Under the pieces are notes generated by a model that was given only the letters and a program-made list of their open reading frames with translations, was not told the origin of the DNA and made no database searches. A stretch of 64,000 nt of DNA. Source: Ylistrum balloti. Taxonomy: Eukaryota. Position numbers and translations under genes: made by a program. The stretch is from assembly GCF_031769215.1 (NCBI RefSeq), contig NW_026782326.1, positions 715,432 to 779,431 on the forward strand. Direction: 5' to 3'. How positions within the stretch are numbered: the stretch's first letter is position 1; each line of letters opens with the position of its first letter. Below, in pieces: positions 1 to 64,000 of the stretch.

Positions 1-696
1 TTCTTCTTTGAACATCAGCAGGGACCACTCATAACACTTTTACAACAGTTAATGGAACAAAATATATATAAGAATAGTTTTCATTGGATAATATACACAG
101 AGTCAGGATCACCGCCGCTGAAGAAGAGTAGCGAACACGGCTAATGGACTAGAATACTTTCGTGGGATTACAACCTTGAACCTCAATAAGAACCTTATTC
201 TGATTGGCTTAAACTCATTACTGATGTATCGCTTACGCTGATTGGTCATTAAAATAGAAACCGAAAGTGCAACCTGAGAAATGTTATTATTCCTTTTGCT
301 TTCAGCAACGAAGTCGTGGAGGGTATTATTAATACCAGCCCTTCTTTACAGGTGTTGACATTTCCTTCCTAACGAAGACAGTAGTGATAAGGAATACAAG
401 AAAGTATATTGCTCCCTGCGGCTAAGGTCCTCTCTAGATTTGCTCTGCTGTAAATTTTGTCTATACGTACCTTGGATAATGTTAATCTCGCGTTGTGTTG
501 GTATACGTAGAGGCCTAGGCCACAGTGGATTTACTCATACCACATTTTCCTTTATCCTGAGTGGGTTGGACTGTGATTTTGTCTTTAAGGTAGCTTATCA
601 CATGCATCAAATGATGCACTGTGTAAAGGAGTGTCTAATCCAGCGAAGTGTTTGACCCAACTTCAAAATTTCGATCGAGATATTCATGGAAAATTA

Positions 697-698
697 CA

Positions 699-726
<28 letters not shown>
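697..726. repeat. (CAT)n microsatellite, about 10 units
   Basis: Perfect catcatcat... run seen directly in the sequence. Confidence 0.9.
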
Positions 727-730
<4 letters not shown>

Positions 731-1002
731 ATTCCTCAAAGCTGAGAGTACAAAAACTGAAAAAAAGAAAGTTTAAAGTGAAATGGACATATTTACATGA
801 AGAACCTGATCGCTAAGCGCATATTTCAATCAAGAATCATTCATGGTGACCAGTTTTCTGAGCTCAAAATATGTTTCACGGTTCACCAGTATGGAAATAG
901 ATTTCTGTTGTTTTATGCAATAGATACGCACAGTCTTTTGTAAATTCCTCAGTTACAGAATCTGTCAAATTCAAATTCCGAAATTTTCCCTTTGAATATT
1001 GT

Positions 1003-1975
1003 CTAGAGCAGGCCTTTTGATAAAAGGCTTGATATTATCAAATATGGCTGTACACCATAATAATCAACTAGTTTAGTGAAAAAGGTATCTCTCAAAATAA
1101 ATGTGCTGGTACAGTCTGTAACAAAATGTCTTATGCTGTCATGAAACGGTTTTGTACACAGCTTGTATATATTGCACTGTTCTACAGGTACACACGTTAA
1201 AATTTTGCAAATAAATAGAACTGTTCTTTTGTCGATATCCAATGTTTTGAGCATGACATACGGCTCATTATAGGTAGAGTGGACAGATCTAAATTGAACG
1301 AAATCATCATCACTGTTCATTCTCTCGGTCAATAAGCGATCTTCGCGTATGTTAATAGCTCCTTTTACTAAAAGTTTCCATTGAGTCTTTGATGGGAATT
1401 CTGCACATTGGATATAACCCTGTACCCATTATAATAATTCATATTTGGTTAATAATGCCAGAATATCAGGGATATACCCCGTTTGCTTTGATATCGGTCC
1501 ATCTGTATATCTGAGAAGTCTACGAATGGAAATTCTTTTTGGAATGCTGTTTGGTGCACAACCAACAATACAACGTAAAAAGTAGAGTTTTTCTTTTCTC
1601 GATTTCGCACTGAATCCTGTGAAGTCGAAGTATACTTTCGCACATATCCGATCGAGTGGATTTCCTTAGATTAAGCATAAGTTTTACTGCATAATGCTGA
1701 AACGTCTCTAGCTTTCGGATATCGCATTTAGTTAAGTGATTCCATAATTCGCATCCATATAACATGGACGGAAATATAACTTTCTTGTATATGCTAACAA
1801 GAGTAAGTGGTTTCGTGTAAGCACAGTCGGTTCCCATGCGCGTGATTGAGTGCAACATGTTACGGCCTTTCTTACAAGCGTTGTCAACGGCGTTGGCGTT
1901 TTTCAGGTTGGAAGAGAGAAGTACTCCTAAGTGTACCGCCTTATCGACTATATGAAGTGGATTGCTGTTAATCAT
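1003..1975 (-). mobile_element. 5'-truncated non-LTR (LINE, CR1/RTE-like) retrotransposon fragment: C-terminal part of reverse transcriptase
   Basis: Minus-strand ORFs 1520-1975 and 1003-1332 carry the conserved LINE RT C-terminal region (VHLGVLL..., ...LYGCELW..., ...KLETFQHYAVKLMLNLRKSTRSDMCESILRLHRIQ...). Interrupted by stops; no N-terminal RT motifs, so a fragment. Confidence 0.6.
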
Positions 1976-2002
1976 CCAATTGAAATTTCTACATGTGCTT
2001 CG

Positions 2003-2222
2003 AAAAGTAAGTATGTTGCATTTCGATGCATTAAACGGAAATTTCTATTTTACGGCATACCTTTGTGCGACATCTAGCAGAGTTTGAGGGTCCTAGGGCT
2101 AGTAGTAACAAGAAAAGTAAGTATGTTGCATTTCGATGCATTAAACGGAAATTTCTATTTTACGGCATACCTTTGTGCGACATCTAGCAGAGTTTGTAGG
2201 GTCCTAGGGCTAGTAGTAACAA
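2003..2222. repeat. Local tandem duplication, 2 x about 110 bp
   Basis: gaaaagtaagtatgttgcatttcgatgcattaaacggaaatttctattttacggcatacctttgtgcgacatctagcagagtttg(t)agggtcctagggctagtagtaacaag occurs twice consecutively, with 1-2 differences. Confidence 0.85.
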
Positions 2223-2399
2223 GGGCAACGTCATTAACTTAGCATGGATTACCACATTCAATGGATTGGACTTTCATGCCAACGTTAGTAGTCACCATTT
2301 CAATGAGCATATCGTTAATATGTAGCAAGTTTACGGACAAAATCAGAGAAAATGTTATTTATTTGATAATTTCATTGAAATTAAACAGATTACAGAAAT

Positions 2400-2650
2400 A
2401 AATGAAATAGGACTAGTCAGCGTTAGTGCCATGCACACATAGCAAATGCCTACGTCGACGCCATGTAACTCAGTGGCGTAACAACACGTAACTGTTGGTA
2501 ATAGTCATGTTTATTCAGATGTTAAATAATAGTCATGTACAAAGGCAACATCTCATCAACATACACATATAATCACTCCACTTCACATTGTGTCTCATAA
2601 AACAGTCTCTGTATCAAAACTGTCCTTGTATAAAAACAGTACTTCTAGGT
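2400..2650 (+). repeat. Copy of an unclassified dispersed repeat (second diverged copy at 30180-30600)
   Basis: Blocks ggtaatagtcatgtttatt...tacaaaggcaacatctcatcaacatacac and tgtgtctcataaaacagtctctgtatcaaaactgtcc recur at about 80% identity, in the same orientation, near 30200-30580. Confidence 0.45.
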
Positions 2651-2729
2651 ATATACTAACATAACCACTCCTTATACAAGCCATCATGGTATAACCTGTC
2701 TGTGAGCTGGTCTTGTGGGCTACCTTGGG

Positions 2730-2896
2730 CCCATCTATTGGGGTGTCTCAATTCCTTCTTTAAGCCATCTATGACCGTGCAGTCGGGTGTCCAAACCCCT
2801 TCTCTAAGCCATCTATGACCATGCAGTCGGGTGTCCAAACCCCCTTCTCCTAAGCAATCTATGGCCGTGTAGTCGGGTGTCAAAACCCCTTCTCTA
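2730..2896. repeat. Minisatellite, about 45-bp unit x 3.5 (taagccatctatgaccgtgcagtcgggtgtccaaaccccttctc)
   Basis: Direct tandem repetition visible in the sequence. Confidence 0.8.
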
Positions 2897-3092
2897 CTAT
2901 CCCCAGAATCTAGCTTCTATCTATCCCATCTTGACCGATTCTGTCCCGCTATCCTCTTATATGGACTTCACTTGTTGCAAGCTGATTGTTGAAATATAAC
3001 CATCAACGCTCGAGGTGCGAGGTTGAGATTCCTCCTGCTTGGTTTGTTACTGGAAATAGCCCTTGATAATTACTCTAACACCTAGTGGTCAC

Positions 3093-3253
3093 TGTGATAT
3101 ATGGATCAATCCGGTACGTGTTACTGTAGGGTATTTAGTATAACCCTGAGCGTTAGCTCTTCTGTCGTGGAGGTTAATAAAAGCAGTTGTATCACCTGGA
3201 CGCCATTTCTTATGAGTTGATTGTTCCACGTGGGTAGCAAACAAGATATTACA
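3093..3253 (+). repeat. 5' LTR (161 bp)
   Basis: Identical to 7501-7661; begins TGTGAT and ends ATTACA. Confidence 0.9.
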
Positions 3254-3254
3254 G

Positions 3255-3270
3255 TGGCGACGAGGCACGG
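3255..3270 (+). promoter_or_regulatory. Putative primer-binding site TGGCGACGAGGCACGG
   Basis: TGG begins 2 nt after the 5' LTR, as for tRNA-primed LTR elements. The priming tRNA is not identified. Confidence 0.5.
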
Positions 3271-3312
3271 AACTTGTGGTAAGATTGACTCTGTGTTTTG
3301 AACGAAAGCACC

Positions 3313-4230
3313 ATGGCGAAAATAGGCCATATCGGCGAATTCGCAGAGGGCAAAGAGGATTTCAGTTGTTACGTTGAGAGACTGGAACAGTTTTTTGCCG
3401 CGAATGATACAGATGACGTTAAACGGGTCCCTGTGTTTCTAGCGGTAGTAGGTCTGCAAACATATGCTTTGCTTAGGAACATTCTCACCCCAGAACTGCC
3501 CAGTACCAAATCGTATGAGGAGTTGAAGGCAGCACTAACTAGACATTACTCCCCCAAACCACTCGTGATAGGAGAACGGTTTAAATTTCACAATCGTAAA
3601 CAGAGGGAGGGGGAATCAGTTTCTGATTATGTAGTCAGCCTAAAGAAGTTGGCAAAGTATTGTGAGTTCGGGGACTTCCTTAATCAGGCCTTGAGGGACA
3701 GACTAGTATGCGGATTACGGAGTGAGGTCATACAAAAGAAACTGTTGGCTGAGAAAGACTTGGACCTAGCCAGGGCTAATGAAATCGCGTTAGCCATGGA
3801 GATGGCGACAAAGAACACTGAGTTAATGTCGCAGCCGGCCATTGGTTCAGTCAATGTTGTGAACAAAGGTCAGAAGTACAAGCCTCGGAAATCAAAGTAC
3901 TGGGGTACTGAAAGATCACACTCGGACAAGGCAGAGGGAACCAACAGTGACTCAGGTAAAAGGTGTTTTCGCTGTGGTGGAAAACATATACCAGCAGACT
4001 GTAAGTTTCTGCATGCGCAGTGTTATGTGTGTCAGAAAGAGGGACATATTGGAAAAAAATGTCCAACCAAAAGGTCAAAAGGGCCTGTAAGCGGTACTAA
4101 CATTAGTAAGACTAAGTATCTCGAGGCACAGGAACTCAAGGATGATGAGTTCTTATATGGCCTATATAATGTCGCTAGTGTTGATAAGGGCTATAAGGTG
4201 AACCTCGATTTGAACGGTTGTCCAGTTTAG
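3313..4230 (+). CDS. gag: Gag-like protein with two CCHC zinc knuckles
   Basis: ORF 3298-4230; the first real ATG is at 3313 (the supplied ORF track starts at an alternative TTG). CFRCGGKHIPADC and CYVCQKEGHIGKKC are CX2CX4HX4C knuckles. Ends in TAG immediately followed by the pol ATG in the same frame, so stop read-through or suppression is likely. Confidence 0.8.
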   Translation: MAKIGHIGEFAEGKEDFSCYVERLEQFFAANDTDDVKRVPVFLAVVGLQTYALLRNILTPELPSTKSYEELKAALTRHYSPKPLVIGERFKFHNRKQREGESVSDYVVSLKKLAKYCEFGDFLNQALRDRLVCGLRSEVIQKKLLAEKDLDLARANEIALAMEMATKNTELMSQPAIGSVNVVNKGQKYKPRKSKYWGTERSHSDKAEGTNSDSGKRCFRCGGKHIPADCKFLHAQCYVCQKEGHIGKKCPTKRSKGPVSGTNISKTKYLEAQELKDDEFLYGLYNVASVDKGYKVNLDLNGCPV

Positions 4231-5745
4231 ATGGAAATTGACACAGGAGCCGCGGTCATTATTTGCTCGGAGAAGGTGTATACTGATCATCTCTCGCAAT
4301 TGTCCTTGCAAAAGCCCACGGTCAAGCTGAAAGACTATGGTGGCGTGAACGTGCCATTACGCGGTGAGGTAACCGTTCCAGTGACATACGGAAATCAGAG
4401 CCATAACTTGTTGTTGCGCGTCGCATGTGGCAACCGTCTTTCGTTGTTGGGTCGGAACTGGCTAAGCCACATCAAGCTCGATTGGCCAAGTATATTTACT
4501 GTGACCCAGTCAGTGCAGTCGCAGCGCATTGATACGTCGGTCAAGGAACTGTTGGTCAAGCATCACAAGCTGTTCCAGAAAGGTCTGGGAACGATACAGA
4601 AATTTAAGGCTCTAGTAAAGGTTTGGTCGGATGTACAGCCCATTTTCTGTAAGGCCCGGGTGGTGCCTTTTTCCCTAAAGGAAGCCTTAGAGAAGGAGCT
4701 TCATAGACTTGAAAATGAAGGCATTGTGTTGCGAGTCGAACAAAGCGATTGGGCGACTCCAGTTGTCATTGTGCCGAAGGCCGATAAGTCAATACGCCTT
4801 TGTGGCGACTTCAAGGTGACTGTAAACAAGTGCTTGGATGAACAACAGTATCCACTTCCGAATGTGGAAGACATGTTTGCACAGCTGGCCGGTGGTCAGA
4901 AGTTTACGAAGTTGGATTTATCGCAGGCGTACCAGCAGTTAACATTAGACGAGGCCTCAGAGAAATATTTAACCATAACCACACACCCTGGATTATTCAG
5001 GTATCATCGGTTACCGTTCGGTGTTGCATCGGCCCCCGCTATCTTTCAGTCAGTCATGGATCAGATATTGCAGGGAGTACCGCATACCATGTGTCGTATC
5101 GACGATATCCTGGTTACGGCACCAAGCGACAGTGAACACATCAAGATCTTAGGTGAAGTGTTGCGTAGACTCGAGGAGCACCACGTCCGTCTACGCGAGG
5201 ACAAGTGTAAGTTCATGGAGGACACCGTCGAGTATATGAGTAATATGGTGGATCGCGAGGGAATCCATTCCACTGAGGCGAAAATCGAAGCGATCAAGAA
5301 CGCGCCAAGTCCGACAAATGTGTCTGAACTGAAATCATTTTTAGGACTTTTGAACTATTATGGTCAGTATATGTCGAATCTGTTGACCAAGTTGCAGCCT
5401 TTGCACGAGCTTTTGCGACAGGATAAGTCCTGGAACTGGACCTTACAGTGCGAGTGCGCGTTTCGGTCGTGTAAGGACCAGTTGTCAAGTGATCGCATGT
5501 TGGTTCATTACGACATGAACAAGCCGCTACGGTTAGCGTGCGATGCATCTGCTTATGGGGTCGGAGCTGTGATCTCCCACATTTGTGACAACGGAGAGGA
5601 GCGTCCCATTGCATACGCGTCACGAACTCTATCGGCGAGTGAAAAGAATTACGCTCAGGTGGAGAAGGAAGCGTTGGGTCTGGTGTTCGGTGTCCGGAAG
5701 TTTCACAAGTATTTGTATGGGCGTCACTTCACAAGGATGCAGTGA
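4231..5745 (+). CDS. pol: Pol polyprotein: aspartic protease (IDTGAA), reverse transcriptase, RNase H
   Basis: DTG protease motif. RT region YLTITTHPGLFRYHRLPFGVASAPAIFQSVMDQIL with IDDILV as a YXDD-like box. RNase H region LACDASAYGVGAVISH. The ORF ends abruptly at ...GRHFTRMQ*, where the expected TDHKPL...ARW segment is missing, indicating an internal deletion. Confidence 0.85.
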   Translation: MEIDTGAAVIICSEKVYTDHLSQLSLQKPTVKLKDYGGVNVPLRGEVTVPVTYGNQSHNLLLRVACGNRLSLLGRNWLSHIKLDWPSIFTVTQSVQSQRIDTSVKELLVKHHKLFQKGLGTIQKFKALVKVWSDVQPIFCKARVVPFSLKEALEKELHRLENEGIVLRVEQSDWATPVVIVPKADKSIRLCGDFKVTVNKCLDEQQYPLPNVEDMFAQLAGGQKFTKLDLSQAYQQLTLDEASEKYLTITTHPGLFRYHRLPFGVASAPAIFQSVMDQILQGVPHTMCRIDDILVTAPSDSEHIKILGEVLRRLEEHHVRLREDKCKFMEDTVEYMSNMVDREGIHSTEAKIEAIKNAPSPTNVSELKSFLGLLNYYGQYMSNLLTKLQPLHELLRQDKSWNWTLQCECAFRSCKDQLSSDRMLVHYDMNKPLRLACDASAYGVGAVISHICDNGEERPIAYASRTLSASEKNYAQVEKEALGLVFGVRKFHKYLYGRHFTRMQ

Positions 5746-5757
5746 TGGGCTCTTATA

Positions 5758-7324
5758 TTGTCCGCGTATCAATACGATATTGAGTATCGGAGGGCCGAAC
5801 ATCATGCCAATGCAGACGCGTTTTCGCGGTTGCCTGTCAAAAGTGACGGGAAGTCGGAGGAATTGGAGGTCTACCACTTCACTCAGTTGAATGACTTACC
5901 AGTGACATCTGAGGACGTTGCGAAGGGGACGAGAGGTGATGTAGTGCTGTTGAAGGTACTTGACTATACACTGCGAGGTTGGCCTAATTATGTGTCAGAT
6001 CGCGACCTGCAACCATTTCATCAGCGCAGGAATGAACTGTCTACTGAGCAGGGTTGTGTGTTGTGGGGTTTGCGTGTAATCATCCCACAAGCCTATCGTG
6101 AGCGTATTCTGGCCCAACTACATGAACAGCATGTTGGAATGAGCCGGATGAAATCTCTAGCCCGGAGTTATCTGTGGTGGCCTGGCCTGGATAAAGACAT
6201 CGAAACAGTGGTCAGTGCCTTTAATGCATGTCAGGCTACGAGGAAAATGCCCCTGGTGGCACCCCTTCACTCCTGGTCATGGCCTACTCATGTTTGGCAG
6301 CGTGTCCACATAGACTTTGCGGAGAAAGACGAGATATTTTCTTGTGGTTGTGGACAGTCACTCTAAGTGGGTTGAGGTGACTAATATGACAACCACTACT
6401 CCTGAGAGGACTATCGAAGACCTTCGGTCACTCTTCAGTTCTTATGGCCTACCTGAAGAGGTTGTCTCTGATAATGGCCCCCAGTTTACCTCAACTGAGT
6501 TCGAACAGTTCATGAAACGGAACGGGGTCAAGCATACTCTAGTAACGCCCTATCACCCAGCTTCAAATGGAGCAGCGGAACGCTCAGTCCAAATCTTGAA
6601 ACAAACGCTTCAAAAGTAGGTTTTTGATGGTGATGAACAATATACAATTCAGCATAGGCTCAGTAACTTCTTACTGAAGTATCGATCTACTCCACAGACT
6701 GTTACGGGTGTATCACCAGCTGAATTATTTCTTCAGCGTCAGCTACGCACACCTCTCTCGTTGTTGAAACCTGACACTGGAAATCGCGTTCAACGGAAGC
6801 AAGCTGAGCAGAACCGACAACATGACAAAGGGCGAGTTCGGGTTCGAACATTCTCACCGAAACAGACAGTGCGGGTGAGGAATTTCAGGGGTGGTCAGGA
6901 AAAGTGGATGCCAGGTACGATAGTGAGACAGCTAGGTCCTCATACTTATCTCGTACGGGTAGGACCAAACATTCGCTACACCCATGTTGGTCATATCTTA
7001 TCGTCAGAGGAGGAATCATTATTTGACGATTTATCCGTGGTGTCTAATTCGGGTTCAAACCAGTCGCAAGTGGATACACCCGTGGTACTACCAGAGACGT
7101 TCTCGCGTTCTCCAATACCGTCTAAGGAACCTGAAACACTTAAGGTGCCCATCTCTTTACCTGACGCCTCAGCAGTCGTAGCACCGATTCCAACTCCTCA
7201 GCTGGAATCGTCGACGAGTGACCTTCAGACACCCGTTGCGTCGAGCACTAGCCCGGTCGTTCGTCGTAATCCACCTAGGAACCGTCAGCCCCCACAAAAG
7301 TTGAATTTGTTTGTTGGCCATTAG
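5758..7324 (+). pseudogene. int: Integrase region of the same element, disrupted by an in-frame stop at 5743-5745 and a +1 frameshift near 6330-6360
   Basis: Zinc-binding HHCC region (HEQHVGMSRM...CQ) in frame 1. The DDE core (FLVVVDSHSKWVEV...SDNGPQFTS...TPYHPASNGAAER) lies in frame 2. A C-terminal GPHTYLVRVGPN module sits in ORF 6761-7324. Three separate ORFs are needed to cover the region, so it is non-functional as read. Confidence 0.75.
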
Positions 7325-7487
7325 CCATATCATTGACAGTGATAAGTGTTGGTGATTGAGATCTCTTTTAATTACAGTATTTGCAGTGAATGTTGAATTA
7401 TCGTTTCTTTCAGTTCAGAAGACCAAAGACTGGTTAACAATAATCAACAGAGATTTTGTGTAATTTGAATATTGAACTTGACATTTT

Positions 7488-7500
7488 AAAGAGGGAGGAG
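7488..7500 (+). promoter_or_regulatory. Polypurine tract AAAGAGGGAGGAG
   Basis: Purine run directly abutting the 3' LTR start (7501). Confidence 0.6.
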
Positions 7501-7661
7501 TGTGATATATGGATCAATCCGGTACGTGTTACTGTAGGGTATTTAGTATAACCCTGAGCGTTAGCTCTTCTGTCGTGGAGGTTAATAAAAGCAGTTGTAT
7601 CACCTGGACGCCATTTCTTATGAGTTGATTGTTCCACGTGGGTAGCAAACAAGATATTACA
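7501..7661 (+). repeat. 3' LTR (161 bp)
   Basis: Identical to the 5' LTR; followed by the GTCAC target-site duplication. Confidence 0.9.
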
Positions 7662-9186
7662 GTCACTGTCCGAATGGGCAATTGCATAAGTTTAATTATC
7701 ATGGAAGCTACGCCCGTTCCGTCTAATAGTATATTTTACACCACATGCTCTACAAACCCTGAGCTACTGCACTCCTCGCCTATCACCAGTAATAATTAGC
7801 CTATTTAATTGATCTACTACAGAACCATGACTTAGCTACAGTGTCTTACTTCCCAATACAAATCCTACAGTAAGTTAATATATAAATATCAACACCTTAT
7901 AACAGTCCTGCATTTTGCTGATATACAGTATAGGTCGGGAAAACCACAAAGTGGCGTATAATACTGAAATCATTTAAACAGTACCTTTTGCAATATGTTA
8001 TTAAAAGTTGCATTGATTTACGACAAGGTAAATATATTTTTCACTAAAACTTGTTTACTGAATGTGCTGACCTGAACGTTATTGTAATGGTTCTCGATGT
8101 AGTAATTGTATTATCGAAACATAGACCATATAGACTAAAAATACTGCATCTATTTTCGTTTCTTTCCTACGTGCGAATAAATTTTAGTTTTGCCTTTGTA
8201 TGGTGTTTCATGCCTAGATAAATGTGATTTCGGGGAAGAATTGAAAAACCTAAGGTTGAAGTGATTTCGGCTATCGTTAGCAGAGACGTCTCTGTCGTTA
8301 GTAACAAATCTATTACTCAATCAAAAGGTCAGTTTGCATATTTTACGCAAATTTGTGTCTCGGACCTCCGGGTAAAAGAATGAAAACACGAGGGAAAACA
8401 CGACAAAAAGATATTTTCGATGTGTGGTCCCATGCTATGCTATTCATGCGACAACTTCAAAATAGATTCGTCAATTACATTTACATTTGAACTATGTTAG
8501 ACTTTCTATAATTTTATAAACGTAGGCTGTGAATGTTCCTCGGATGGCCTTACAGTAATCTAATTATTATGTGGGAAACGGTTGAACGGTGACACCGGTT
8601 TAGAACACCTGTGAATGATTTTCTTTTTCGTCATACCGTTCCTGCAAGTTATAAGCCAAGTTGCCCCGTTGCTGGCCTCTTCAGATTTTGAGCACAAATG
8701 CGTTAGGCCTATAGGGCGAGAAAGTCTCGTAATGGCGTCCCTTCCGGGTCACGGACTGGATATATACAAACTGAACACGTGACTTTTCTACGCCATGTTT
8801 GACCGGCGGCAGATTTAATCGCAAATATTTAACAGCGTAATGTTGTGTTTTGTAACGGGATGCAATCACCAGAGTTTGAGAGAGACATGTAGCTGTTTTA
8901 GATTCCCTAAACCACGGGTAAAGCAGTGGGAGAAATTATGCAGGTTTGTAAACAAACAATCATGTTGAATGACTCATCAACGATCTATTGAACTAACTCT
9001 ACGCATGTAGTACCTGAAACACGTCTCTAAGGCATCGCTTTATGATCAGCGAATCATTAAATTTAAATGCTTCTTATATCAATCAAATACAAACCTTAAT
9101 ACTTTAATTATTGTGTGATTGGAATTATGTGGAGTAATCCTGGAGTGGGCGTGGTAATTTTCCTACACAAAATCTGCCTTGGATCA

Positions 9187-9300
9187 CATGGATACATCAA
9201 TATCTCTTTTAGGAGGAGCGATAGGAAAGTAACTGATGCAGACCGAATCTGTAGCTTCCATTTTAAATATGGGAAGAAGGAGAATGGTCCCACTTTGTTT
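9187..9300 (+). CDS. Possible THAP-domain exon (C-terminal half of the THAP zinc finger)
   Basis: ...DRICSFHFKYGKKENGPTLFPWN resembles the THAP hallmark ...VCSxHF...P.LxP. It is preceded by a plausible 3' splice site (tctcttttag|GAGG). The N-terminal C-X2-4-C half was not found. Confidence 0.35.
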
Positions 9301-10547
9301 CCTTGGAACCAAGGGGAATATTTTGATTACCAAGATCCAAATAAAATTTCAAGGTGTCATAAAGAATTCACAATTAATTGCTATATTTCCATAAAAATGT
9401 CTGAAACATTAATTTTGAAATCGACTGGACAACAGACACGATAATACATCAGACCTTTCTTAAAAATTTGACAAATTATTTTAAGAAATAACAAAACACT
9501 TTTAAGATTGTGTTCTCTATGTTCATATTACACATGTATAACATGTACATCTTTATTATAATTCTTATTAACAGGTCTCATGCCTAATTTAATGTTAAAT
9601 GTAGTAGCTGAACATTAACACAAATAATTGTTAATATGAGTTGAGTTCCTGGCTAGCATTAGTATTATACACCTCTGTAGTCAATGTAGTCTGATGAAGA
9701 TAACAATGTTGAGTTATGAAAGAAGTTTTTTTAAAGTCAGATTTAAAACTAAGTTCAAAATAAATGTTTATCACAGGAAACCAAAAAGAGTGGACACTAG
9801 TTCAGCTGAGGTAGCGAGTACTTCTTGTACAGAAAATACTACTGTGGTTGGGGAGGAAGATCTGCATAAAGTGCCTAATGATCATGAATACCTGAGGTCA
9901 TATTGGTCTCTTGTAGAAGAGATAAAGGTACATAAAGTGTATTTAGAAATCAAGAACCTGGTTAAGTTGAATGTCTTTCTTCATCCAATAACTTTTAACA
10001 AGTCTCCTTATTCTGTACATATTACACAAAGGATATGTTTGATAAGATCTTTTTTACATCAAGATAAAACAATATACTATTTGATACATGAAATTTGAAG
10101 TACATGCAAGCCTCGATGACATTCAAGTTATTTCTCCATTGTATTGTAATATAATAAAAATTCAATTTGCATTTTTTAATGTCTTGAATAATGTATTGTA
10201 CAGGATGGTACCTGTAACATAATCAATGGTTTAATTCAGGAACTGCAAGTACATGTTACTGATCTTGAGAGAGAAATAGCAGATCTGAAGTCCAAGAAAC
10301 ACCCATTTACACTTGATCAAATAAAACATTTTAATCTTTTCTCACAAAATTTAATGAAATAAGATATTGATTTATTCTAATAAAACCTGATACATTTAAA
10401 TGGAGTTACATCTTCGTATAAAATGAAAGATCTATTAAGTAATGAAACATCAAAATAGAGTTGCACCTTTTTGTTAAATGAAAGATCTATTAAGTAACAA
10501 CCTGAAACTTTTTTACAAGATTTTACATAGAAATGCATTATCTGTAG

Positions 10548-11357
10548 ATGCTGATGTACACATCACTGAAGGCAGAGAAATTTCTCATCATTGATGCAAC
10601 ATTGAAAAGATTTCCTCTAAACTATGAGGATGGATGGACCCCGATTTCCATCTCAAGATCAGACCAGCTCCTTATGTGCCTGATGAAACTGAAGATGAAT
10701 ACCCCTCTCCTTGACCTTGCTGAGCGCTTTTGCACGAGTAAATCAACAATACACAACATCCTGACCACACATATCTTTACTTTACATGAGGTTTTTTTTC
10801 AGGGTATGATGGAAAATAATATCCCTTCAGTACTTAAATGTAAAGCATCTATGCCTTCTAGTTTTGGGGATTTCAGTAGCTGTCGTCTAGTTATTGATGC
10901 CACTGAAGTGACACAAGATGTCCGTGGCCTTGATATGAAAGCCCAGTCCCAGACTTACAGCTCATACAAAAACCGACACACTGTAAAGTCTGTTACAGGT
11001 GTTGCTCCAAATGGAGCTGTAGGATATGTAAGTAAATTGTACCCTGGCAGCACATCTGATGTTGGCATTGTAGAGCACAGCAACATGCTTGCTCAGTTAT
11101 CTCCAAGGGATATGATATTTGCAGATAAGCGCTTTACTATTTACCCTTTACTACCCCAAAGTGTCCTGAACATTCCACCGTTTTTAAAGGACAAAGGACA
11201 GTATACACCTGCAGAGGTCCAAGTGTGCCGGAAGATTGCTAGGTCGCGAATTCATGTAGAGAGAGTCAATGAGAGAATCAAAAACTTTGAAATTCTTTCC
11301 CACATACCTCAGCAGTTTAGACACATCAGTACAATTTTTTTTCAAGGGTGTTCATAG
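10548..11357 (+). CDS. Harbinger/PIF-type transposase (HTH_Tnp_4 plus DDE_Tnp_4; HARBI1-like)
   Basis: LLMCLMKLKMNTPLLDLAERFCTSKSTIHNIL is an HTH. VIDATEV..., YSSYKNRHTVKSVTGVAPNGAVGYVSKLYPGSTSD..., IFADKRF... and ...RIHVERVNERIKNFEIL match the DDE_Tnp_4 motif series. An upstream 'FTLDQIKHFNLF' at about 10290-10330 resembles the N-terminal motif of this transposase family but is out of frame, so introns or decay are likely. Confidence 0.8.
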   Translation: MLMYTSLKAEKFLIIDATLKRFPLNYEDGWTPISISRSDQLLMCLMKLKMNTPLLDLAERFCTSKSTIHNILTTHIFTLHEVFFQGMMENNIPSVLKCKASMPSSFGDFSSCRLVIDATEVTQDVRGLDMKAQSQTYSSYKNRHTVKSVTGVAPNGAVGYVSKLYPGSTSDVGIVEHSNMLAQLSPRDMIFADKRFTIYPLLPQSVLNIPPFLKDKGQYTPAEVQVCRKIARSRIHVERVNERIKNFEILSHIPQQFRHISTIFFQGCS

Positions 11358-12033
11358 TTAGTTAACATTCAGGAGCCAATGATTGCTGAAATGGCTGAAC
11401 ATTTCTCTCCCCAGGAATAATTTAAAACTATTCAAGTAAACTTAATAATGTGTACTGTGGTGATGAAATGTTTTAAATACTTCACATTTTAAATTGAATT
11501 TGTATGCCATTTTGTAACAGGCATATACATTTTGTTGTCCTGGCATAGTTTGCCTGTAGATTGACTAGCTTTCACTTTAGAACTAATAGTTGTAATTAAA
11601 TATGAATAAATTATGTAACATCTGTATCAATCTCAGGGACAAGATGAGGAATTGATTTACCTATAGTTGTAGTTAGTATATTTTCAGCCTCTCTAAGTTT
11701 TCGTAACCTTAAAATAAATTTCTGTCAAACTAATCTTTATCATATCAGATGAGTTTTCTATCATCTAGTTTCCTTTAAATCGGTACGGTTACATCAGGAA
11801 TCATCTATATAATATAAAAGGTTGGGCATGATTCCGGAGATTCTCTTCTATAATGGGGGTTTCCCGGTCTTAATTGCAATGATGAAAAATTATGATGATT
11901 AGGGTACATTTTCTATTATTTAACATTATTTTGTCAAAATCTTTATGTTACAAAAGCATAGAGGGACTAATTAGTTTTTCAAACTTACTGCTGAAGAAAT
12001 ACAATTAATTTCGTGAGATAAAAGTCCAAAAGT

Positions 12034-12459
12034 TTATTTATGTTTGAGGTCCACCCTGCATTTTGAAGAACCCTGACAATTGCAATCAATGTCTTTGGTG
12101 GTCCAAACGACAAAGTCACAACTTGACTTCTTCAGGATGTGAAGCTGTCCCTGGACTTGATCATAGTAGGTGTGGTCCTCCTTCAAATGGTAAAGTTGTT
12201 TTCCTTGATGTATCTGGAAATCTGGAATCAGAGAAATGACCAATTATTACAACTTTGCGAGCAATATAGAACCAATATTAAGTATTTCTTATGACAACTG
12301 ATTAAAAGCATCAGATTTCATACACCTCGAGAAAAACAAAAGTTATTACTTTTTATTTTTACCTAAACAAAATCCTTTGATCGATGTTATGGCTTCTGGT
12401 ATAGTCATATTTCTCGCACTGAAAGGACATTTGATCTCAATCAATTCCGACTCCATTTT
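12034..12459 (-). CDS. YqaJ-like (lambda-exonuclease-type PD-(D/E)XK) nuclease domain, two exons (12459-12363 and about 12236-12034) with a GT-AG intron
   Basis: Exon 1 encodes ...EFGSMKMESELIEIKCPFSARNMTIPEAITSIKGFCL (the EIKCP catalytic motif). Exon 2 encodes ...QIHQGKQLYHLKEDHTYYDQVQGQLHIL...DFVVWT (the YYxQVQGQ...DFVV motif). Donor gtaaaaat, acceptor ...tctgattccag. The upstream part of the gene is not resolved. Confidence 0.55.
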
Positions 12460-13600
12460 CATTGAGCCAAATTCCTGTAAAATTGATACCTTTATCTTAG
12501 CAGTGTCACTGAAAAATCTGACTAAACAGTTACTAGCTAAGGTTTTTTCCTGTTAATAAATGGCATTGTTATCAGAATGACCGAATTTTCTATATCGTTA
12601 TTTTCAAATCAACCTATGAATTTAGATCCACAATTATGTTATAATTTAAGTTCAAATGTGAAATTTAAACTTTGGATCATCTTGAGACCTTGACTCATAA
12701 TAATGAGAAAATCAAACGAAATATTTTTCCATATCAATTTTCTACTAAGATCAACGTTAGGGATTGTGACATATTAGTAAAAACTTTAGCTGTTTAGTAG
12801 CAGTGAGCACACAATATAACATGTAGAGGGAATGTAAGCTGAACAGAAGTGCACACAAACAGAAAAAAACTGGCAAGGAAAATAAATCACGTGACAACAA
12901 TGAGGGGATAAAAACAGCAGATTTATCACTTCACGTACGTTCACATGATAACTTCTGTACCTCATACTGGCATCGGCAAGAGCTCAAGATTTTATCGATT
13001 TTATTGCTTTTGTGAAGATTGCCAAGACTTTATATTAGTGGTTGTGGTAAACAAAGATACTGTTGAACTATACCGAGTGTATCTTAAACATTTCAGCCTC
13101 ACCACCTGTCCGCTCTTAAAACAAAAATTACCGGCCTTACCCCGGGCCGTGTTGGACAATGGAGACGCCATTTTGATTTTAACGTGTCACCCCACTCAGT
13201 CATTCATCTGTCTCCAAGTTCTTTTCTATTGACAGTTCGTTTATATGCTGTTGATTTTTTTTACCATTCATCCTACTTGATCATTTTACCTGCTGATTAC
13301 TCCCCTTTATTAGTCACACATTGTCATCACGCTGATTGATTGCTATCGATTTCTATCTCACATTGTCATCACATTGATCGATCTTTATATTGTACAAGTA
13401 TTTTTAACACTTCAAAACACATAACCTCCCAAACAATTCTCTCTCTTGCACGGACGAGAAGATGTCAAAGATGGCGGTGGCAATTAGGGAGCCCAGAGGC
13501 ACAATAGTAGAATCAGTCTCTACATCAAGAGACTTCCCCACAATTGAGAGGACTAGGACATACTCACTAAACAAAGCCAAATATCTACAAAAGGAGAGAG

Positions 13601-14443
13601 ATGATTGCAGTAAGACCCTCCTCAAGATCATCCCAAAAGACGGCGGCAATCAGTACAAATTTGAGTGCAGTGCAGATGCTTAAGTATGAACTACTCAAAT
13701 CCTTCAGTGACACAAACTTTGTTAACAAGTACCAAATTGCTGTAAAAATTGAAACTATCACAGATGCTAAGGGCAACTCCCCAGAACTAATTGTGAGAGT
13801 ATGCAACAGACTCAACTCAGGGGCACCAGGGAAAAGACAGAAGTTTGCTATAAACATGTACCACACCCAATCTTCCCTCCTGATTAATGGTCGATATGCT
13901 TCCCTATTCCACGATGAAATACTACCCGAAATGGTAAAAAACATCAAAGAAAAACCCGGCATGACACATCTAGACAAACAGATTGCGGGTGTTATAGATA
14001 GATACCTGGAAAAGAGCATAGCAGACATGACTCGTTTAGATGAATTATCTGGCAATTCCATCATCGATGAAGATGTTCTAGCTGTCGAGTACAATCCCGG
14101 TAATGCCACAAGGAGCAGTGAGCAAGATATAGATATCGAGACATGTCATCACTGTGAAAACTTTACCGATGAGGGCATACAGTGTGACACCTGTAAGCGA
14201 TGGAACCACTACAAATGTGAGAATTTTGATACCATACTTGAAGACTTTTATAGCGGCGACAACAGTACGGAATATAACTGTATATCCTGCAGAGAACTCA
14301 CAAACCAACCAAAATTCATGTCCGGTATGGTGGAAGAGGAAACAGATAACCTCAGACAGGATGAAGTACATAACCTGGAATCCACACACCACGGCGAACT
14401 CACAGACTTCAGCCTTACTGAAGTAAAAGAGACAGCAAGATAG
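13601..14443 (+). CDS. Repeat-associated ORF with a C-terminal PHD-type zinc finger (probably a retroelement ORF1-like protein)
   Basis: CHHCENFTDEGIQCDTCKRWNHYKCENF...YNCISC is a C4HC3 finger of the same style as the LINE ORF1 copies at 33345-33581 and 35247-35708. The start codon is uncertain because the ORF track allows alternative starts. Confidence 0.4.
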   Translation: MIAVRPSSRSSQKTAAISTNLSAVQMLKYELLKSFSDTNFVNKYQIAVKIETITDAKGNSPELIVRVCNRLNSGAPGKRQKFAINMYHTQSSLLINGRYASLFHDEILPEMVKNIKEKPGMTHLDKQIAGVIDRYLEKSIADMTRLDELSGNSIIDEDVLAVEYNPGNATRSSEQDIDIETCHHCENFTDEGIQCDTCKRWNHYKCENFDTILEDFYSGDNSTEYNCISCRELTNQPKFMSGMVEEETDNLRQDEVHNLESTHHGELTDFSLTEVKETAR

Positions 14444-15712
14444 CTAATCGGCTCAGCCAGTTCACCTATACAAGGAAAGCCTGCAGGGGTCATGGAAGCA
14501 ATCATGGATCAAGAGGCAAACAGTGACCCAAAAAACAACACAATATACAACCCCTAAGATTCGAACAAAGTACAAACTTCTACAGTTAGTTCTACGGTTA
14601 GTATTGGTGGAAACGACAACAGGGAAACCTCTTCATCCAATATCTCAAGGTTGCCAATTTTAAGAATGAGCAACAAAACCAATCCCCTAAAGCCAACCAG
14701 AAGAAAGAAACAAAAGTCAACAAACGACAGTAAAGGAGAGTTGGAATGCCACGCTTGCTCTGACAACTGATCAGCGGTTTGTTTATCTCTAGAACGCAAA
14801 CTCTCGTTGGATCTCGTGAAGTCTCGCGCTTGACCTTTCTCGCCCTATTGACCATTTCAAAGGCATCAGGAACCTTTAAATCCGCCACTCCTACGGTTTT
14901 GTTTTTGGAATATGAAAATATCGAGTCAGTTCTGTATATTACATACGGTGAAACTTGCCGTTCTCGAAGAATACAACCTAGTAATGTCATCCAAATTCAT
15001 CGAAAACGGCCATTTTGTAACATGACGAAAAAGATGATATAACGCTTACCGCTTCAGTTTGTGATTCTCGTGGGAACCTGGGAAAATAACGAATGGATTA
15101 TTTTATATATCAATGCATTAGGAACGGTGTCAGGTGTAGTACTTGCCCGGTGAAAATGTGCCCGGCCTTGTTAATTTTAAGAACGTTCCCGTTCTCTGTT
15201 CTCTTGCCATAACTTTTAAGATATATTTAAAAACCAAGATAGCGGATATGCAAAATTAGTGAACGAGTTTAATCTGCCGTATACGGTTACTGCGTGTCCT
15301 TTTAAATGGTTCATACTGACTTCCAGGTTTCAAATTTAAGGACTTTCCAGGAATTTTTTCCATGAAATTCAAGGACTTTTCAAGGACATTTTTCTGCATA
15401 TTTCAGGGAAATAAACTATAATTAAGAACTAAAACATAAGAAAACAAATATTTTTTTTGTATTTTCACAACATGTTTACACAGCTATATGGTTTTACTGT
15501 TTATACATGAGAGGATTCTTTAATTTCTTTAAAGGATTTAACACATTCCAACACTTTCATTTCCAATTCTTTTGCATACATTTCTTTTTCTCGTCCTTTA
15601 GCACGTAAAGAATTTGAATGTGAAATGAAGCTTAAGTTAGACTCCTTTTCTGCTCTTTCTGATAAAGTATCTGCAGATTGAAAAAGAGAAAGTGCATCTG
15701 TTTGTGCTTGTT

Positions 15713-16087
15713 TTAGTTTTTTCTTTGGTGTTCAAGTTCATCTTCTGCTAACTTTCTTTTGTTTCTTTGTTCCTGTGTCCTTCCTTTCTCTTTTTCCTTC
15801 TCAAGATGTTCCATATACCTATGTCTGGCCCCTTGACAACTAACTAACAAATCTTTTGTAACAGACACATTTAAAACACCTCCTACACCGTGGACATGAT
15901 CACAAATTAGCCTTTGGGCAACTACTGTTTTATCTTTCATATTTTCAGTTTCAACCTTTGCATTTACAGAAAAGCCACGTTCGACTGAAGCTTGTCCATG
16001 AGACGACAGAAGTATCATTTTGGTAATTCTGAAAATGTTGATATATTCTGGCTTTCCCATGTGTAAACTGTAGAAGACATCAAGCAA
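15713..16087 (-). CDS. hAT-family dimerisation domain (hATC) exon: 3' end of a hAT-transposase-like (ZMYM1/GTF2IRD2-like) gene
   Basis: ...LSSHGQASVERGFSVNAKVETENMKDKTVVAQRLICDH is the canonical hATC motif (S.ERvFS......R.RL). Confidence 0.6.
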   Translation of the reverse strand: MLDVFYSLHMGKPEYINIFRITKMILLSSHGQASVERGFSVNAKVETENMKDKTVVAQRLICDHVHGVGGVLNVSVTKDLLVSCQGARHRYMEHLEKEKEKGRTQEQRNKRKLAEDELEHQRKN

Positions 16088-16219
16088 GTCTTGAATCCTC
16101 TGAAAATGGATTGAAAAGGTCTGACCCTATGATAGGAATGGCTTCCAAAAAGGTTGTATATTCAAGGACACAAGTATCACATTCATTTTCATGAATCCTG
16201 TTGAGACTGACTAACGTTT

Positions 16220-16840
16220 CTAAAAGCATATGCTTACAGATTTATTACATTTAACCATTTCTCTGGGATTCAGTACTGCTAAATTTTTGGATAAAGGACT
16301 TTTGTCACACACTTTTTTCACAAGTTCAAGAATGCATTTTTTACATTCCATTCGAAAATTCATTACTTGTCTGTCACTTAAATTGTGTTTCTTTTTTGCA
16401 TTTTTCAGTGATCTAACAGCAGCAAAACCAATTTCTATTTTGTTATGTAGAAGATGTGTGTCAGTTACATCAAGATCTATTGATGTCAAACTTGAAACAC
16501 CGTCAATGACCTCCTCCTTCAAACCCTGCTTAAGCATAGCTTTCACAATGCGTTGGAGTTCTGTGTACAGAAATGGGACCATAGGGCGATCAGTTTGAAA
16601 ATTTCCCATGAAACCTGCCAACTGTTTGGTAACAAACAGAAAGAATTCCAACTTTGCTTTTATTAGTTTATCATTTACACCTTCCTTGATAGCCTCATAT
16701 GAGTTGTAGTTTGGTTTATTAATAACATGTGATTCACATTTCTGCACATAAACTTTGAGTTTAGGGAGCAATTCAACCGCTCTCTCGGCTACAGGTACAT
16801 TCTCCATCCATCTGTGACTAACAAATTTTGATGGCAGCAT
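16220..16840 (-). CDS. Middle exon or exons of the same hAT-like gene
   Basis: Lies on the same strand immediately upstream of the hATC exon. Truncated in copy 2 (22912-23184), where the duplication junction cuts it. Confidence 0.5.
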   Translation of the reverse strand: MLPSKFVSHRWMENVPVAERAVELLPKLKVYVQKCESHVINKPNYNSYEAIKEGVNDKLIKAKLEFFLFVTKQLAGFMGNFQTDRPMVPFLYTELQRIVKAMLKQGLKEEVIDGVSSLTSIDLDVTDTHLLHNKIEIGFAAVRSLKNAKKKHNLSDRQVMNFRMECKKCILELVKKVCDKSPLSKNLAVLNPREMVKCNKSVSICF

Positions 16841-16999
16841 TGTGGTTCCAGTTACACAAATATACTAAACAAAAAAAAGAAAGGTAACACTACTTTATTC
16901 TGTGATTAATTAATTAACCCCTTCATAAATCCTTACCAATCATGTACGAATAAAGTAATTGATCAATTCTAATAAAACTGCAGTCATGGTTCATTATAA

Positions 17000-18170
17000 A
17001 ACTTTGCGTTCAGTTGATTTTATTTGACTGTAAAGGACGTTGGGGTCAATTTCAAAGGTAACTACATTAGTAACGGGTATGGCCACCGTTTGCGAAGTAA
17101 ACAGCATTGCAGCGTCATCGCATGGAACTCGTAAACCGGCGGATAATTCGAGGAGAGATGTTGTTCCATTCAGCGATCAAGGCTTGGGCCAGCTCCTGCA
17201 AGTCGCCCAAGGACGTCCCAGACATGCTCAATCGGTGCCAAATCAGGTGAATTAGATGGCCAATCTAACACCTGTACGTTATTCTGCTGCAAGAAAGTTC
17301 TGCTGACGCGACTGGTGTGCGCTGGTGCGTTATCCTGTTGAAAAATGGCGCCAACGCCATGGCGTTTTAAGAATGGCAGAACCACTGGTCTTAAAATTTC
17401 GTCCCGATATCGAGTGCCGGTTAAATTGCCATTTAACACAACAAGCCTGATACGAGTCCCCCAAAAATACCACCCCAAACCATTACACTTCCGCCGCCAA
17501 AGCGGTCCCGTTCTGTGACGCAGCAGTTCGCAAAACGCTCCCCTCGTCGCCTCCACACTCTGGACGCCGCGCTTTCAATTGGTAGGCCCTCAATCTGTTG
17601 CGGACTTTTAGGGGAGACACACGACAACCAAACAATGTCCTTGTAGTCTCTACTGCGGTTACGAATCGATTGCGCAAGTGTATCAATCGTATACGACGGT
17701 CATCCCTGGCGGTCGTTTTACGGGGTCGGCCGCTTCGGGGACGATCGGATGTTGACCTAGTTTGGTTTAAACGACTTATCAACTGGCAAATTGTCTTAAC
17801 ACTGCAACCAAAATGCCGTGCAACTCGACGGCGAGACTCCCCAGCCTGGATCATGCCTACAGCCCTTTCTCTCTGTACTTGTGACAAACGGGACATGATG
17901 ATAAAGTTGATAGATAGCAAGATTCGGTGATTTCTAAGTCCTAAGGATCTAAGAAACAGTTGTCAGTTTGAATGTTTATGAAATTCAAGCGAAGATACAA
18001 GTTAGTCGCAAAAAAACCTCCTGCAGCTCTTTCGCTAATACAGACTTGAATGATTTTGGTAACCCCCTTGGATTTTGTAGTGTAAAACATTACCATTTTC
18101 TAATATTGCACAAACATAATTTTGTTTTCACTCATTTACAGGTATTCGCCCAGGAGATATGTTAACCTTT
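17000..18170 (-). mobile_element. Tc1/mariner (Tc1-like) element, degraded transposase, inserted between exons of the hAT-like gene
   Basis: Minus-strand ORFs carry the Tc1 N-terminal paired-like HTH (RSGRPRKTTARDDRRIR...) and the DDE C-terminus (IFQQDNAPAHTS...VLDWPSNSPDLAPIEHVWD). The transposase is split over three frames. TIR termini could not be pinned by eye, so the coordinates are approximate. Confidence 0.75.
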
Positions 18171-18530
18171 CTTTTTTTGTTGAGTATATAATCCTCTCTT
18201 TTAGCTGGACTATCAAAAATTTGAAATGAAAATCTGCAGTATTCTACATAAAAATGTAAATTAAACATTGAATTTATACCATAGCATGCACCATTTCTAT
18301 TTTCATAAATAAAATTTGATGACTGCGTTAATTATCAATATTAATGCACATTTTTCGCTCGTCAATTATTTTGACAACTACGTATGTATATACACATGCA
18401 GTTAACTACATACCGGTATAAATGTACATCATGCATGGGATTTATTTAGAATAACATGTACCCATGTATATCATGACATTAATTAGTGACATAATATATT
18501 TCAATTATTGATGATACAGTTAACAACTTA

Positions 18531-19616
18531 TCAATTCATGTCATTGCTGTACAATTTTACATGTATATAAACTTCATTCTTGCATGTAATTACCTTAAAC
18601 AGATAGTATAATGAGGACAAAAAAGTTGACATGTTCCACTCTGTTTTCTGAAATCCAGTCTTGAATGCGTTATGTACTATGTGGAGTCCACATGAACCAT
18701 TGTTAATCAAATCTACATCATGGTCATTCTTCATTCTGTTCCTCAATAATCCATAGAATTTCCAGTTTACATTTGGACCATCCATCGAAACCTGCAGGAC
18801 ATGTTTAAGATGATTTGTTTCAAGTCCACTCAAGCCCTCCAAAAAGTGCTTTAAAACATCTTCAGAGGAACAGTGTCCCATAAATTGGGAGTTAAAATAC
18901 CTGGAACTGATACTATCAGATTCACCATCCTAGAGTCTTAATAAAATGTCCATCTGTTTCAACTGCATTTTTTTGTTCAGACTCTCGTCAAACATTATCA
19001 CGAAGTCACCAGTAAGTTTCTTCTGTAACAAAGACTTAAGATAGTCCGCTATCCCAAACACGCACATGTATCTAGATTTCGCCTCCCCACAGGAAAATCC
19101 ACTCGCTATGTTACTATCACTAAACGTGACTTTAAATAACTTTGAAACATTTTCGTTTGACTTATACGAGATGCGAGATACTATTGTAACCCACACAATT
19201 TCTGCTTTCAACACGTCATTTTTTGTTACGAAGTCAGTCATTCTCATTGTCACAGACGATCGTTCTGCACTACTTGTAGTACTTGATGACGGCTGAGGAT
19301 TATTCGGCGACGTTTCCATCGATTCATTTTCTTTTTTAACAGGAATTTTAGACTGTTTTGACATAGATGCGGCAAGTGTTTTATGCTTTTCTGATTTTTC
19401 GTGGCTTTTTAATGCCGACTCGCCCATCTTTCCAACATCTAACGCTTTCTCACACAAAGTACAGCGAGCTTTATTTCGCTCTCCTTTGATCCCCCGTACC
19501 CACACATATCGCGTTTCCCACTGTTTGTTTGTAAACACACACATGGAAAGGCATATCATCGATAGAAAACTAGGCCAAGCGCAAAGATGAGTCACTGCCA
19601 ACACACACGTGTACAT
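18531..19616 (-). CDS. N-terminal exons of the hAT-like (ZMYM1-like) gene: zinc-finger region plus DUF4371-like region
   Basis: ORFs 18930-19616 (CTLCEKAL...KSHEKSEKH zinc finger; ...FVIMFDESLNKKMQLKQMDILLRL) and 18531-18881 (...MDGPNVNWKFYGLL...) resemble the DUF4371/hAT N-terminal region found with hATC domains in ZMYM1-type proteins. Confidence 0.55.
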
Positions 19617-20180
19617 TCAAAATGGCAGTTCATAATCAATAACATTCGGAACACTTTTACTTTTAGGTAGCTCATGTAGAAGAACACAGAGATTAATGTC
19701 TGGGTCATTGCTACACATATGGTAAAACATTGAAACGAAAGTGAAAAACAACGATGAAATACGGAGAAAAAAACGACAGTGCTTACAGAAAGCTATTCTG
19801 GCAAAAATTGATTTAATTCAAGGACTTTTCAAGATAATTAGCTTAGTTCCCAGGACTTTCAAGGTATTTTTTTTAAATTCCAAGACTTTTACAGGCATCA
19901 GCTGAAATGCATGGACTTTTCATTTGCGTACGAACCATGTTTTATTATATGATAAAAAGTATTTTATAGCTAGATTGGATAAGAAACCGTTCAGGATACA
20001 CTTTAATAACGAAAGTGAAAGTAAAGGTTATTCCAAGGAGTCCGTGGTCATTCGGAGAAATACAAGTATTTCAACCAAGTTGTAATACATCCTGTATGTG
20101 ATTATAAACAGATAACCCCACAAAGGTTTGCAAGTATATATTAGTGAAAACAGTGGAATAAATAACTCTTACCAGTTACT

Positions 20181-20894
20181 ATGGATACTCCGATATATTT
20201 CTATCATAATACATCACATACATCTGAAACTGCGATAAGAGAAGATGATATCTTGGAGCCACAGGTTTATAATCCTCCTCAAAATTGGATGAGATTAGTA
20301 AGTCATCCAGTACATGTACCAGACGGGGTGTTTTTCTGTGCCACACTCTACTTTGGGGATCTCCCAACTATTTCACCATATGGCGAGAGACGAGTGAGGA
20401 TTCCTATCGATGATGTCTTGCGACAACTCGGGGGGAACGTTAAACTGTATTCAGGGGAACCAACTCAAGCTGGAAACAACACTTATGTCAGGATGATGCT
20501 TGTGAAAGAAGATGACGACTTTGATGTATTACAGCATATGAAGCAAGAAAATATAGCCAGTAATCAGTGGTTAAGACTGGCTGGAGGATACCAAGTTGCA
20601 TGTAGACCAACATGGGTGTACATCTATGTTCCCTATCCAATTAGTGTCAAAGGCTGTTCTTGGGATACAGGTATGTATCTACAATTAAATGTATATCAAC
20701 ATATACGGTTGATTTGTATATATACAATAGTACTTGACGGTTCATTCTCAAATTCCACCCCACCTTCACAGTTCAAACAACAAAAAGTAGAATTGCTGTT
20801 CTGTCAAACCTGGTTGAAAAAGGTCAGTCAAGGGTCCAGATCAATGAGGTCTTTAAGTGTTTATGAAAGTGCCCTTAAAAAGAGCTTGCATTAA
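20181..20894 (+). CDS. Unknown 237-aa ORF (copy 1). Probable intron at about 20669-20771 (gtatgt...ttcacag), which would give a C-terminus ...SWDT|VQTTKSRIAVLSNLVEKGQSRVQINEVFKCL
   Basis: Real ATG at 20181; the ORF is intact in both duplicate copies. No recognisable domain. Confidence 0.45.
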   Translation: MDTPIYFYHNTSHTSETAIREDDILEPQVYNPPQNWMRLVSHPVHVPDGVFFCATLYFGDLPTISPYGERRVRIPIDDVLRQLGGNVKLYSGEPTQAGNNTYVRMMLVKEDDDFDVLQHMKQENIASNQWLRLAGGYQVACRPTWVYIYVPYPISVKGCSWDTGMYLQLNVYQHIRLICIYTIVLDGSFSNSTPPSQFKQQKVELLFCQTWLKKVSQGSRSMRSLSVYESALKKSLH

Positions 20895-22682
20895 CATAAA
20901 GCAATGTACAGCTGTAATAGGAAGAGTAAAGGAAATATTCGATCTTTAGCTGGACACATTACCGCTCAACCATACAGGCTAAAGGGTGACTTGTTCTTTA
21001 AACTTCTACACAATTCCCTCCTTCACAAAGTCTTCGACTCCAAAGACAACAACAACCCAGGTCCAACATCTGAAAGGAAGCATCTTGATCTCCTATAGAT
21101 TCTACTCTTGGACAAATCTGCCATAAGAAGGAGTAATGGGAAAACATCGCGCTGTCCCCGCTGGGGTTCGAACTAGTGACCCTTCAGCCTCTACCTAGAC
21201 ACTCTACCACTCAACTAAATGGTGATCCTCATTAAACATGGCTACTAAGGCAACCTGTTTATGTGTGAATTTGTTACAAGTGGACAGTAAAAGTACCGGC
21301 CTTTATAGATGGGTACTTTCTTTTAAAGAGGACGCCTTAATAATTTTGTGTTTGCGATATAGAGGTAGCCTTCAGACAGGTGACTTTTATATAGAGATGA
21401 CCTTTACAAACAGTTGGTTTCTATATTGAGGTAGTCTATATAGACAGGTGTTTTATCTATAAAGGTGATCTTACAGATAGTTGTATCCCATAGATAAGCC
21501 TACACTGCAGATTCGACTTCACTTTGTAGGAAAAAATGTTTTAAAGTTATAATGCTTGAATTTAGTTCGTAGGTATCTTAATGATTGCTGTCTTTTTTTT
21601 CTTGCAGTGAAACTGATCTAGTGGTGGATTACCTAAAGGTGCCCCTACCATCATCAAAGGGATTTTATCTGACGAAACATTTCTACAAATCTTAACATCA
21701 CTGAAATAGTATGATTGATTTGAACTATATATTCAAATTTTAGATGGGGTCTCTCATGTGTACTAATAAGGTGTCTATATGAAAAAAAGGATAAAGTACA
21801 TAAGTATGCCAGTATTACACATGGAATTGCTTCAACGTAATTGAATGGATTTGATCCATTCTCAGAGTCATGATAGTTCAAAAAAGGAAAATTGAAAATT
21901 CATTTTCATTACCAGGTATATGCTTCTGTACGTCTTATAACACTACAATGATTACCATCTATGTAAAACACTGTATTAATGCTGTTATCATGATCAATTA
22001 TTATAAAACTTTTGTTGTTTAATAATCAAGTTACAGAGACTGCCATATTTCAAATTGACTTAGCTTAAACAATCATTGGAACTAAAATTTACTTATTTTT
22101 TATATTTTAAAAATAGTTTTTCTGTTATTGAAACATGAATTTTGATTCAAATTTTTCTTAGTCTAGATTTTTACCTATATTATTTTTACTGTATATTTTG
22201 GAGCAATACCTATCTGCTTTGCTTTTGCCAGCTGTGATCTTTTGCACATATGTGTTGAATTTAGTCTTCTTGCAACATGTTTAGCAATTGTAAATGTTGT
22301 CAATTTAATTTATTTTACCAATTTACAAGTATCATTTTTCAGATTTATCAAATACACAATTTATACACAATAAACTTAATGTTCATATATAGTCATTGTG
22401 GAGCTTCCTTTCTTATTATAACGTGTGATGAGTACTGTTACCAAAATTTGATTAAAACCTATTCTGTTATGGATTAAATAAAATCCGGAGTAAGACAATA
22501 ATGATATACATTTTCACATAACCATTACTCTAACTGAATCCATTAAACTGTTTTATTGTGACTACCTGGTTACATCCCGGCACATGCTGATTGTATCTCA
22601 TGTAGATTTTAAATTTCTATCTCAATACTTATCATATGGAATTATAAGCTGAATGAAATTTGTCGGTAGAATACTACCTTAT

Positions 22683-22923
22683 GTATGATAGTTCTGGGTG
22701 ACGTAGAATTCAAGTTCAGGAGTACGATACATGTAGTTATGTGTGGGGTAGAATTCCAGTGGTGGAGTATGATAGTTCTGGGTGGGTTAGAATTCCATCG
22801 GTGGAATATGATAGTTCTGGGTGACGTAGAATTCCAGTGGTGGAGTATGATAGTTCTGGGTGACATAGAATTCCAGTGGTGGAGTATGATAGTTCTGGGT
22901 GGGGTAGAATTCTAGTGATGGAG
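22683..22923. repeat. 37-bp minisatellite (gtagaattccagtggtggagtatgatagttctgggtg), about 6.5 units, at the end of duplication copy 1
   Basis: Tandem units each contain a GAATTC site. The duplication junction at 22923/22924 lies inside it. Confidence 0.9.
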
Positions 22924-23343
22924 TATAGGGCGATCAGTTTGAAAATTTCCCATGAAACCTGCCAACTGTTTGGTAACAAACAGAAAGAATTCCAACTTTG
23001 CTTTTATTAGTTTATCATTTACACCTTCCTTGATAGCCTCATATGAGTTGTAGTTTGGTTTATTAATAACATGTGATTCACATTTCTGCACATAAACTTT
23101 GAGTTTAGGGAGCAATTCAACCGCTCTCTCGGCTACAGGTACATTCTCCATCCATCTGTGACTAACAAATTTTGATGGCAGCATTGTGGTTCCAGTTACA
23201 CAAATATACTAAACAAAAAAAAGAAAGGTAACACTACTTTATTCTGTGATTAATTAATTAACCCCTTCATAAATCCTTACCAATCATGTACGAATAAAGT
23301 AATTGATCAATTCTAATAAAACTGCAGTCATGGTTCATTATAA

Positions 23344-24514
23344 AACTTTGCGTTCAGTTGATTTTATTTGACTGTAAAGGACGTTGGGGTCAATTTCAAA
23401 GGTAACTACATTAGTAACGGGTATGGCCACCGTTTGCGAAGTAAACAGCATTGCAGCGTCATCGCATGGAACTCGTAAACCGGCGGATAATTCGAGGAGA
23501 GATGTTGTTCCATTCAGCGATCAAGGCTTGGGCCAGCTCCTGCAAGTCGCCCAAGGACGTCCCAGACATGCTCAATCGGTGCCAAATCAGGTGAATTAGA
23601 TGGCCAATCTAACACCTGTACGTTATTCTGCTGCAAGAAAGTTCTGCTGACGCGACTGGTGTGCGCTGGTGCGTTATCCTGTTGAAAAATGGCGCCAACG
23701 CCATGGCGTTTTAAGAATGGCAGAACCACTGGTCTTAAAATTTCGTCCCGATATCGAGTGCCGGTTAAATTGCCATTTAACACAACAAGCCTGATACGAG
23801 TCCCCCAAAAATACCACCCCAAACCATTACACTTCCGCCGCCAAAGCGGTCCCGTTCTGTGACGCAGCAGTTCGCAAAACGCTCCCCTCGTCGCCTCCAC
23901 ACTCTGGACGCCGCGCTTTCAATTGGTAGGCCCTCAATCTGTTGCGGACTTTTAGGGGAGACACACGACAACCAAACAATGTCCTTGTAGTCTCTACTGC
24001 GGTTACGAATCGATTGCGCAAGTGTATCAATCGTATACGACGGTCATCCCTGGCGGTCGTTTTACGGGGTCGGCCGCTTCGGGGACGATCGGATGTTGAC
24101 CTAGTTTGGTTTAAACGACTTATCAACTGGCAAATTGTCTTAACACTGCAACCAAAATGCCGTGCAACTCGACGGCGAGACTCCCCAGCCTGGATCATGC
24201 CTACAGCCCTTTCTCTCTGTACTTGTGACAAACGGGACATGATGATAAAGTTGATAGATAGCAAGATTCGGTGATTTCTAAGTCCTAAGGATCTAAGAAA
24301 CAGTTGTCAGTTTGAATGTTTATGAAATTCAAGCGAAGATACAAGTTAGTCGCAAAAAAACCTCCTGCAGCTCTTTCGCTAATACAGACTTGAATGATTT
24401 TGGTAACCCCCTTGGATTTTGTAGTGTAAAACATTACCATTTTCTAATATTGCACAAACATAATTTTGTTTTCACTCATTTACAGGTATTCGCCCAGGAG
24501 ATATGTTAACCTTT
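23344..24514 (-). mobile_element. Tc1-like element, copy 2 (transposase ORFs identical to copy 1)
   Basis: ORFs 23384-23599, 23514-23900, 23827-24264 and 23942-24274 have translations identical to those in copy 1. Confidence 0.75.
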
Positions 24515-24874
24515 CTTTTTTTGTTGAGTATATAATCCTCTCTTTTAGCTGGACTATCAAAAATTTGAAATGAAAATCTGCAGTATTCTACATAAAAATG
24601 TAAATTAAACATTGAATTTATACCATAGCATGCACCATTTCTATTTTCATAAATAAAATTTGATGACTGCATTAATTATCAATATTAATGCACATTTTTC
24701 GCTCGTCAATTATTTTGACAACTACGTATGTATATACACATGCAGTTAACTACATACCGGTATAAATGTACATCATGCATGGGATTTATTTAGAATAACA
24801 TGTACCCATGTATATCATGACATTAATTAGTGACATAATATATTTCAATTATTGATGATACAGTTAACAACTTA

Positions 24875-25960
24875 TCAATTCATGTCATTGCTGTACAATT
24901 TTACATGTATATAAACTTCATTCTTGCATGTAATTACCTTAAACAGATAGTATAATGAGGACAAAAAAGTTGACATGTTCCACTCTATTTTCTGAAATCC
25001 AGTCTTGAATGCGTTATGTACTATGTGGAGTCCACACGAACCAATGTTAATCAAATCTACATCATGGTCATTCTTCATTCTGTTCCTCAATAATCCATAG
25101 AATTTCCAGTTTACATTTGGACCATCCATCGAAACCTGCAGGACATGTTTAAGATTATTTGTTTCAAGTCCACTCAAGCCCTCCAAAAAGTGCTTTAAAA
25201 CATCTTCAGAGGAACAGTGTCCCATAAATTGGGAGTTAAAATACCTGGAACTGATACTATCAGATTCACCATCCTAGAGTCTTAATAAAATGTCCATCTG
25301 TTTCAACTGCATTTTTTTGTTCAGACTCTCGTCAAACGTTATCACGAAGTCACCAGTAAGTTTCTTCTGTAACAAGGACATAAGATAGTCCGCTATCCCA
25401 AACACGCACATGTATCTAGATTTCGCCTCCCCACAGGAAAATCCACTCGCTATGTTACTATCACTAAACATGACTTTAAATAACTTTGAAACATTTTCGT
25501 TTGACTTATACGAGATGCGAGATACTATTGTAACCCACACAATTTCTGCTTTCAACACGTCATTTTTTGTTACGAAGTCAGTCATTCTCATTGTCACAGA
25601 CGATCGTTCTGCACTACTTGTAGTACTTGATGACGGCTGAGGATTATTCGGCGACGTTTCCATCGATTCATTTTCTTTTTTAACAGGAATTTTAGACTGT
25701 TTTGACATAGATGCGGCAAGTGTTTTATGCTTTTCTGATTTTTCGTGGCTTTTTAATGCCGACTCGCCCATCTTTCCAACATCTAACGCTTTCTCACACA
25801 AAGTACAGCGAGCTTTATTTCGCTCTCCTTTGATCCCCCGTACCCACACATATCGCGTTTCCCACTGTTTGTTTGTAAACACACACATGGAAAGGCATAT
25901 CATCGATAGAAAACTAGGCCAAGCGCAAAGATGAGTCACTGCCAACACACACGTGTACAT
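24875..25960 (-). CDS. hAT-like N-terminal exons, copy 2
   Basis: ORFs 24875-25225 and 25274-25960, with 3 aa differences each from copy 1. Confidence 0.55.
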
Positions 25961-26523
25961 TCAAAATGGCAGTTCATAATCAATAACATTCGGAACACTT
26001 TTACTTTTAGGTAGCTCATGTAGAAGAACACAGAGATTAATGTCTGGGTCATTGCTACACATATGGTAAAACATTGAAACGAAAGTGAAAAACAACGATG
26101 AAATACGGAGAAAAAAACGACAGTGCTTACAGAAAGCTATTCTGGCAAAAATTGATTTAATTCAAGGACTTTTCAAGATAATTAGCTTAGTTCCCAGGAC
26201 TTTCAAGGTATTTTTTTAAATTCCAAGACTTTTACAGGCATCAGCTGAAATGCATGGACTTTTCATTTGCGTACGAACCATGTTTTATTATATGATAAAA
26301 AGTATTTTATCGCTAGATTGGATAAGAAACCGTTCAGGATACACTTTAATAACGAAAGTGAAAGTAAAGGTTATTCCAAGGAGTCCGTGGTCATTCGGAG
26401 AAATACAAGTATTTCAACCAAGTTGTAATACATCCTGTATGTGATTATAAACAGATAACCCCACAAAGGTTTGCAAGTATATATTAGTGAAAACAGTGGA
26501 ATAAATAACTCTTACCAGTTACT

Positions 26524-27237
26524 ATGGAAACTCCGATATATTTCTATCATAATACATCACATACATCTGAAGCTGCGATAAGAGAAGATGATATCTTGGA
26601 GCCACAGGTTTATAATCCTCCTCAAAATTGGATGAGATTAGTAAGTCATCCAGTACATGTACCAGACGGGGTGTTTTTCTGTGCCACACTCTACAATGGG
26701 AATCTCCCAACTATTTCACCATATGGCGAGAGACGAGTGAGGATTTGTATCGATGATGTCTTGCAACAACTCGGGGGGAACGTTAAACTGTATTCAGGGG
26801 AACCAACTCGGGCTGGAAACAACACTTATGTCAGGATGATGCTTGTGAAAGAAGATGACGACTTTGATGTATTACAGCATATGAAGCAAGAAAATATAGC
26901 CTTTAATTGGTGGTTAAGACTGGCTGGAGGATACAAAGTTGCATGTAGACCAACATGGGTGTACATCTATGTCCCCTATCCAATTAGTGTCAAAGGCTGT
27001 TATTGGGATAGAGGTATGTATCTACAATTAAATGTATATCAACATATACGGTTGATTTGTATATATACAATAGTACTTGACGGTTCATTCTCAAATTCCA
27101 CCCCACCTTCACAGTTCCCACAACAAAAAGTAGAATTGCTGTTCTGTCAAACCTGGTTGAAAAAGGTCAGTCAAGAGTCCAGATCAATGAGGTCTTTAAG
27201 TGTTTATGAAAGTGCCCTTAAAAAGAGCTTGCATTAA
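26524..27237 (+). CDS. Unknown 237-aa ORF, copy 2
   Basis: About 14 amino-acid differences from copy 1; ORF intact. Confidence 0.45.
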   Translation: METPIYFYHNTSHTSEAAIREDDILEPQVYNPPQNWMRLVSHPVHVPDGVFFCATLYNGNLPTISPYGERRVRICIDDVLQQLGGNVKLYSGEPTRAGNNTYVRMMLVKEDDDFDVLQHMKQENIAFNWWLRLAGGYKVACRPTWVYIYVPYPISVKGCYWDRGMYLQLNVYQHIRLICIYTIVLDGSFSNSTPPSQFPQQKVELLFCQTWLKKVSQESRSMRSLSVYESALKKSLH

Positions 27238-29026
27238 CATAAAGCAATGTACAGCTGTAATAGGAAGAGTAAAGGAAATATTTGATCTTTAGCTGGACAC
27301 ATTACCGCTCAACCATACAGGCTAAAGGGTGACTTGTTCTTTAAACTTCTACACAATTCCCTCCTTCACAAAGTCTTCGACTCCAAAGACAACAACAACC
27401 CAGGTCCAACATCTGAAAGGAAGCATCTTGATCTCCTATAGATTCTACTCTTGGACAAATCTGCCATAAGAAGGAGTAATGGGAAAACATCGCGCTGTCC
27501 CCGCTGGGGTTCGAACTAGTGACCCTTCAGCCTCTACCTAGACACTCTACCACTCAACTAAATGGTGATCCTCATTAAACATGGCTACTAAGGCAACCTG
27601 TTTATGTGTGAATTTGTTACAAGTGGACAGTAAAAGTACCGGCCTTTATAGATGGGTACTTTCTTTTAAAGAGGACGCCTTAATAATTGTGTGTTTGCGA
27701 TATAGAGGTAGCCTTCAGACAGGTGACTTTTATATAGAGATGACCTTTACAAACAGTTGGTTTCTATATTGAGGTAGTCTATATAGACAGGTGTTTTATC
27801 TATAAAGGTGATCTTACAGATAGTTGTATCCCATAGATAAGCCTACACTGCAGATTCGACTTCACTTTGTAGGAAAAAATGTTTTAAAGTTATAATGCTT
27901 GAATTTAGTTCGTAGGTATCTTAATGATTGCTGTCTTTTTTTTCTTGCAGTGAAACTGTTCTAGTGGTGGATTACCTGAAGGTGCCCCTACCATCATCAA
28001 AGGGATTTTATCTGACGAAACATTTCTACAAATCTTAACATCACTGAAATAGTATGATTGATTTGAACTATATATTCAAATTTTAGATGGGGTCTCTCAT
28101 GTGTACTAATAAGGTGTCTATATGAAAAAAAGGATAAAGTACATAAGTATGCCAGTATTACACATGGAATTGCTTCAACGTAATTGAATGGATTTGATCC
28201 ATTCTCAGAGTCATGATAGTTCAAAAAAGGAAAATTGAAAATTCATTTTCATTACCAGGTATATGCTTCTGTACGTCTTATAACACTACAATGATTACCA
28301 TCTATGTAAAACACTGTATTAATGCTGTTATCATGATCAATTATTATAAAACTTTTGTTGTTTAATAATCAAGTTACAGAGATTGCCATATTTCAAATTG
28401 ACTTAGCTTAAACAATCATTGGAACTAAAATTTACTTATTTTTTATATTTTAAAAATAGTTTTTCTGTTATTGAAACATGAATTTTGATTCAAATTTTTC
28501 TTAGTCTAGATTTTTACCTATATTATTTTTACTGTATATTTTGGAGCAATACCTATCTGCTTTGCTTTTGCCAGCTGTGATCTCTTGCACATATGTGTTG
28601 AATTTAGTCATTCTTGCAACATGTTTAGCAATTGTAAATGTTGTCAATTTAATTTATTTTACCAATTTACAAGTATCATTTTTCAGATTTATCAAATACA
28701 CAATTTATACACAATAAACTTAATGTTCATATATAGTCATTGTGGAGCTTCCTTTCTTATTATAACGTGTGATGAGTACTGTTACCAAAATTTGATTAAA
28801 ACCTATTCTGTTATGGATTAAATAAAATTCGGAGTAAGACAATAATGATATACATTTTCACATAACCATTACTCTAACTGAATCCATTAAACTGTTTTAT
28901 TGTGACTACCTGGTTACATCCCGGCACATGCTGATTGTATCTCATGTAGATTTTAAATTTCTATCTCAATACTTATCATATGGAATTATAAGCTGAATGA
29001 AATTTGTCGGTAGAATACTACCTTAT

Positions 29027-30047
29027 GTATGATAGTTCTGGGTGACGTAGAATTCAAGTTCAGGAGTACGATACATGTAGTTATGTGTGGGGTAGAATTC
29101 CAGTGGTGGAGTATGATAGTTCTGGGTGGGTTAGAATTCCATCGGTGGAATATGATAGTTCTGGGTGACGTAGAATTCCAGTGGTGGAGTATGATAGTTC
29201 TGTGTGGGGTAGAATTCCAGTGGTGGGGTATGATAGTTCTGTGTGGGGTAGAATTCCAGTGGTGGAGTATGATAGTTCTGGGTGGGGTAGAATCCCAGTG
29301 GTGGAGTATGATAGTTCTGTGTGGGTAGAATTCCAGTGGAGGAGTATGATGTTTCTGTGTGGGGTAGAATTTAAGTAGTAGAGTACGATAGTTCTGGGTG
29401 ATGTAGAATTCCAGTGGTGGAGTATGATAGTTCTGTGTGGGGTAGAATTCCAGTGGTGGAGTATGATAGTTCTGTGTGGGGTAGAATTCCAGTGGTGGAG
29501 TATGATAGTTCTGGGTGGGGTAGAATTCCAGTGGTGGAGTATGATAGTTCTGTGTGGGGTAGAATTCCAGTGGAGGAGTATGATGTTTCTGTGTGGGGTA
29601 GAATTTAAGTAGTAGAGTACGATAGTTCTGGGTGACATAGAATTCCAGTGGTGGAGTATGATAGTTCTGTGTGGGGTAGAATTCCAGTGGTGGAGTATGA
29701 TAGTTCTGTGTGGGGTAGAATTCCAGTGGTGGAGTATGATAGTTCTGGGTGACGTAGAATTCCAGTGGTGGAGTATGATAGTTCTGGGTGGAGTAGAATT
29801 CCAGTGCTGGAGTATGATAGTTCTGGGTGGAGTAGAATTCCAGTGCTGGAGTATGATAGTTCTGGGTGACATAGAATTCCAGTGGTGGAGTATGATATTT
29901 CTGGGTGGAGTAGAATTCCAGTGGTTGAGTATGATAGTTCTGGGCGGAGTAGAATTCCAGTGGTGGAGTATGATAGTTCTGGGTGGAGTAGAATTCCAGT
30001 GGTGGAGTATGACAGTTCTTGGCGGAGTAGAATTCCAGTGATCATTT
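29027..30047. repeat. 37-bp minisatellite, about 28 units (same family as 22683-22923)
   Basis: Long tandem array. The 60-260-aa ORFs listed in it on both strands are repeat artefacts. Confidence 0.9.
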
Positions 30048-30179
30048 ATACTGCAGAATCAATTATGTAATACCAATATGTCAACATAATTATATTCCAA
30101 ACTCAAAGTCAACAAAACTATGACAAAAGAAAGCAAACCAATGAGCTTCAAACACTTCCAGCTTCATATCAGACTAAGA

Positions 30180-30600
30180 AGTAGAATATTGTAACACAGT
30201 AGGCGTAAACACACGTACTCGTCGGTAACAGCCATGTTTATTACATACAGAATAATAATAATGTTACATGTACAAAAGCAACATCTCATCAACATACAGA
30301 GTTAATATACTCATACTATTACTGTTATATTATAGCGCTTGGCAGTGATTGTAGAGGTATTTATAAAAAGAACGAGATTGTCAGGCTCTGACGTGCATGT
30401 GTTTATTCGCCATCTTCTTCAACAACTAATCTTTGACACAACATAATAAAATCCGGAATTTTGGTGACTACTAATTAAATGCAAATGGATCCGGATGGTT
30501 ATCCGGATACCAATTCGATAGTAAATATAGGACAGTACTTCGCGTTGTGTCTCGTATCAAAACTGTCCACAGGGCTCTGAGCTATCTCCCCTTCATAGGG
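30180..30600 (+). repeat. Second copy of the unclassified dispersed repeat seen at 2400-2650
   Basis: Shared blocks ...tacaaaagcaacatctcatcaacataca... and ...gtgtctcgtatcaaaactgtcc.... Confidence 0.45.
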
Positions 30601-32316
30601 CTAGTGCCCTCTCTTTCTCTCTGTCCATAAGACTCTCTCCATACGGCTCTATCTCTGTATGTCCATAGGGTTCTGTCTGCAGGGCTCTCTCCCCTACCCC
30701 AAAAACTCCCCTCCTTTTATCCCTGTTCTATATGATCTCGTCATAAAAATGCCACGATCTAATGCCCATTGGTTGAATTTCCTATCAAGGTGTACTTCAG
30801 TTTATTAGACTGCCATTAAACTGCCTAATACTTGTTAACCGGAAGAAGTAGATGTCAGTACTGTCCACTGTAAATACAGTTACAAAATATCTGTGTACAT
30901 TCATCACCCAGTCTACCAGATGTTACATATTGACAAAATTAATCCTACAACCAATCAGTCCAAGATTACTGACTTATGTATCTGATATACACTAATATCG
31001 AAATTTCATTTTGTAACAATATATCTAAACCCTATTTTGTTACAATATTTATCGAAATAAACCGCTGATGTTACAGAAGAGTCTCTCGCATCCTTAATTT
31101 CCTATGCTGGTGGGTATATACGATGTACATGGTCAATCAATCTCTTTTTTATTTACTGACAAGACGGCATCAATATATATCTGAAAACTCGACGAAGATG
31201 TTGTCAACCATACAACTTACAGGGAGCCTAGTCAAGCGACCCTTTGTCGCTTGCGAAGCAACCCCTGACACGTATTCGCGAAGAAAAAAGTGAACATTTT
31301 CACACATACCATCAGTCAAGAAGTTGTGACACTGAAGTGGAATTCCCATCATTAATGCTATATGCAGTGTCACTCACTCAGGCACGCGAGCAGAATGAGT
31401 TTGGCTGAACGAAACTAAGATTAGTATCTTACTCGGCAAACATGCAGAGATCGTCCGAGAGGATAAAACAGGAAAAACGAAATACCATGAATTAGTAAAG
31501 AACACAATAAATACAATCTTCAAGGAAGAAAGAGTTCCTTAAACAGTAGATTAAATGATTATTGTCACCAAATGATATACATAAGTTATAATACTATGCT
31601 CGCTCCAAATGGCCATTCTTCATATTATCTATGAATTGACCACCTGTGATAACAGTACAGGTTCTGGGTGTTATTGTTTGTTTATTAAAAAGATTTTAAT
31701 TAAAATTGAAAAACAAATCTTTGCTAAAATTATCATGTTGAAGGGGACAATGAGGATTTTCATATTTTTCAGAATATATATATATATTTTTATTTTTTTG
31801 CATTGTGTTGGTGAACAGTCTCAAATCTGTGTCTATACACCGAAAACTAGTTCTAAAGGAAGTAAAATTTCCTTAGTACTTACACGTGGCCATGTTGTGA
31901 AGGCGTTCTCAGTTTGAATTTGCTGAAATGTAAATAATTTGTTACCATGACAGTGTTGCTAATTTGTAGGCATGTGTTCAGAATTAAATTTATTCTAGAA
32001 AGTTGTGGTGTTAGGTTGGAATTAACAATATTTTTGCATTTTTAGCATTTTGAAAATTGATAACCATGGCATTCACAAGTCAGAAATCAGGAGACATTTT
32101 GGATTTACACAGTTTTATTCCTGTATTTATTATCTTATTTCTCTACCCTCTACCTAGTCTAACGATCAAATATCCAGAGTGAACGTCGCAAATGTGTGTA
32201 CCGTTGAAAATCAGATGCGAGGACTGTGACTCATTGTATATCGGACAAAACAGACAGGATATGTCCCAGGTTAATAAATTGGCTTTACATATCATTCCCA
32301 GCGGCAAAATCCTACC

Positions 32317-33600
32317 TTAGGATATTCTATGGACGCTAGTCTTTTCGACCACTACGTCCGCCTCTAAATTATCTAAATCCTCCTGCATTTTCCTGGCGTC
32401 ATCTAAACCCGCAGTTCTTGAATATATCTTTGTGTCATTAGCAAATAAATATGTTGGTACATTTACACAATCTGGCATGTCCTTGGTGTATAGAACAAAC
32501 TGGACTAAGTACGCTCCTCTGCGGTATTCCACTCGTAACATGGTGCTCTTTGGACTGTGATCCGTTGATATCAAAAAGCTCCTCTTAATTCTGAACACGT
32601 GATTTCACTCCGTCCACTTTATTTGGTAGACTATCTCAATTTGCATAAAAACAATTAAACTCCTTTAACTTATTAACAGAAGCATTAAACATGTTTATAG
32701 TGTTTTGTGCTGTGTCTATACTCTTGCCTTTACTTTCATCACCTTTCTTTCCCATGGAGGTCCCTATGTGTTTGAAGTCCCCCGACTTTTCTCTGTCGTT
32801 TTCTGCCTTGGCTTCTTCTAGTTTTACCTTGTTCATGCTCCTTTCTTTTGTTGTCATGTCATGAATGATACTTGCTTTCGTGTACTTATCTTCAGCAGAC
32901 GATAAGTTCCTCAAATTCCTCATGAACGTACATTTTGCCTTCTCATCTTCGAACACTACTTAAATTGGTCTAGGCCTATTTTTTTGCATCGTTGTTCAGC
33001 TCCTTAGATTTTACAACACGCTTTCCTAGTCTTGTGACCGACAATACAGATGCTGGGGTTGAGTTCATTATTGCACACAGGTCATGCATTACCTTTATGT
33101 CTTCCTTTTTCCTAATTTCTGTTTCAGCTTGCTCAGATTCATCAATGATGAAAATAACGATATTGCATTTTCTAGACTAACATTTCTGAATTCGTTTATT
33201 TGCTCAGTTGTGGCCTCGTTTTGATGTTTCCACAACAGGTATGTCAGCTATTTTGATAATTTCATCCTCTAGTGCTTTGCTTCTTCTTTTTTCACTTCCT
33301 CTCTGACTATATCTCTGACTTGTTTTTCATCACAGGCAACTTCCTCAAGATAGGATATCCATGGCTATATTTCTCATTACTTCCTCTCTGCATTGAACAC
33401 AGAACCACGTGGAGTCTGACTCAGATAACACCACATAATCAGTGTCTGACTTGTTAAGGCATTTCGTACAAAAGTGAAGATTACACTTCTGGCACTCCAT
33501 TACTTCAGCATTAGGATCGCTAAAAATATTGCAACACAACTCACATTTCCATCCATCTGTCGCTCGTTTCTGGTGACACAAATGGAGAATTTCTTCTTGA
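32317..33600 (-). mobile_element. Rearranged or truncated non-LTR (CR1-like) element: ORF1 PHD-finger fragment, then RT fragment
   Basis: 33345-33581 encodes CELCCNIFSDPNAEVMECQKCNLHFCTKC...WFCVQC, a PHD finger. 32317-32598 encodes the LINE RT motif ...YLFANDTKIYSRTAGLDDARKMQEDLDNL. Confidence 0.55.
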
Positions 33601-35002
33601 ATTATTCCTAGAACTTGGCCTAATGCTTTTCCTTGAAACGATATTCTTACTTTTTTCTTTTCTCACCGCTGTGACCGCTGTCCGATATTTTGGCTGCCTG
33701 GCTCATCTCGCCTAAACACTTGGCGAACTTTTAGAAATCGCGATTGAAAGCGACATGAAAATTACACAATTGCTCTCTGTAGCTTATTGTAGCAATTCAG
33801 AATGTTATCCCATTCATACACTCTCTAAAACTATAAAAACATACAAAAATCTTTACAATTAAAGCAGAGCTCAAGATTTTCCGTCAATCAAAACCATATA
33901 ATTGAAAATTCAATTAATTAAAATTCCAAAATAGTCAACAGAGAAAACAACTTTTTTGTCATGCAACTGATCATTTAAAAACAAAATAATTACATTAAGA
34001 ACTCAACACCACGTGTATTCTAATTTTTCTTCTCTTTTTTCTTTTTCTTTTTTCACACTCTGAAGAGTTCAGCAAGTGACTCACAGAGTTGATCATGTAC
34101 ATCGCCTGGGTATTTTTTAAATACTTCTTCGTTTTCTCATAAAGAATGTTCATAATGTTTAAAATATTAACATATGCATGCAAAAATAAATGTATTAACA
34201 CTGTTAAAACGGCACTATTTTACTCCGATTCTGCCCGATCCTGTAAATTGTCGCCCGATCCTGTCAACCGTCTTACCCACTTAAACAGAGCCGCACCATG
34301 CCTGTTACTTTCGATTTCTATTTTAAATAACCAATGAGCGTCAGCGATACATCAGCAATGATTTTTTAGCCAATCAAGTAAAGGTTCTTAGCGATAATTT
34401 ATCAAAGGAAACCGATGGACAGAAAGAAGAGCGAAGTCAACAATGATGCCAATTGCAGGTGAATTATATTTTATTTTTCACAGAGTCTGATTATTTTTAC
34501 AGGTGATCCATGCATAGATATAAGGTATGTGTTGACAGGGTATAGGAGACAAGCTATGTAAGATTTCAGATTTAGTTTTACAGAAAAACTTACATTAGTC
34601 AGTGTATGTATGTATGTAACGCGGAAAAACACATTCCTATTAAGTTAATAATGGACGCAGGCAAAGCAATGCCTCTATGTCCATATCTAAATTTGATTTA
34701 CATTGGAATTGATATATCATACAATGTAGGAGGAAATAAATTGTTACATACTGACTTAGCAATTTACGGTTTTGAGAGATCAAATTATTGTTCATCATGA
34801 AATATTTCTACTGAAGCGAACAATTTTTTCTGTTCCATGGTGGTCCTCGAACCCAATAGATGTAGGCTTCAGATTCTTGTTCTTCTTTTCTTTTTGCCTC
34901 TTGATATAATTCACTTTCCTTTTCTCATTCTAATAAGGTCCTGATTTGTATAGAAGAAAATTGTTCGCAGCTGTGTAGCCTTTGGATATTTTTGAAAATA
35001 TT

Positions 35003-35708
35003 TCATTTATGTATCAGAGAGTCGAATTTCACAAGCATTGGTCGCCCTTTTTCACTTGATGCTGTACTTGAATCCGGGCATTTTTCCAGTCTAATGACTT
35101 TCTGGGGTCCTCCCAGAGCATTTTGACAGGCTTCAATGATCCTCTCCACTACCCGAATATCTGCTCTCATTTTTTTATTTTCAGAAACTCCAAAAATGAC
35201 CATGTTGTTCTCCCTGCTTTGCCAATCCTTTACCTCGGAGAATATTTCATCCGAACACTGAGGTGTTTCCATCTGTTTCACAACCTTCCATTTCCTTTTT
35301 CAATACGCATTTGACATCAGATATTTCACATTTCCTCTTCATTGAATTTTCCAAATCTTCAAGCATTTTCTTGAATGTTTCCATTATCTCACGACACCTT
35401 TCCTCAATTTTTCTATCGTTCAGTATACTTTTCTCAACTATCACTTTACATGGAGGACAAAACCACACACTATCTGATCGGCACAAAACTTTGTATGTGC
35501 GTACATTCGTGCCAATACATCCAATGCAAAAATATTCCTGGCATCTGTTAAATTTCAGCATTTTGGTTGTCTTCTCAACATACACCATTGAACACAACTT
35601 ACACCCTGATTGGGTGATGTTCAGGGTATCTGTCCTGACTTCTGTAGACGAAGACACTGATTTGACTCTGGTAAAAGTAGTGCCACATCCGGTTTTACTT
35701 TTTGTCAT
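35003..35708 (-). CDS. Non-LTR retrotransposon ORF1-like protein (PHD finger, coiled coil, RRM-like module)
   Basis: 35247-35708 encodes CKLCSMVYVEKTTKMLKFNRCQEYFCIGC...WFCPPC, a PHD finger, followed by a coiled-coil stretch. 35003-35281 encodes NNMVIFGVSE...VIRLEK...RPMLVKF, an RRM-like ORF1 module. No intact ORF2 follows, so the copy is truncated. Confidence 0.55.
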
Positions 35709-36635
35709 TTTCCATAAAATCTATCAATGCTATTCACTCCAAAACATGTAGTAACTGACATCAATGCCATATTTCATTTGTTATGTTTACTGTCGAAAAC
35801 AGTAAATATCTAAGAAAATTACCCTGTTGCCTACAGAGCTTCCTGAATCACAACTGGTAATCATGGCGTGACGACACAATCCCCTTGAGTATTAAGAGCT
35901 TAGACAGGATGCAGACCAATTCACAGTTAATTCACAGCTCTACCAACTGACTTCGACTTAGTCATTCAGACTGATTTAAGAATTTCAGGTGTTTTATAAT
36001 TTAGTAACAAAGGGTTATTTTAGTAGTTAAGGGTTATTTTGAGACTTTGATTACAATAGTAATGTTAATAACATTTACCACTCTTAAAAAAAAAATGTGT
36101 TTTCCATTTTGTTTTCTTTCTATAATGTCAATAGTTTCAACAAAGGAATACCCCATTAAGTTTCCAAATCAGACGACTCAAATATACAATGTTAATGATT
36201 CATTAGATAAATCAATTGTGACAACATTACAATTTGTAAAGAATTTTAGACTTATGATAAAAAGTTCTTGATCTTCCCAATGCTTATATATTCAGATCTG
36301 TATTTGAGAGAATTTACTGTTGGTGCCGAGATTTCTTGTTCAACTATGATATAACAAACATTAAGTGTATGAACATGTTGAAACTTAGAATTGCTGCATA
36401 TGTGTATTATGACCAATTTGAATAATATACCTGATACATATTGATATTTTTTTGATCATTTAGTTTGAAGATGTGTATCATGTGTTGTCTTAGACAACCC
36501 CCTAGTGATCATTTTGGTGGGAGATTGTGAGGGGCTGTTGGTATAATTATATTATGGTCGCCAGAATCATCTCCTGTGGACTAGAACTGATCAATAATAA
36601 TGTCGATGATATTTGATCATATTTCAGATAATCAG

Positions 36636-36716
36636 ATGCCTCAACCAGAACAGCATCAAGTGGACTACAAACAAAAGTACAAGGCTCTGAAGAAAAAACT
36701 CAAATTTCTTGTTTAT
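36636..36716 (+). CDS. INO80E: INO80 complex subunit E-like gene, exon 1 (MPQPEQHQVDYKQKYKALKKKLKFLVY), donor gtatgt
   Basis: Recognised from memory of vertebrate INO80E (...[52 protein letters not shown]...), not from a search. The gene model is partial. Confidence 0.5.
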
Positions 36717-39185
36717 GTATGTAAAATTAAATGGTTGAGATCAAGAAAGATAGCAGCAATTTCATGTTTAATCACCCAATATGAGGATTCATTTTATATC
36801 ATGTAAGGACCCGAATGGGGAAATTTGGGTTCAAATTTTGATTTTCCATCCAGTTACAACTTGGCTTCTTGTTTATTTTACTGTAGGTGTATTACATGTT
36901 TATAAGATGAGGTTATATATTTCTATAAATATTGTATTGTATGTACTTGTATATAATACACAGTTAGTTTTTTGGGGAAACAATTTTTGAGAAAAATCTT
37001 TTCTAGAGAGTAAGTTTTGCCACCTAGTATAGATACTTGGCTGAGTCAAACTACATGTCTCCTGACCAGAAAATGATGCTGTTTACACAAGGTATGCTTT
37101 GAAAAAAAATACGTAATTACTATCACTCCTTTGCTACGATCTGTCATGATTGATGGAGTCAACAGTGGAAGAATCATTAGAGATATAAAAAATAGTTAGT
37201 TGTATACATATACATAATACAAAGTGATATAATGTCAGATATAGAGAATACATGTCAATATCTTAAAATACATGTATAAGCTGTATTCTGGTGAAGGTAA
37301 AGAAAAACAAAATGGCTCGCCACTTTTGTCTTTCTTTCCTAAGCCAATATACAACTTGTATTTCAAGACACTGACCATGTATTCTACATGTATTTATCCT
37401 GCAACATTGATAAAAAATTAGGCTATTGAAAAAAACAGATTTGTTGTTCAATCTGTGTTTACCTGTCATTGACATTACGCTGGATTTTTACCTGATGACG
37501 GACGCCAAAATAATTGCTACAGAAACGTACAGTAAAACTTCGATGTGTCGAAGTTCAAGGGACCGTCATGAAAACTTCGATACATCGGGACTTCGACTCA
37601 TGAATGGTGACTGTCCAACCACAAAAAATACACCTGTAAAAGATGTGTATTGTGTCCGTTTGTGTTATATGCAGAGTCCCTTATCAATATCTCATGTTGA
37701 TCGCTTGCATAATCTATCAAATGTCTGTTCGAACACAACTTTGTCACAGAATATCGTAGGAAGGAAAAGAATTCATATGAATCTTAACATGTTTATTATA
37801 AAGACAAGAGATATCAAATAACAACGAATAACAATGCAACATAGCACTTCCATCGAGTCATTCACACACAGGGCATCATGGTTGTATCGGAGATGAGAGT
37901 TCGGTTCACTTCCGGTATGTGTATCTTACTGATTTCGAAAAGGATGGAACAACATCCATACGTAACACACATGTAAGAATGCAAGCACAATATACATTAC
38001 ATATATTAGCACTACATCGCAATGCAATATTTCTTCAAATCCAAATTAAACAAAGAATGATCAACAAATTATATCTTACGCACTAATAATGTCCGCTAGT
38101 GAAATGAATTGATGTCCTGAAAAAAACCACTGATCTCAACACAGGAATCAGTCATGTTGCTCCACTGCGAAAAAATCCTCCATTGTCATTTGTTTCAAAC
38201 AAACAATCACGCCATGATCACACCACTTAACGGTTAATGACTTGAGAATACAGCTTGTGTAGACAATCAGACATGGTCAGTGATTATTGTCACTTTGTGT
38301 CTAGCCCTTGCCTGGCCATTGTTCACGCTTCCACTGAGGTGTGAAAACTGCCATGGGACATTCAAGTTTTCTCATGCAGGTAAATTTTTTTACTTCGATT
38401 CATGTGTTGTGATTTCTAATGGTTTCTTAACCATGGGACCGGGAAAAAAGTTCGAAACAGTGAGAACTTCGATTCATAAAAGTTTGAGTCATAAATGTGA
38501 AATTGGTAGTATTCTGAAGATCAGGTTCCATAAAAGCGGAATACCTAAGCCTTTGCTATTGGCACCTTCTCCGCTTTGCTCCATCCGAAACCCTGTCCGG
38601 AGAACTGATCAGCCCGTTATTTGCGCCCCAGTCAGAAAGGTTCTTTGTAAGATCAGGTTCATCAGGTTCATCAGCCATCCTGGCATCATCTGCCTCTTCA
38701 TCATACGGAGGGAGCTCCTCTGCTAAATCGGAAAGAAGATCAACAGTATATAACAGCGATTTAACGAATTTTCATAAATCAACTTTATCTTTACAACATG
38801 TAAAATCACCCATTTCAACAACTATTCATAATTCTAAACATAATACTTGATTTTGTTGAATTACAACACATACTAAAATACAGCTGTTTTCCATCACTAC
38901 CGAACACAGCAAAAATACATGTGGCAGGTGTATTTTTACAATGGCAGTGCCAAATTTCTGGTTCAGTTGATAGGAGTACAGGAGATGGTACATGTACAGG
39001 CAAAATAGTATCCAATTTCATTTGTGATAATTTTGTTTTATTTAAATATTGTTTTAAGTTCATCAATCAGATTTGTTTTATCATTGATCATATAAAACTT
39101 GTTAGAAGTTTGATGTGTAGGAGTGCACTAATTGAAGATAAGATGTACCTAATGAGCTTCTTCTTTGTTCATATTTGTTATTCAG

Positions 39186-39256
39186 GAGCAAGAATGTTTC
39201 CTTGAGGAATTAAGGAAAGCACAGAGAAAATTGTTAAAGATATCGAGAGACAGAAG
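39186..39256 (+). CDS. INO80E: INO80E-like exon 2 ([23 protein letters not shown]-)
   Basis: Acceptor ttcag|GAGCAAG and donor AG|gtaatc. The junction codon with exon 3 gives S. Confidence 0.5.
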
Positions 39257-39612
39257 GTAATCATCTTGACACAGTAAAAAAAAAAATAAATAAATAAGAT
39301 TTGTTCACTTGCTATAGATTCATGAAGTTATTTAAATTGCAGATTAATTTAGTTGTTCCTTGAAAAAGTAACTTTCTGTAAAAAATTTTCTTTCTTTTGG
39401 GTAGCTTTTTTTTTAAGGTCAAAACCTCAAGAAATATTTTTTATGAATGTTGTGATACATATCTAGTAATAACCCTATGCTTGGTAATAAGCTCACCCTT
39501 ACATTGCTGCTCAGTACAAGCTAATACTATATTATCATCTTGCAATAAACCCACCCCTTACTGAGTCAGAAATACAGGATAGATAATTTATGTCTTGATA
39601 TGTTTGCTGCAG

Positions 39613-39721
39613 CTTTCTGTTGGACCGCCTCTTGCAACACGAGAAAATAGATGAATCTTCAGGCGATTCTGATGCTACTGCTTCAAGTGACAGTGAGGTA
39701 GAAAGTCAAAGTTCAAGAAAG
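39613..39721 (+). CDS. INO80E: INO80E-like exon 3 (-SFLLDRLLQHEKIDESSGDSDATASSDSEVESQSSR-)
   Basis: Acceptor tgctgcag|C and donor AA|gtaaga. The acidic, serine-rich stretch matches INO80E ...DEDSSDSDATASSD.... Further probable exons lie at about 40003-40080 (proline/serine-rich; preceded by a diverged about 50-bp local duplication at 39905-39960), 40532-40598 (MAAEPAKKKSKSSAKKAVLSKG) and 41043-41196 (KVSQVKEK...PMEIFSNDNSNPD). Confidence 0.45.
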
Positions 39722-40531
39722 TAAGAAAAAATACCTTTATCCATTGTAATAAAGATTATGATATTATTTTATAGATGTGTTTGACATCAAGCTAGAAGTC
39801 AAGTATCTTTGTAATGTGGATAAACATATCAAAGTTTTTCTCTCAAGTCTGTAACTGTTTGTCTGATGATGAATATAACTGGTATTGCACATATCTTGTG
39901 TCTAACTGTTGGGGAAAGAAAACTGGTCAAAGCGCAGTCCGTCATTGAGAATAACTTGTGTCTAACTGTTGTAGAAGGAAAGCTGGTCTTAGTCCAGGCC
40001 AGGGTGGAGACCCTTCAGCCATTCTAGGAAGTCTTGGGACACCAGGAACGCCTTCTGGAGCATCCAGTCTTCTTGTATTGATTTTGATTATTATCTTTCT
40101 TAGACACTTTACAATATACACATACAAATATGATATATATTGATAGTACATGAAAAATATTGTTTGTAACCTAAAGAGTACGAATACTTCTTCTGTTTCT
40201 CTTTGTTAGCTCATAAATGTGTTATGTTGGGAGCTCTGTGTTTGAAGGATTGATGATTAAAAATGTGTAATTAATAGAGTTACATTGTCCCTCTTTTGAT
40301 ATTTGGTTTGTGTACCACAGGTACAAAGGTACTAATTTGCTATGAGAATGTTACATAATGGTAGACATATATTTTAAAGTTCCATTTAAAAGAATGATGT
40401 TTGTAATATTTTAGGTGAAAAGGACTAAAGATGAAGTAATATTTGAGATTTTCTTTAACGTTGATTCCTTATAAATGAATGATGATTAAAATTTTATCCT
40501 TCAAATTAATTTTACTTGCTTTCATTGGCAG

Positions 40532-41196
40532 ATGGCAGCAGAGCCAGCAAAGAAAAAGTCAAAATCAAGTGCTAAGAAGGCAGTGTTGTCTAAAGGAGGT
40601 AAGAGTGTGAGATATGATAAACATGTGTGGTATCAGTTATAACTTAGGAAACTGCATGTGATAGTTAAAGAAACATGGTCTGTTTAATTATGTCAGTATG
40701 GTACATAGTGGTATTCAAATATCCAACAGTCAATGTGAAATAATGATAGTTAAAGACATAATGTAAAACAAACATACCTGTAGACTAGCTCTCCATCTGT
40801 ACACAAGATTATTAATGATAAAATATTTTTTGTTAAAGGTTAACATCACTGGACAGCTAATATGTTCAGTAATTCACTTGTTCTCTCTGTCATGGTAGAG
40901 TTAAAAATCTGCAATTAGTGGCAATGAAACAGACTTGATACCAGTACTTAGCAGTATTCACCGACTGAAGTGTGGGACTGAAGTGTGGGACTGAAGTGAG
41001 GGACTGAAGGGGGAAATAATGTAATTAACTAAATATTTTCAGGTAAAGTATCTCAAGTTAAAGAGAAAGCAAGTCACATGACCAGGGAGGAGCTTGAGCG
41101 CCACCTAGAATCAAGACAGAATGTGTTTGGCATAGAAAAAGCCCCCATGATGTTACCAATGGAAATCTTCAGTAATGACAACTCAAACCCAGACAG
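40532..41196 (+). CDS. INO80E: INO80E-like downstream exons (40532-40598 and 41043-41196; the intron between them contains an (actgaagtgtggg)n repeat)
   Basis: Both exons have clean GT-AG boundaries (ttggcag|ATG...GGAG|gtaagag; ttttcag|GTAAAG...GACAG|gtaggt) and join in frame. The 3' end of the gene was not found before the 42.5-kb minisatellite. Confidence 0.4.
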
Positions 41197-42529
41197 GTAG
41201 GTCACACAACAGCTTTGACATTTCAAGATATTTATCTAAATTGTTTGAATACCTTATCCCTTGTAAAGGCATGCATTGGCCTACAACTGTTTTACTTCTA
41301 AATAAAGGAAAGAAAGTTTTACTTTCCTTGTTCTAAAGGGCAAGTAAAGTGAATGCTGTTTATCAACTTCTTTTGAAGTGCATTTATTCATGAATGGCTG
41401 AGCTGATTTTGAAAATAGAGTTTGCCTGTCGCTGTATTGGGACAGGAAACTAGCCAGTAAATGTGTAAACTGTGGATGTGATTTGAAGCTGAAAACCTCT
41501 ACTTAGTTTTCAGATCGACTGAACTATTTTGGACAAATAAATCCGATCAGCTGCAACAGTTCTTGAGCCAAATGTTGCTTGAATTATTTGGCTCATTAAA
41601 GAATTGGAGACTGCATTAGCTCAGTTGGTAGATGATAAAAAGTGCATAGTGAGCACAAGAAAAGTTTGTTATAATCAATTTTCAGTGAGTCAGCACTAGT
41701 AAGTTTATAATTAATTTTCAGTGAGTCAGCACTAGAAAGTTTGTTATGATTGATTTTCAGTGAGTCAGCACTAGAAAACCTGAAAGAAGAAGAAGATTGT
41801 GATTTAATTGTGGATTCTGGACAGTGAATAGACAAGAACATAGCACATTGCTTTGGTAATCTCTATATACAGGGACAGGTAAGGGGCCAGACTTGATAAG
41901 TTTACTTTTGTCCAAGAATTTCTCAATGAACTACTGGAACCAAGTGGATAAACCTTCACAAATGTGAATACCGATGTGCATTCGAACATGTGGACCTATT
42001 TGATATAAATGCTATATCTGTTTGAAGGTGCTGGATCAAAAGTATCGTATCTGATGTTGTACACAGGAAAATGATATTACAACTGATTTACATCATCAAC
42101 TTACAATATTTAAGGTATAATTTGTTATGAAGTGAACGAACAGTCATAATATAGATGTACTCTCACTGACTGGGAAGAAAAGATCTAATTACATTGTGTA
42201 CCAGTAACATCATTGATTCTGACTATTTTTTACTGTAAAAAAACTGCCTTGTCAAGTATGAGATGTTGTTCTGATCCTGAACTTACATATTATAGGTTTC
42301 TGATATTAATAACATTTACATTTACCATTGACTCTGTTATTTTAACAAATGAAATTTGAAAAATTGTTTGAAAGTTGGATGAACCCATAGCCAAAGTCTA
42401 TTTCCTGTAAATGTCTTGGCTTACTGAAGGGAGCATTTAGTCATTTTCAAATAGCTGAAGTCAAGTTATTGTTTTGTGTTCCCATGTGGTAAATGGTGAG
42501 TAGTATGCAGGAATATCTATATGGTGTCT

Positions 42530-44060
42530 ACCATTTTATGGTAATTGGTGTGTGGTATGGAAGGATGGTGTAAAAATGATTTACATGGTGTGTACCAAAT
42601 TGTGTGTGGTGTGGAGGGATGGTGTATAATTTACATGGTGTGTACCTACTTGTTGTGTGTGGTATGGAGGGATGGTGTATAATTTACATGGTGTGTACCT
42701 TCTTGTTGTGTGTGGTATGGAGGGATGGTGTAATGATTAACATGGTGTGTACCTACTTGTTGTGTGTGGTATGGAGGGATGGTGTATAATTTACATGGTG
42801 TGTACCTACTTGTTGTGTGTGGTATGGAGGGATGGTGTATACCTACTTTTGTGTGGTGTGGAGGGATGGTGAAATGATTTACATGGTGTGTACCTACTTG
42901 TTGTGTGTGGTATGGAGGGATGGTGTATAATTTACATGGTGTGTACCTACTTGTTGTGTGTGGTATGGAGGGATGGTGTATAATTTACATGGTGTGTACC
43001 TTCTTGTTGTGTGTGGTATGGAGTGATGGTGTATACCTACTTGTGTGTGGTATGGAGGGATGGTGTAATGATTTACATGGTGTGTACCTACTTGTTGTGT
43101 GTGGTATGGAGGGATGGTGTATAATTTACATGGTGTGTACCTACTTGTTGTGTGTGGTATGGAGGGATGGTGTATACCTACTTTTGTGTGGTGTGGAGGG
43201 ATGGTGAAATGATTTACATGGTGTGTACCTACTTGTTGTGTGTGGTATGGAGGGATGGTGTATACCTACTTGTGTGTGGTATGGAGGGATGGTGTAATGA
43301 TTAACATGGTGTGTACCTACTTGTTGTGTGTGGTATGGAGGGATGGTGTATAATTTACATGGTGTGTACCTACTTGTTGTGTGTGGTATGGAGGGATGGT
43401 GTAATGATTAACATGGTGTGTACCTACTTGTTGTGTGTGGTATGGAGGGATGGTGTATAATTTACATGGTGTGTACCTACTTGTTGTGTGTGGTATGGAG
43501 GGATGGTGTATACCTACTTTTGTGTGGTGTGGAGGGATGGTGAAATGATTTACATGGTGTGTACCTACTTGTTGTGTGTGGTATGGAGGGATGGTGTATA
43601 ATTTACATGGTGTGTACCTACTTGTTGTGTGTGGTATGGAGGGATGGTGTATAATTTACATGGTGTGTACCTTCTTGTTGTGTGTGGTATGGAGGGATGG
43701 TGTATACCTACTTTTGTGTGGTGTGGAGGGATGGTGAAATGATTTACATGGTGTGTACCTACTTGTTGTGTGTGGTATGGAGGGATGGTGTATAATTTAC
43801 ATGGTGTGTACCTACTTGTTGTGTGTGGTATGGAGGGATGGTGTATAATTTACATGGTGTGTACCTTCTTGTTGTGTGTGGTATGGAGGGATGGTGTATA
43901 CCTACTTGTGTGTGGTATGGAGGGATGGTGTAATGATTAACATGGTGTGTACCTACTTGTTGTGTGTGGTATGGAGGGATGGTGTATAATTTACATGGTG
44001 TGTACCTACTTGTTGTGTGGTATGGAGGGATGATGTAATGATTAACATGGTGTGTACCTA
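42530..44060. repeat. Minisatellite, about 60-65-bp unit (ggtatggagggatggtgtataatttacatggtgtgtacctacttgttgtgtgt), about 25 units, with unit-length variants
   Basis: Long tandem array. ORFs 42604-42789 and 42905-43207 inside it are repeat artefacts. Confidence 0.9.
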
Positions 44061-44840
44061 TGTGTTAAGTATTCTGTAAGGTGTAAACAGATCTATGTAG
44101 ATAATGAATTGTGTCAAGTGCCGTGTTATTATGTTACCTGTTGTTCAACTTGTACGTACTCATGTAAATCATTTACCAATAAAAAAAACATAGACATTGT
44201 CAATTTGGTTTTTTAATTTTTTTCAAGCCCTTTGATTAGCTGTATATCTAATATCTGTTCTTTTGACAAGCAACATTTGTGACATTGGTTTAATCAATTA
44301 GCATGACCACAATATTTCACTGCCCACCATTGTATTATTTTTATGGTGGTAATTTTATCTTTATTGAAAGGAAATAGAAAAATGAAACTTGAACAAGATC
44401 TATAAAGTATTTCTAAAGAAGTACATTGATTTATAGCTGTTGAAATTGGACATTGCTGACTGTCTCGAGAAAAAGCTATAACAGACTTAAATTTCAAAAT
44501 CCAATATAGAAGTCTGTTGACCATTTCATGTTCTAATCCATCCTTGATACTCCAGGGATTACAACCACTTTTGTTCTCTGCACCTGTGGAACACTTCATG
44601 ACAAAACTGAAGGTTCCATGTGTGACACCTTGTGGACAAGATGACAAGACTAATGTGATCCTCTGGTGTACATCAAACGATTCTTGATGTCACATAATGG
44701 TATATTGTAATGGCTTTGTAGTTTGGTGTTGCTCCTTTGTAATCTTCAAAAGAAGTGTATCAGTCTTAAATTACTTCACTTGTGCCTTCAAATTTGACGT
44801 GACATGTTCTAGGAGTACAGAGAGCAAAAATATCATAACT

Positions 44841-45526
44841 CCTGGAGTATCGAGGATGTAGTGATCGTAACCCCTGGAGTATCGAGGATGTAGTGATCAT
44901 AACCCCTGGAGTATCGAGGATGTAGTGATCATAACCCCTGGAGTATCGAGGATGTAGTGATCATAACCCCTGGAGTATCGAGGATGTAGTGATCGTAACC
45001 CCTGGAGTATCGAGGATGTAGTGATCATAACCTATGGAGTGTCGAGGATGTAGTGATCGTAACCCCTGGAGTATCGAGGATGTAGTGATCGTAACCCATG
45101 GAGTATCGAGGATGTAGTGATCGTAACCCCTGGAGTATCCAGGATGTAGTGATCGTAACCCCTGGAGTATCGAGGATGTAGTGATCGTAACCCCTGGAGT
45201 ATCGAGGATGTAGTGATCGTAACCCCTGGAGTATCGAGGATGTAGTGATCGTAACCCCTGGAGTATCGAGGATGTAGTGATCGTTACCCTTGGAGTATCG
45301 AGGATGTAGTGATCGTAACCCTTGGAGTATCGAGGATGTAGTGATCGTTACCCTTGGAGTATCGAGGATGTAGTGATCGTAACCCCTGGAGTATCGAGGA
45401 TGTAGTGATCGTTACCCTTGGAGTATCGAGGATGTAGTGATCGTTACCCTTGGAGTATCGATGTAGTGATCGTAACCCCTGGAGTATCGAGGATGTAGTG
45501 ATCATAACCCTTGGAGTATCGAGGAT
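44841..45526. repeat. Minisatellite, 36-bp unit (cccctggagtatcgaggatgtagtgatcgtaa), about 19 units
   Basis: Tandem array. ORF 45284-45505 is a repeat artefact. Confidence 0.9.
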
Positions 45527-48125
45527 GATTCTAATCAGTCCTAAACATGGACAAGGTAATTAACACACCAATACGACCATTTTGATCTTGAGATCGGTCC
45601 CGAAATTAAATGCACAAGGAATGACCTAGGGTAGTTTACACATTAAATCACAGACTGATCTATCATGTACTTCTCAATACATAGTTAAAACAAACTTAAC
45701 CTTTCAAAATTTGATATAACTGCCTTGCTGTCATTTTGTTTTTTGGATTAGTCCTAAGGACTAAGGGAAGTTTACATTGGAAATTTTGAAGAAATAGAGA
45801 TAACAAATAGGCAATTTATGTGGTTGTTTCTATGAAATAATGACAACTCTCATATTATATCCATGAAACTTTGACCTAGCAAGGTAGGAAACAAGTGCAA
45901 TGAATTTGCAATATCCGTCATGTATATTTTGAAGATCAGCAATATCAAGAATTATTTGCATAGTGCCATCTTGCTGTAAACCCAAAGGCCATTTCCTATT
46001 TGCAGTGAAACAGCATTGGTGAGAGATGAAAGTGGAAAGGACTATTTTTGAATGTACAACATAAACACATAAACAAGGAAGACAAATGACAGCAAAGAAT
46101 ATCAGAACATTTCTTTGAAAATTTTATTGCCCAAAGATGTCGACTCACAATAATCTAATAATTAACTATGGTTTCAATAAATCATATAATTTGAAACAAA
46201 CATTTTCAATTACAATCAACAAACATTCAACTTGTGTTCTCTTTTGTTCCATATTTCATCGATTGTCTTTAAAACAAAGAAAATTAAACATCTTTACAAA
46301 AATTTAACAGGATACTAACAAGAAAACTGATAGAGAAAGCAGGAACATAAGGCGAACATGTCCTAAACTTGAAAACTGACTTAAAGAAGGGGCCAACCAG
46401 GTACATGTTGTAAGGAAGCTAAATTACCAATGACTTCAGAATTTCAATGTTGGAGATGGTTTTTGTGTAGTTGTAGATTTTCCTTCAGCAAATCATTTAT
46501 CTTAATATGAGCTCATTTCTTTGAAGTAATCAAATTTTTACAAAATGAGAAAATAAGTCACCTTGTTATTGTGCAAAAACTTGCGAATCATGAAATTTTC
46601 GGTTACTATGAAACACAATATTGTCACTATCAAGGTCATCTTTGCTCTTGAAGTTCAAATTGAAATGAAAATTTATCAAACTGATTTGTTATAGTTTATG
46701 ATGAATGTATTGTTCAGATAATTTCTTTTTACTTTGGAACTTTAAAGCCAAATAAGGTCATCAAAAGATCATCTAGAAAACGAAATCTTAAACTGAACCT
46801 ATAGTGAAAATTACCAAATTTAATTGTTTTATTTCCGGTGGATTAAAACAAAGTTGTTTACTTTTGAAGACTAGAAAATCCAGTGTGTTAGATGCCTTTG
46901 TACCCAACAGTTACCTATATCCATATATCATGCAGTGTATATGTAAATTACAAAACAAGAGAAACTTTGGGATGAACAATCCTCTATATGTAATTAAAGG
47001 TATAAATGCAATAGAATCCTACAGGACTTCATCATTGTAGACATTATCTTTTCTTTAATATTTTAATTATATGGAACTTAAAACACCAGTATACATTTTA
47101 AAAATATTTTCCATGCAACAAATTTATCAGGAAATCCAGAAATGCTCTGTTGTTTTTACAAATCATGTGGCTTATTCACTGTAATTTTCTGCATCAGTAA
47201 ACTGTATTAGTTCAAATTCATATTAATTTTTAATTCAATAGAAAGAACAGGTAAGCATTTACTGGTTTTACTAAAATTACACTGTATTAATAACAGGTTT
47301 ATAAAATTAATTAATTTCTTTCATTACTGTGTAATACTTGTTATATTTTTCTGTACCAGTTTCCCGGTTTTCTGAGAACAACTCAATTATAACTTGAAGA
47401 ATATAGACCTTGTATAGGGTTTGTTTTTTGGGACACTGATATTTGATCAAGTTCTAAATTTAAGCTCTTCATGTTGGACTGGCCTGCATTTTGAAAACCT
47501 ATTGAGTGTATGTCTATTGATATTAATGGAACCCATCAAAATTTTTTTAAGAAAAAGTGTGTTCCAAACTCGACCAATTAATTCACTTTACACAGAGGTA
47601 TTATATATTGTTTTATCAACTCCTACACTTACCACATTCATATTTGAAATCAAAGAAGTAATTAATAAATGTGCATAGGTTTTGCCAATATGCATGTTTT
47701 GCAAACGAGCATGGAAGAATTTAAATTGGGCATTAAGAAATAACAGAATGAAGTAATACAAGTATTTTACTGTATTGTGTGATGCAGATTTCTTTACTTA
47801 CTGACACATAGAATTAACAATGTATTAAGGAAGAGATTTAACAGGAACAAACAAGTTAGGTACTTGATTATGGAGTTTTACGGCATGTTATCAACAGTAT
47901 ATAATGGATCATAAAATATCAAAGACAGTTGTTTGAATAAATTATATAACAGACACCTCAATCATAACGTACAAAAATATGTTTTACAGAGAATGATAAC
48001 AGACATATCCCCTTTATAATGTCTTTGATATTCCATGATCTATATTTCATTGAAAAATAAAAATAAATAAAATTAATGGTATGAATATAACACATTGGAA
48101 GATTTGGGATCGATGAAACAATTTA

Positions 48126-48875
48126 TCAGCACTGTTTTTGACGTTTTGCTTCAGGCTCCACACAAGCATCTCCCTTATTCACAATTGAGATGGGTTGTAC
48201 TATCTGTGATGCATTATAATTGTCAAGAACTTTGAATGTATTTTCCACAGGAGTAAGTGTTACATCGGATGGATACTCAATACATACTACTAGAGGATTG
48301 TTTTTTGGGTCTGTTTTCCCCTCAGATTCCTCGGAAACACAGTAGGAATACCCCTCTCCACCAAGCTGGAAGCTAAGATTTCCTCGCTGACTGTTATCTA
48401 GATTTGACAAAATGCTATCCTGGAGGGCTTTATTGACATCACTCTGACTATCTGATATAGTTGAATCCTCCACATTCTCCTGAAGAGACGATTCCTCACC
48501 TGTGCCCATCACAGCTCTGGGACTTTCTGCTTCGTTGTCAGGATCAGAGTCACCTGGTTTAGATTGATCAACTAATTCATCAGGTGCTGGATTAGAGTCT
48601 TGGTCCAGGTTACACTCAATGATGTAGCGCTGAATGTTACTATTAGTCTTTGGTGAGGCTTTATTTTGCCCATCCACCACAGTGTTAGACAAAAATGTTT
48701 GTGGTTTGTACTCGCGTTTGATGACAAGCAGCTGTTGGTGGAGAAGATCTCGGTGCTGTGTCTCCATATTCTTTAACAAAGTTTCTATATTACGGTCCAG
48801 TGGAACACTGACCTGCTCCAGTAATTCTTCCTCACGCTTTTGGTAGGACAGTACTTCCTTTCCCAGGGTCTCCAC
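48126..48875 (-). CDS. Last coding exon of a coiled-coil, acidic serine-rich protein gene (unidentified)
   Basis: Begins at the acceptor aacag|GTGGAGACC, in phase with the upstream exon (...LKSQ|VETLGKEV...). A 249-aa ORF runs to the stop; the N-terminal third is strongly heptad-like. Confidence 0.5.
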   Translation of the reverse strand: METLGKEVLSYQKREEELLEQVSVPLDRNIETLLKNMETQHRDLLHQQLLVIKREYKPQTFLSNTVVDGQNKASPKTNSNIQRYIIECNLDQDSNPAPDELVDQSKPGDSDPDNEAESPRAVMGTGEESSLQENVEDSTISDSQSDVNKALQDSILSNLDNSQRGNLSFQLGGEGYSYCVSEESEGKTDPKNNPLVVCIEYPSDVTLTPVENTFKVLDNYNASQIVQPISIVNKGDACVEPEAKRQKQC

Positions 48876-49486
48876 CTGTTAATATACATCCACATTAATT
48901 TATACATCAGCTTTGCTGTCAAACTACATACATATAAACATATCACTACTGACAACTTTACCATAATACAACAATGTCACTGTCTAACTATGTTTGTTTG
49001 AAACTACAAATAAATATTCAATCTAACCCAAGGTCAAGCAGCAAATATATATATATATGCTTGCTGTGTTATAGATATAATTCTGTATAGGTTGTTTTCG
49101 TGCGGAGGATATCTTCGCTATTTCGCAGTATATAAACACGATCCTGCTCGTATTCAATGGCCTTTTAAATTCAGATCACAAAATTTAAGATTTCTTGAAA
49201 TATATAATTTGAAATCATGAAAATTTTGACCTGTAAAAATGAACAGCTATACATTATCGTTGCCTATGAACCCAAGAAATGTTTTTTTATTTTCTACCAT
49301 TTGAGTTATAATGCAGGAAAATTCTCATAAGTTCAGGAAGTAATGAGCAACTGGACAGATCCAAACACTACTAGATTATACCCAGTTATCATTAACAGTG
49401 TAGAAATGATAACAATAAACAAAGTTGTGGTCAAAAGGAAAATGTTTTGATCGGCAGTATGATACAGTTACAAGACTTCCTCTCAC

Positions 49487-49639
49487 CTGTGACTTCAGGG
49501 AAAGAATTTCTGTTCTCAGTATACGTTCTGTCTCGTCCTTTTCAGCCTCCAGCTGTTGGTATTTTTGCTGTAGCTCCTCCAATTTGTTGGCTGCATTTTG
49601 GTGGTTCGACTGCTCCTTTTCCTCAACCATCCTCACATC
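49487..49639 (-). CDS. Internal exon of the same gene (DVRMVEEKEQSNHQNAANKLEELQQKYQQLEAEKDETERILRTEILSLKSQ)
   Basis: Acceptor tatttgtag|GATGTG (inside the 49626-50060 minisatellite unit), donor CAG|gtgaga. The leading M of the ORF track here is a GTG. Confidence 0.5.
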
Positions 49640-50060
49640 CTACAAATATGATACTGACAAAGTGTTGAATCTTTTACAACCTGTTAGATCATCCCCACAT
49701 CCTACAAATATGATACTGACAAAGTGTTGAATCTTTTACAACCTGTTAGATCATCCCCACATCCTACAATATGATACTGACAAAGTGTTGAATCTTTTAC
49801 AACCTGTTAGATCATCCCCACATCCTACAAATATGATACTGACAAAGTGTTGAATCTTTTACAACCTGTTAGATCATCCCCACATCCTACAATTATAATA
49901 TCTACAAACTGTTGAATCATTTACAACCTGTTAGATCATCCCCACATCCTACAATTATGATATCTACAAACTGTTGAATCTTTTACAACCTGTTATATCA
50001 TCCTCACATCCTACAATCATGATATTGATAAAGCTCATCCTGCAATCATAGTACTCTTAA
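49626..50060. repeat. Minisatellite, about 63-bp unit (cctgttagatcatccccacatcctacaaatatgatactgacaaagtgttgaatcttttacaa), about 6.5 units, in the intron
   Basis: The first unit overlaps the exon start. Each unit carries, on the minus strand, a copy of the acceptor context tatttgtag|gatgtg. Confidence 0.85.
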
Positions 50061-50498
50061 ATATTTAACAGAAACAAGATGTTTCAACGATTATCCCTAA
50101 AATATTAGATAAACCATACAACCAGCACCACAGTAATTATTGGTAAACAATTGCTTTCGTAACTGCACAAAATGAAATGATGGGATCAAACAAAGATAAC
50201 AACCTGTAGAGTATTTCTGACAATATACAGACTTCTTTTATCTTTGTTATGTAGTAAAGTTACATGAATAAGTCACTGTACTAAACTGTAATAATGAAAG
50301 AACATCAATTCCGAAAGTTTCTGTGAAACATGTGATTTGAGAAAATTCTCAAAAAAAAAGCCCTGACAATTTTTTCTTGTTTCATAAACCCCAAAATTCA
50401 ATGTTTGTTGATATACATTTTCCAATCTTTTACATAAATATGAACATTGAGTTGGTAAAAACATTGATATATCCTTGACATTTCACTTCCTATTTTAC

Positions 50499-50689
50499 CT
50501 CACTAGTGATGATCTGGGTAGTGTATGTATTGCTATTGTTTTCTACTGGTTCCTCCTGTATAATCATGATGTGATGTGTTTGGCCATCAGAAGTGTCCAC
50601 TGTCTCGTTGGCAGCCACAGAGACATGGACGGAACCCTCAGGGACCTTACCATTGGATACAGTCACTTGGTGGGGCTGGCTCATCAAAC
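50499..50689 (-). CDS. Upstream exon of the same gene (-LMSQPHQVTVSNGKVPEGSVHVSVAANETVDTSDGQTHHIMIIQEEPVENNSNTYTTQIITSE)
   Basis: Acceptor tgtgtag|GTTTGATG and donor GAG|gtaaaa; joins the 49639 exon in phase 0. Confidence 0.45.
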
Positions 50690-50780
50690 CTACACAGCAA
50701 AAATATATTCAACTTTCTGTCTTGAAGTTGTTATTTAAATCATATCTAAAACATGTTCAATCAATAAATAACAAAAACTA

Positions 50781-51280
50781 TTATCTCTTGTGTGTACAAA
50801 GGAAGTATAGAAGTAAAACCTACCAGGTTCCAGATATTATCTCTTGTGTGTACAAAGGAAGTATAGAGGTAAAACCTACCAGGTTCCAGATATTATCTCT
50901 TGTGTGTACAAAGGAAGTATAGAAGTAAAACCTACCAGGTTCCAGATATTATCTCTTGTGTGTACAAAGGAAGTATAGAGGTAAAACCTACCAGGTTTCT
51001 GATATTATCTCTTGTGTGTACAAAGGAAGTATAGAGGTAAAACCTACCAGGTTCCTGATATTATCTCTTGTGTGTACAAAGGAAGTATAGAAGTAAAACC
51101 TACCAGGTTCCTGATATTATCTCTTGTGTGTACAAAGGAAGTATAGAGGTAAAACCTACCAGGTTTCTGATATTATCTCTTGTGTGTACAAAGGAAGTAT
51201 AGAGGTAAAACCTACCAGGTTCCTGATATTACCTCTTGTGTGTACAAAGGAAGTATAGAGGTAAAACCTACCAGGCTCCT
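50781..51280. repeat. Minisatellite, about 57-bp unit (aggaagtatagaggtaaaacctaccaggttcctgatattatctcttgtgtgtacaa), about 9 units
   Basis: Tandem array. Confidence 0.9.
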
Positions 51281-51329
51281 GAGCTAGACTAGATGAATTA
51301 ATGACCTTCATGAGAGATAGATAGAGGTA

Positions 51330-52160
51330 AAATCTACCTGGTTTCTGAGCTAGACTAGATGACATTACAGTCTCGGTGGGAGCTGGGTATATGGTATGGA
51401 GGTAAACCTGAGGTAGACTTGATGACATAACAGCCTCGGTGGGAGCTGGGTGTATGGTATAGAGATAAACCTGAGGTAGACTAGATGACATAACAGCCTC
51501 GGTGGGAGCTGGGTGTATGGTATAGAGATAAACCTGAGGTAGACTAGATGACATAACAGCCTCGGTGGGAGCTGGGTGTATGTTATAGAGATAAACCTGA
51601 GGTAGACTAGATGACATAACAGCCTCAGTGAGAGCTGGGTGTATGGTATAGAGATAAACCTGAGGTAGACTAGATGACATAACAGCCTTGGTGGGGGCTG
51701 GGTGTATGGTATAGTGATAAACCTGAGCTAGACTAGATGACATAACAGCCTTGGTGGGGGCTGGGTGTATGGTATAGAGATAAACCTGAGGTAGACTAGA
51801 TGACATAACAGTCTCGGTGGGGGCTGGGTGTATGGTATAGAGATAAACCTGAGGTAGACTAGATGACATAACAGCCTTGGTGGGGGCTGGGTGTATGGTA
51901 TAGAGATAAACCTGAGGTAGACTAGATGACATAACAGTCTCGGTGGGAGCTGGGTGTATGGTATAGAGATAAACCTGAGGTAGACTAGATGACATAACAG
52001 CCTCAGTGGGAGCTGGGTGTATGGTAAAGAGATAAACCTGAGGCAGACTAGATGACATAACAGCCTCGATGGGAGCTGGGTGTATGGTATGGAGGTAAAC
52101 CTACCTGGTTCCTGAGCTAGACTAGATGACATAACAGCCTCGGTAAGAGCTGGGTGTATA
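51330..52160. repeat. Minisatellite, about 60-bp unit (gataaacctgaggtagactagatgacataacagcctcggtgggagctgggtgtatggtatagag), about 14 units
   Basis: ORFs 51156-52058 (300 aa) and 51728-52240 (170 aa) are periodic translations of this repeat, not genes. Confidence 0.9.
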
Positions 52161-53159
52161 GATATGCCACCCTGGTCAATAGTTGCTGTACTATCACAAT
52201 ATCCAGAACTAGGATTGTTCACCTCCTGGAATAAAGACACAAAGAACTCCTGAAACTAAATGATCTAATTTAGAGCAGTCCATACAGCTATTCCTTCAGA
52301 GAAACTTTGATATGAAAATTTACAACAGGTTCAAACTTAGTAATTAGGCATAAGCAGGATCCACTTATTTAGCTTTTTCATCGGAGTTTGTAAACTCTCC
52401 AAATTTTTAGGTAAATGTCATTTGTTATTTGACTTCTGAAGTAAATAAATTTCCAAGTGAACAGTAAGCCCTTGGTATAAGAGTAGACGAAATTTCAGTA
52501 TGTGATGTCTTTCCATCACAACATATACCTTTTATATTTTATATTTAATATTTCGTTAATCGCCCTGCATACCTTTGGTATCCAAGCTCAAGTGAAGCGC
52601 CTCACTGAAGAAACCACTTACCTGATACTGACGTTATTTATTTATTTAATCTACAACATATACCTGTTATATCTATAGTCCAAACACACCTGTTTCTCCT
52701 GTACTTCATATATATCTCTGCTACTTGTATTCATTTGTAGCTATTGCTGCAATAGATATATACCTCTCAGCTAGAGAGATTTTATATGATAGGTTACACT
52801 AGTAAGCCAGAAATCACTGGTTTGATCTCTAATGGAATCAATAATGACCACTGTTACATAAGTGTCCATGTGGGGACTCCAGAACAATACAAAACATCAC
52901 TTTCACAAGCATCACTATAATACTTGGAAACATGAGGATGACTTCTTTTTTTCTAGAAGGGGAGTATTATAATAATTAGAAATATTAACTGCAATATATT
53001 GCTCAGCTAGAGAAATATTCTCTTCAACTCACTTTGTTAAGTGCGAGGCTGGTAAGCAAAGGGTTCTGGGTTTGATCCATTGCTTAGGCACTAAAATATG
53101 TAAACAGCCTCTGTTACACATACTTGTTTAACCTGCATGTCATATACATACCTGAGCTA

Positions 53160-53818
53160 CCTGTATCTGAAATGTTGTTTGTGGATTTCGAAAGTGGGTT
53201 TTGTAGTGTTTGATGGCCTCATCTCTCCTGTTGAACCCATTTCTACACCTATAGCAATGCCAGTGTGCTCCCTTAAACTTCTTTTCTCCTTTGATCACAC
53301 CAACAATGTCACAGTGATCACAACATCGCAGAATCTTAAGACCTATCAAAAAAATTCCCCCTTGTACTTTTGAACTTTCTGTCAATTAATTCAGTAGTTC
53401 ATGTTTACAAGTATTAATAATAATGATATAAGGCAATATGAGTAACATCTTTAATACCAAACAATTACATGGATACATAACGTTGGATATAAGAAAATAT
53501 TGAAGAAAAAAGTCATAAGTATCTGATTTGATTATTTTCTTGATTTACAAGGAAATCAACTTTCTTTCTGAATAATTTTGGCAACTTTTCATTATCAGTG
53601 TGATTTGAAATATATTTACCAGCGAAGTCTATGCCTTTGTCAACATGTTTAACTCTGTAATGGGCTTTTAGTATCACAGGATCTTGGTAAATGTCAGATT
53701 TGACACAAAATGGACAATGCATATGAGCACTTTTGTTAGAACACATCTGGTCATAGCAGGGAGCAGGGTTGTAGTTGTTCTCTGTTCCTTTGATTCGGAC
53801 ACTTGGATGAGTCTGCAA
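53160..53818 (-). CDS. Two candidate exons encoding C2H2-type zinc fingers (about 53818-53625 and about 53374-53160); possibly 5' exons of the coiled-coil gene or a separate gene
   Basis: The 53818-53625 exon (...HCPFCVKSDIYQDPVILKAHYRVKH...) has acceptor ttttgcag and donor gtaaat. The 53374-53160 exon (...CDHCDIVG...HWHCYRCRNGFNRRDEAIKHYKTHF...) has acceptor ttttgatag and donor gtatgtat. Confidence 0.35.
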
Positions 53819-56800
53819 AAAAAAAAATAAAGAAATTACTGATTAAATCAAATGAATTAAAATGTTTCAATTGAGTTTGATCACTAGTGCTTGAGTTATG
53901 AGGTCAGAAAAACCCCTTTTCTCCATACTTGTTATCTCATCGTGCCTACTGTATGGCTAAGAGCAATTTAGTTCTTACATGTACACTTTGTATTGGGACA
54001 GAAAGACAAATGTGGCTCTCCAGAGGCTCGACACTTTTGTCTTTATTAACCCTAGTCAAAATACAGTCAGTATTTTAAGACGCAGATCATGTATTCTCTA
54101 TATAACCTTCATAACAAACTGAATACACTGTGAGAGAACAGGTTCTTTACTTCTTACATTGGTATTACTGATACAGCAGGACCATCTTGTTTTATATCTG
54201 TCGTATGTTTTTGGTAGGGTGTAGCTTTTCTTCAGCGTATGCTTCCTGTTGGTTAGCTGCTACAAACCAATACCTGTTTGTTTACAAGGCCATGTCAAAC
54301 GTGTAGGGCGTTTGTTGGTTAGTTGTACCTTATGGGACAGGAAACGGAATTGAACACGGGAAATTCAGTTTATCGCTTACTTTGTTTACTATATACGATT
54401 TGGCCAATCGTAGAGTAGCACTCATTAAGGGGGTATAAAAGAGTGGGTTGCTGTGGGATTTAGTGTTTTGAAAGGGTTGGCTAACCGATTCACTTCTGTA
54501 GGTGAGGATACGACTGTAGTGGTGCTCTTAACAGTACACAGTGTTGTGATATCGGCTCACATAGTGTGCTATAGCAAGCATAGGATGTGCATTACCAGGG
54601 GATAGTCAGGGGCTAAGGGCTTAGACATCCATAGGAAACCTGTATACAATGCAGGGTTTTCCATAAGAGCCGGCTGTCTACACCAATCCAGTTCCGTAAT
54701 AATGTTCCATATACGACTACACGTACACGACAGGCCACCCCCCACCTCGCCGCGTTGCGGCTCGGGTCAGCTTGCTTCACCAGCCTCTACTATCACTACA
54801 CAGCCTACTACTAGCAAAATTATGGAAACCCTGCAATGGTTAGCTGTAGACCTATAGGGACCGAGGAGCATGTTGTCTGCTGGTACTAATGTTAGGTAGC
54901 ATAAGGTTACACACATTTACATTGGGATACTGTACTAGTTGAGTTACTCAGTGTTAGCTGTCAAAAGTCGGCACTAATGTTATGATCCCATAATGTTGGA
55001 CCTGTATATAATCATAATGTTATCTTATTAAATAGTTGTTTGTATATATTGGAATACCTTGTTGAGTTATTGGATATATCAGTGCTTAAGCTACATCCTA
55101 GTGGTTGAACCTAGAATTTAAGGGCTTGTAACCTTGAAGGAGAGATCCAGAGGGGACTGTTGTGACAGGCGGAGCCTATCGTACCGAGGACGAAAAGCTA
55201 TATGATCATGATTGGGAATTAATAGGAGTTCTGACTGGCTGCTGTCCTCTCTGGGCCTGCTGTGCGCACACACGGTATGTCTATGTCCGGTGCACGCCTG
55301 TTGGAGATGTACTGGGACGTGTGACAACCCCCCCTCCCAACCTTTTCAATACACTATCATTCTACAGTATAAATACTCCATAATGTAAATACCTACTTAT
55401 TTCAATTACCAGTAAAACATGGATGTAGAGAGATGATTATCATACTCTTACAAGAAAAACAGTTTAATGTTGAAGTGAATAACTGACCATTCATCCATGT
55501 TTTTGCAGATCTGGCAGGACGTGTAAAACGCTATGTATAATTCTTATAAAATGTCTGAAGTGATCATGTGTGAAACCGAGGCAAGTCATAACGGAATACT
55601 TTATTTCGAATGATAATCCCAACCTAGCTGGAAACAGTTTTCAATAAATAAACGAAAGAACGCTTGCAAAAAGAAAACAACTGTCGTGTGCTAGCATCAA
55701 TCTCCTTATATGCACTTTATAATGCGCCGACATTTTGGTACGAACACCGAGTTAACTTAAATGCGTTGTAAATACACTCACCACAAACGTATTCATCTTC
55801 ACAAGATGCAATGAGACATACAATTGCTTTATACAAAAGATTTTGACTGGTTTACACTGAAGTAAGTTGCATTTTGTTATTCCCTCGGTTCCTCCTTGTG
55901 TTCACGTCATTGAAATTTGCCTACATAAAAGCCTTACATGTACGTCACTTCCGTTCTTTACAGCGTTATAGAAAGGTTACGAGGTAGGACAGCAGAAGAC
56001 ACAGTGTCACTTTTACGTGTAAATATTTTTATTTTGGGAATATTGATTTTAAGCATGTCTAGTTTTAATCCAAACTAAGTGTACTTGATGTGTCTTAAAT
56101 TTGAGTTAAGGTGATTGGTAGCAAATACTATGATAGAGTTGTTCCCCTTGTTATGTTTGGTCTGATCACTGGCACGCGATTATTTCTGGTCTGAGAGAGT
56201 AGATGTGTACGTAATATAGTTAACAAAATATATTCCGCGTAGATAAGAAGCAAGTGCCTGTAGTCCGGTGTTGCACGAAATATTAAAGTTAGCATCAAAA
56301 ACCGATATGTACACGTAAGTATTAATTAGTTCAGTTACATGTACACCATTAACACGGATATATTTGATGTCCATGCGGTTATCCATGAACAGCACAAAGA
56401 AGTGAGATACATTTCTTTTAAAATGTTTAGGAACAGGGAAACATATTAATATTGTTGCATCAGAAGTATTTTTTTACAATGAATAAATTATGTGAGAGGA
56501 AAGCTCGTTATGTATATATGTGTAAAAGGAGGGAGGGGAGGGGGGGTCAACAGTTACCCGGTCCCGTCTCGTCCTGTATCACCGTCAACCCAGGTTCGAT
56601 GGGTACAGCTTGTATTTTGTTTTCGAAGGAGGACAAACACTGCTAATTTAAATGTAACAATTTATTTAACAGCAAACATTAATTAACAGGAATTATCAAC
56701 AACGGCATAGGTCTATACCGACACAGAGACCCCCATCTTACACCGAACACATAAACTTATCTATCTCTATACAAAATTACATTCCACCCAGATATAGCTT

Positions 56801-58610
56801 CCCACCCGATAAAATAATGAATTACGCTACCATCGCCCCGACCTACCTCAGAGGTTTTCACCCTGTGGAAGTTAATCCAACGCTCTGCACCCAAATTATT
56901 AGACATACTGCATCTTATACCCTAAAATGACAATACGAGACAGTTTGAACCAATCACAACACATCACCAGAGACAGAACACCCCTGACACGGACGAAAAT
57001 GCAAGGAAAACAAGACAGGAGAACTTGCATGTGATATACATAGACCTGCGACAAAACGGGTTACAGGTGACAGGACACAACAATGGAGAGGTCACGGGTA
57101 CACAGGGTACAAACACTACAGTAGACCTGACACCTGTATAAAGCTGACTAAAATTGAAGCATTGACAGCTTTATATCATATAAAATTACACAAGATATAA
57201 TGTCCCCCGCTACATATGTATATGGTCAATGAAGTCATGAAGACAGTACAGACAAGTGAATTGTCAAATTTTCGAGGCCATCTTCCCCTTCATCAGGACA
57301 AAAATATTACATAAATTACATCACATACTTAAAACATAACACAGATACAAAGTTATAAACAAAAATCGAGAACAGATTTATGAATTTAGGTGTAGTGATA
57401 ATCCCTTCAGCTGATGGATGCCGAAGGCCTTTTATAAGGACAAAAAACATCTTAAGTTGTGGTATGAAAGATGGTGATTTAGATATAAAAAAAAGTTTTA
57501 TATAAATCTTGAAAGTTTGTGCACTGGAGCCTTTTAGTGTATATGTGAAAAAAATTGTATGATTAAGATAAAGAAAATTTATTGTAAAAATCAATGTATG
57601 TATAAATGTATTTTTGATAAAAAAAACGGTTAAATGCACAAATTAGAAAAAACACAAAACAAAACAAAAATAAAAAATATCATGTAAATAAACCCAGATT
57701 CATCAATTCGCCCACAGAAAACTTGCCCCTGCAAGCCAGATTTTCTACTTGCAGAGTAGATTTAATGATCGGTGCCAATTTTAAATAGCAACAATATATT
57801 TTATATATCAGGAGATAACCCATGAATAATCCAGTTGTTGCTCGTTACATAAGGAAATAAGTTTCTGAAGAAGGTTATTCCAAGCTTAGAATCTTTGTAA
57901 ACGTGTATATGCTCTAGTGTTAATGAAATGGCAGGTCTTGGGTAACAGACAACAGAGATTGGGATTAAGTTATAGCTAGTACTTTGGTAAGTAAACTTTG
58001 TACAATATCCCTGTCTGGTCAGATTATCTGATTTAGTCACGATGTACTCAGATTAGCTGTTATATAGTGGCTATGGTCATTAACATAAAGTTATTATTAT
58101 ATTAACATTTATTGAATTACAATCTGCAAGTTTGCATTTGCAGTCTTGTTATATTTTTTACATGGGGTGTGAAATTATTTGCTGAAAGTATTTTGACTGT
58201 AGGTTTCTCCATTTGATTAATTTTTAAAAATACAGTAAAATGTGTTGTAGGCTAATTCTGCACCTAATAGTATAAGGTTACAGTTTTGAGATTTTAACTT
58301 AGAAAGTGTAACATTTTTATCATAAACCTTACCTAAAAGCTTATGGAAAATCTAAGAGCATTATACTGGAGACATTATAGACCATTGATAAAAAAAATCT
58401 CAGTTATTTAATTTTCTTGTCATTCAACCTACAGTAAATGTAGAGATCAGAAATGTCTCACAGTTACATCAACAGTCTGTGTTTGATTCTTGCTTTTAAA
58501 GCATGCATATCTGTATATACTGTTTTGTTTAAACTAAACTAGCAGAGATGCTTTCATGATAAAAATGCTTGTTTCAAATGTTGGTGCTATTGAATACGTC
58601 TGGAATATGA

Positions 58611-59147
<537 letters not shown>

Positions 59148-59785
59148 GTGGGAAGAAAACCACTATTAACTTTTTTTTTCTTCATAAGCAGATTTTTAAA
59201 AAATTTGGAAAACACCTTGGAGTAATAAACCATAAAAAATGCACAGCCTGCATTAAATTAATTACATTACTTTGTAGATTGTGATTGTCTGGAACTCAGG
59301 AAAACATTAGCAAAACCAAATGATGTGAACAAAAGGGGAGATAACTTGTCCTACTGAGGAAAAATCAACATCTGTAAGTGTATTGACTAATAAGAATTAG
59401 GAATTAAATTGTCTTTGTAGGTAATGTAGGTTTTGGAATACACCATTCATAACCACTGCTTAATGTATTTGGAAGTCTCAGTCTCACTTCGATTCATTCG
59501 AGTAAAGAAAAAATTGATCAAGATAAAGAATTGAGGTAATTGTGGTCATTATTTGTGAGTTCTCTTCACTCTCTCCTTTTCAGGTTTAATATGGTCACCA
59601 TGGTTCTGGATTTAAGTGATATATTAACTTCAGATTATCATGATGCAAGCTGAAGTACTGTTCTGCTAAGTGATGGATCGTTGATAAATCTCTAAGGACT
59701 ATTCCTTCTCACTGAGGGAAACTGTTTGTCAATCTCATGTAAACTTTGAAGTTTGGAGTCTTTGAAAAACTATTTGAAGTGAAAC

Positions 59786-60120
59786 ATGTCAACTATGAAA
59801 ACATTTCAAAGAAAACTTTTGAAAATATGGAGACACGGACATTTCCTAAATATGAATAGGTCAGCATTGTGTTTGACTTCAAGGCAAAATGTGACTATTG
59901 TCAACGCACTGGTCAGTTCTCATTGTGATTTAACGGTAAGAGGCTACTGTTCTGAAAACAAGAGACCTAAACTGGTAATCCTCGGGTCAGGATGGGGCAG
60001 TTATTCTGTCATAAAGTCCATTGACAAGAAGAAGTTTGATGTCATAGTGGTGAGTCCACGTAACCACTTCCTGTTCACACCACTCCTGGCAAGTACCACA
60101 GTCGGGACATTGGAGTTCAG
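59786..60120 (+). CDS. Type-II (alternative, rotenone-insensitive) NADH dehydrogenase NDH-2/NDI1-like, exon 1 (N-terminal presequence plus first Rossmann fold)
   Basis: ...[54 protein letters not shown] is near-identical in pattern to yeast Ndi1 [50 protein letters not shown]. The basic N-terminus ([20 protein letters not shown]...) is consistent with a mitochondrial presequence. Donor TTCAG|gtacaa. Confidence 0.8.
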
Positions 60121-60473
60121 GTACAAAATTTAACAAAAAAAATTTAAGAAAAGCACTCAAACTCTAATCTTTGAAAAGTGATGAAAATGTTAGTTGTCAA
60201 ACTTGATAAATTTACATTGTAAATTCAATGCATTGAATTACTTCATTATTTTTAGTGTAATATGTTTGGTCCATTCTAATTGATTTCTTTGCATTTCACT
60301 AGATAATCTTGTAAATCTTTACTTGATTGTTTCTGTTTTCAAAGTATAATGTTGATTGTTGGACAGATGTTTGTATCAGATGCTGATAATTTATTGTGAG
60401 GAATTTTTCTTTTTCTCAGCCTTTAAAATTAAGAAATATTAGTGTGAAAATATAATGAATGCTGCATTTTCAG

Positions 60474-60699
60474 ATCGATAATTGAACCGGTGAGAAATAC
60501 AGGATTCCGCCAGACAGACCACTTTCATTTGTCATATGCCCAGAGTTTAGATATGAAGAATAAACAGATAACATGTGAGAGTGTTCTAGATCCTAGCCTC
60601 AAATACACTCTGGATTATGACAAGCTTGTGATAGGTGTTGGAGCACTCAGCAACACATTCAACATACCAGGAGTCAAGGAAAATTCCTTCTTCCTCAAG
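60474..60699 (+). CDS. NDH-2-like exon 2 (-SIIEPVRNTGFRQTDHFHLSYAQSLDMKNKQITCESVLDPSLKYTLDYDKLVIGVGALSNTFNIPGVKENSFFLK)
   Basis: Acceptor ttttcag|A and donor AAG|gtacat. Matches Ndi1 SIIEPI...[20 protein letters not shown].... Confidence 0.8.
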
Positions 60700-61606
60700 G
60701 TACATTTAGTAGTTTCAATAAGTAAATCATACATGTATTTTCCGCAATTAATGTTCTACTTGTGCGTATGTAGTGTCATCCTCGATACTCTACGGGAAAT
60801 GATCACTTTCACTTCTGAAGGGATTGTTAGTGATTGTAATGCATGGAATTTCCAGAACAGTTTAGTGTATGTTTTAAAGATATATATGTAAGAGTTGTTT
60901 CCCTTGATAGTGTAATGTTCTATTACTACTGATCCTCAGATTTGTTTTGAGAATTAATGTAGTTCATTATAATTAACATGTTTTTAATTTTTTTCATTCA
61001 TGACTAGTTTGTTTATCATTAGTATGGTCAATTCACATTGGTAAACAAATGTAAACATCATACCTGGGGATATGTATATAACATTTAACATAGGTCTCTG
61101 GTCAGACTGACAAATGATCATTTCTAGACCTACAATTATAGTCTGTGATGATGAAAATTATTATTGTAAGACATTTTCTCAGCTGTTAATTTATCTGCGT
61201 CTGCATAAATTACACAGGTAATTAATTATGTTTTGTTTTAGTTGCAGGACATAATAAGACCTTCACACAATGTCTGTGGTTTCATGATAAATATACTGCT
61301 ATATAGCCAGATGTTAGGTTAGATAAATTAAACGATTGAATCTCTGTATCTATAATCAATTATTTTGTTTTCATGTACATACCTGTTTCGCAAATACATG
61401 TATCATATACACGTATGTCAAAAATCATAAGTGTGCAGGAGATTTATGTAGCTAAATGTCTGAAGGATATCTAGTGTAAATTTCCCAAACACATCAATTT
61501 ACACATTTGCAGTAACTACGATTAGTCTATGTTATATATTTTTGCTAAATTTTTGTTTAATAATTATTGATAATACCGATATCTAAACTTATTGTTATGA
61601 ATTTAG

Positions 61607-61777
61607 GAGGTAGCAGATGCCAGAAAGATACGGAACCGGATTCTGTCCAACTTTGAGTTGTCTTTACAACCTGGTATAAGCTATGAGGAGGCTAAGCGAC
61701 TCTTACACTTTGTCATAGTTGGAGGTGGGCCAACAGGGGTGGAATTTGGAGCAGAGTTGTATGACTTTGTGGAACAG
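61607..61777 (+). CDS. NDH-2-like exon 3 ([57 protein letters not shown]), second dinucleotide-binding motif
   Basis: Acceptor atttag|GAG and donor CAG|gtaaca. Matches Ndi1 ...[28 protein letters not shown]. Confidence 0.8.
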
Positions 61778-63186
61778 GTAACAAAGAACTGCTAGTTAAA
61801 CACTGGCAATAGATTTGCCCCATTAATATTTTATAACAAGATTAGTGTTTTAAGGCAGTTATTTGTCTATCTGGCCAGCATCCTCTTTTCCCTCTAAATG
61901 GCTTTTTCTCAGTAACCAAAAGATTGTCATGATATTAGGCGAGTAGCATGTTGGGCTACCAAGACTGCTAAAATGGATACCCCTGAACCACTTCTTTGAT
62001 TGCATGGATCAAATGTGTTAAAATATTTTGAACAGCTTCTTCTCAATAACCAAGATATCCTCGTTCATGATACTCATCTTTAAACTGCTTCTTCTTAATA
62101 ACTAAAAGGGCCAGTTTTATAATGCATGCTGGGATAGATCCTTAGAGAGTTAGCATTTGTGTTAAAATGAAAGACCTTGACCAACATTCAATATCACGGA
62201 CTGAGGTAAAATATTTTGCAAACATTGAACAACTTCTTCTCAATAACCAAAATACTAAGGGGCATGAATAAGCATGTTTAGATGAAGCCCTACCAAGTTT
62301 GTTCAAGTGAATGACCTTGACACACTTTCAGAGTCATTGGCATGAAATAGTTGAAATTTTTAAACAATATCTCCAGAACTAAAAGGCCCAGTGTAATGAC
62401 ATTTTGCTGATAATATGCTGGGGTGAAGGGCTTCCAAGTTATCAAAACAATTGTATCACTGTCCAGGTCAAAAGGGTCAAATGAATAAAAATCTTTAGAA
62501 TACTTCTTTCTAATTGTATTATAGCATGCTTGGAGAATGGGCATTCAAGCTGTCAGAAGTTTACTTCAAATGTGAGAATCTTGAACTTGTACAACTTATC
62601 AGTTCAAGATTCTCAAATCCCAGGCCTATTGGGTCTGTTGTTTTTGATATAACTAACAAGAATATAATTAATAAGAGCTGAAGGGTATTTCAAGCATATA
62701 AATCTTATGCTATACTTCTTACACACAGATTTGGTAGTCTTAATCATACTGACACTAGAAAGTGTTTTCCTGAATAGCAGTTTGATTCCTCTGTATTTTA
62801 AGAGTAACGTCCCTTGTATTTTCATAATCATCTATCTTAAAAGGACATTACAGTAAAAGCATTGCCAGTGAAAATAATGTCCAGCTTGACACTATTTGTT
62901 TGGGAAACCAAAATATGTTTTACCATGATGTTTTTTTAAGGTGATGTCTTTAACCTTGATAGGCAGTTTTCTTGAAGAACAGTCAAATTCAACTTTATTT
63001 GGAGGAGTTATTGCCCTTTGTTTCGCTAACATTTTGCACATGTCAGATCTCTTCCTCAGTATTTTACTGATCTCTTTTAAAATTGTATGTCATGATATGA
63101 AATTCTATTTTCCTGTACAGCTTTCAGATTTTACAGTTTTTGTGATAGTTATTGTCTTTTTTAATTCAGCATTTTAATTTTGGTAG

Positions 63187-63346
63187 GACGTGTCTAGACT
63201 GTACAAACAGAAGCAATATGAGGTCAGGGTCACACTCATTGAGTCCAACCAGATCCTTGGTGCCTTTGATGAACGTCTCAGGAAGTATGCTGAAAAGAAG
63301 ATCAAAGAGCGGAACAGGTTTACCCTGCTTCAGTCATCTGTCACTG
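63187..63346 (+). CDS. NDH-2-like exon 4 (DVSRLYKQKQYEVRVTLIESNQILGAFDERLRKYAEKKIKERNRFTLLQSSVT-)
   Basis: Acceptor ttggtag|GAC and donor CTG|gtaaaag. Colinear with Ndi1 DLRKF...[41 protein letters not shown]. Confidence 0.75.
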
Positions 63347-63600
63347 GTAAAAGTCACTAGATATTTTTTCTTTATCATCTGTCCGAGTTTTGAAATTCAT
63401 ATTTGAATAAAATATCATGATAGTTCAATGAAATTAATTGAGAAGAATAATGATATTGTATGTGAAATCAAAGGACATGTAATAGAATTATAAGTCCCTG
63501 GTGAATTGAAAAAGTCTAAGGAAGAGGAAATATCAAGATTGTATTGAAAATCACCAAAATATGACTGTATAACACGATGATAAAATTGTATGATTTACAG

Positions 63601-63731
63601 AAGTCAAGGCAGACAGAGTAATACTGAAGGACGGCAGTACACTTCCCTGTGGTCTAGTGGTCTGGAGTACTGGTGTGGCTCCAAGACAATTTGTACAGTC
63701 AATGGACGTCCCTAAAAATAAACAGGGACAG
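63601..63731 (+). CDS. NDH-2-like exon 5 (-EVKADRVILKDGSTLPCGLVVWSTGVAPRQFVQSMDVPKNKQGQ). The gene continues beyond the window.
   Basis: Acceptor atttacag|AAG and donor GACAG|gtaggt. The last 24 nt of the exon plus its donor form the first unit of the 63690-64000 minisatellite. Confidence 0.7.
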
Positions 63732-64000
63732 GTAGGTTACTAGACTGTATGTAGAGTCAATAGACGTCCCTAAAAATAAACAGGGACAGGAAGGTAACTA
63801 GACTGTATGTAGGGTCAACAGATGTCCCTAAAAATAAACAGGGACAGTAAGGTTACTATACTGTATGTAGGGTCAACAGATGTCCCTAAAAATAAACAGG
63901 GACAGGTAGGTTACTAGACTGTATATAGAGTCAGTGAACGTCCCTAAAAATAAACAGGGACAGGAAGGTAACTAGACTGTATGTAGGGTCAACAGATGTC
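63690..64000. repeat. Minisatellite, about 60-bp unit (gtccctaaaaataaacagggacag|gtaggttactagactgtatgtagggtcaacagat), at least 5 units, running off the window end
   Basis: The unit equals the 3' end of NDH-2 exon 5 plus the first 35 nt or so of the intron, including the GT donor. Confidence 0.85.

Follow-up and report, generated by a model that had tools for sequence, protein, structure and literature searches.

Tandem arrays that span a donor junction are known from the human genes F7, IFI6, CBS, LMNB2 and PDGF, as related in the F7 study (PMC1557585). In F7, the first monomer of the 37-bp VNTR of intron 7 crosses the exon-intron boundary (Borensztajn et al. 2006, PLoS Genet, PMC1557585), and the identical pseudo-donors of the array are functional yet silent, the most upstream donor alone being used (PMC1557585). 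Border minisatellites are also known from intron 2 of IFI6 (6-16) and intron 13 of CBS (PMC1557585; Turri et al. 1995 NAR; Yang et al. 2000); the IFI6 minisatellite spans the exon 2 donor and its additional donors are used, and in LMNB2 (100 bp x10-15) and PDGF intron 4 (81 bp x16-18) the authentic donor alone is reported as used (PMC1557585). Duplicated 3' splice site constructs, in which acceptors compete for one exon, are artificial and two-copy, and results have conflicted between laboratories. Our literature search, limited in coverage, found no description of a natural minisatellite spanning an acceptor, and we know of no report of cross-genus conservation of junction minisatellites such as those of LMNB2 and PDGF. 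Splice signals in tandem repeats also figure in the model attributed to Rogers in 1989 and taken up by Zhuo et al. in PNAS in 2007, by which introns are reportedly gained through tandem duplication of an AGGT-containing exon segment.

Here we describe junction-derived arrays in the scallop Ylistrum balloti. TRF was run across a 64-kb stretch of its DNA (the window) for tandem arrays, and exon ends were set from 100% matches to Y. balloti RefSeq proteins, plus orthologues. The original prediction had counted two junction-derived arrays among at least 8 minisatellites; TRF finds about 11 distinct ones. Both of its arrays do hold exon-intron junction sequence and repeat splice-site motifs, far above chance by TRF, and their number rises to five arrays at four exon-intron borders (TRF and exon mapping). 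The suggestion that such arrays recur in this genome thus gains support from three further cases in the same window, and replication slippage, the proposed cause, is plausible as the mechanism that formed them. The arrays and the exons to which they belong are as follows.

41648-41777, plus strand: 39-bp minisatellite at the INO80E acceptor, 3.4 copies (TRF)
41761-41827, plus strand: coding portion of the final INO80E exon, ESALENLKEEEDCDLIVDSGQ, with its stop at 41825-41827
48126-48875, minus strand: exon C, final coding exon of the zinc-finger/coiled-coil gene, from which the reading frame was set
49487-49639, minus strand: exon B of the C2H2 zinc-finger/coiled-coil gene LOC132555540, 51 codons, DVRMVEEKEQ...SLKSQ
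49628-50033, minus strand: 62-bp minisatellite at the exon B acceptor, in intron A-B, 6.6 copies (TRF)
50499-50689, minus strand: exon A of the zinc-finger/coiled-coil gene, downstream of the donor arrays and upstream of the acceptor array
50779-51282, minus strand: 56-bp minisatellite derived from exon Z, 9 copies (TRF)
51345-52102, minus strand: 63-bp minisatellite at the exon Z donor, 12 copies (TRF)
52105-52225, minus strand: exon Z of LOC132555540, EVNNPSSGYC...IHPALTEAVMSSSLAQEP-G (protein alignments)
63601-63731, plus strand: exon 5 of NDH-2 (alternative NADH dehydrogenase), ending ...VPKNKQGQ, 100% match to XP_060075862.1
63692-64000, plus strand: 58-bp minisatellite at the NDH-2 donor, 5.3 copies, interrupted by the window end (TRF)

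All five (period x copies: 58x5.3, 62x6.6, 63x12, 56x9 and 39x3.4) consist of at least three head-to-tail units with a period between 10 and 100 bp, and in the junction arrays the authentic exon-intron boundary lies inside the terminal unit, which is continuous with the exon. The splice site is repeated in full in the intronic copies of the exon B, INO80E and 56-bp arrays; its repetition is partial in the NDH-2 array, where one of the four decoys is in register and three are shifted, and in the 63-bp array, which carries a weak CAG|GTTTAT.

The NDH-2 and exon Z arrays resemble F7 in that an authentic donor is followed by intronic pseudo-donors and annotation or transcripts favour the first donor, although donor usage is experimental in F7 and inferred from gene models in the scallop. 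In F7 the unit holds 4 exonic nt and all copies are strictly identical; in the NDH-2 and exon Z arrays the unit holds 40-55, and the in-register donor recurs in only 1/4 NDH-2 decoys. As in IFI6 and CBS, the scallop donor arrays lie at an exon/intron border and repeat the donor. LMNB2 and PDGF, with their long units and many copies, are the nearest match in size for scallop arrays of 56-70 bp, but they are vertebrate and donor-side only, while the scallop set includes acceptor-side arrays. Those of exon B and INO80E recall the duplicated 3' splice site constructs, with acceptors competing for one exon; unlike the constructs, they are natural and offer 4-7 complete acceptor modules.

The authentic NDH-2 donor reads CAG|GTAGGT (G at 63732). 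The array (TRF: 63692-64000, period 58, 5.3 copies, 88% matches, score 471) has as its first unit the final 40 nt of exon 5 plus the initial 18 nt of intron 5, so the proposed junction origin holds with a period of 58 rather than 60 bp and 40 rather than 24 exonic nt; the 24 nt quoted earlier are the stretch identical in all five copies. This 24-nt exonic core is invariant in 5/5 copies, with 12 of the 34 remaining positions variable (p about 6e-4 by hand calculation). A higher-order pattern of three units (174 bp) is present. In-register GT donors are limited to copies 1 and 4 (63732 and 63906), the others being shifted (63794, 63847 and 63968): copies 2 and 5 read CAGGAAG|GTAACT, which displaces the GT 4 nt downstream, and copy 3 reads ACA|GTAAGG, which displaces it 1 nt upstream. 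Of the motif GGACAG|gtaggt, expected at least five times, GGACAG does occur five times, and the full form in only 2/5 copies. The first in-frame stop, TAG at 63741-63743, stands 10 nt beyond the authentic donor, and all downstream donors therefore lead to a premature stop. The idea that extra donors would add VPKNKQGQ-like segments fails on this intervening TAG and on a unit of 58 bp, which is not a multiple of 3. NDH-2 exons 1-5 are 100% identical to the Y. balloti protein XP_060075862.1 (P0016), which reads ...KQGQ|ILTDEY, that is, exon 5 joined from the exon-adjacent donor. P. maximus, M. yessoensis and A. irradians share this exon 5 boundary, as does a distant orthologue (L001) that has no repeat there; DVPKNKQGQ|ILTDEY is identical across four scallop species.

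The acceptor arrays repeat whole splice-site modules. Exon B matches residues 238-289 of XP_060075871.1 (P0145) at 100% and is conserved in P. maximus, M. yessoensis and A. irradians. Each unit of its array (TRF: 49628-50033, period 62, 6.6 copies, 94% matches, score 682) comprises the branch-point consensus CTAAC, a weak pyrimidine tract, a gtag acceptor and the initial 12 exon nt. The sequence gtag|GATGTG occurs seven times, as the authentic site and six decoys (first exonic bases 49701, 49763, 49824, 49886, 49948 and 50010), with an additional degenerate acceptor, tgcag|GATGAG, upstream of them at 50039. The anticipated six or so extra acceptors are thus present, with a period of 62 and not 63 bp, and the exact 'tatttgtag', thought to recur throughout, is found in 3/7 acceptors, the authentic one and two decoys. 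Several decoys match the authentic acceptor exactly from -22 to +6, each with its own CTAAC; every decoy acceptor leads to DVGMI or DVRMI and then a stop. The INO80E unit consists of the final ~21 intron nt (…attttcag) and the initial 18 exon nt (TGAGTCAGCACTAGAAAG), which provides two to three extra ttttcag|TGAG acceptors whose exonic part would begin at 41650 (degenerate), 41686 and 41722; all of them lead to a premature stop. The annotated P. maximus INO80E CDS terminates at the orthologous TGA (L002 23413).

Exon Z belongs, with exons A, B and C, to LOC132555540, an uncharacterised gene whose three junctions are all phase 0. Exons A, B and C match P0145 (XP_060075871.1) at 100%, and exon Z is aligned by the same protein and by the P. 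maximus protein P0006. Its authentic donor is CAG|GTAGGT, with the G at 52104. The 63-bp unit is made of the final ~48 nt of exon Z plus the intron start, homology to unit 1 extending into the exon to about 52160, and carries an 11-nt deletion that turns CAG|GTAGGT into the weak CAG|GTTTAT. The 56-bp unit contains GGAACCTG|GTAGGTTTTACCTC, the exon Z end and donor, and its array holds 10 strong decoy donors CTG|GTAGGT, including one immediately upstream of the array. All exon Z decoy donors lead to a premature stop: the frame stays open for about six units of the 63-bp array, but its donors are in the wrong phase, which puts exon A out of frame and leads to a stop.

Comparison across bivalves separates the four junctions. 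The earlier proposal to compare orthologous loci gives a divided answer: TRF detects no array at the orthologous junctions of NDH-2, exon B and INO80E in the other scallops, and the exon Z array is common to four genera. The first three arrays are Ylistrum-specific among the scallops compared. Accordingly, the NDH-2 core GTCCCTAAAAATAAACAGGGACAG is found 5x in the Y. balloti window and as a single copy in both P. maximus and M. yessoensis, the exon B acceptor core 7x vs 1/1/1 in three other scallops, and the INO80E acceptor core 3x vs 1x in P. maximus. The exon Z donor array occupies the same junction in Ylistrum, Pecten, Mizuhopecten and Argopecten (P. maximus 70 bp x12.8; A. irradians 70 bp x10.1; M. 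yessoensis 87 bp x2.9) and is absent in Pinctada; the surrounding introns are otherwise unalignable between genera, whose divergence at four-fold sites is 0.42-0.63. About 10-13 GTAGGT donors are intact in the P. maximus and A. irradians arrays, in nearly all copies. The divergence of most intronic copies from their own exon copy is 6-10% in Y. balloti and P. maximus, against 15-27% from the exon copies of other species, and species-specific synonymous states are common to exon Z and its array, which evolves in concert with the exon.

We consider it most likely, with a probability of about three in four, that these are near-neutral intronic arrays, born by in-place duplication of a junction and holding silent pseudo splice sites. 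Tandem duplication in place of 39-63 bp across an exon-intron border would generate an intronic minisatellite and would always leave one copy attached to the remainder of the exon, as the first unit in donor arrays and the last in acceptor arrays. The gene would stay intact provided that the spliceosome picks the exon-proximal site, and the remaining copies would become intronic pseudo splice sites, presumably silent or yielding only unproductive transcripts that are then degraded. Acceptor choice would probably depend on position and on the purine-rich exon sequence exclusive to the authentic copy, and unequal exchange or gene conversion may turn the arrays over. Consistent with predominant use of the exon-adjacent sites, XP_060075862.1 and XP_060075871.1 match exons joined there, and intron-less Argopecten contigs (~2.4 kb) encode the full zinc-finger/coiled-coil protein with no additional unit, from a genome with ~10 identical donors. 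The Y. balloti RefSeq models may partly derive from homology, and low-level or regulated decoy use may therefore occur in this species.

That scallop splice-junction minisatellites are more than accidents, through biased duplication or through selection for splice-site decoys, appears unlikely. If it were true, a working 5' splice site of exon Z, repeated 3-20x, would have persisted or been reborn at one junction across four genera while trading sequence with its exon, even at synonymous sites, the Ylistrum lineage would have gained three further junction arrays within 25 kb, and these genes would offer a natural test of how a spliceosome chooses when faced with as many as 13 identical donors or 7 identical acceptor modules.

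Selection in particular, keeping the arrays as splicing regulators whose decoys bind U1 snRNP or U2AF and tune efficiency or unproductive isoforms, is doubtful. Such regulators would account for an exon Z array held at one junction in four genera despite the four-fold-site divergence and inside unalignable introns, for donors preserved in almost every P. maximus and A. irradians copy, for the invariant 24-nt core of the NDH-2 unit and for decoy acceptors that equal the authentic one from -22 to +6, each with its own CTAAC. They would fit poorly with an exon Z array whose period and copy number vary freely (63+56, 70, 70 and 87 bp; 3-21 copies), which in M. yessoensis amounts to merely three diverged copies, in the Y. 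balloti 63-bp array has swapped a strong donor for a weak one, and is absent in Pinctada; moreover, the NDH-2, exon B and INO80E arrays are limited to one lineage, and homogenisation by itself could preserve motifs. The near-neutral account has its own difficulties, namely the persistence of the exon Z array across genera, unlike simple neutral decay, the ~10-13 intact GTAGGT donors of P. maximus and A. irradians, the NDH-2 core unchanged in 5/5 copies and the position on junctions of 4/4 independent genic arrays in the window.

More doubtful still is a mutational bias by which tandem duplications favour exon-intron borders in scallops generally or, more narrowly, in the Ylistrum lineage, possibly through transcription- or chromatin-linked fork stalling at exon edges. 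The clustering of the four independent genic arrays on junctions, noticed post hoc, is suggestive: all four with a period of at least 20 bp span junctions, where 0.06-0.16 would be expected for each (product about 1e-4 to 3e-4), as do about 4-5 of 8-9 independent genic arrays over all loci examined, and the species-specific exon Z states fit repeated rebirth at one junction. The sample is tiny, however, and was chosen after the fact, the window having been flagged for junction arrays themselves; the two junctions found after the hypothesis was stated give by themselves p about 0.015-0.1. Unit breakpoints lie away from the splice site, with an exon part of 12 to 55 nt, and hence do not point to the junction as a trigger. 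Intronic arrays that span no junction occur in A. irradians (61 bp x6.6), M. yessoensis (28 bp x3) and Pinctada, and a conserved exon copy could lengthen the detectability of junction arrays, a form of survivorship bias.

In IFI6, the 12-nt unit adds amino acids in frame. Unlike it, each scallop decoy in the window leads to a stop, and the notion that arrays offer alternative 5' or 3' splice sites, and that splicing to these would insert or delete peptide repeats, as in IFI6 (6-16), is very improbable: splice-site motifs are indeed repeated, VPKNKQGQ comes back in frame at NDH-2 copy 4 because 3x58 = 174 nt, and used pseudo-donors are on record for IFI6 and CBS (PMC1557585), but 58-, 62- and 56-bp units are not multiples of 3, the 39-bp units, which are, have in-frame stops inside, the 63-bp array, also with a unit divisible by 3 and open for about six units, has decoy donors in the wrong phase and ends at a stop in exon A, in-frame stops follow within 3-9 codons of the authentic sites of NDH-2, exon B and INO80E, and annotated proteins contain no insertions. 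The predicted gain or loss of peptide repeats is thus contradicted, all decoys leading to premature stops and the RefSeq proteins being free of insertions; protein-extending isoforms are ruled out at the level of sequence, and only compensating additional splice events could rescue them.

Regarding other origins, a transposon-borne minisatellite was rejected, the units holding conserved host-gene exon sequence and the cores being confined to their own loci among the sequences compared. Intron creation by tandem duplication (the Rogers model) shares with the arrays tandem repeats with splice signals at exon borders, but the scallop arrays create no new intron: all four introns are positioned identically in relatives without arrays, as seen across P. 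maximus, M. yessoensis, A. irradians, Pinctada and L001.

Taken one by one, the loci are of a known kind, since they correspond, in an invertebrate, to the junction minisatellites of human F7, IFI6, CBS and LMNB2. Beyond the known cases go the acceptor-side arrays, with up to seven complete 3' splice-site modules ahead of exon B, whose annotated acceptor is the last module, contrary to a simple rule by which the first AG downstream of the first branch point is taken. The long-lived donor array of exon Z, found in four genera and evolving in concert with its exon, likewise exceeds them, and an intronic repeat may therefore influence the synonymous sites of a coding exon. Four array-bearing junctions in three adjacent genes lead to a cheap genome-wide hypothesis, and junction arrays of this type are traps for gene prediction and splice-variant calling in bivalve genomes.

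Five minisatellites in the Ylistrum balloti window are built from sequence of four exon-intron junctions, and the additional splice sites that they carry (decoys, as opposed to the authentic, exon-proximal site) lead into premature stops. The NDH-2 exons 1-5 of the window are 100% identical, over the full query length, to XP_060075862.1 of Y. balloti, and the minus-strand coiled-coil gene, whose exons (here Z, A, B and C) also match at 100%, is LOC132555540, encoding XP_060075871.1 (537 aa), an uncharacterised protein with C2H2-like zinc fingers in its N-terminal and a coiled coil in its C-terminal part. Syntenic orthologous loci of Pecten maximus (L002), Mizuhopecten yessoensis (L003), Argopecten irradians (L004) and, for the zinc-finger gene only, the pearl oyster Pinctada imbricata (L005) were compared, together with contig ctg145890l of the ENA metagenome ERZ25070786 (L001), which comes from a distant eukaryote and holds NDH-2 and a deaminase gene. 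In L001 the deaminase gene adjoins NDH-2 as in scallops and the NDH-2 exon 5 boundary is also common to both, at a protein identity of about 57-74%.

Junction arrays and their exons in the window (a slash in sequences marks the splice junction)
41648-41777: INO80E acceptor array, 39 bp, 3.4 copies; unit = acceptor plus first 18 exon nt
41761: start of INO80E last exon
49639..49487, minus strand: exon B, 51 codons
49628-50033, minus strand: exon B acceptor array (TRF: period 62, 6.6 copies, score 682)
50779-51282, minus strand: 56-bp exon Z array, 9 copies; unit carries GGAACCTG/GTAGGTTTTACCTC, a strong donor preceded by the exon end
51345-52102, minus strand: 63-bp exon Z array, 12 copies; unit = last ~48 exon nt plus intron start
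52225..52105, minus strand: exon Z, 3' end ...ATACACCCAGCTCTTACCGAGGCTGTTATGTCATCTAGTCTAGCTCAGGAACCAG/GTAGGTTTACC
63601-63731, plus strand: NDH-2 exon 5, 3' end ...GTC CCT AAA AAT AAA CAG GGA CAG, then donor GTAGGT
63692-64000, plus strand: NDH-2 donor array (TRF: period 58, 5.3 copies, score 471), cut by the window end

The NDH-2 array does originate from the exon 5 junction, as originally predicted, but its unit is 58 bp instead of 60 bp, and unit 1 consists of the 40 terminal nt of the exon and the 18 initial nt of the intron, the predicted 24 exon nt being only the invariant part. These 24 nt (GTCCCTAAAAATAAACAGGGACAG, cores within window 63708-63963) are unchanged in all five copies, and homology extends 16 nt further upstream (38/40 identity). 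The expectation that the donor context GGACAG/gtaggt recurs at least five times fails in detail, because the in-register donor CAG/GTAGGT is kept in copies 1 and 4 only, while copies 2 and 5 read CAGGAAG/GTAACT and copy 3 reads ACA/GTAAGG. The authentic donor is at 63732, and decoy donors are at 63794, 63847, 63906 and 63968. Outside the core, 12 of the 34 unit positions are variable, both donor GT bases included; under uniform variation the invariance of the core has a chance of about 6e-4 (hand calculation), and either constraint or short-tract conversion from the exon could account for it. A 174-bp (3-unit) higher-order period, which pairs copies 1/4, 2/5 and 3/6, suggests that the latest expansion of the array was the duplication of a trimer.

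The original prediction held that such arrays insert or delete peptide repeats, each additional NDH-2 donor adding a VPKNKQGQ-like segment, and the sequence refutes this. Reading through the NDH-2 donor, the first in-frame stop is a TAG 10 nt into the intron (63741-63743), followed by nine further stops up to the window end, so that any downstream donor would yield a premature stop; moreover, 58 is not divisible by 3. Decoys at exon B likewise end in premature stops, and the annotated Y. balloti proteins have no insertion at either junction. The peptide DVPKNKQGQ/ILTDEY is identical across four scallop species, the L001 exon ends at the same codon (…PKNNRGQ/gtacct) without a repeat, and in P. 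maximus the donor CAG/gtaagt is followed by unique sequence. Further downstream in M. yessoensis, a 51-bp array of 9.3 copies (L003 1960-2434) begins about 25 nt past the NDH-2 stop codon, a position presumably within the 3' UTR, and is not found in the loci of the other species.

At exon B, the predicted repetition of the acceptor in about six units of 63 bp stands except for the period, which is 62 (TRF): six decoy acceptors and a degenerate seventh, at positions from 49701 to 50039, lie upstream of the authentic one at 49639, and every unit closes with ...tttgtag/GATGTGRGGATG. From -22 to +6, two decoys, at 49701 and 49824, do not differ from the authentic site. In each 62-bp unit a perfect branch-point consensus, CTAAC, precedes the AG by about 44 nt, which makes every decoy a full 3' splice-site module. 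The six in-register decoys would each be translated into DVGMI or DVRMI and then TAA, this stop sitting within the branch-point-like CTAAC of the unit, and the degenerate seventh into DELYQYHDCRM and a stop. The purine-rich GGTTGAGGAAAAGGAGCAG follows only the authentic acceptor copy, and the junction ITSE/DVRMVEEKEQ is kept in all scallop proteins. Intron A-B of A. irradians holds an independent AT-rich array (L004 234-644, minus strand; 61 bp, 6.6 copies) that ends 53 nt upstream of exon B and is nearly equal in period and copy number to that of Y. balloti; homology of the two was rejected, the alignment score lying below the mean of shuffles.

The INO80E junction lies outside the interval originally considered, and its decoy acceptors lead to ESALESLL, ESALVSL and EHKKSLL, each followed by a stop. 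These decoys are at 41650, 41686 and 41722. Within that interval, two more arrays were recognised via the P. maximus protein at a third junction, the exon Z donor, in the same gene as exon B. Together they make up nearly all of intron Z-A (1415 nt). An 11-nt deletion turns the donor of the 63-bp array into a weak CAG/GTTTAT, and the 20-odd decoy donors of the two arrays all lead to premature stops.

Orthologous loci were compared by counting core motifs with at most 3 mismatches in the Y. balloti window and in the other species.

Copies of junction core motifs
NDH-2 exon 5: Y. balloti 5; P. maximus 1, M. yessoensis 1
Exon B acceptor: Y. balloti 7; 1 each in three other scallops
INO80E acceptor: Y. 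balloti 3 in tandem; P. maximus 1
Exon Z: Y. balloti 13; P. maximus 14, M. yessoensis 4, A. irradians at least 7, Pinctada 1

The first three cores are thus single-copy in the compared scallops, which indicates that their arrays are specific to the Ylistrum lineage, and exon Z is multicopy in P. maximus, M. yessoensis and A. irradians. Conservation of the exon junctions in relatives, including L001 and P. maximus without the NDH-2 repeat, implies that the repeats were copied from the exons and not the reverse, and a model of intron gain by duplication is not applicable, since the introns occupy identical positions in species without arrays. No structured RNA gene (e.g., snoRNA) was matched by Rfam at the gathering threshold in 36000-64000.

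The exon Z array begins within the exon in every species that has one, and its period differs (70 bp, 12.8 copies in P. maximus; 70 bp, 10.1 copies in A. irradians; 87 bp, 2.9 copies in M. yessoensis). Essentially every copy in P. maximus and A. irradians has an intact ACAG/GTAGGT or ACGG/GTAGGT donor. Most intronic copies of Y. balloti and P. maximus differ by 6-10% from their own exon copy, compared with 15-27% from those of other species, and exon and array share species-specific synonymous states (Val GTT/GTC/GTG; in Y. balloti also Ser TCT, Leu CTA and Thr ACC). As a measure of separation, four-fold-site divergence among the scallop genera is 0.42-0.63, and introns outside the exon Z array are unalignable between genera. 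Taken together, these data argue that, since the separation of the lineages, the array has been homogenised with the exon or re-expanded from it. No extra unit occurs in the protein encoded by Argopecten transcript contigs, which lack introns, are about 2.4 kb long and share 99% identity with A. irradians; the assembled isoform thus uses the first donor of about 10 that are identical. There is a loose likeness between the initial ~15-25 nt of the intron that follows exon Z (CAG/GTAGGTTAT.C.CCTATAC) and a stretch of the exon lying one unit upstream (CAGGGAGGAATATC.ATAC; window 52105-52180, L002 12110-12200, L004 ~3300-3400); judged from sequence, the exon may hold an older 'unit 0', or the likeness may be a microhomology from which the array started.

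The proposed recurrence of junction-derived arrays is strengthened by three more arrays at two more junctions (exon Z and INO80E), without being established. For 16.1 kb of genic sequence with 35 junctions, and with arrays collapsed to one unit, a random 39-63 bp seed unit would span a junction with a probability of 0.10-0.16 (at least 3 nt each side) or 0.06-0.12 (at least 10 nt); all four independent intragenic arrays of the window do so, giving a product of about 1e-4 to 3e-4, an estimate that is post hoc because the window had been flagged for junction arrays. From the two junctions found afterwards alone, the chance is about 0.015. The breakpoints of the array units lie away from the splice site itself (exon part 12-55 nt). 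Small or non-junction arrays include a 13-bp array at 40963 of the window, the 61-bp array of 6.6 copies in A. irradians intron A-B, a 28-bp array of 3 copies in M. yessoensis and two in Pinctada. A junction bias is suggestive only. A borderline case of a small junction-spanning array of the same type in another species occurs in M. yessoensis, where two or three loose ACAG/GTGTGKATGA copies (L003 11441-11520; TRF 26 bp, 2.3 copies) come after GCGCAG/GTGTGTATGAAATA, the donor of zinc-finger exon E2.

Elsewhere in the window, the first 36 kb contain many apparent transposon ORFs and had no match to other scallop loci. Zinc-knuckle, reverse-transcriptase-like and integrase-like stretches give the ORFs at 3298-7324 the look, by eye, of a retrotransposon gag-pol. 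Identical ORF pairs (17170-17556/23514-23900, Tc1/mariner-type transposase-like by eye, and 18930-19616/25274-25960) lie in the two tandem copies of a duplicated segment of about 6.34 kb (~16220-22900 and ~22912-29300), both copies ending in one 39-bp minisatellite (22683-22926, 4.9 copies; 29078-30040, 24.7 copies). Two large arrays between INO80E and the zinc-finger gene (42548-44060, complex, with 53/88/141-bp periods; 44832-45527, 32 bp, 21.8 copies) overlap no block conserved in other scallops and are not junction-derived; a M. yessoensis DEPDC5 gene model covers this interval, and they may accordingly be intronic. A block of about 150 bp at 46077-46222 shows conservation to P. maximus (77%) and to M. 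yessoensis (71%); it was rejected as a hidden exon beside the 32-bp array, having no open frame on either strand, and may be either an untranslated exon or a conserved non-coding element.

The introduction of Borensztajn et al. (2006; PMC1557585) lists human genes in which the first monomer of a minisatellite spans the exon-intron boundary. In F7 intron 7 (37 bp, 5-9 copies) the pseudo-donors are functional but silent and the most upstream donor is used; of the 25 pseudo-sites of IFI6 (6-16), the two most proximal are also used; in LMNB2 (100 bp, 10-15 copies) the authentic donor alone is used; CBS intron 13 and PDGF intron 4 (81 bp, 16-18 copies) complete the list (PMC1557585). The donor-side arrays of the scallop (NDH-2 and exon Z) are new members of this boundary-spanning kind. 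In the literature searched, no description of a natural acceptor-side minisatellite and nothing relevant on scallop minisatellites at junctions was found. The arrays are most likely near-neutral intronic minisatellites whose pseudo splice sites are silent or unproductive; the one at exon Z is most likely unusually long-lived and appears to evolve in concert with its exon.
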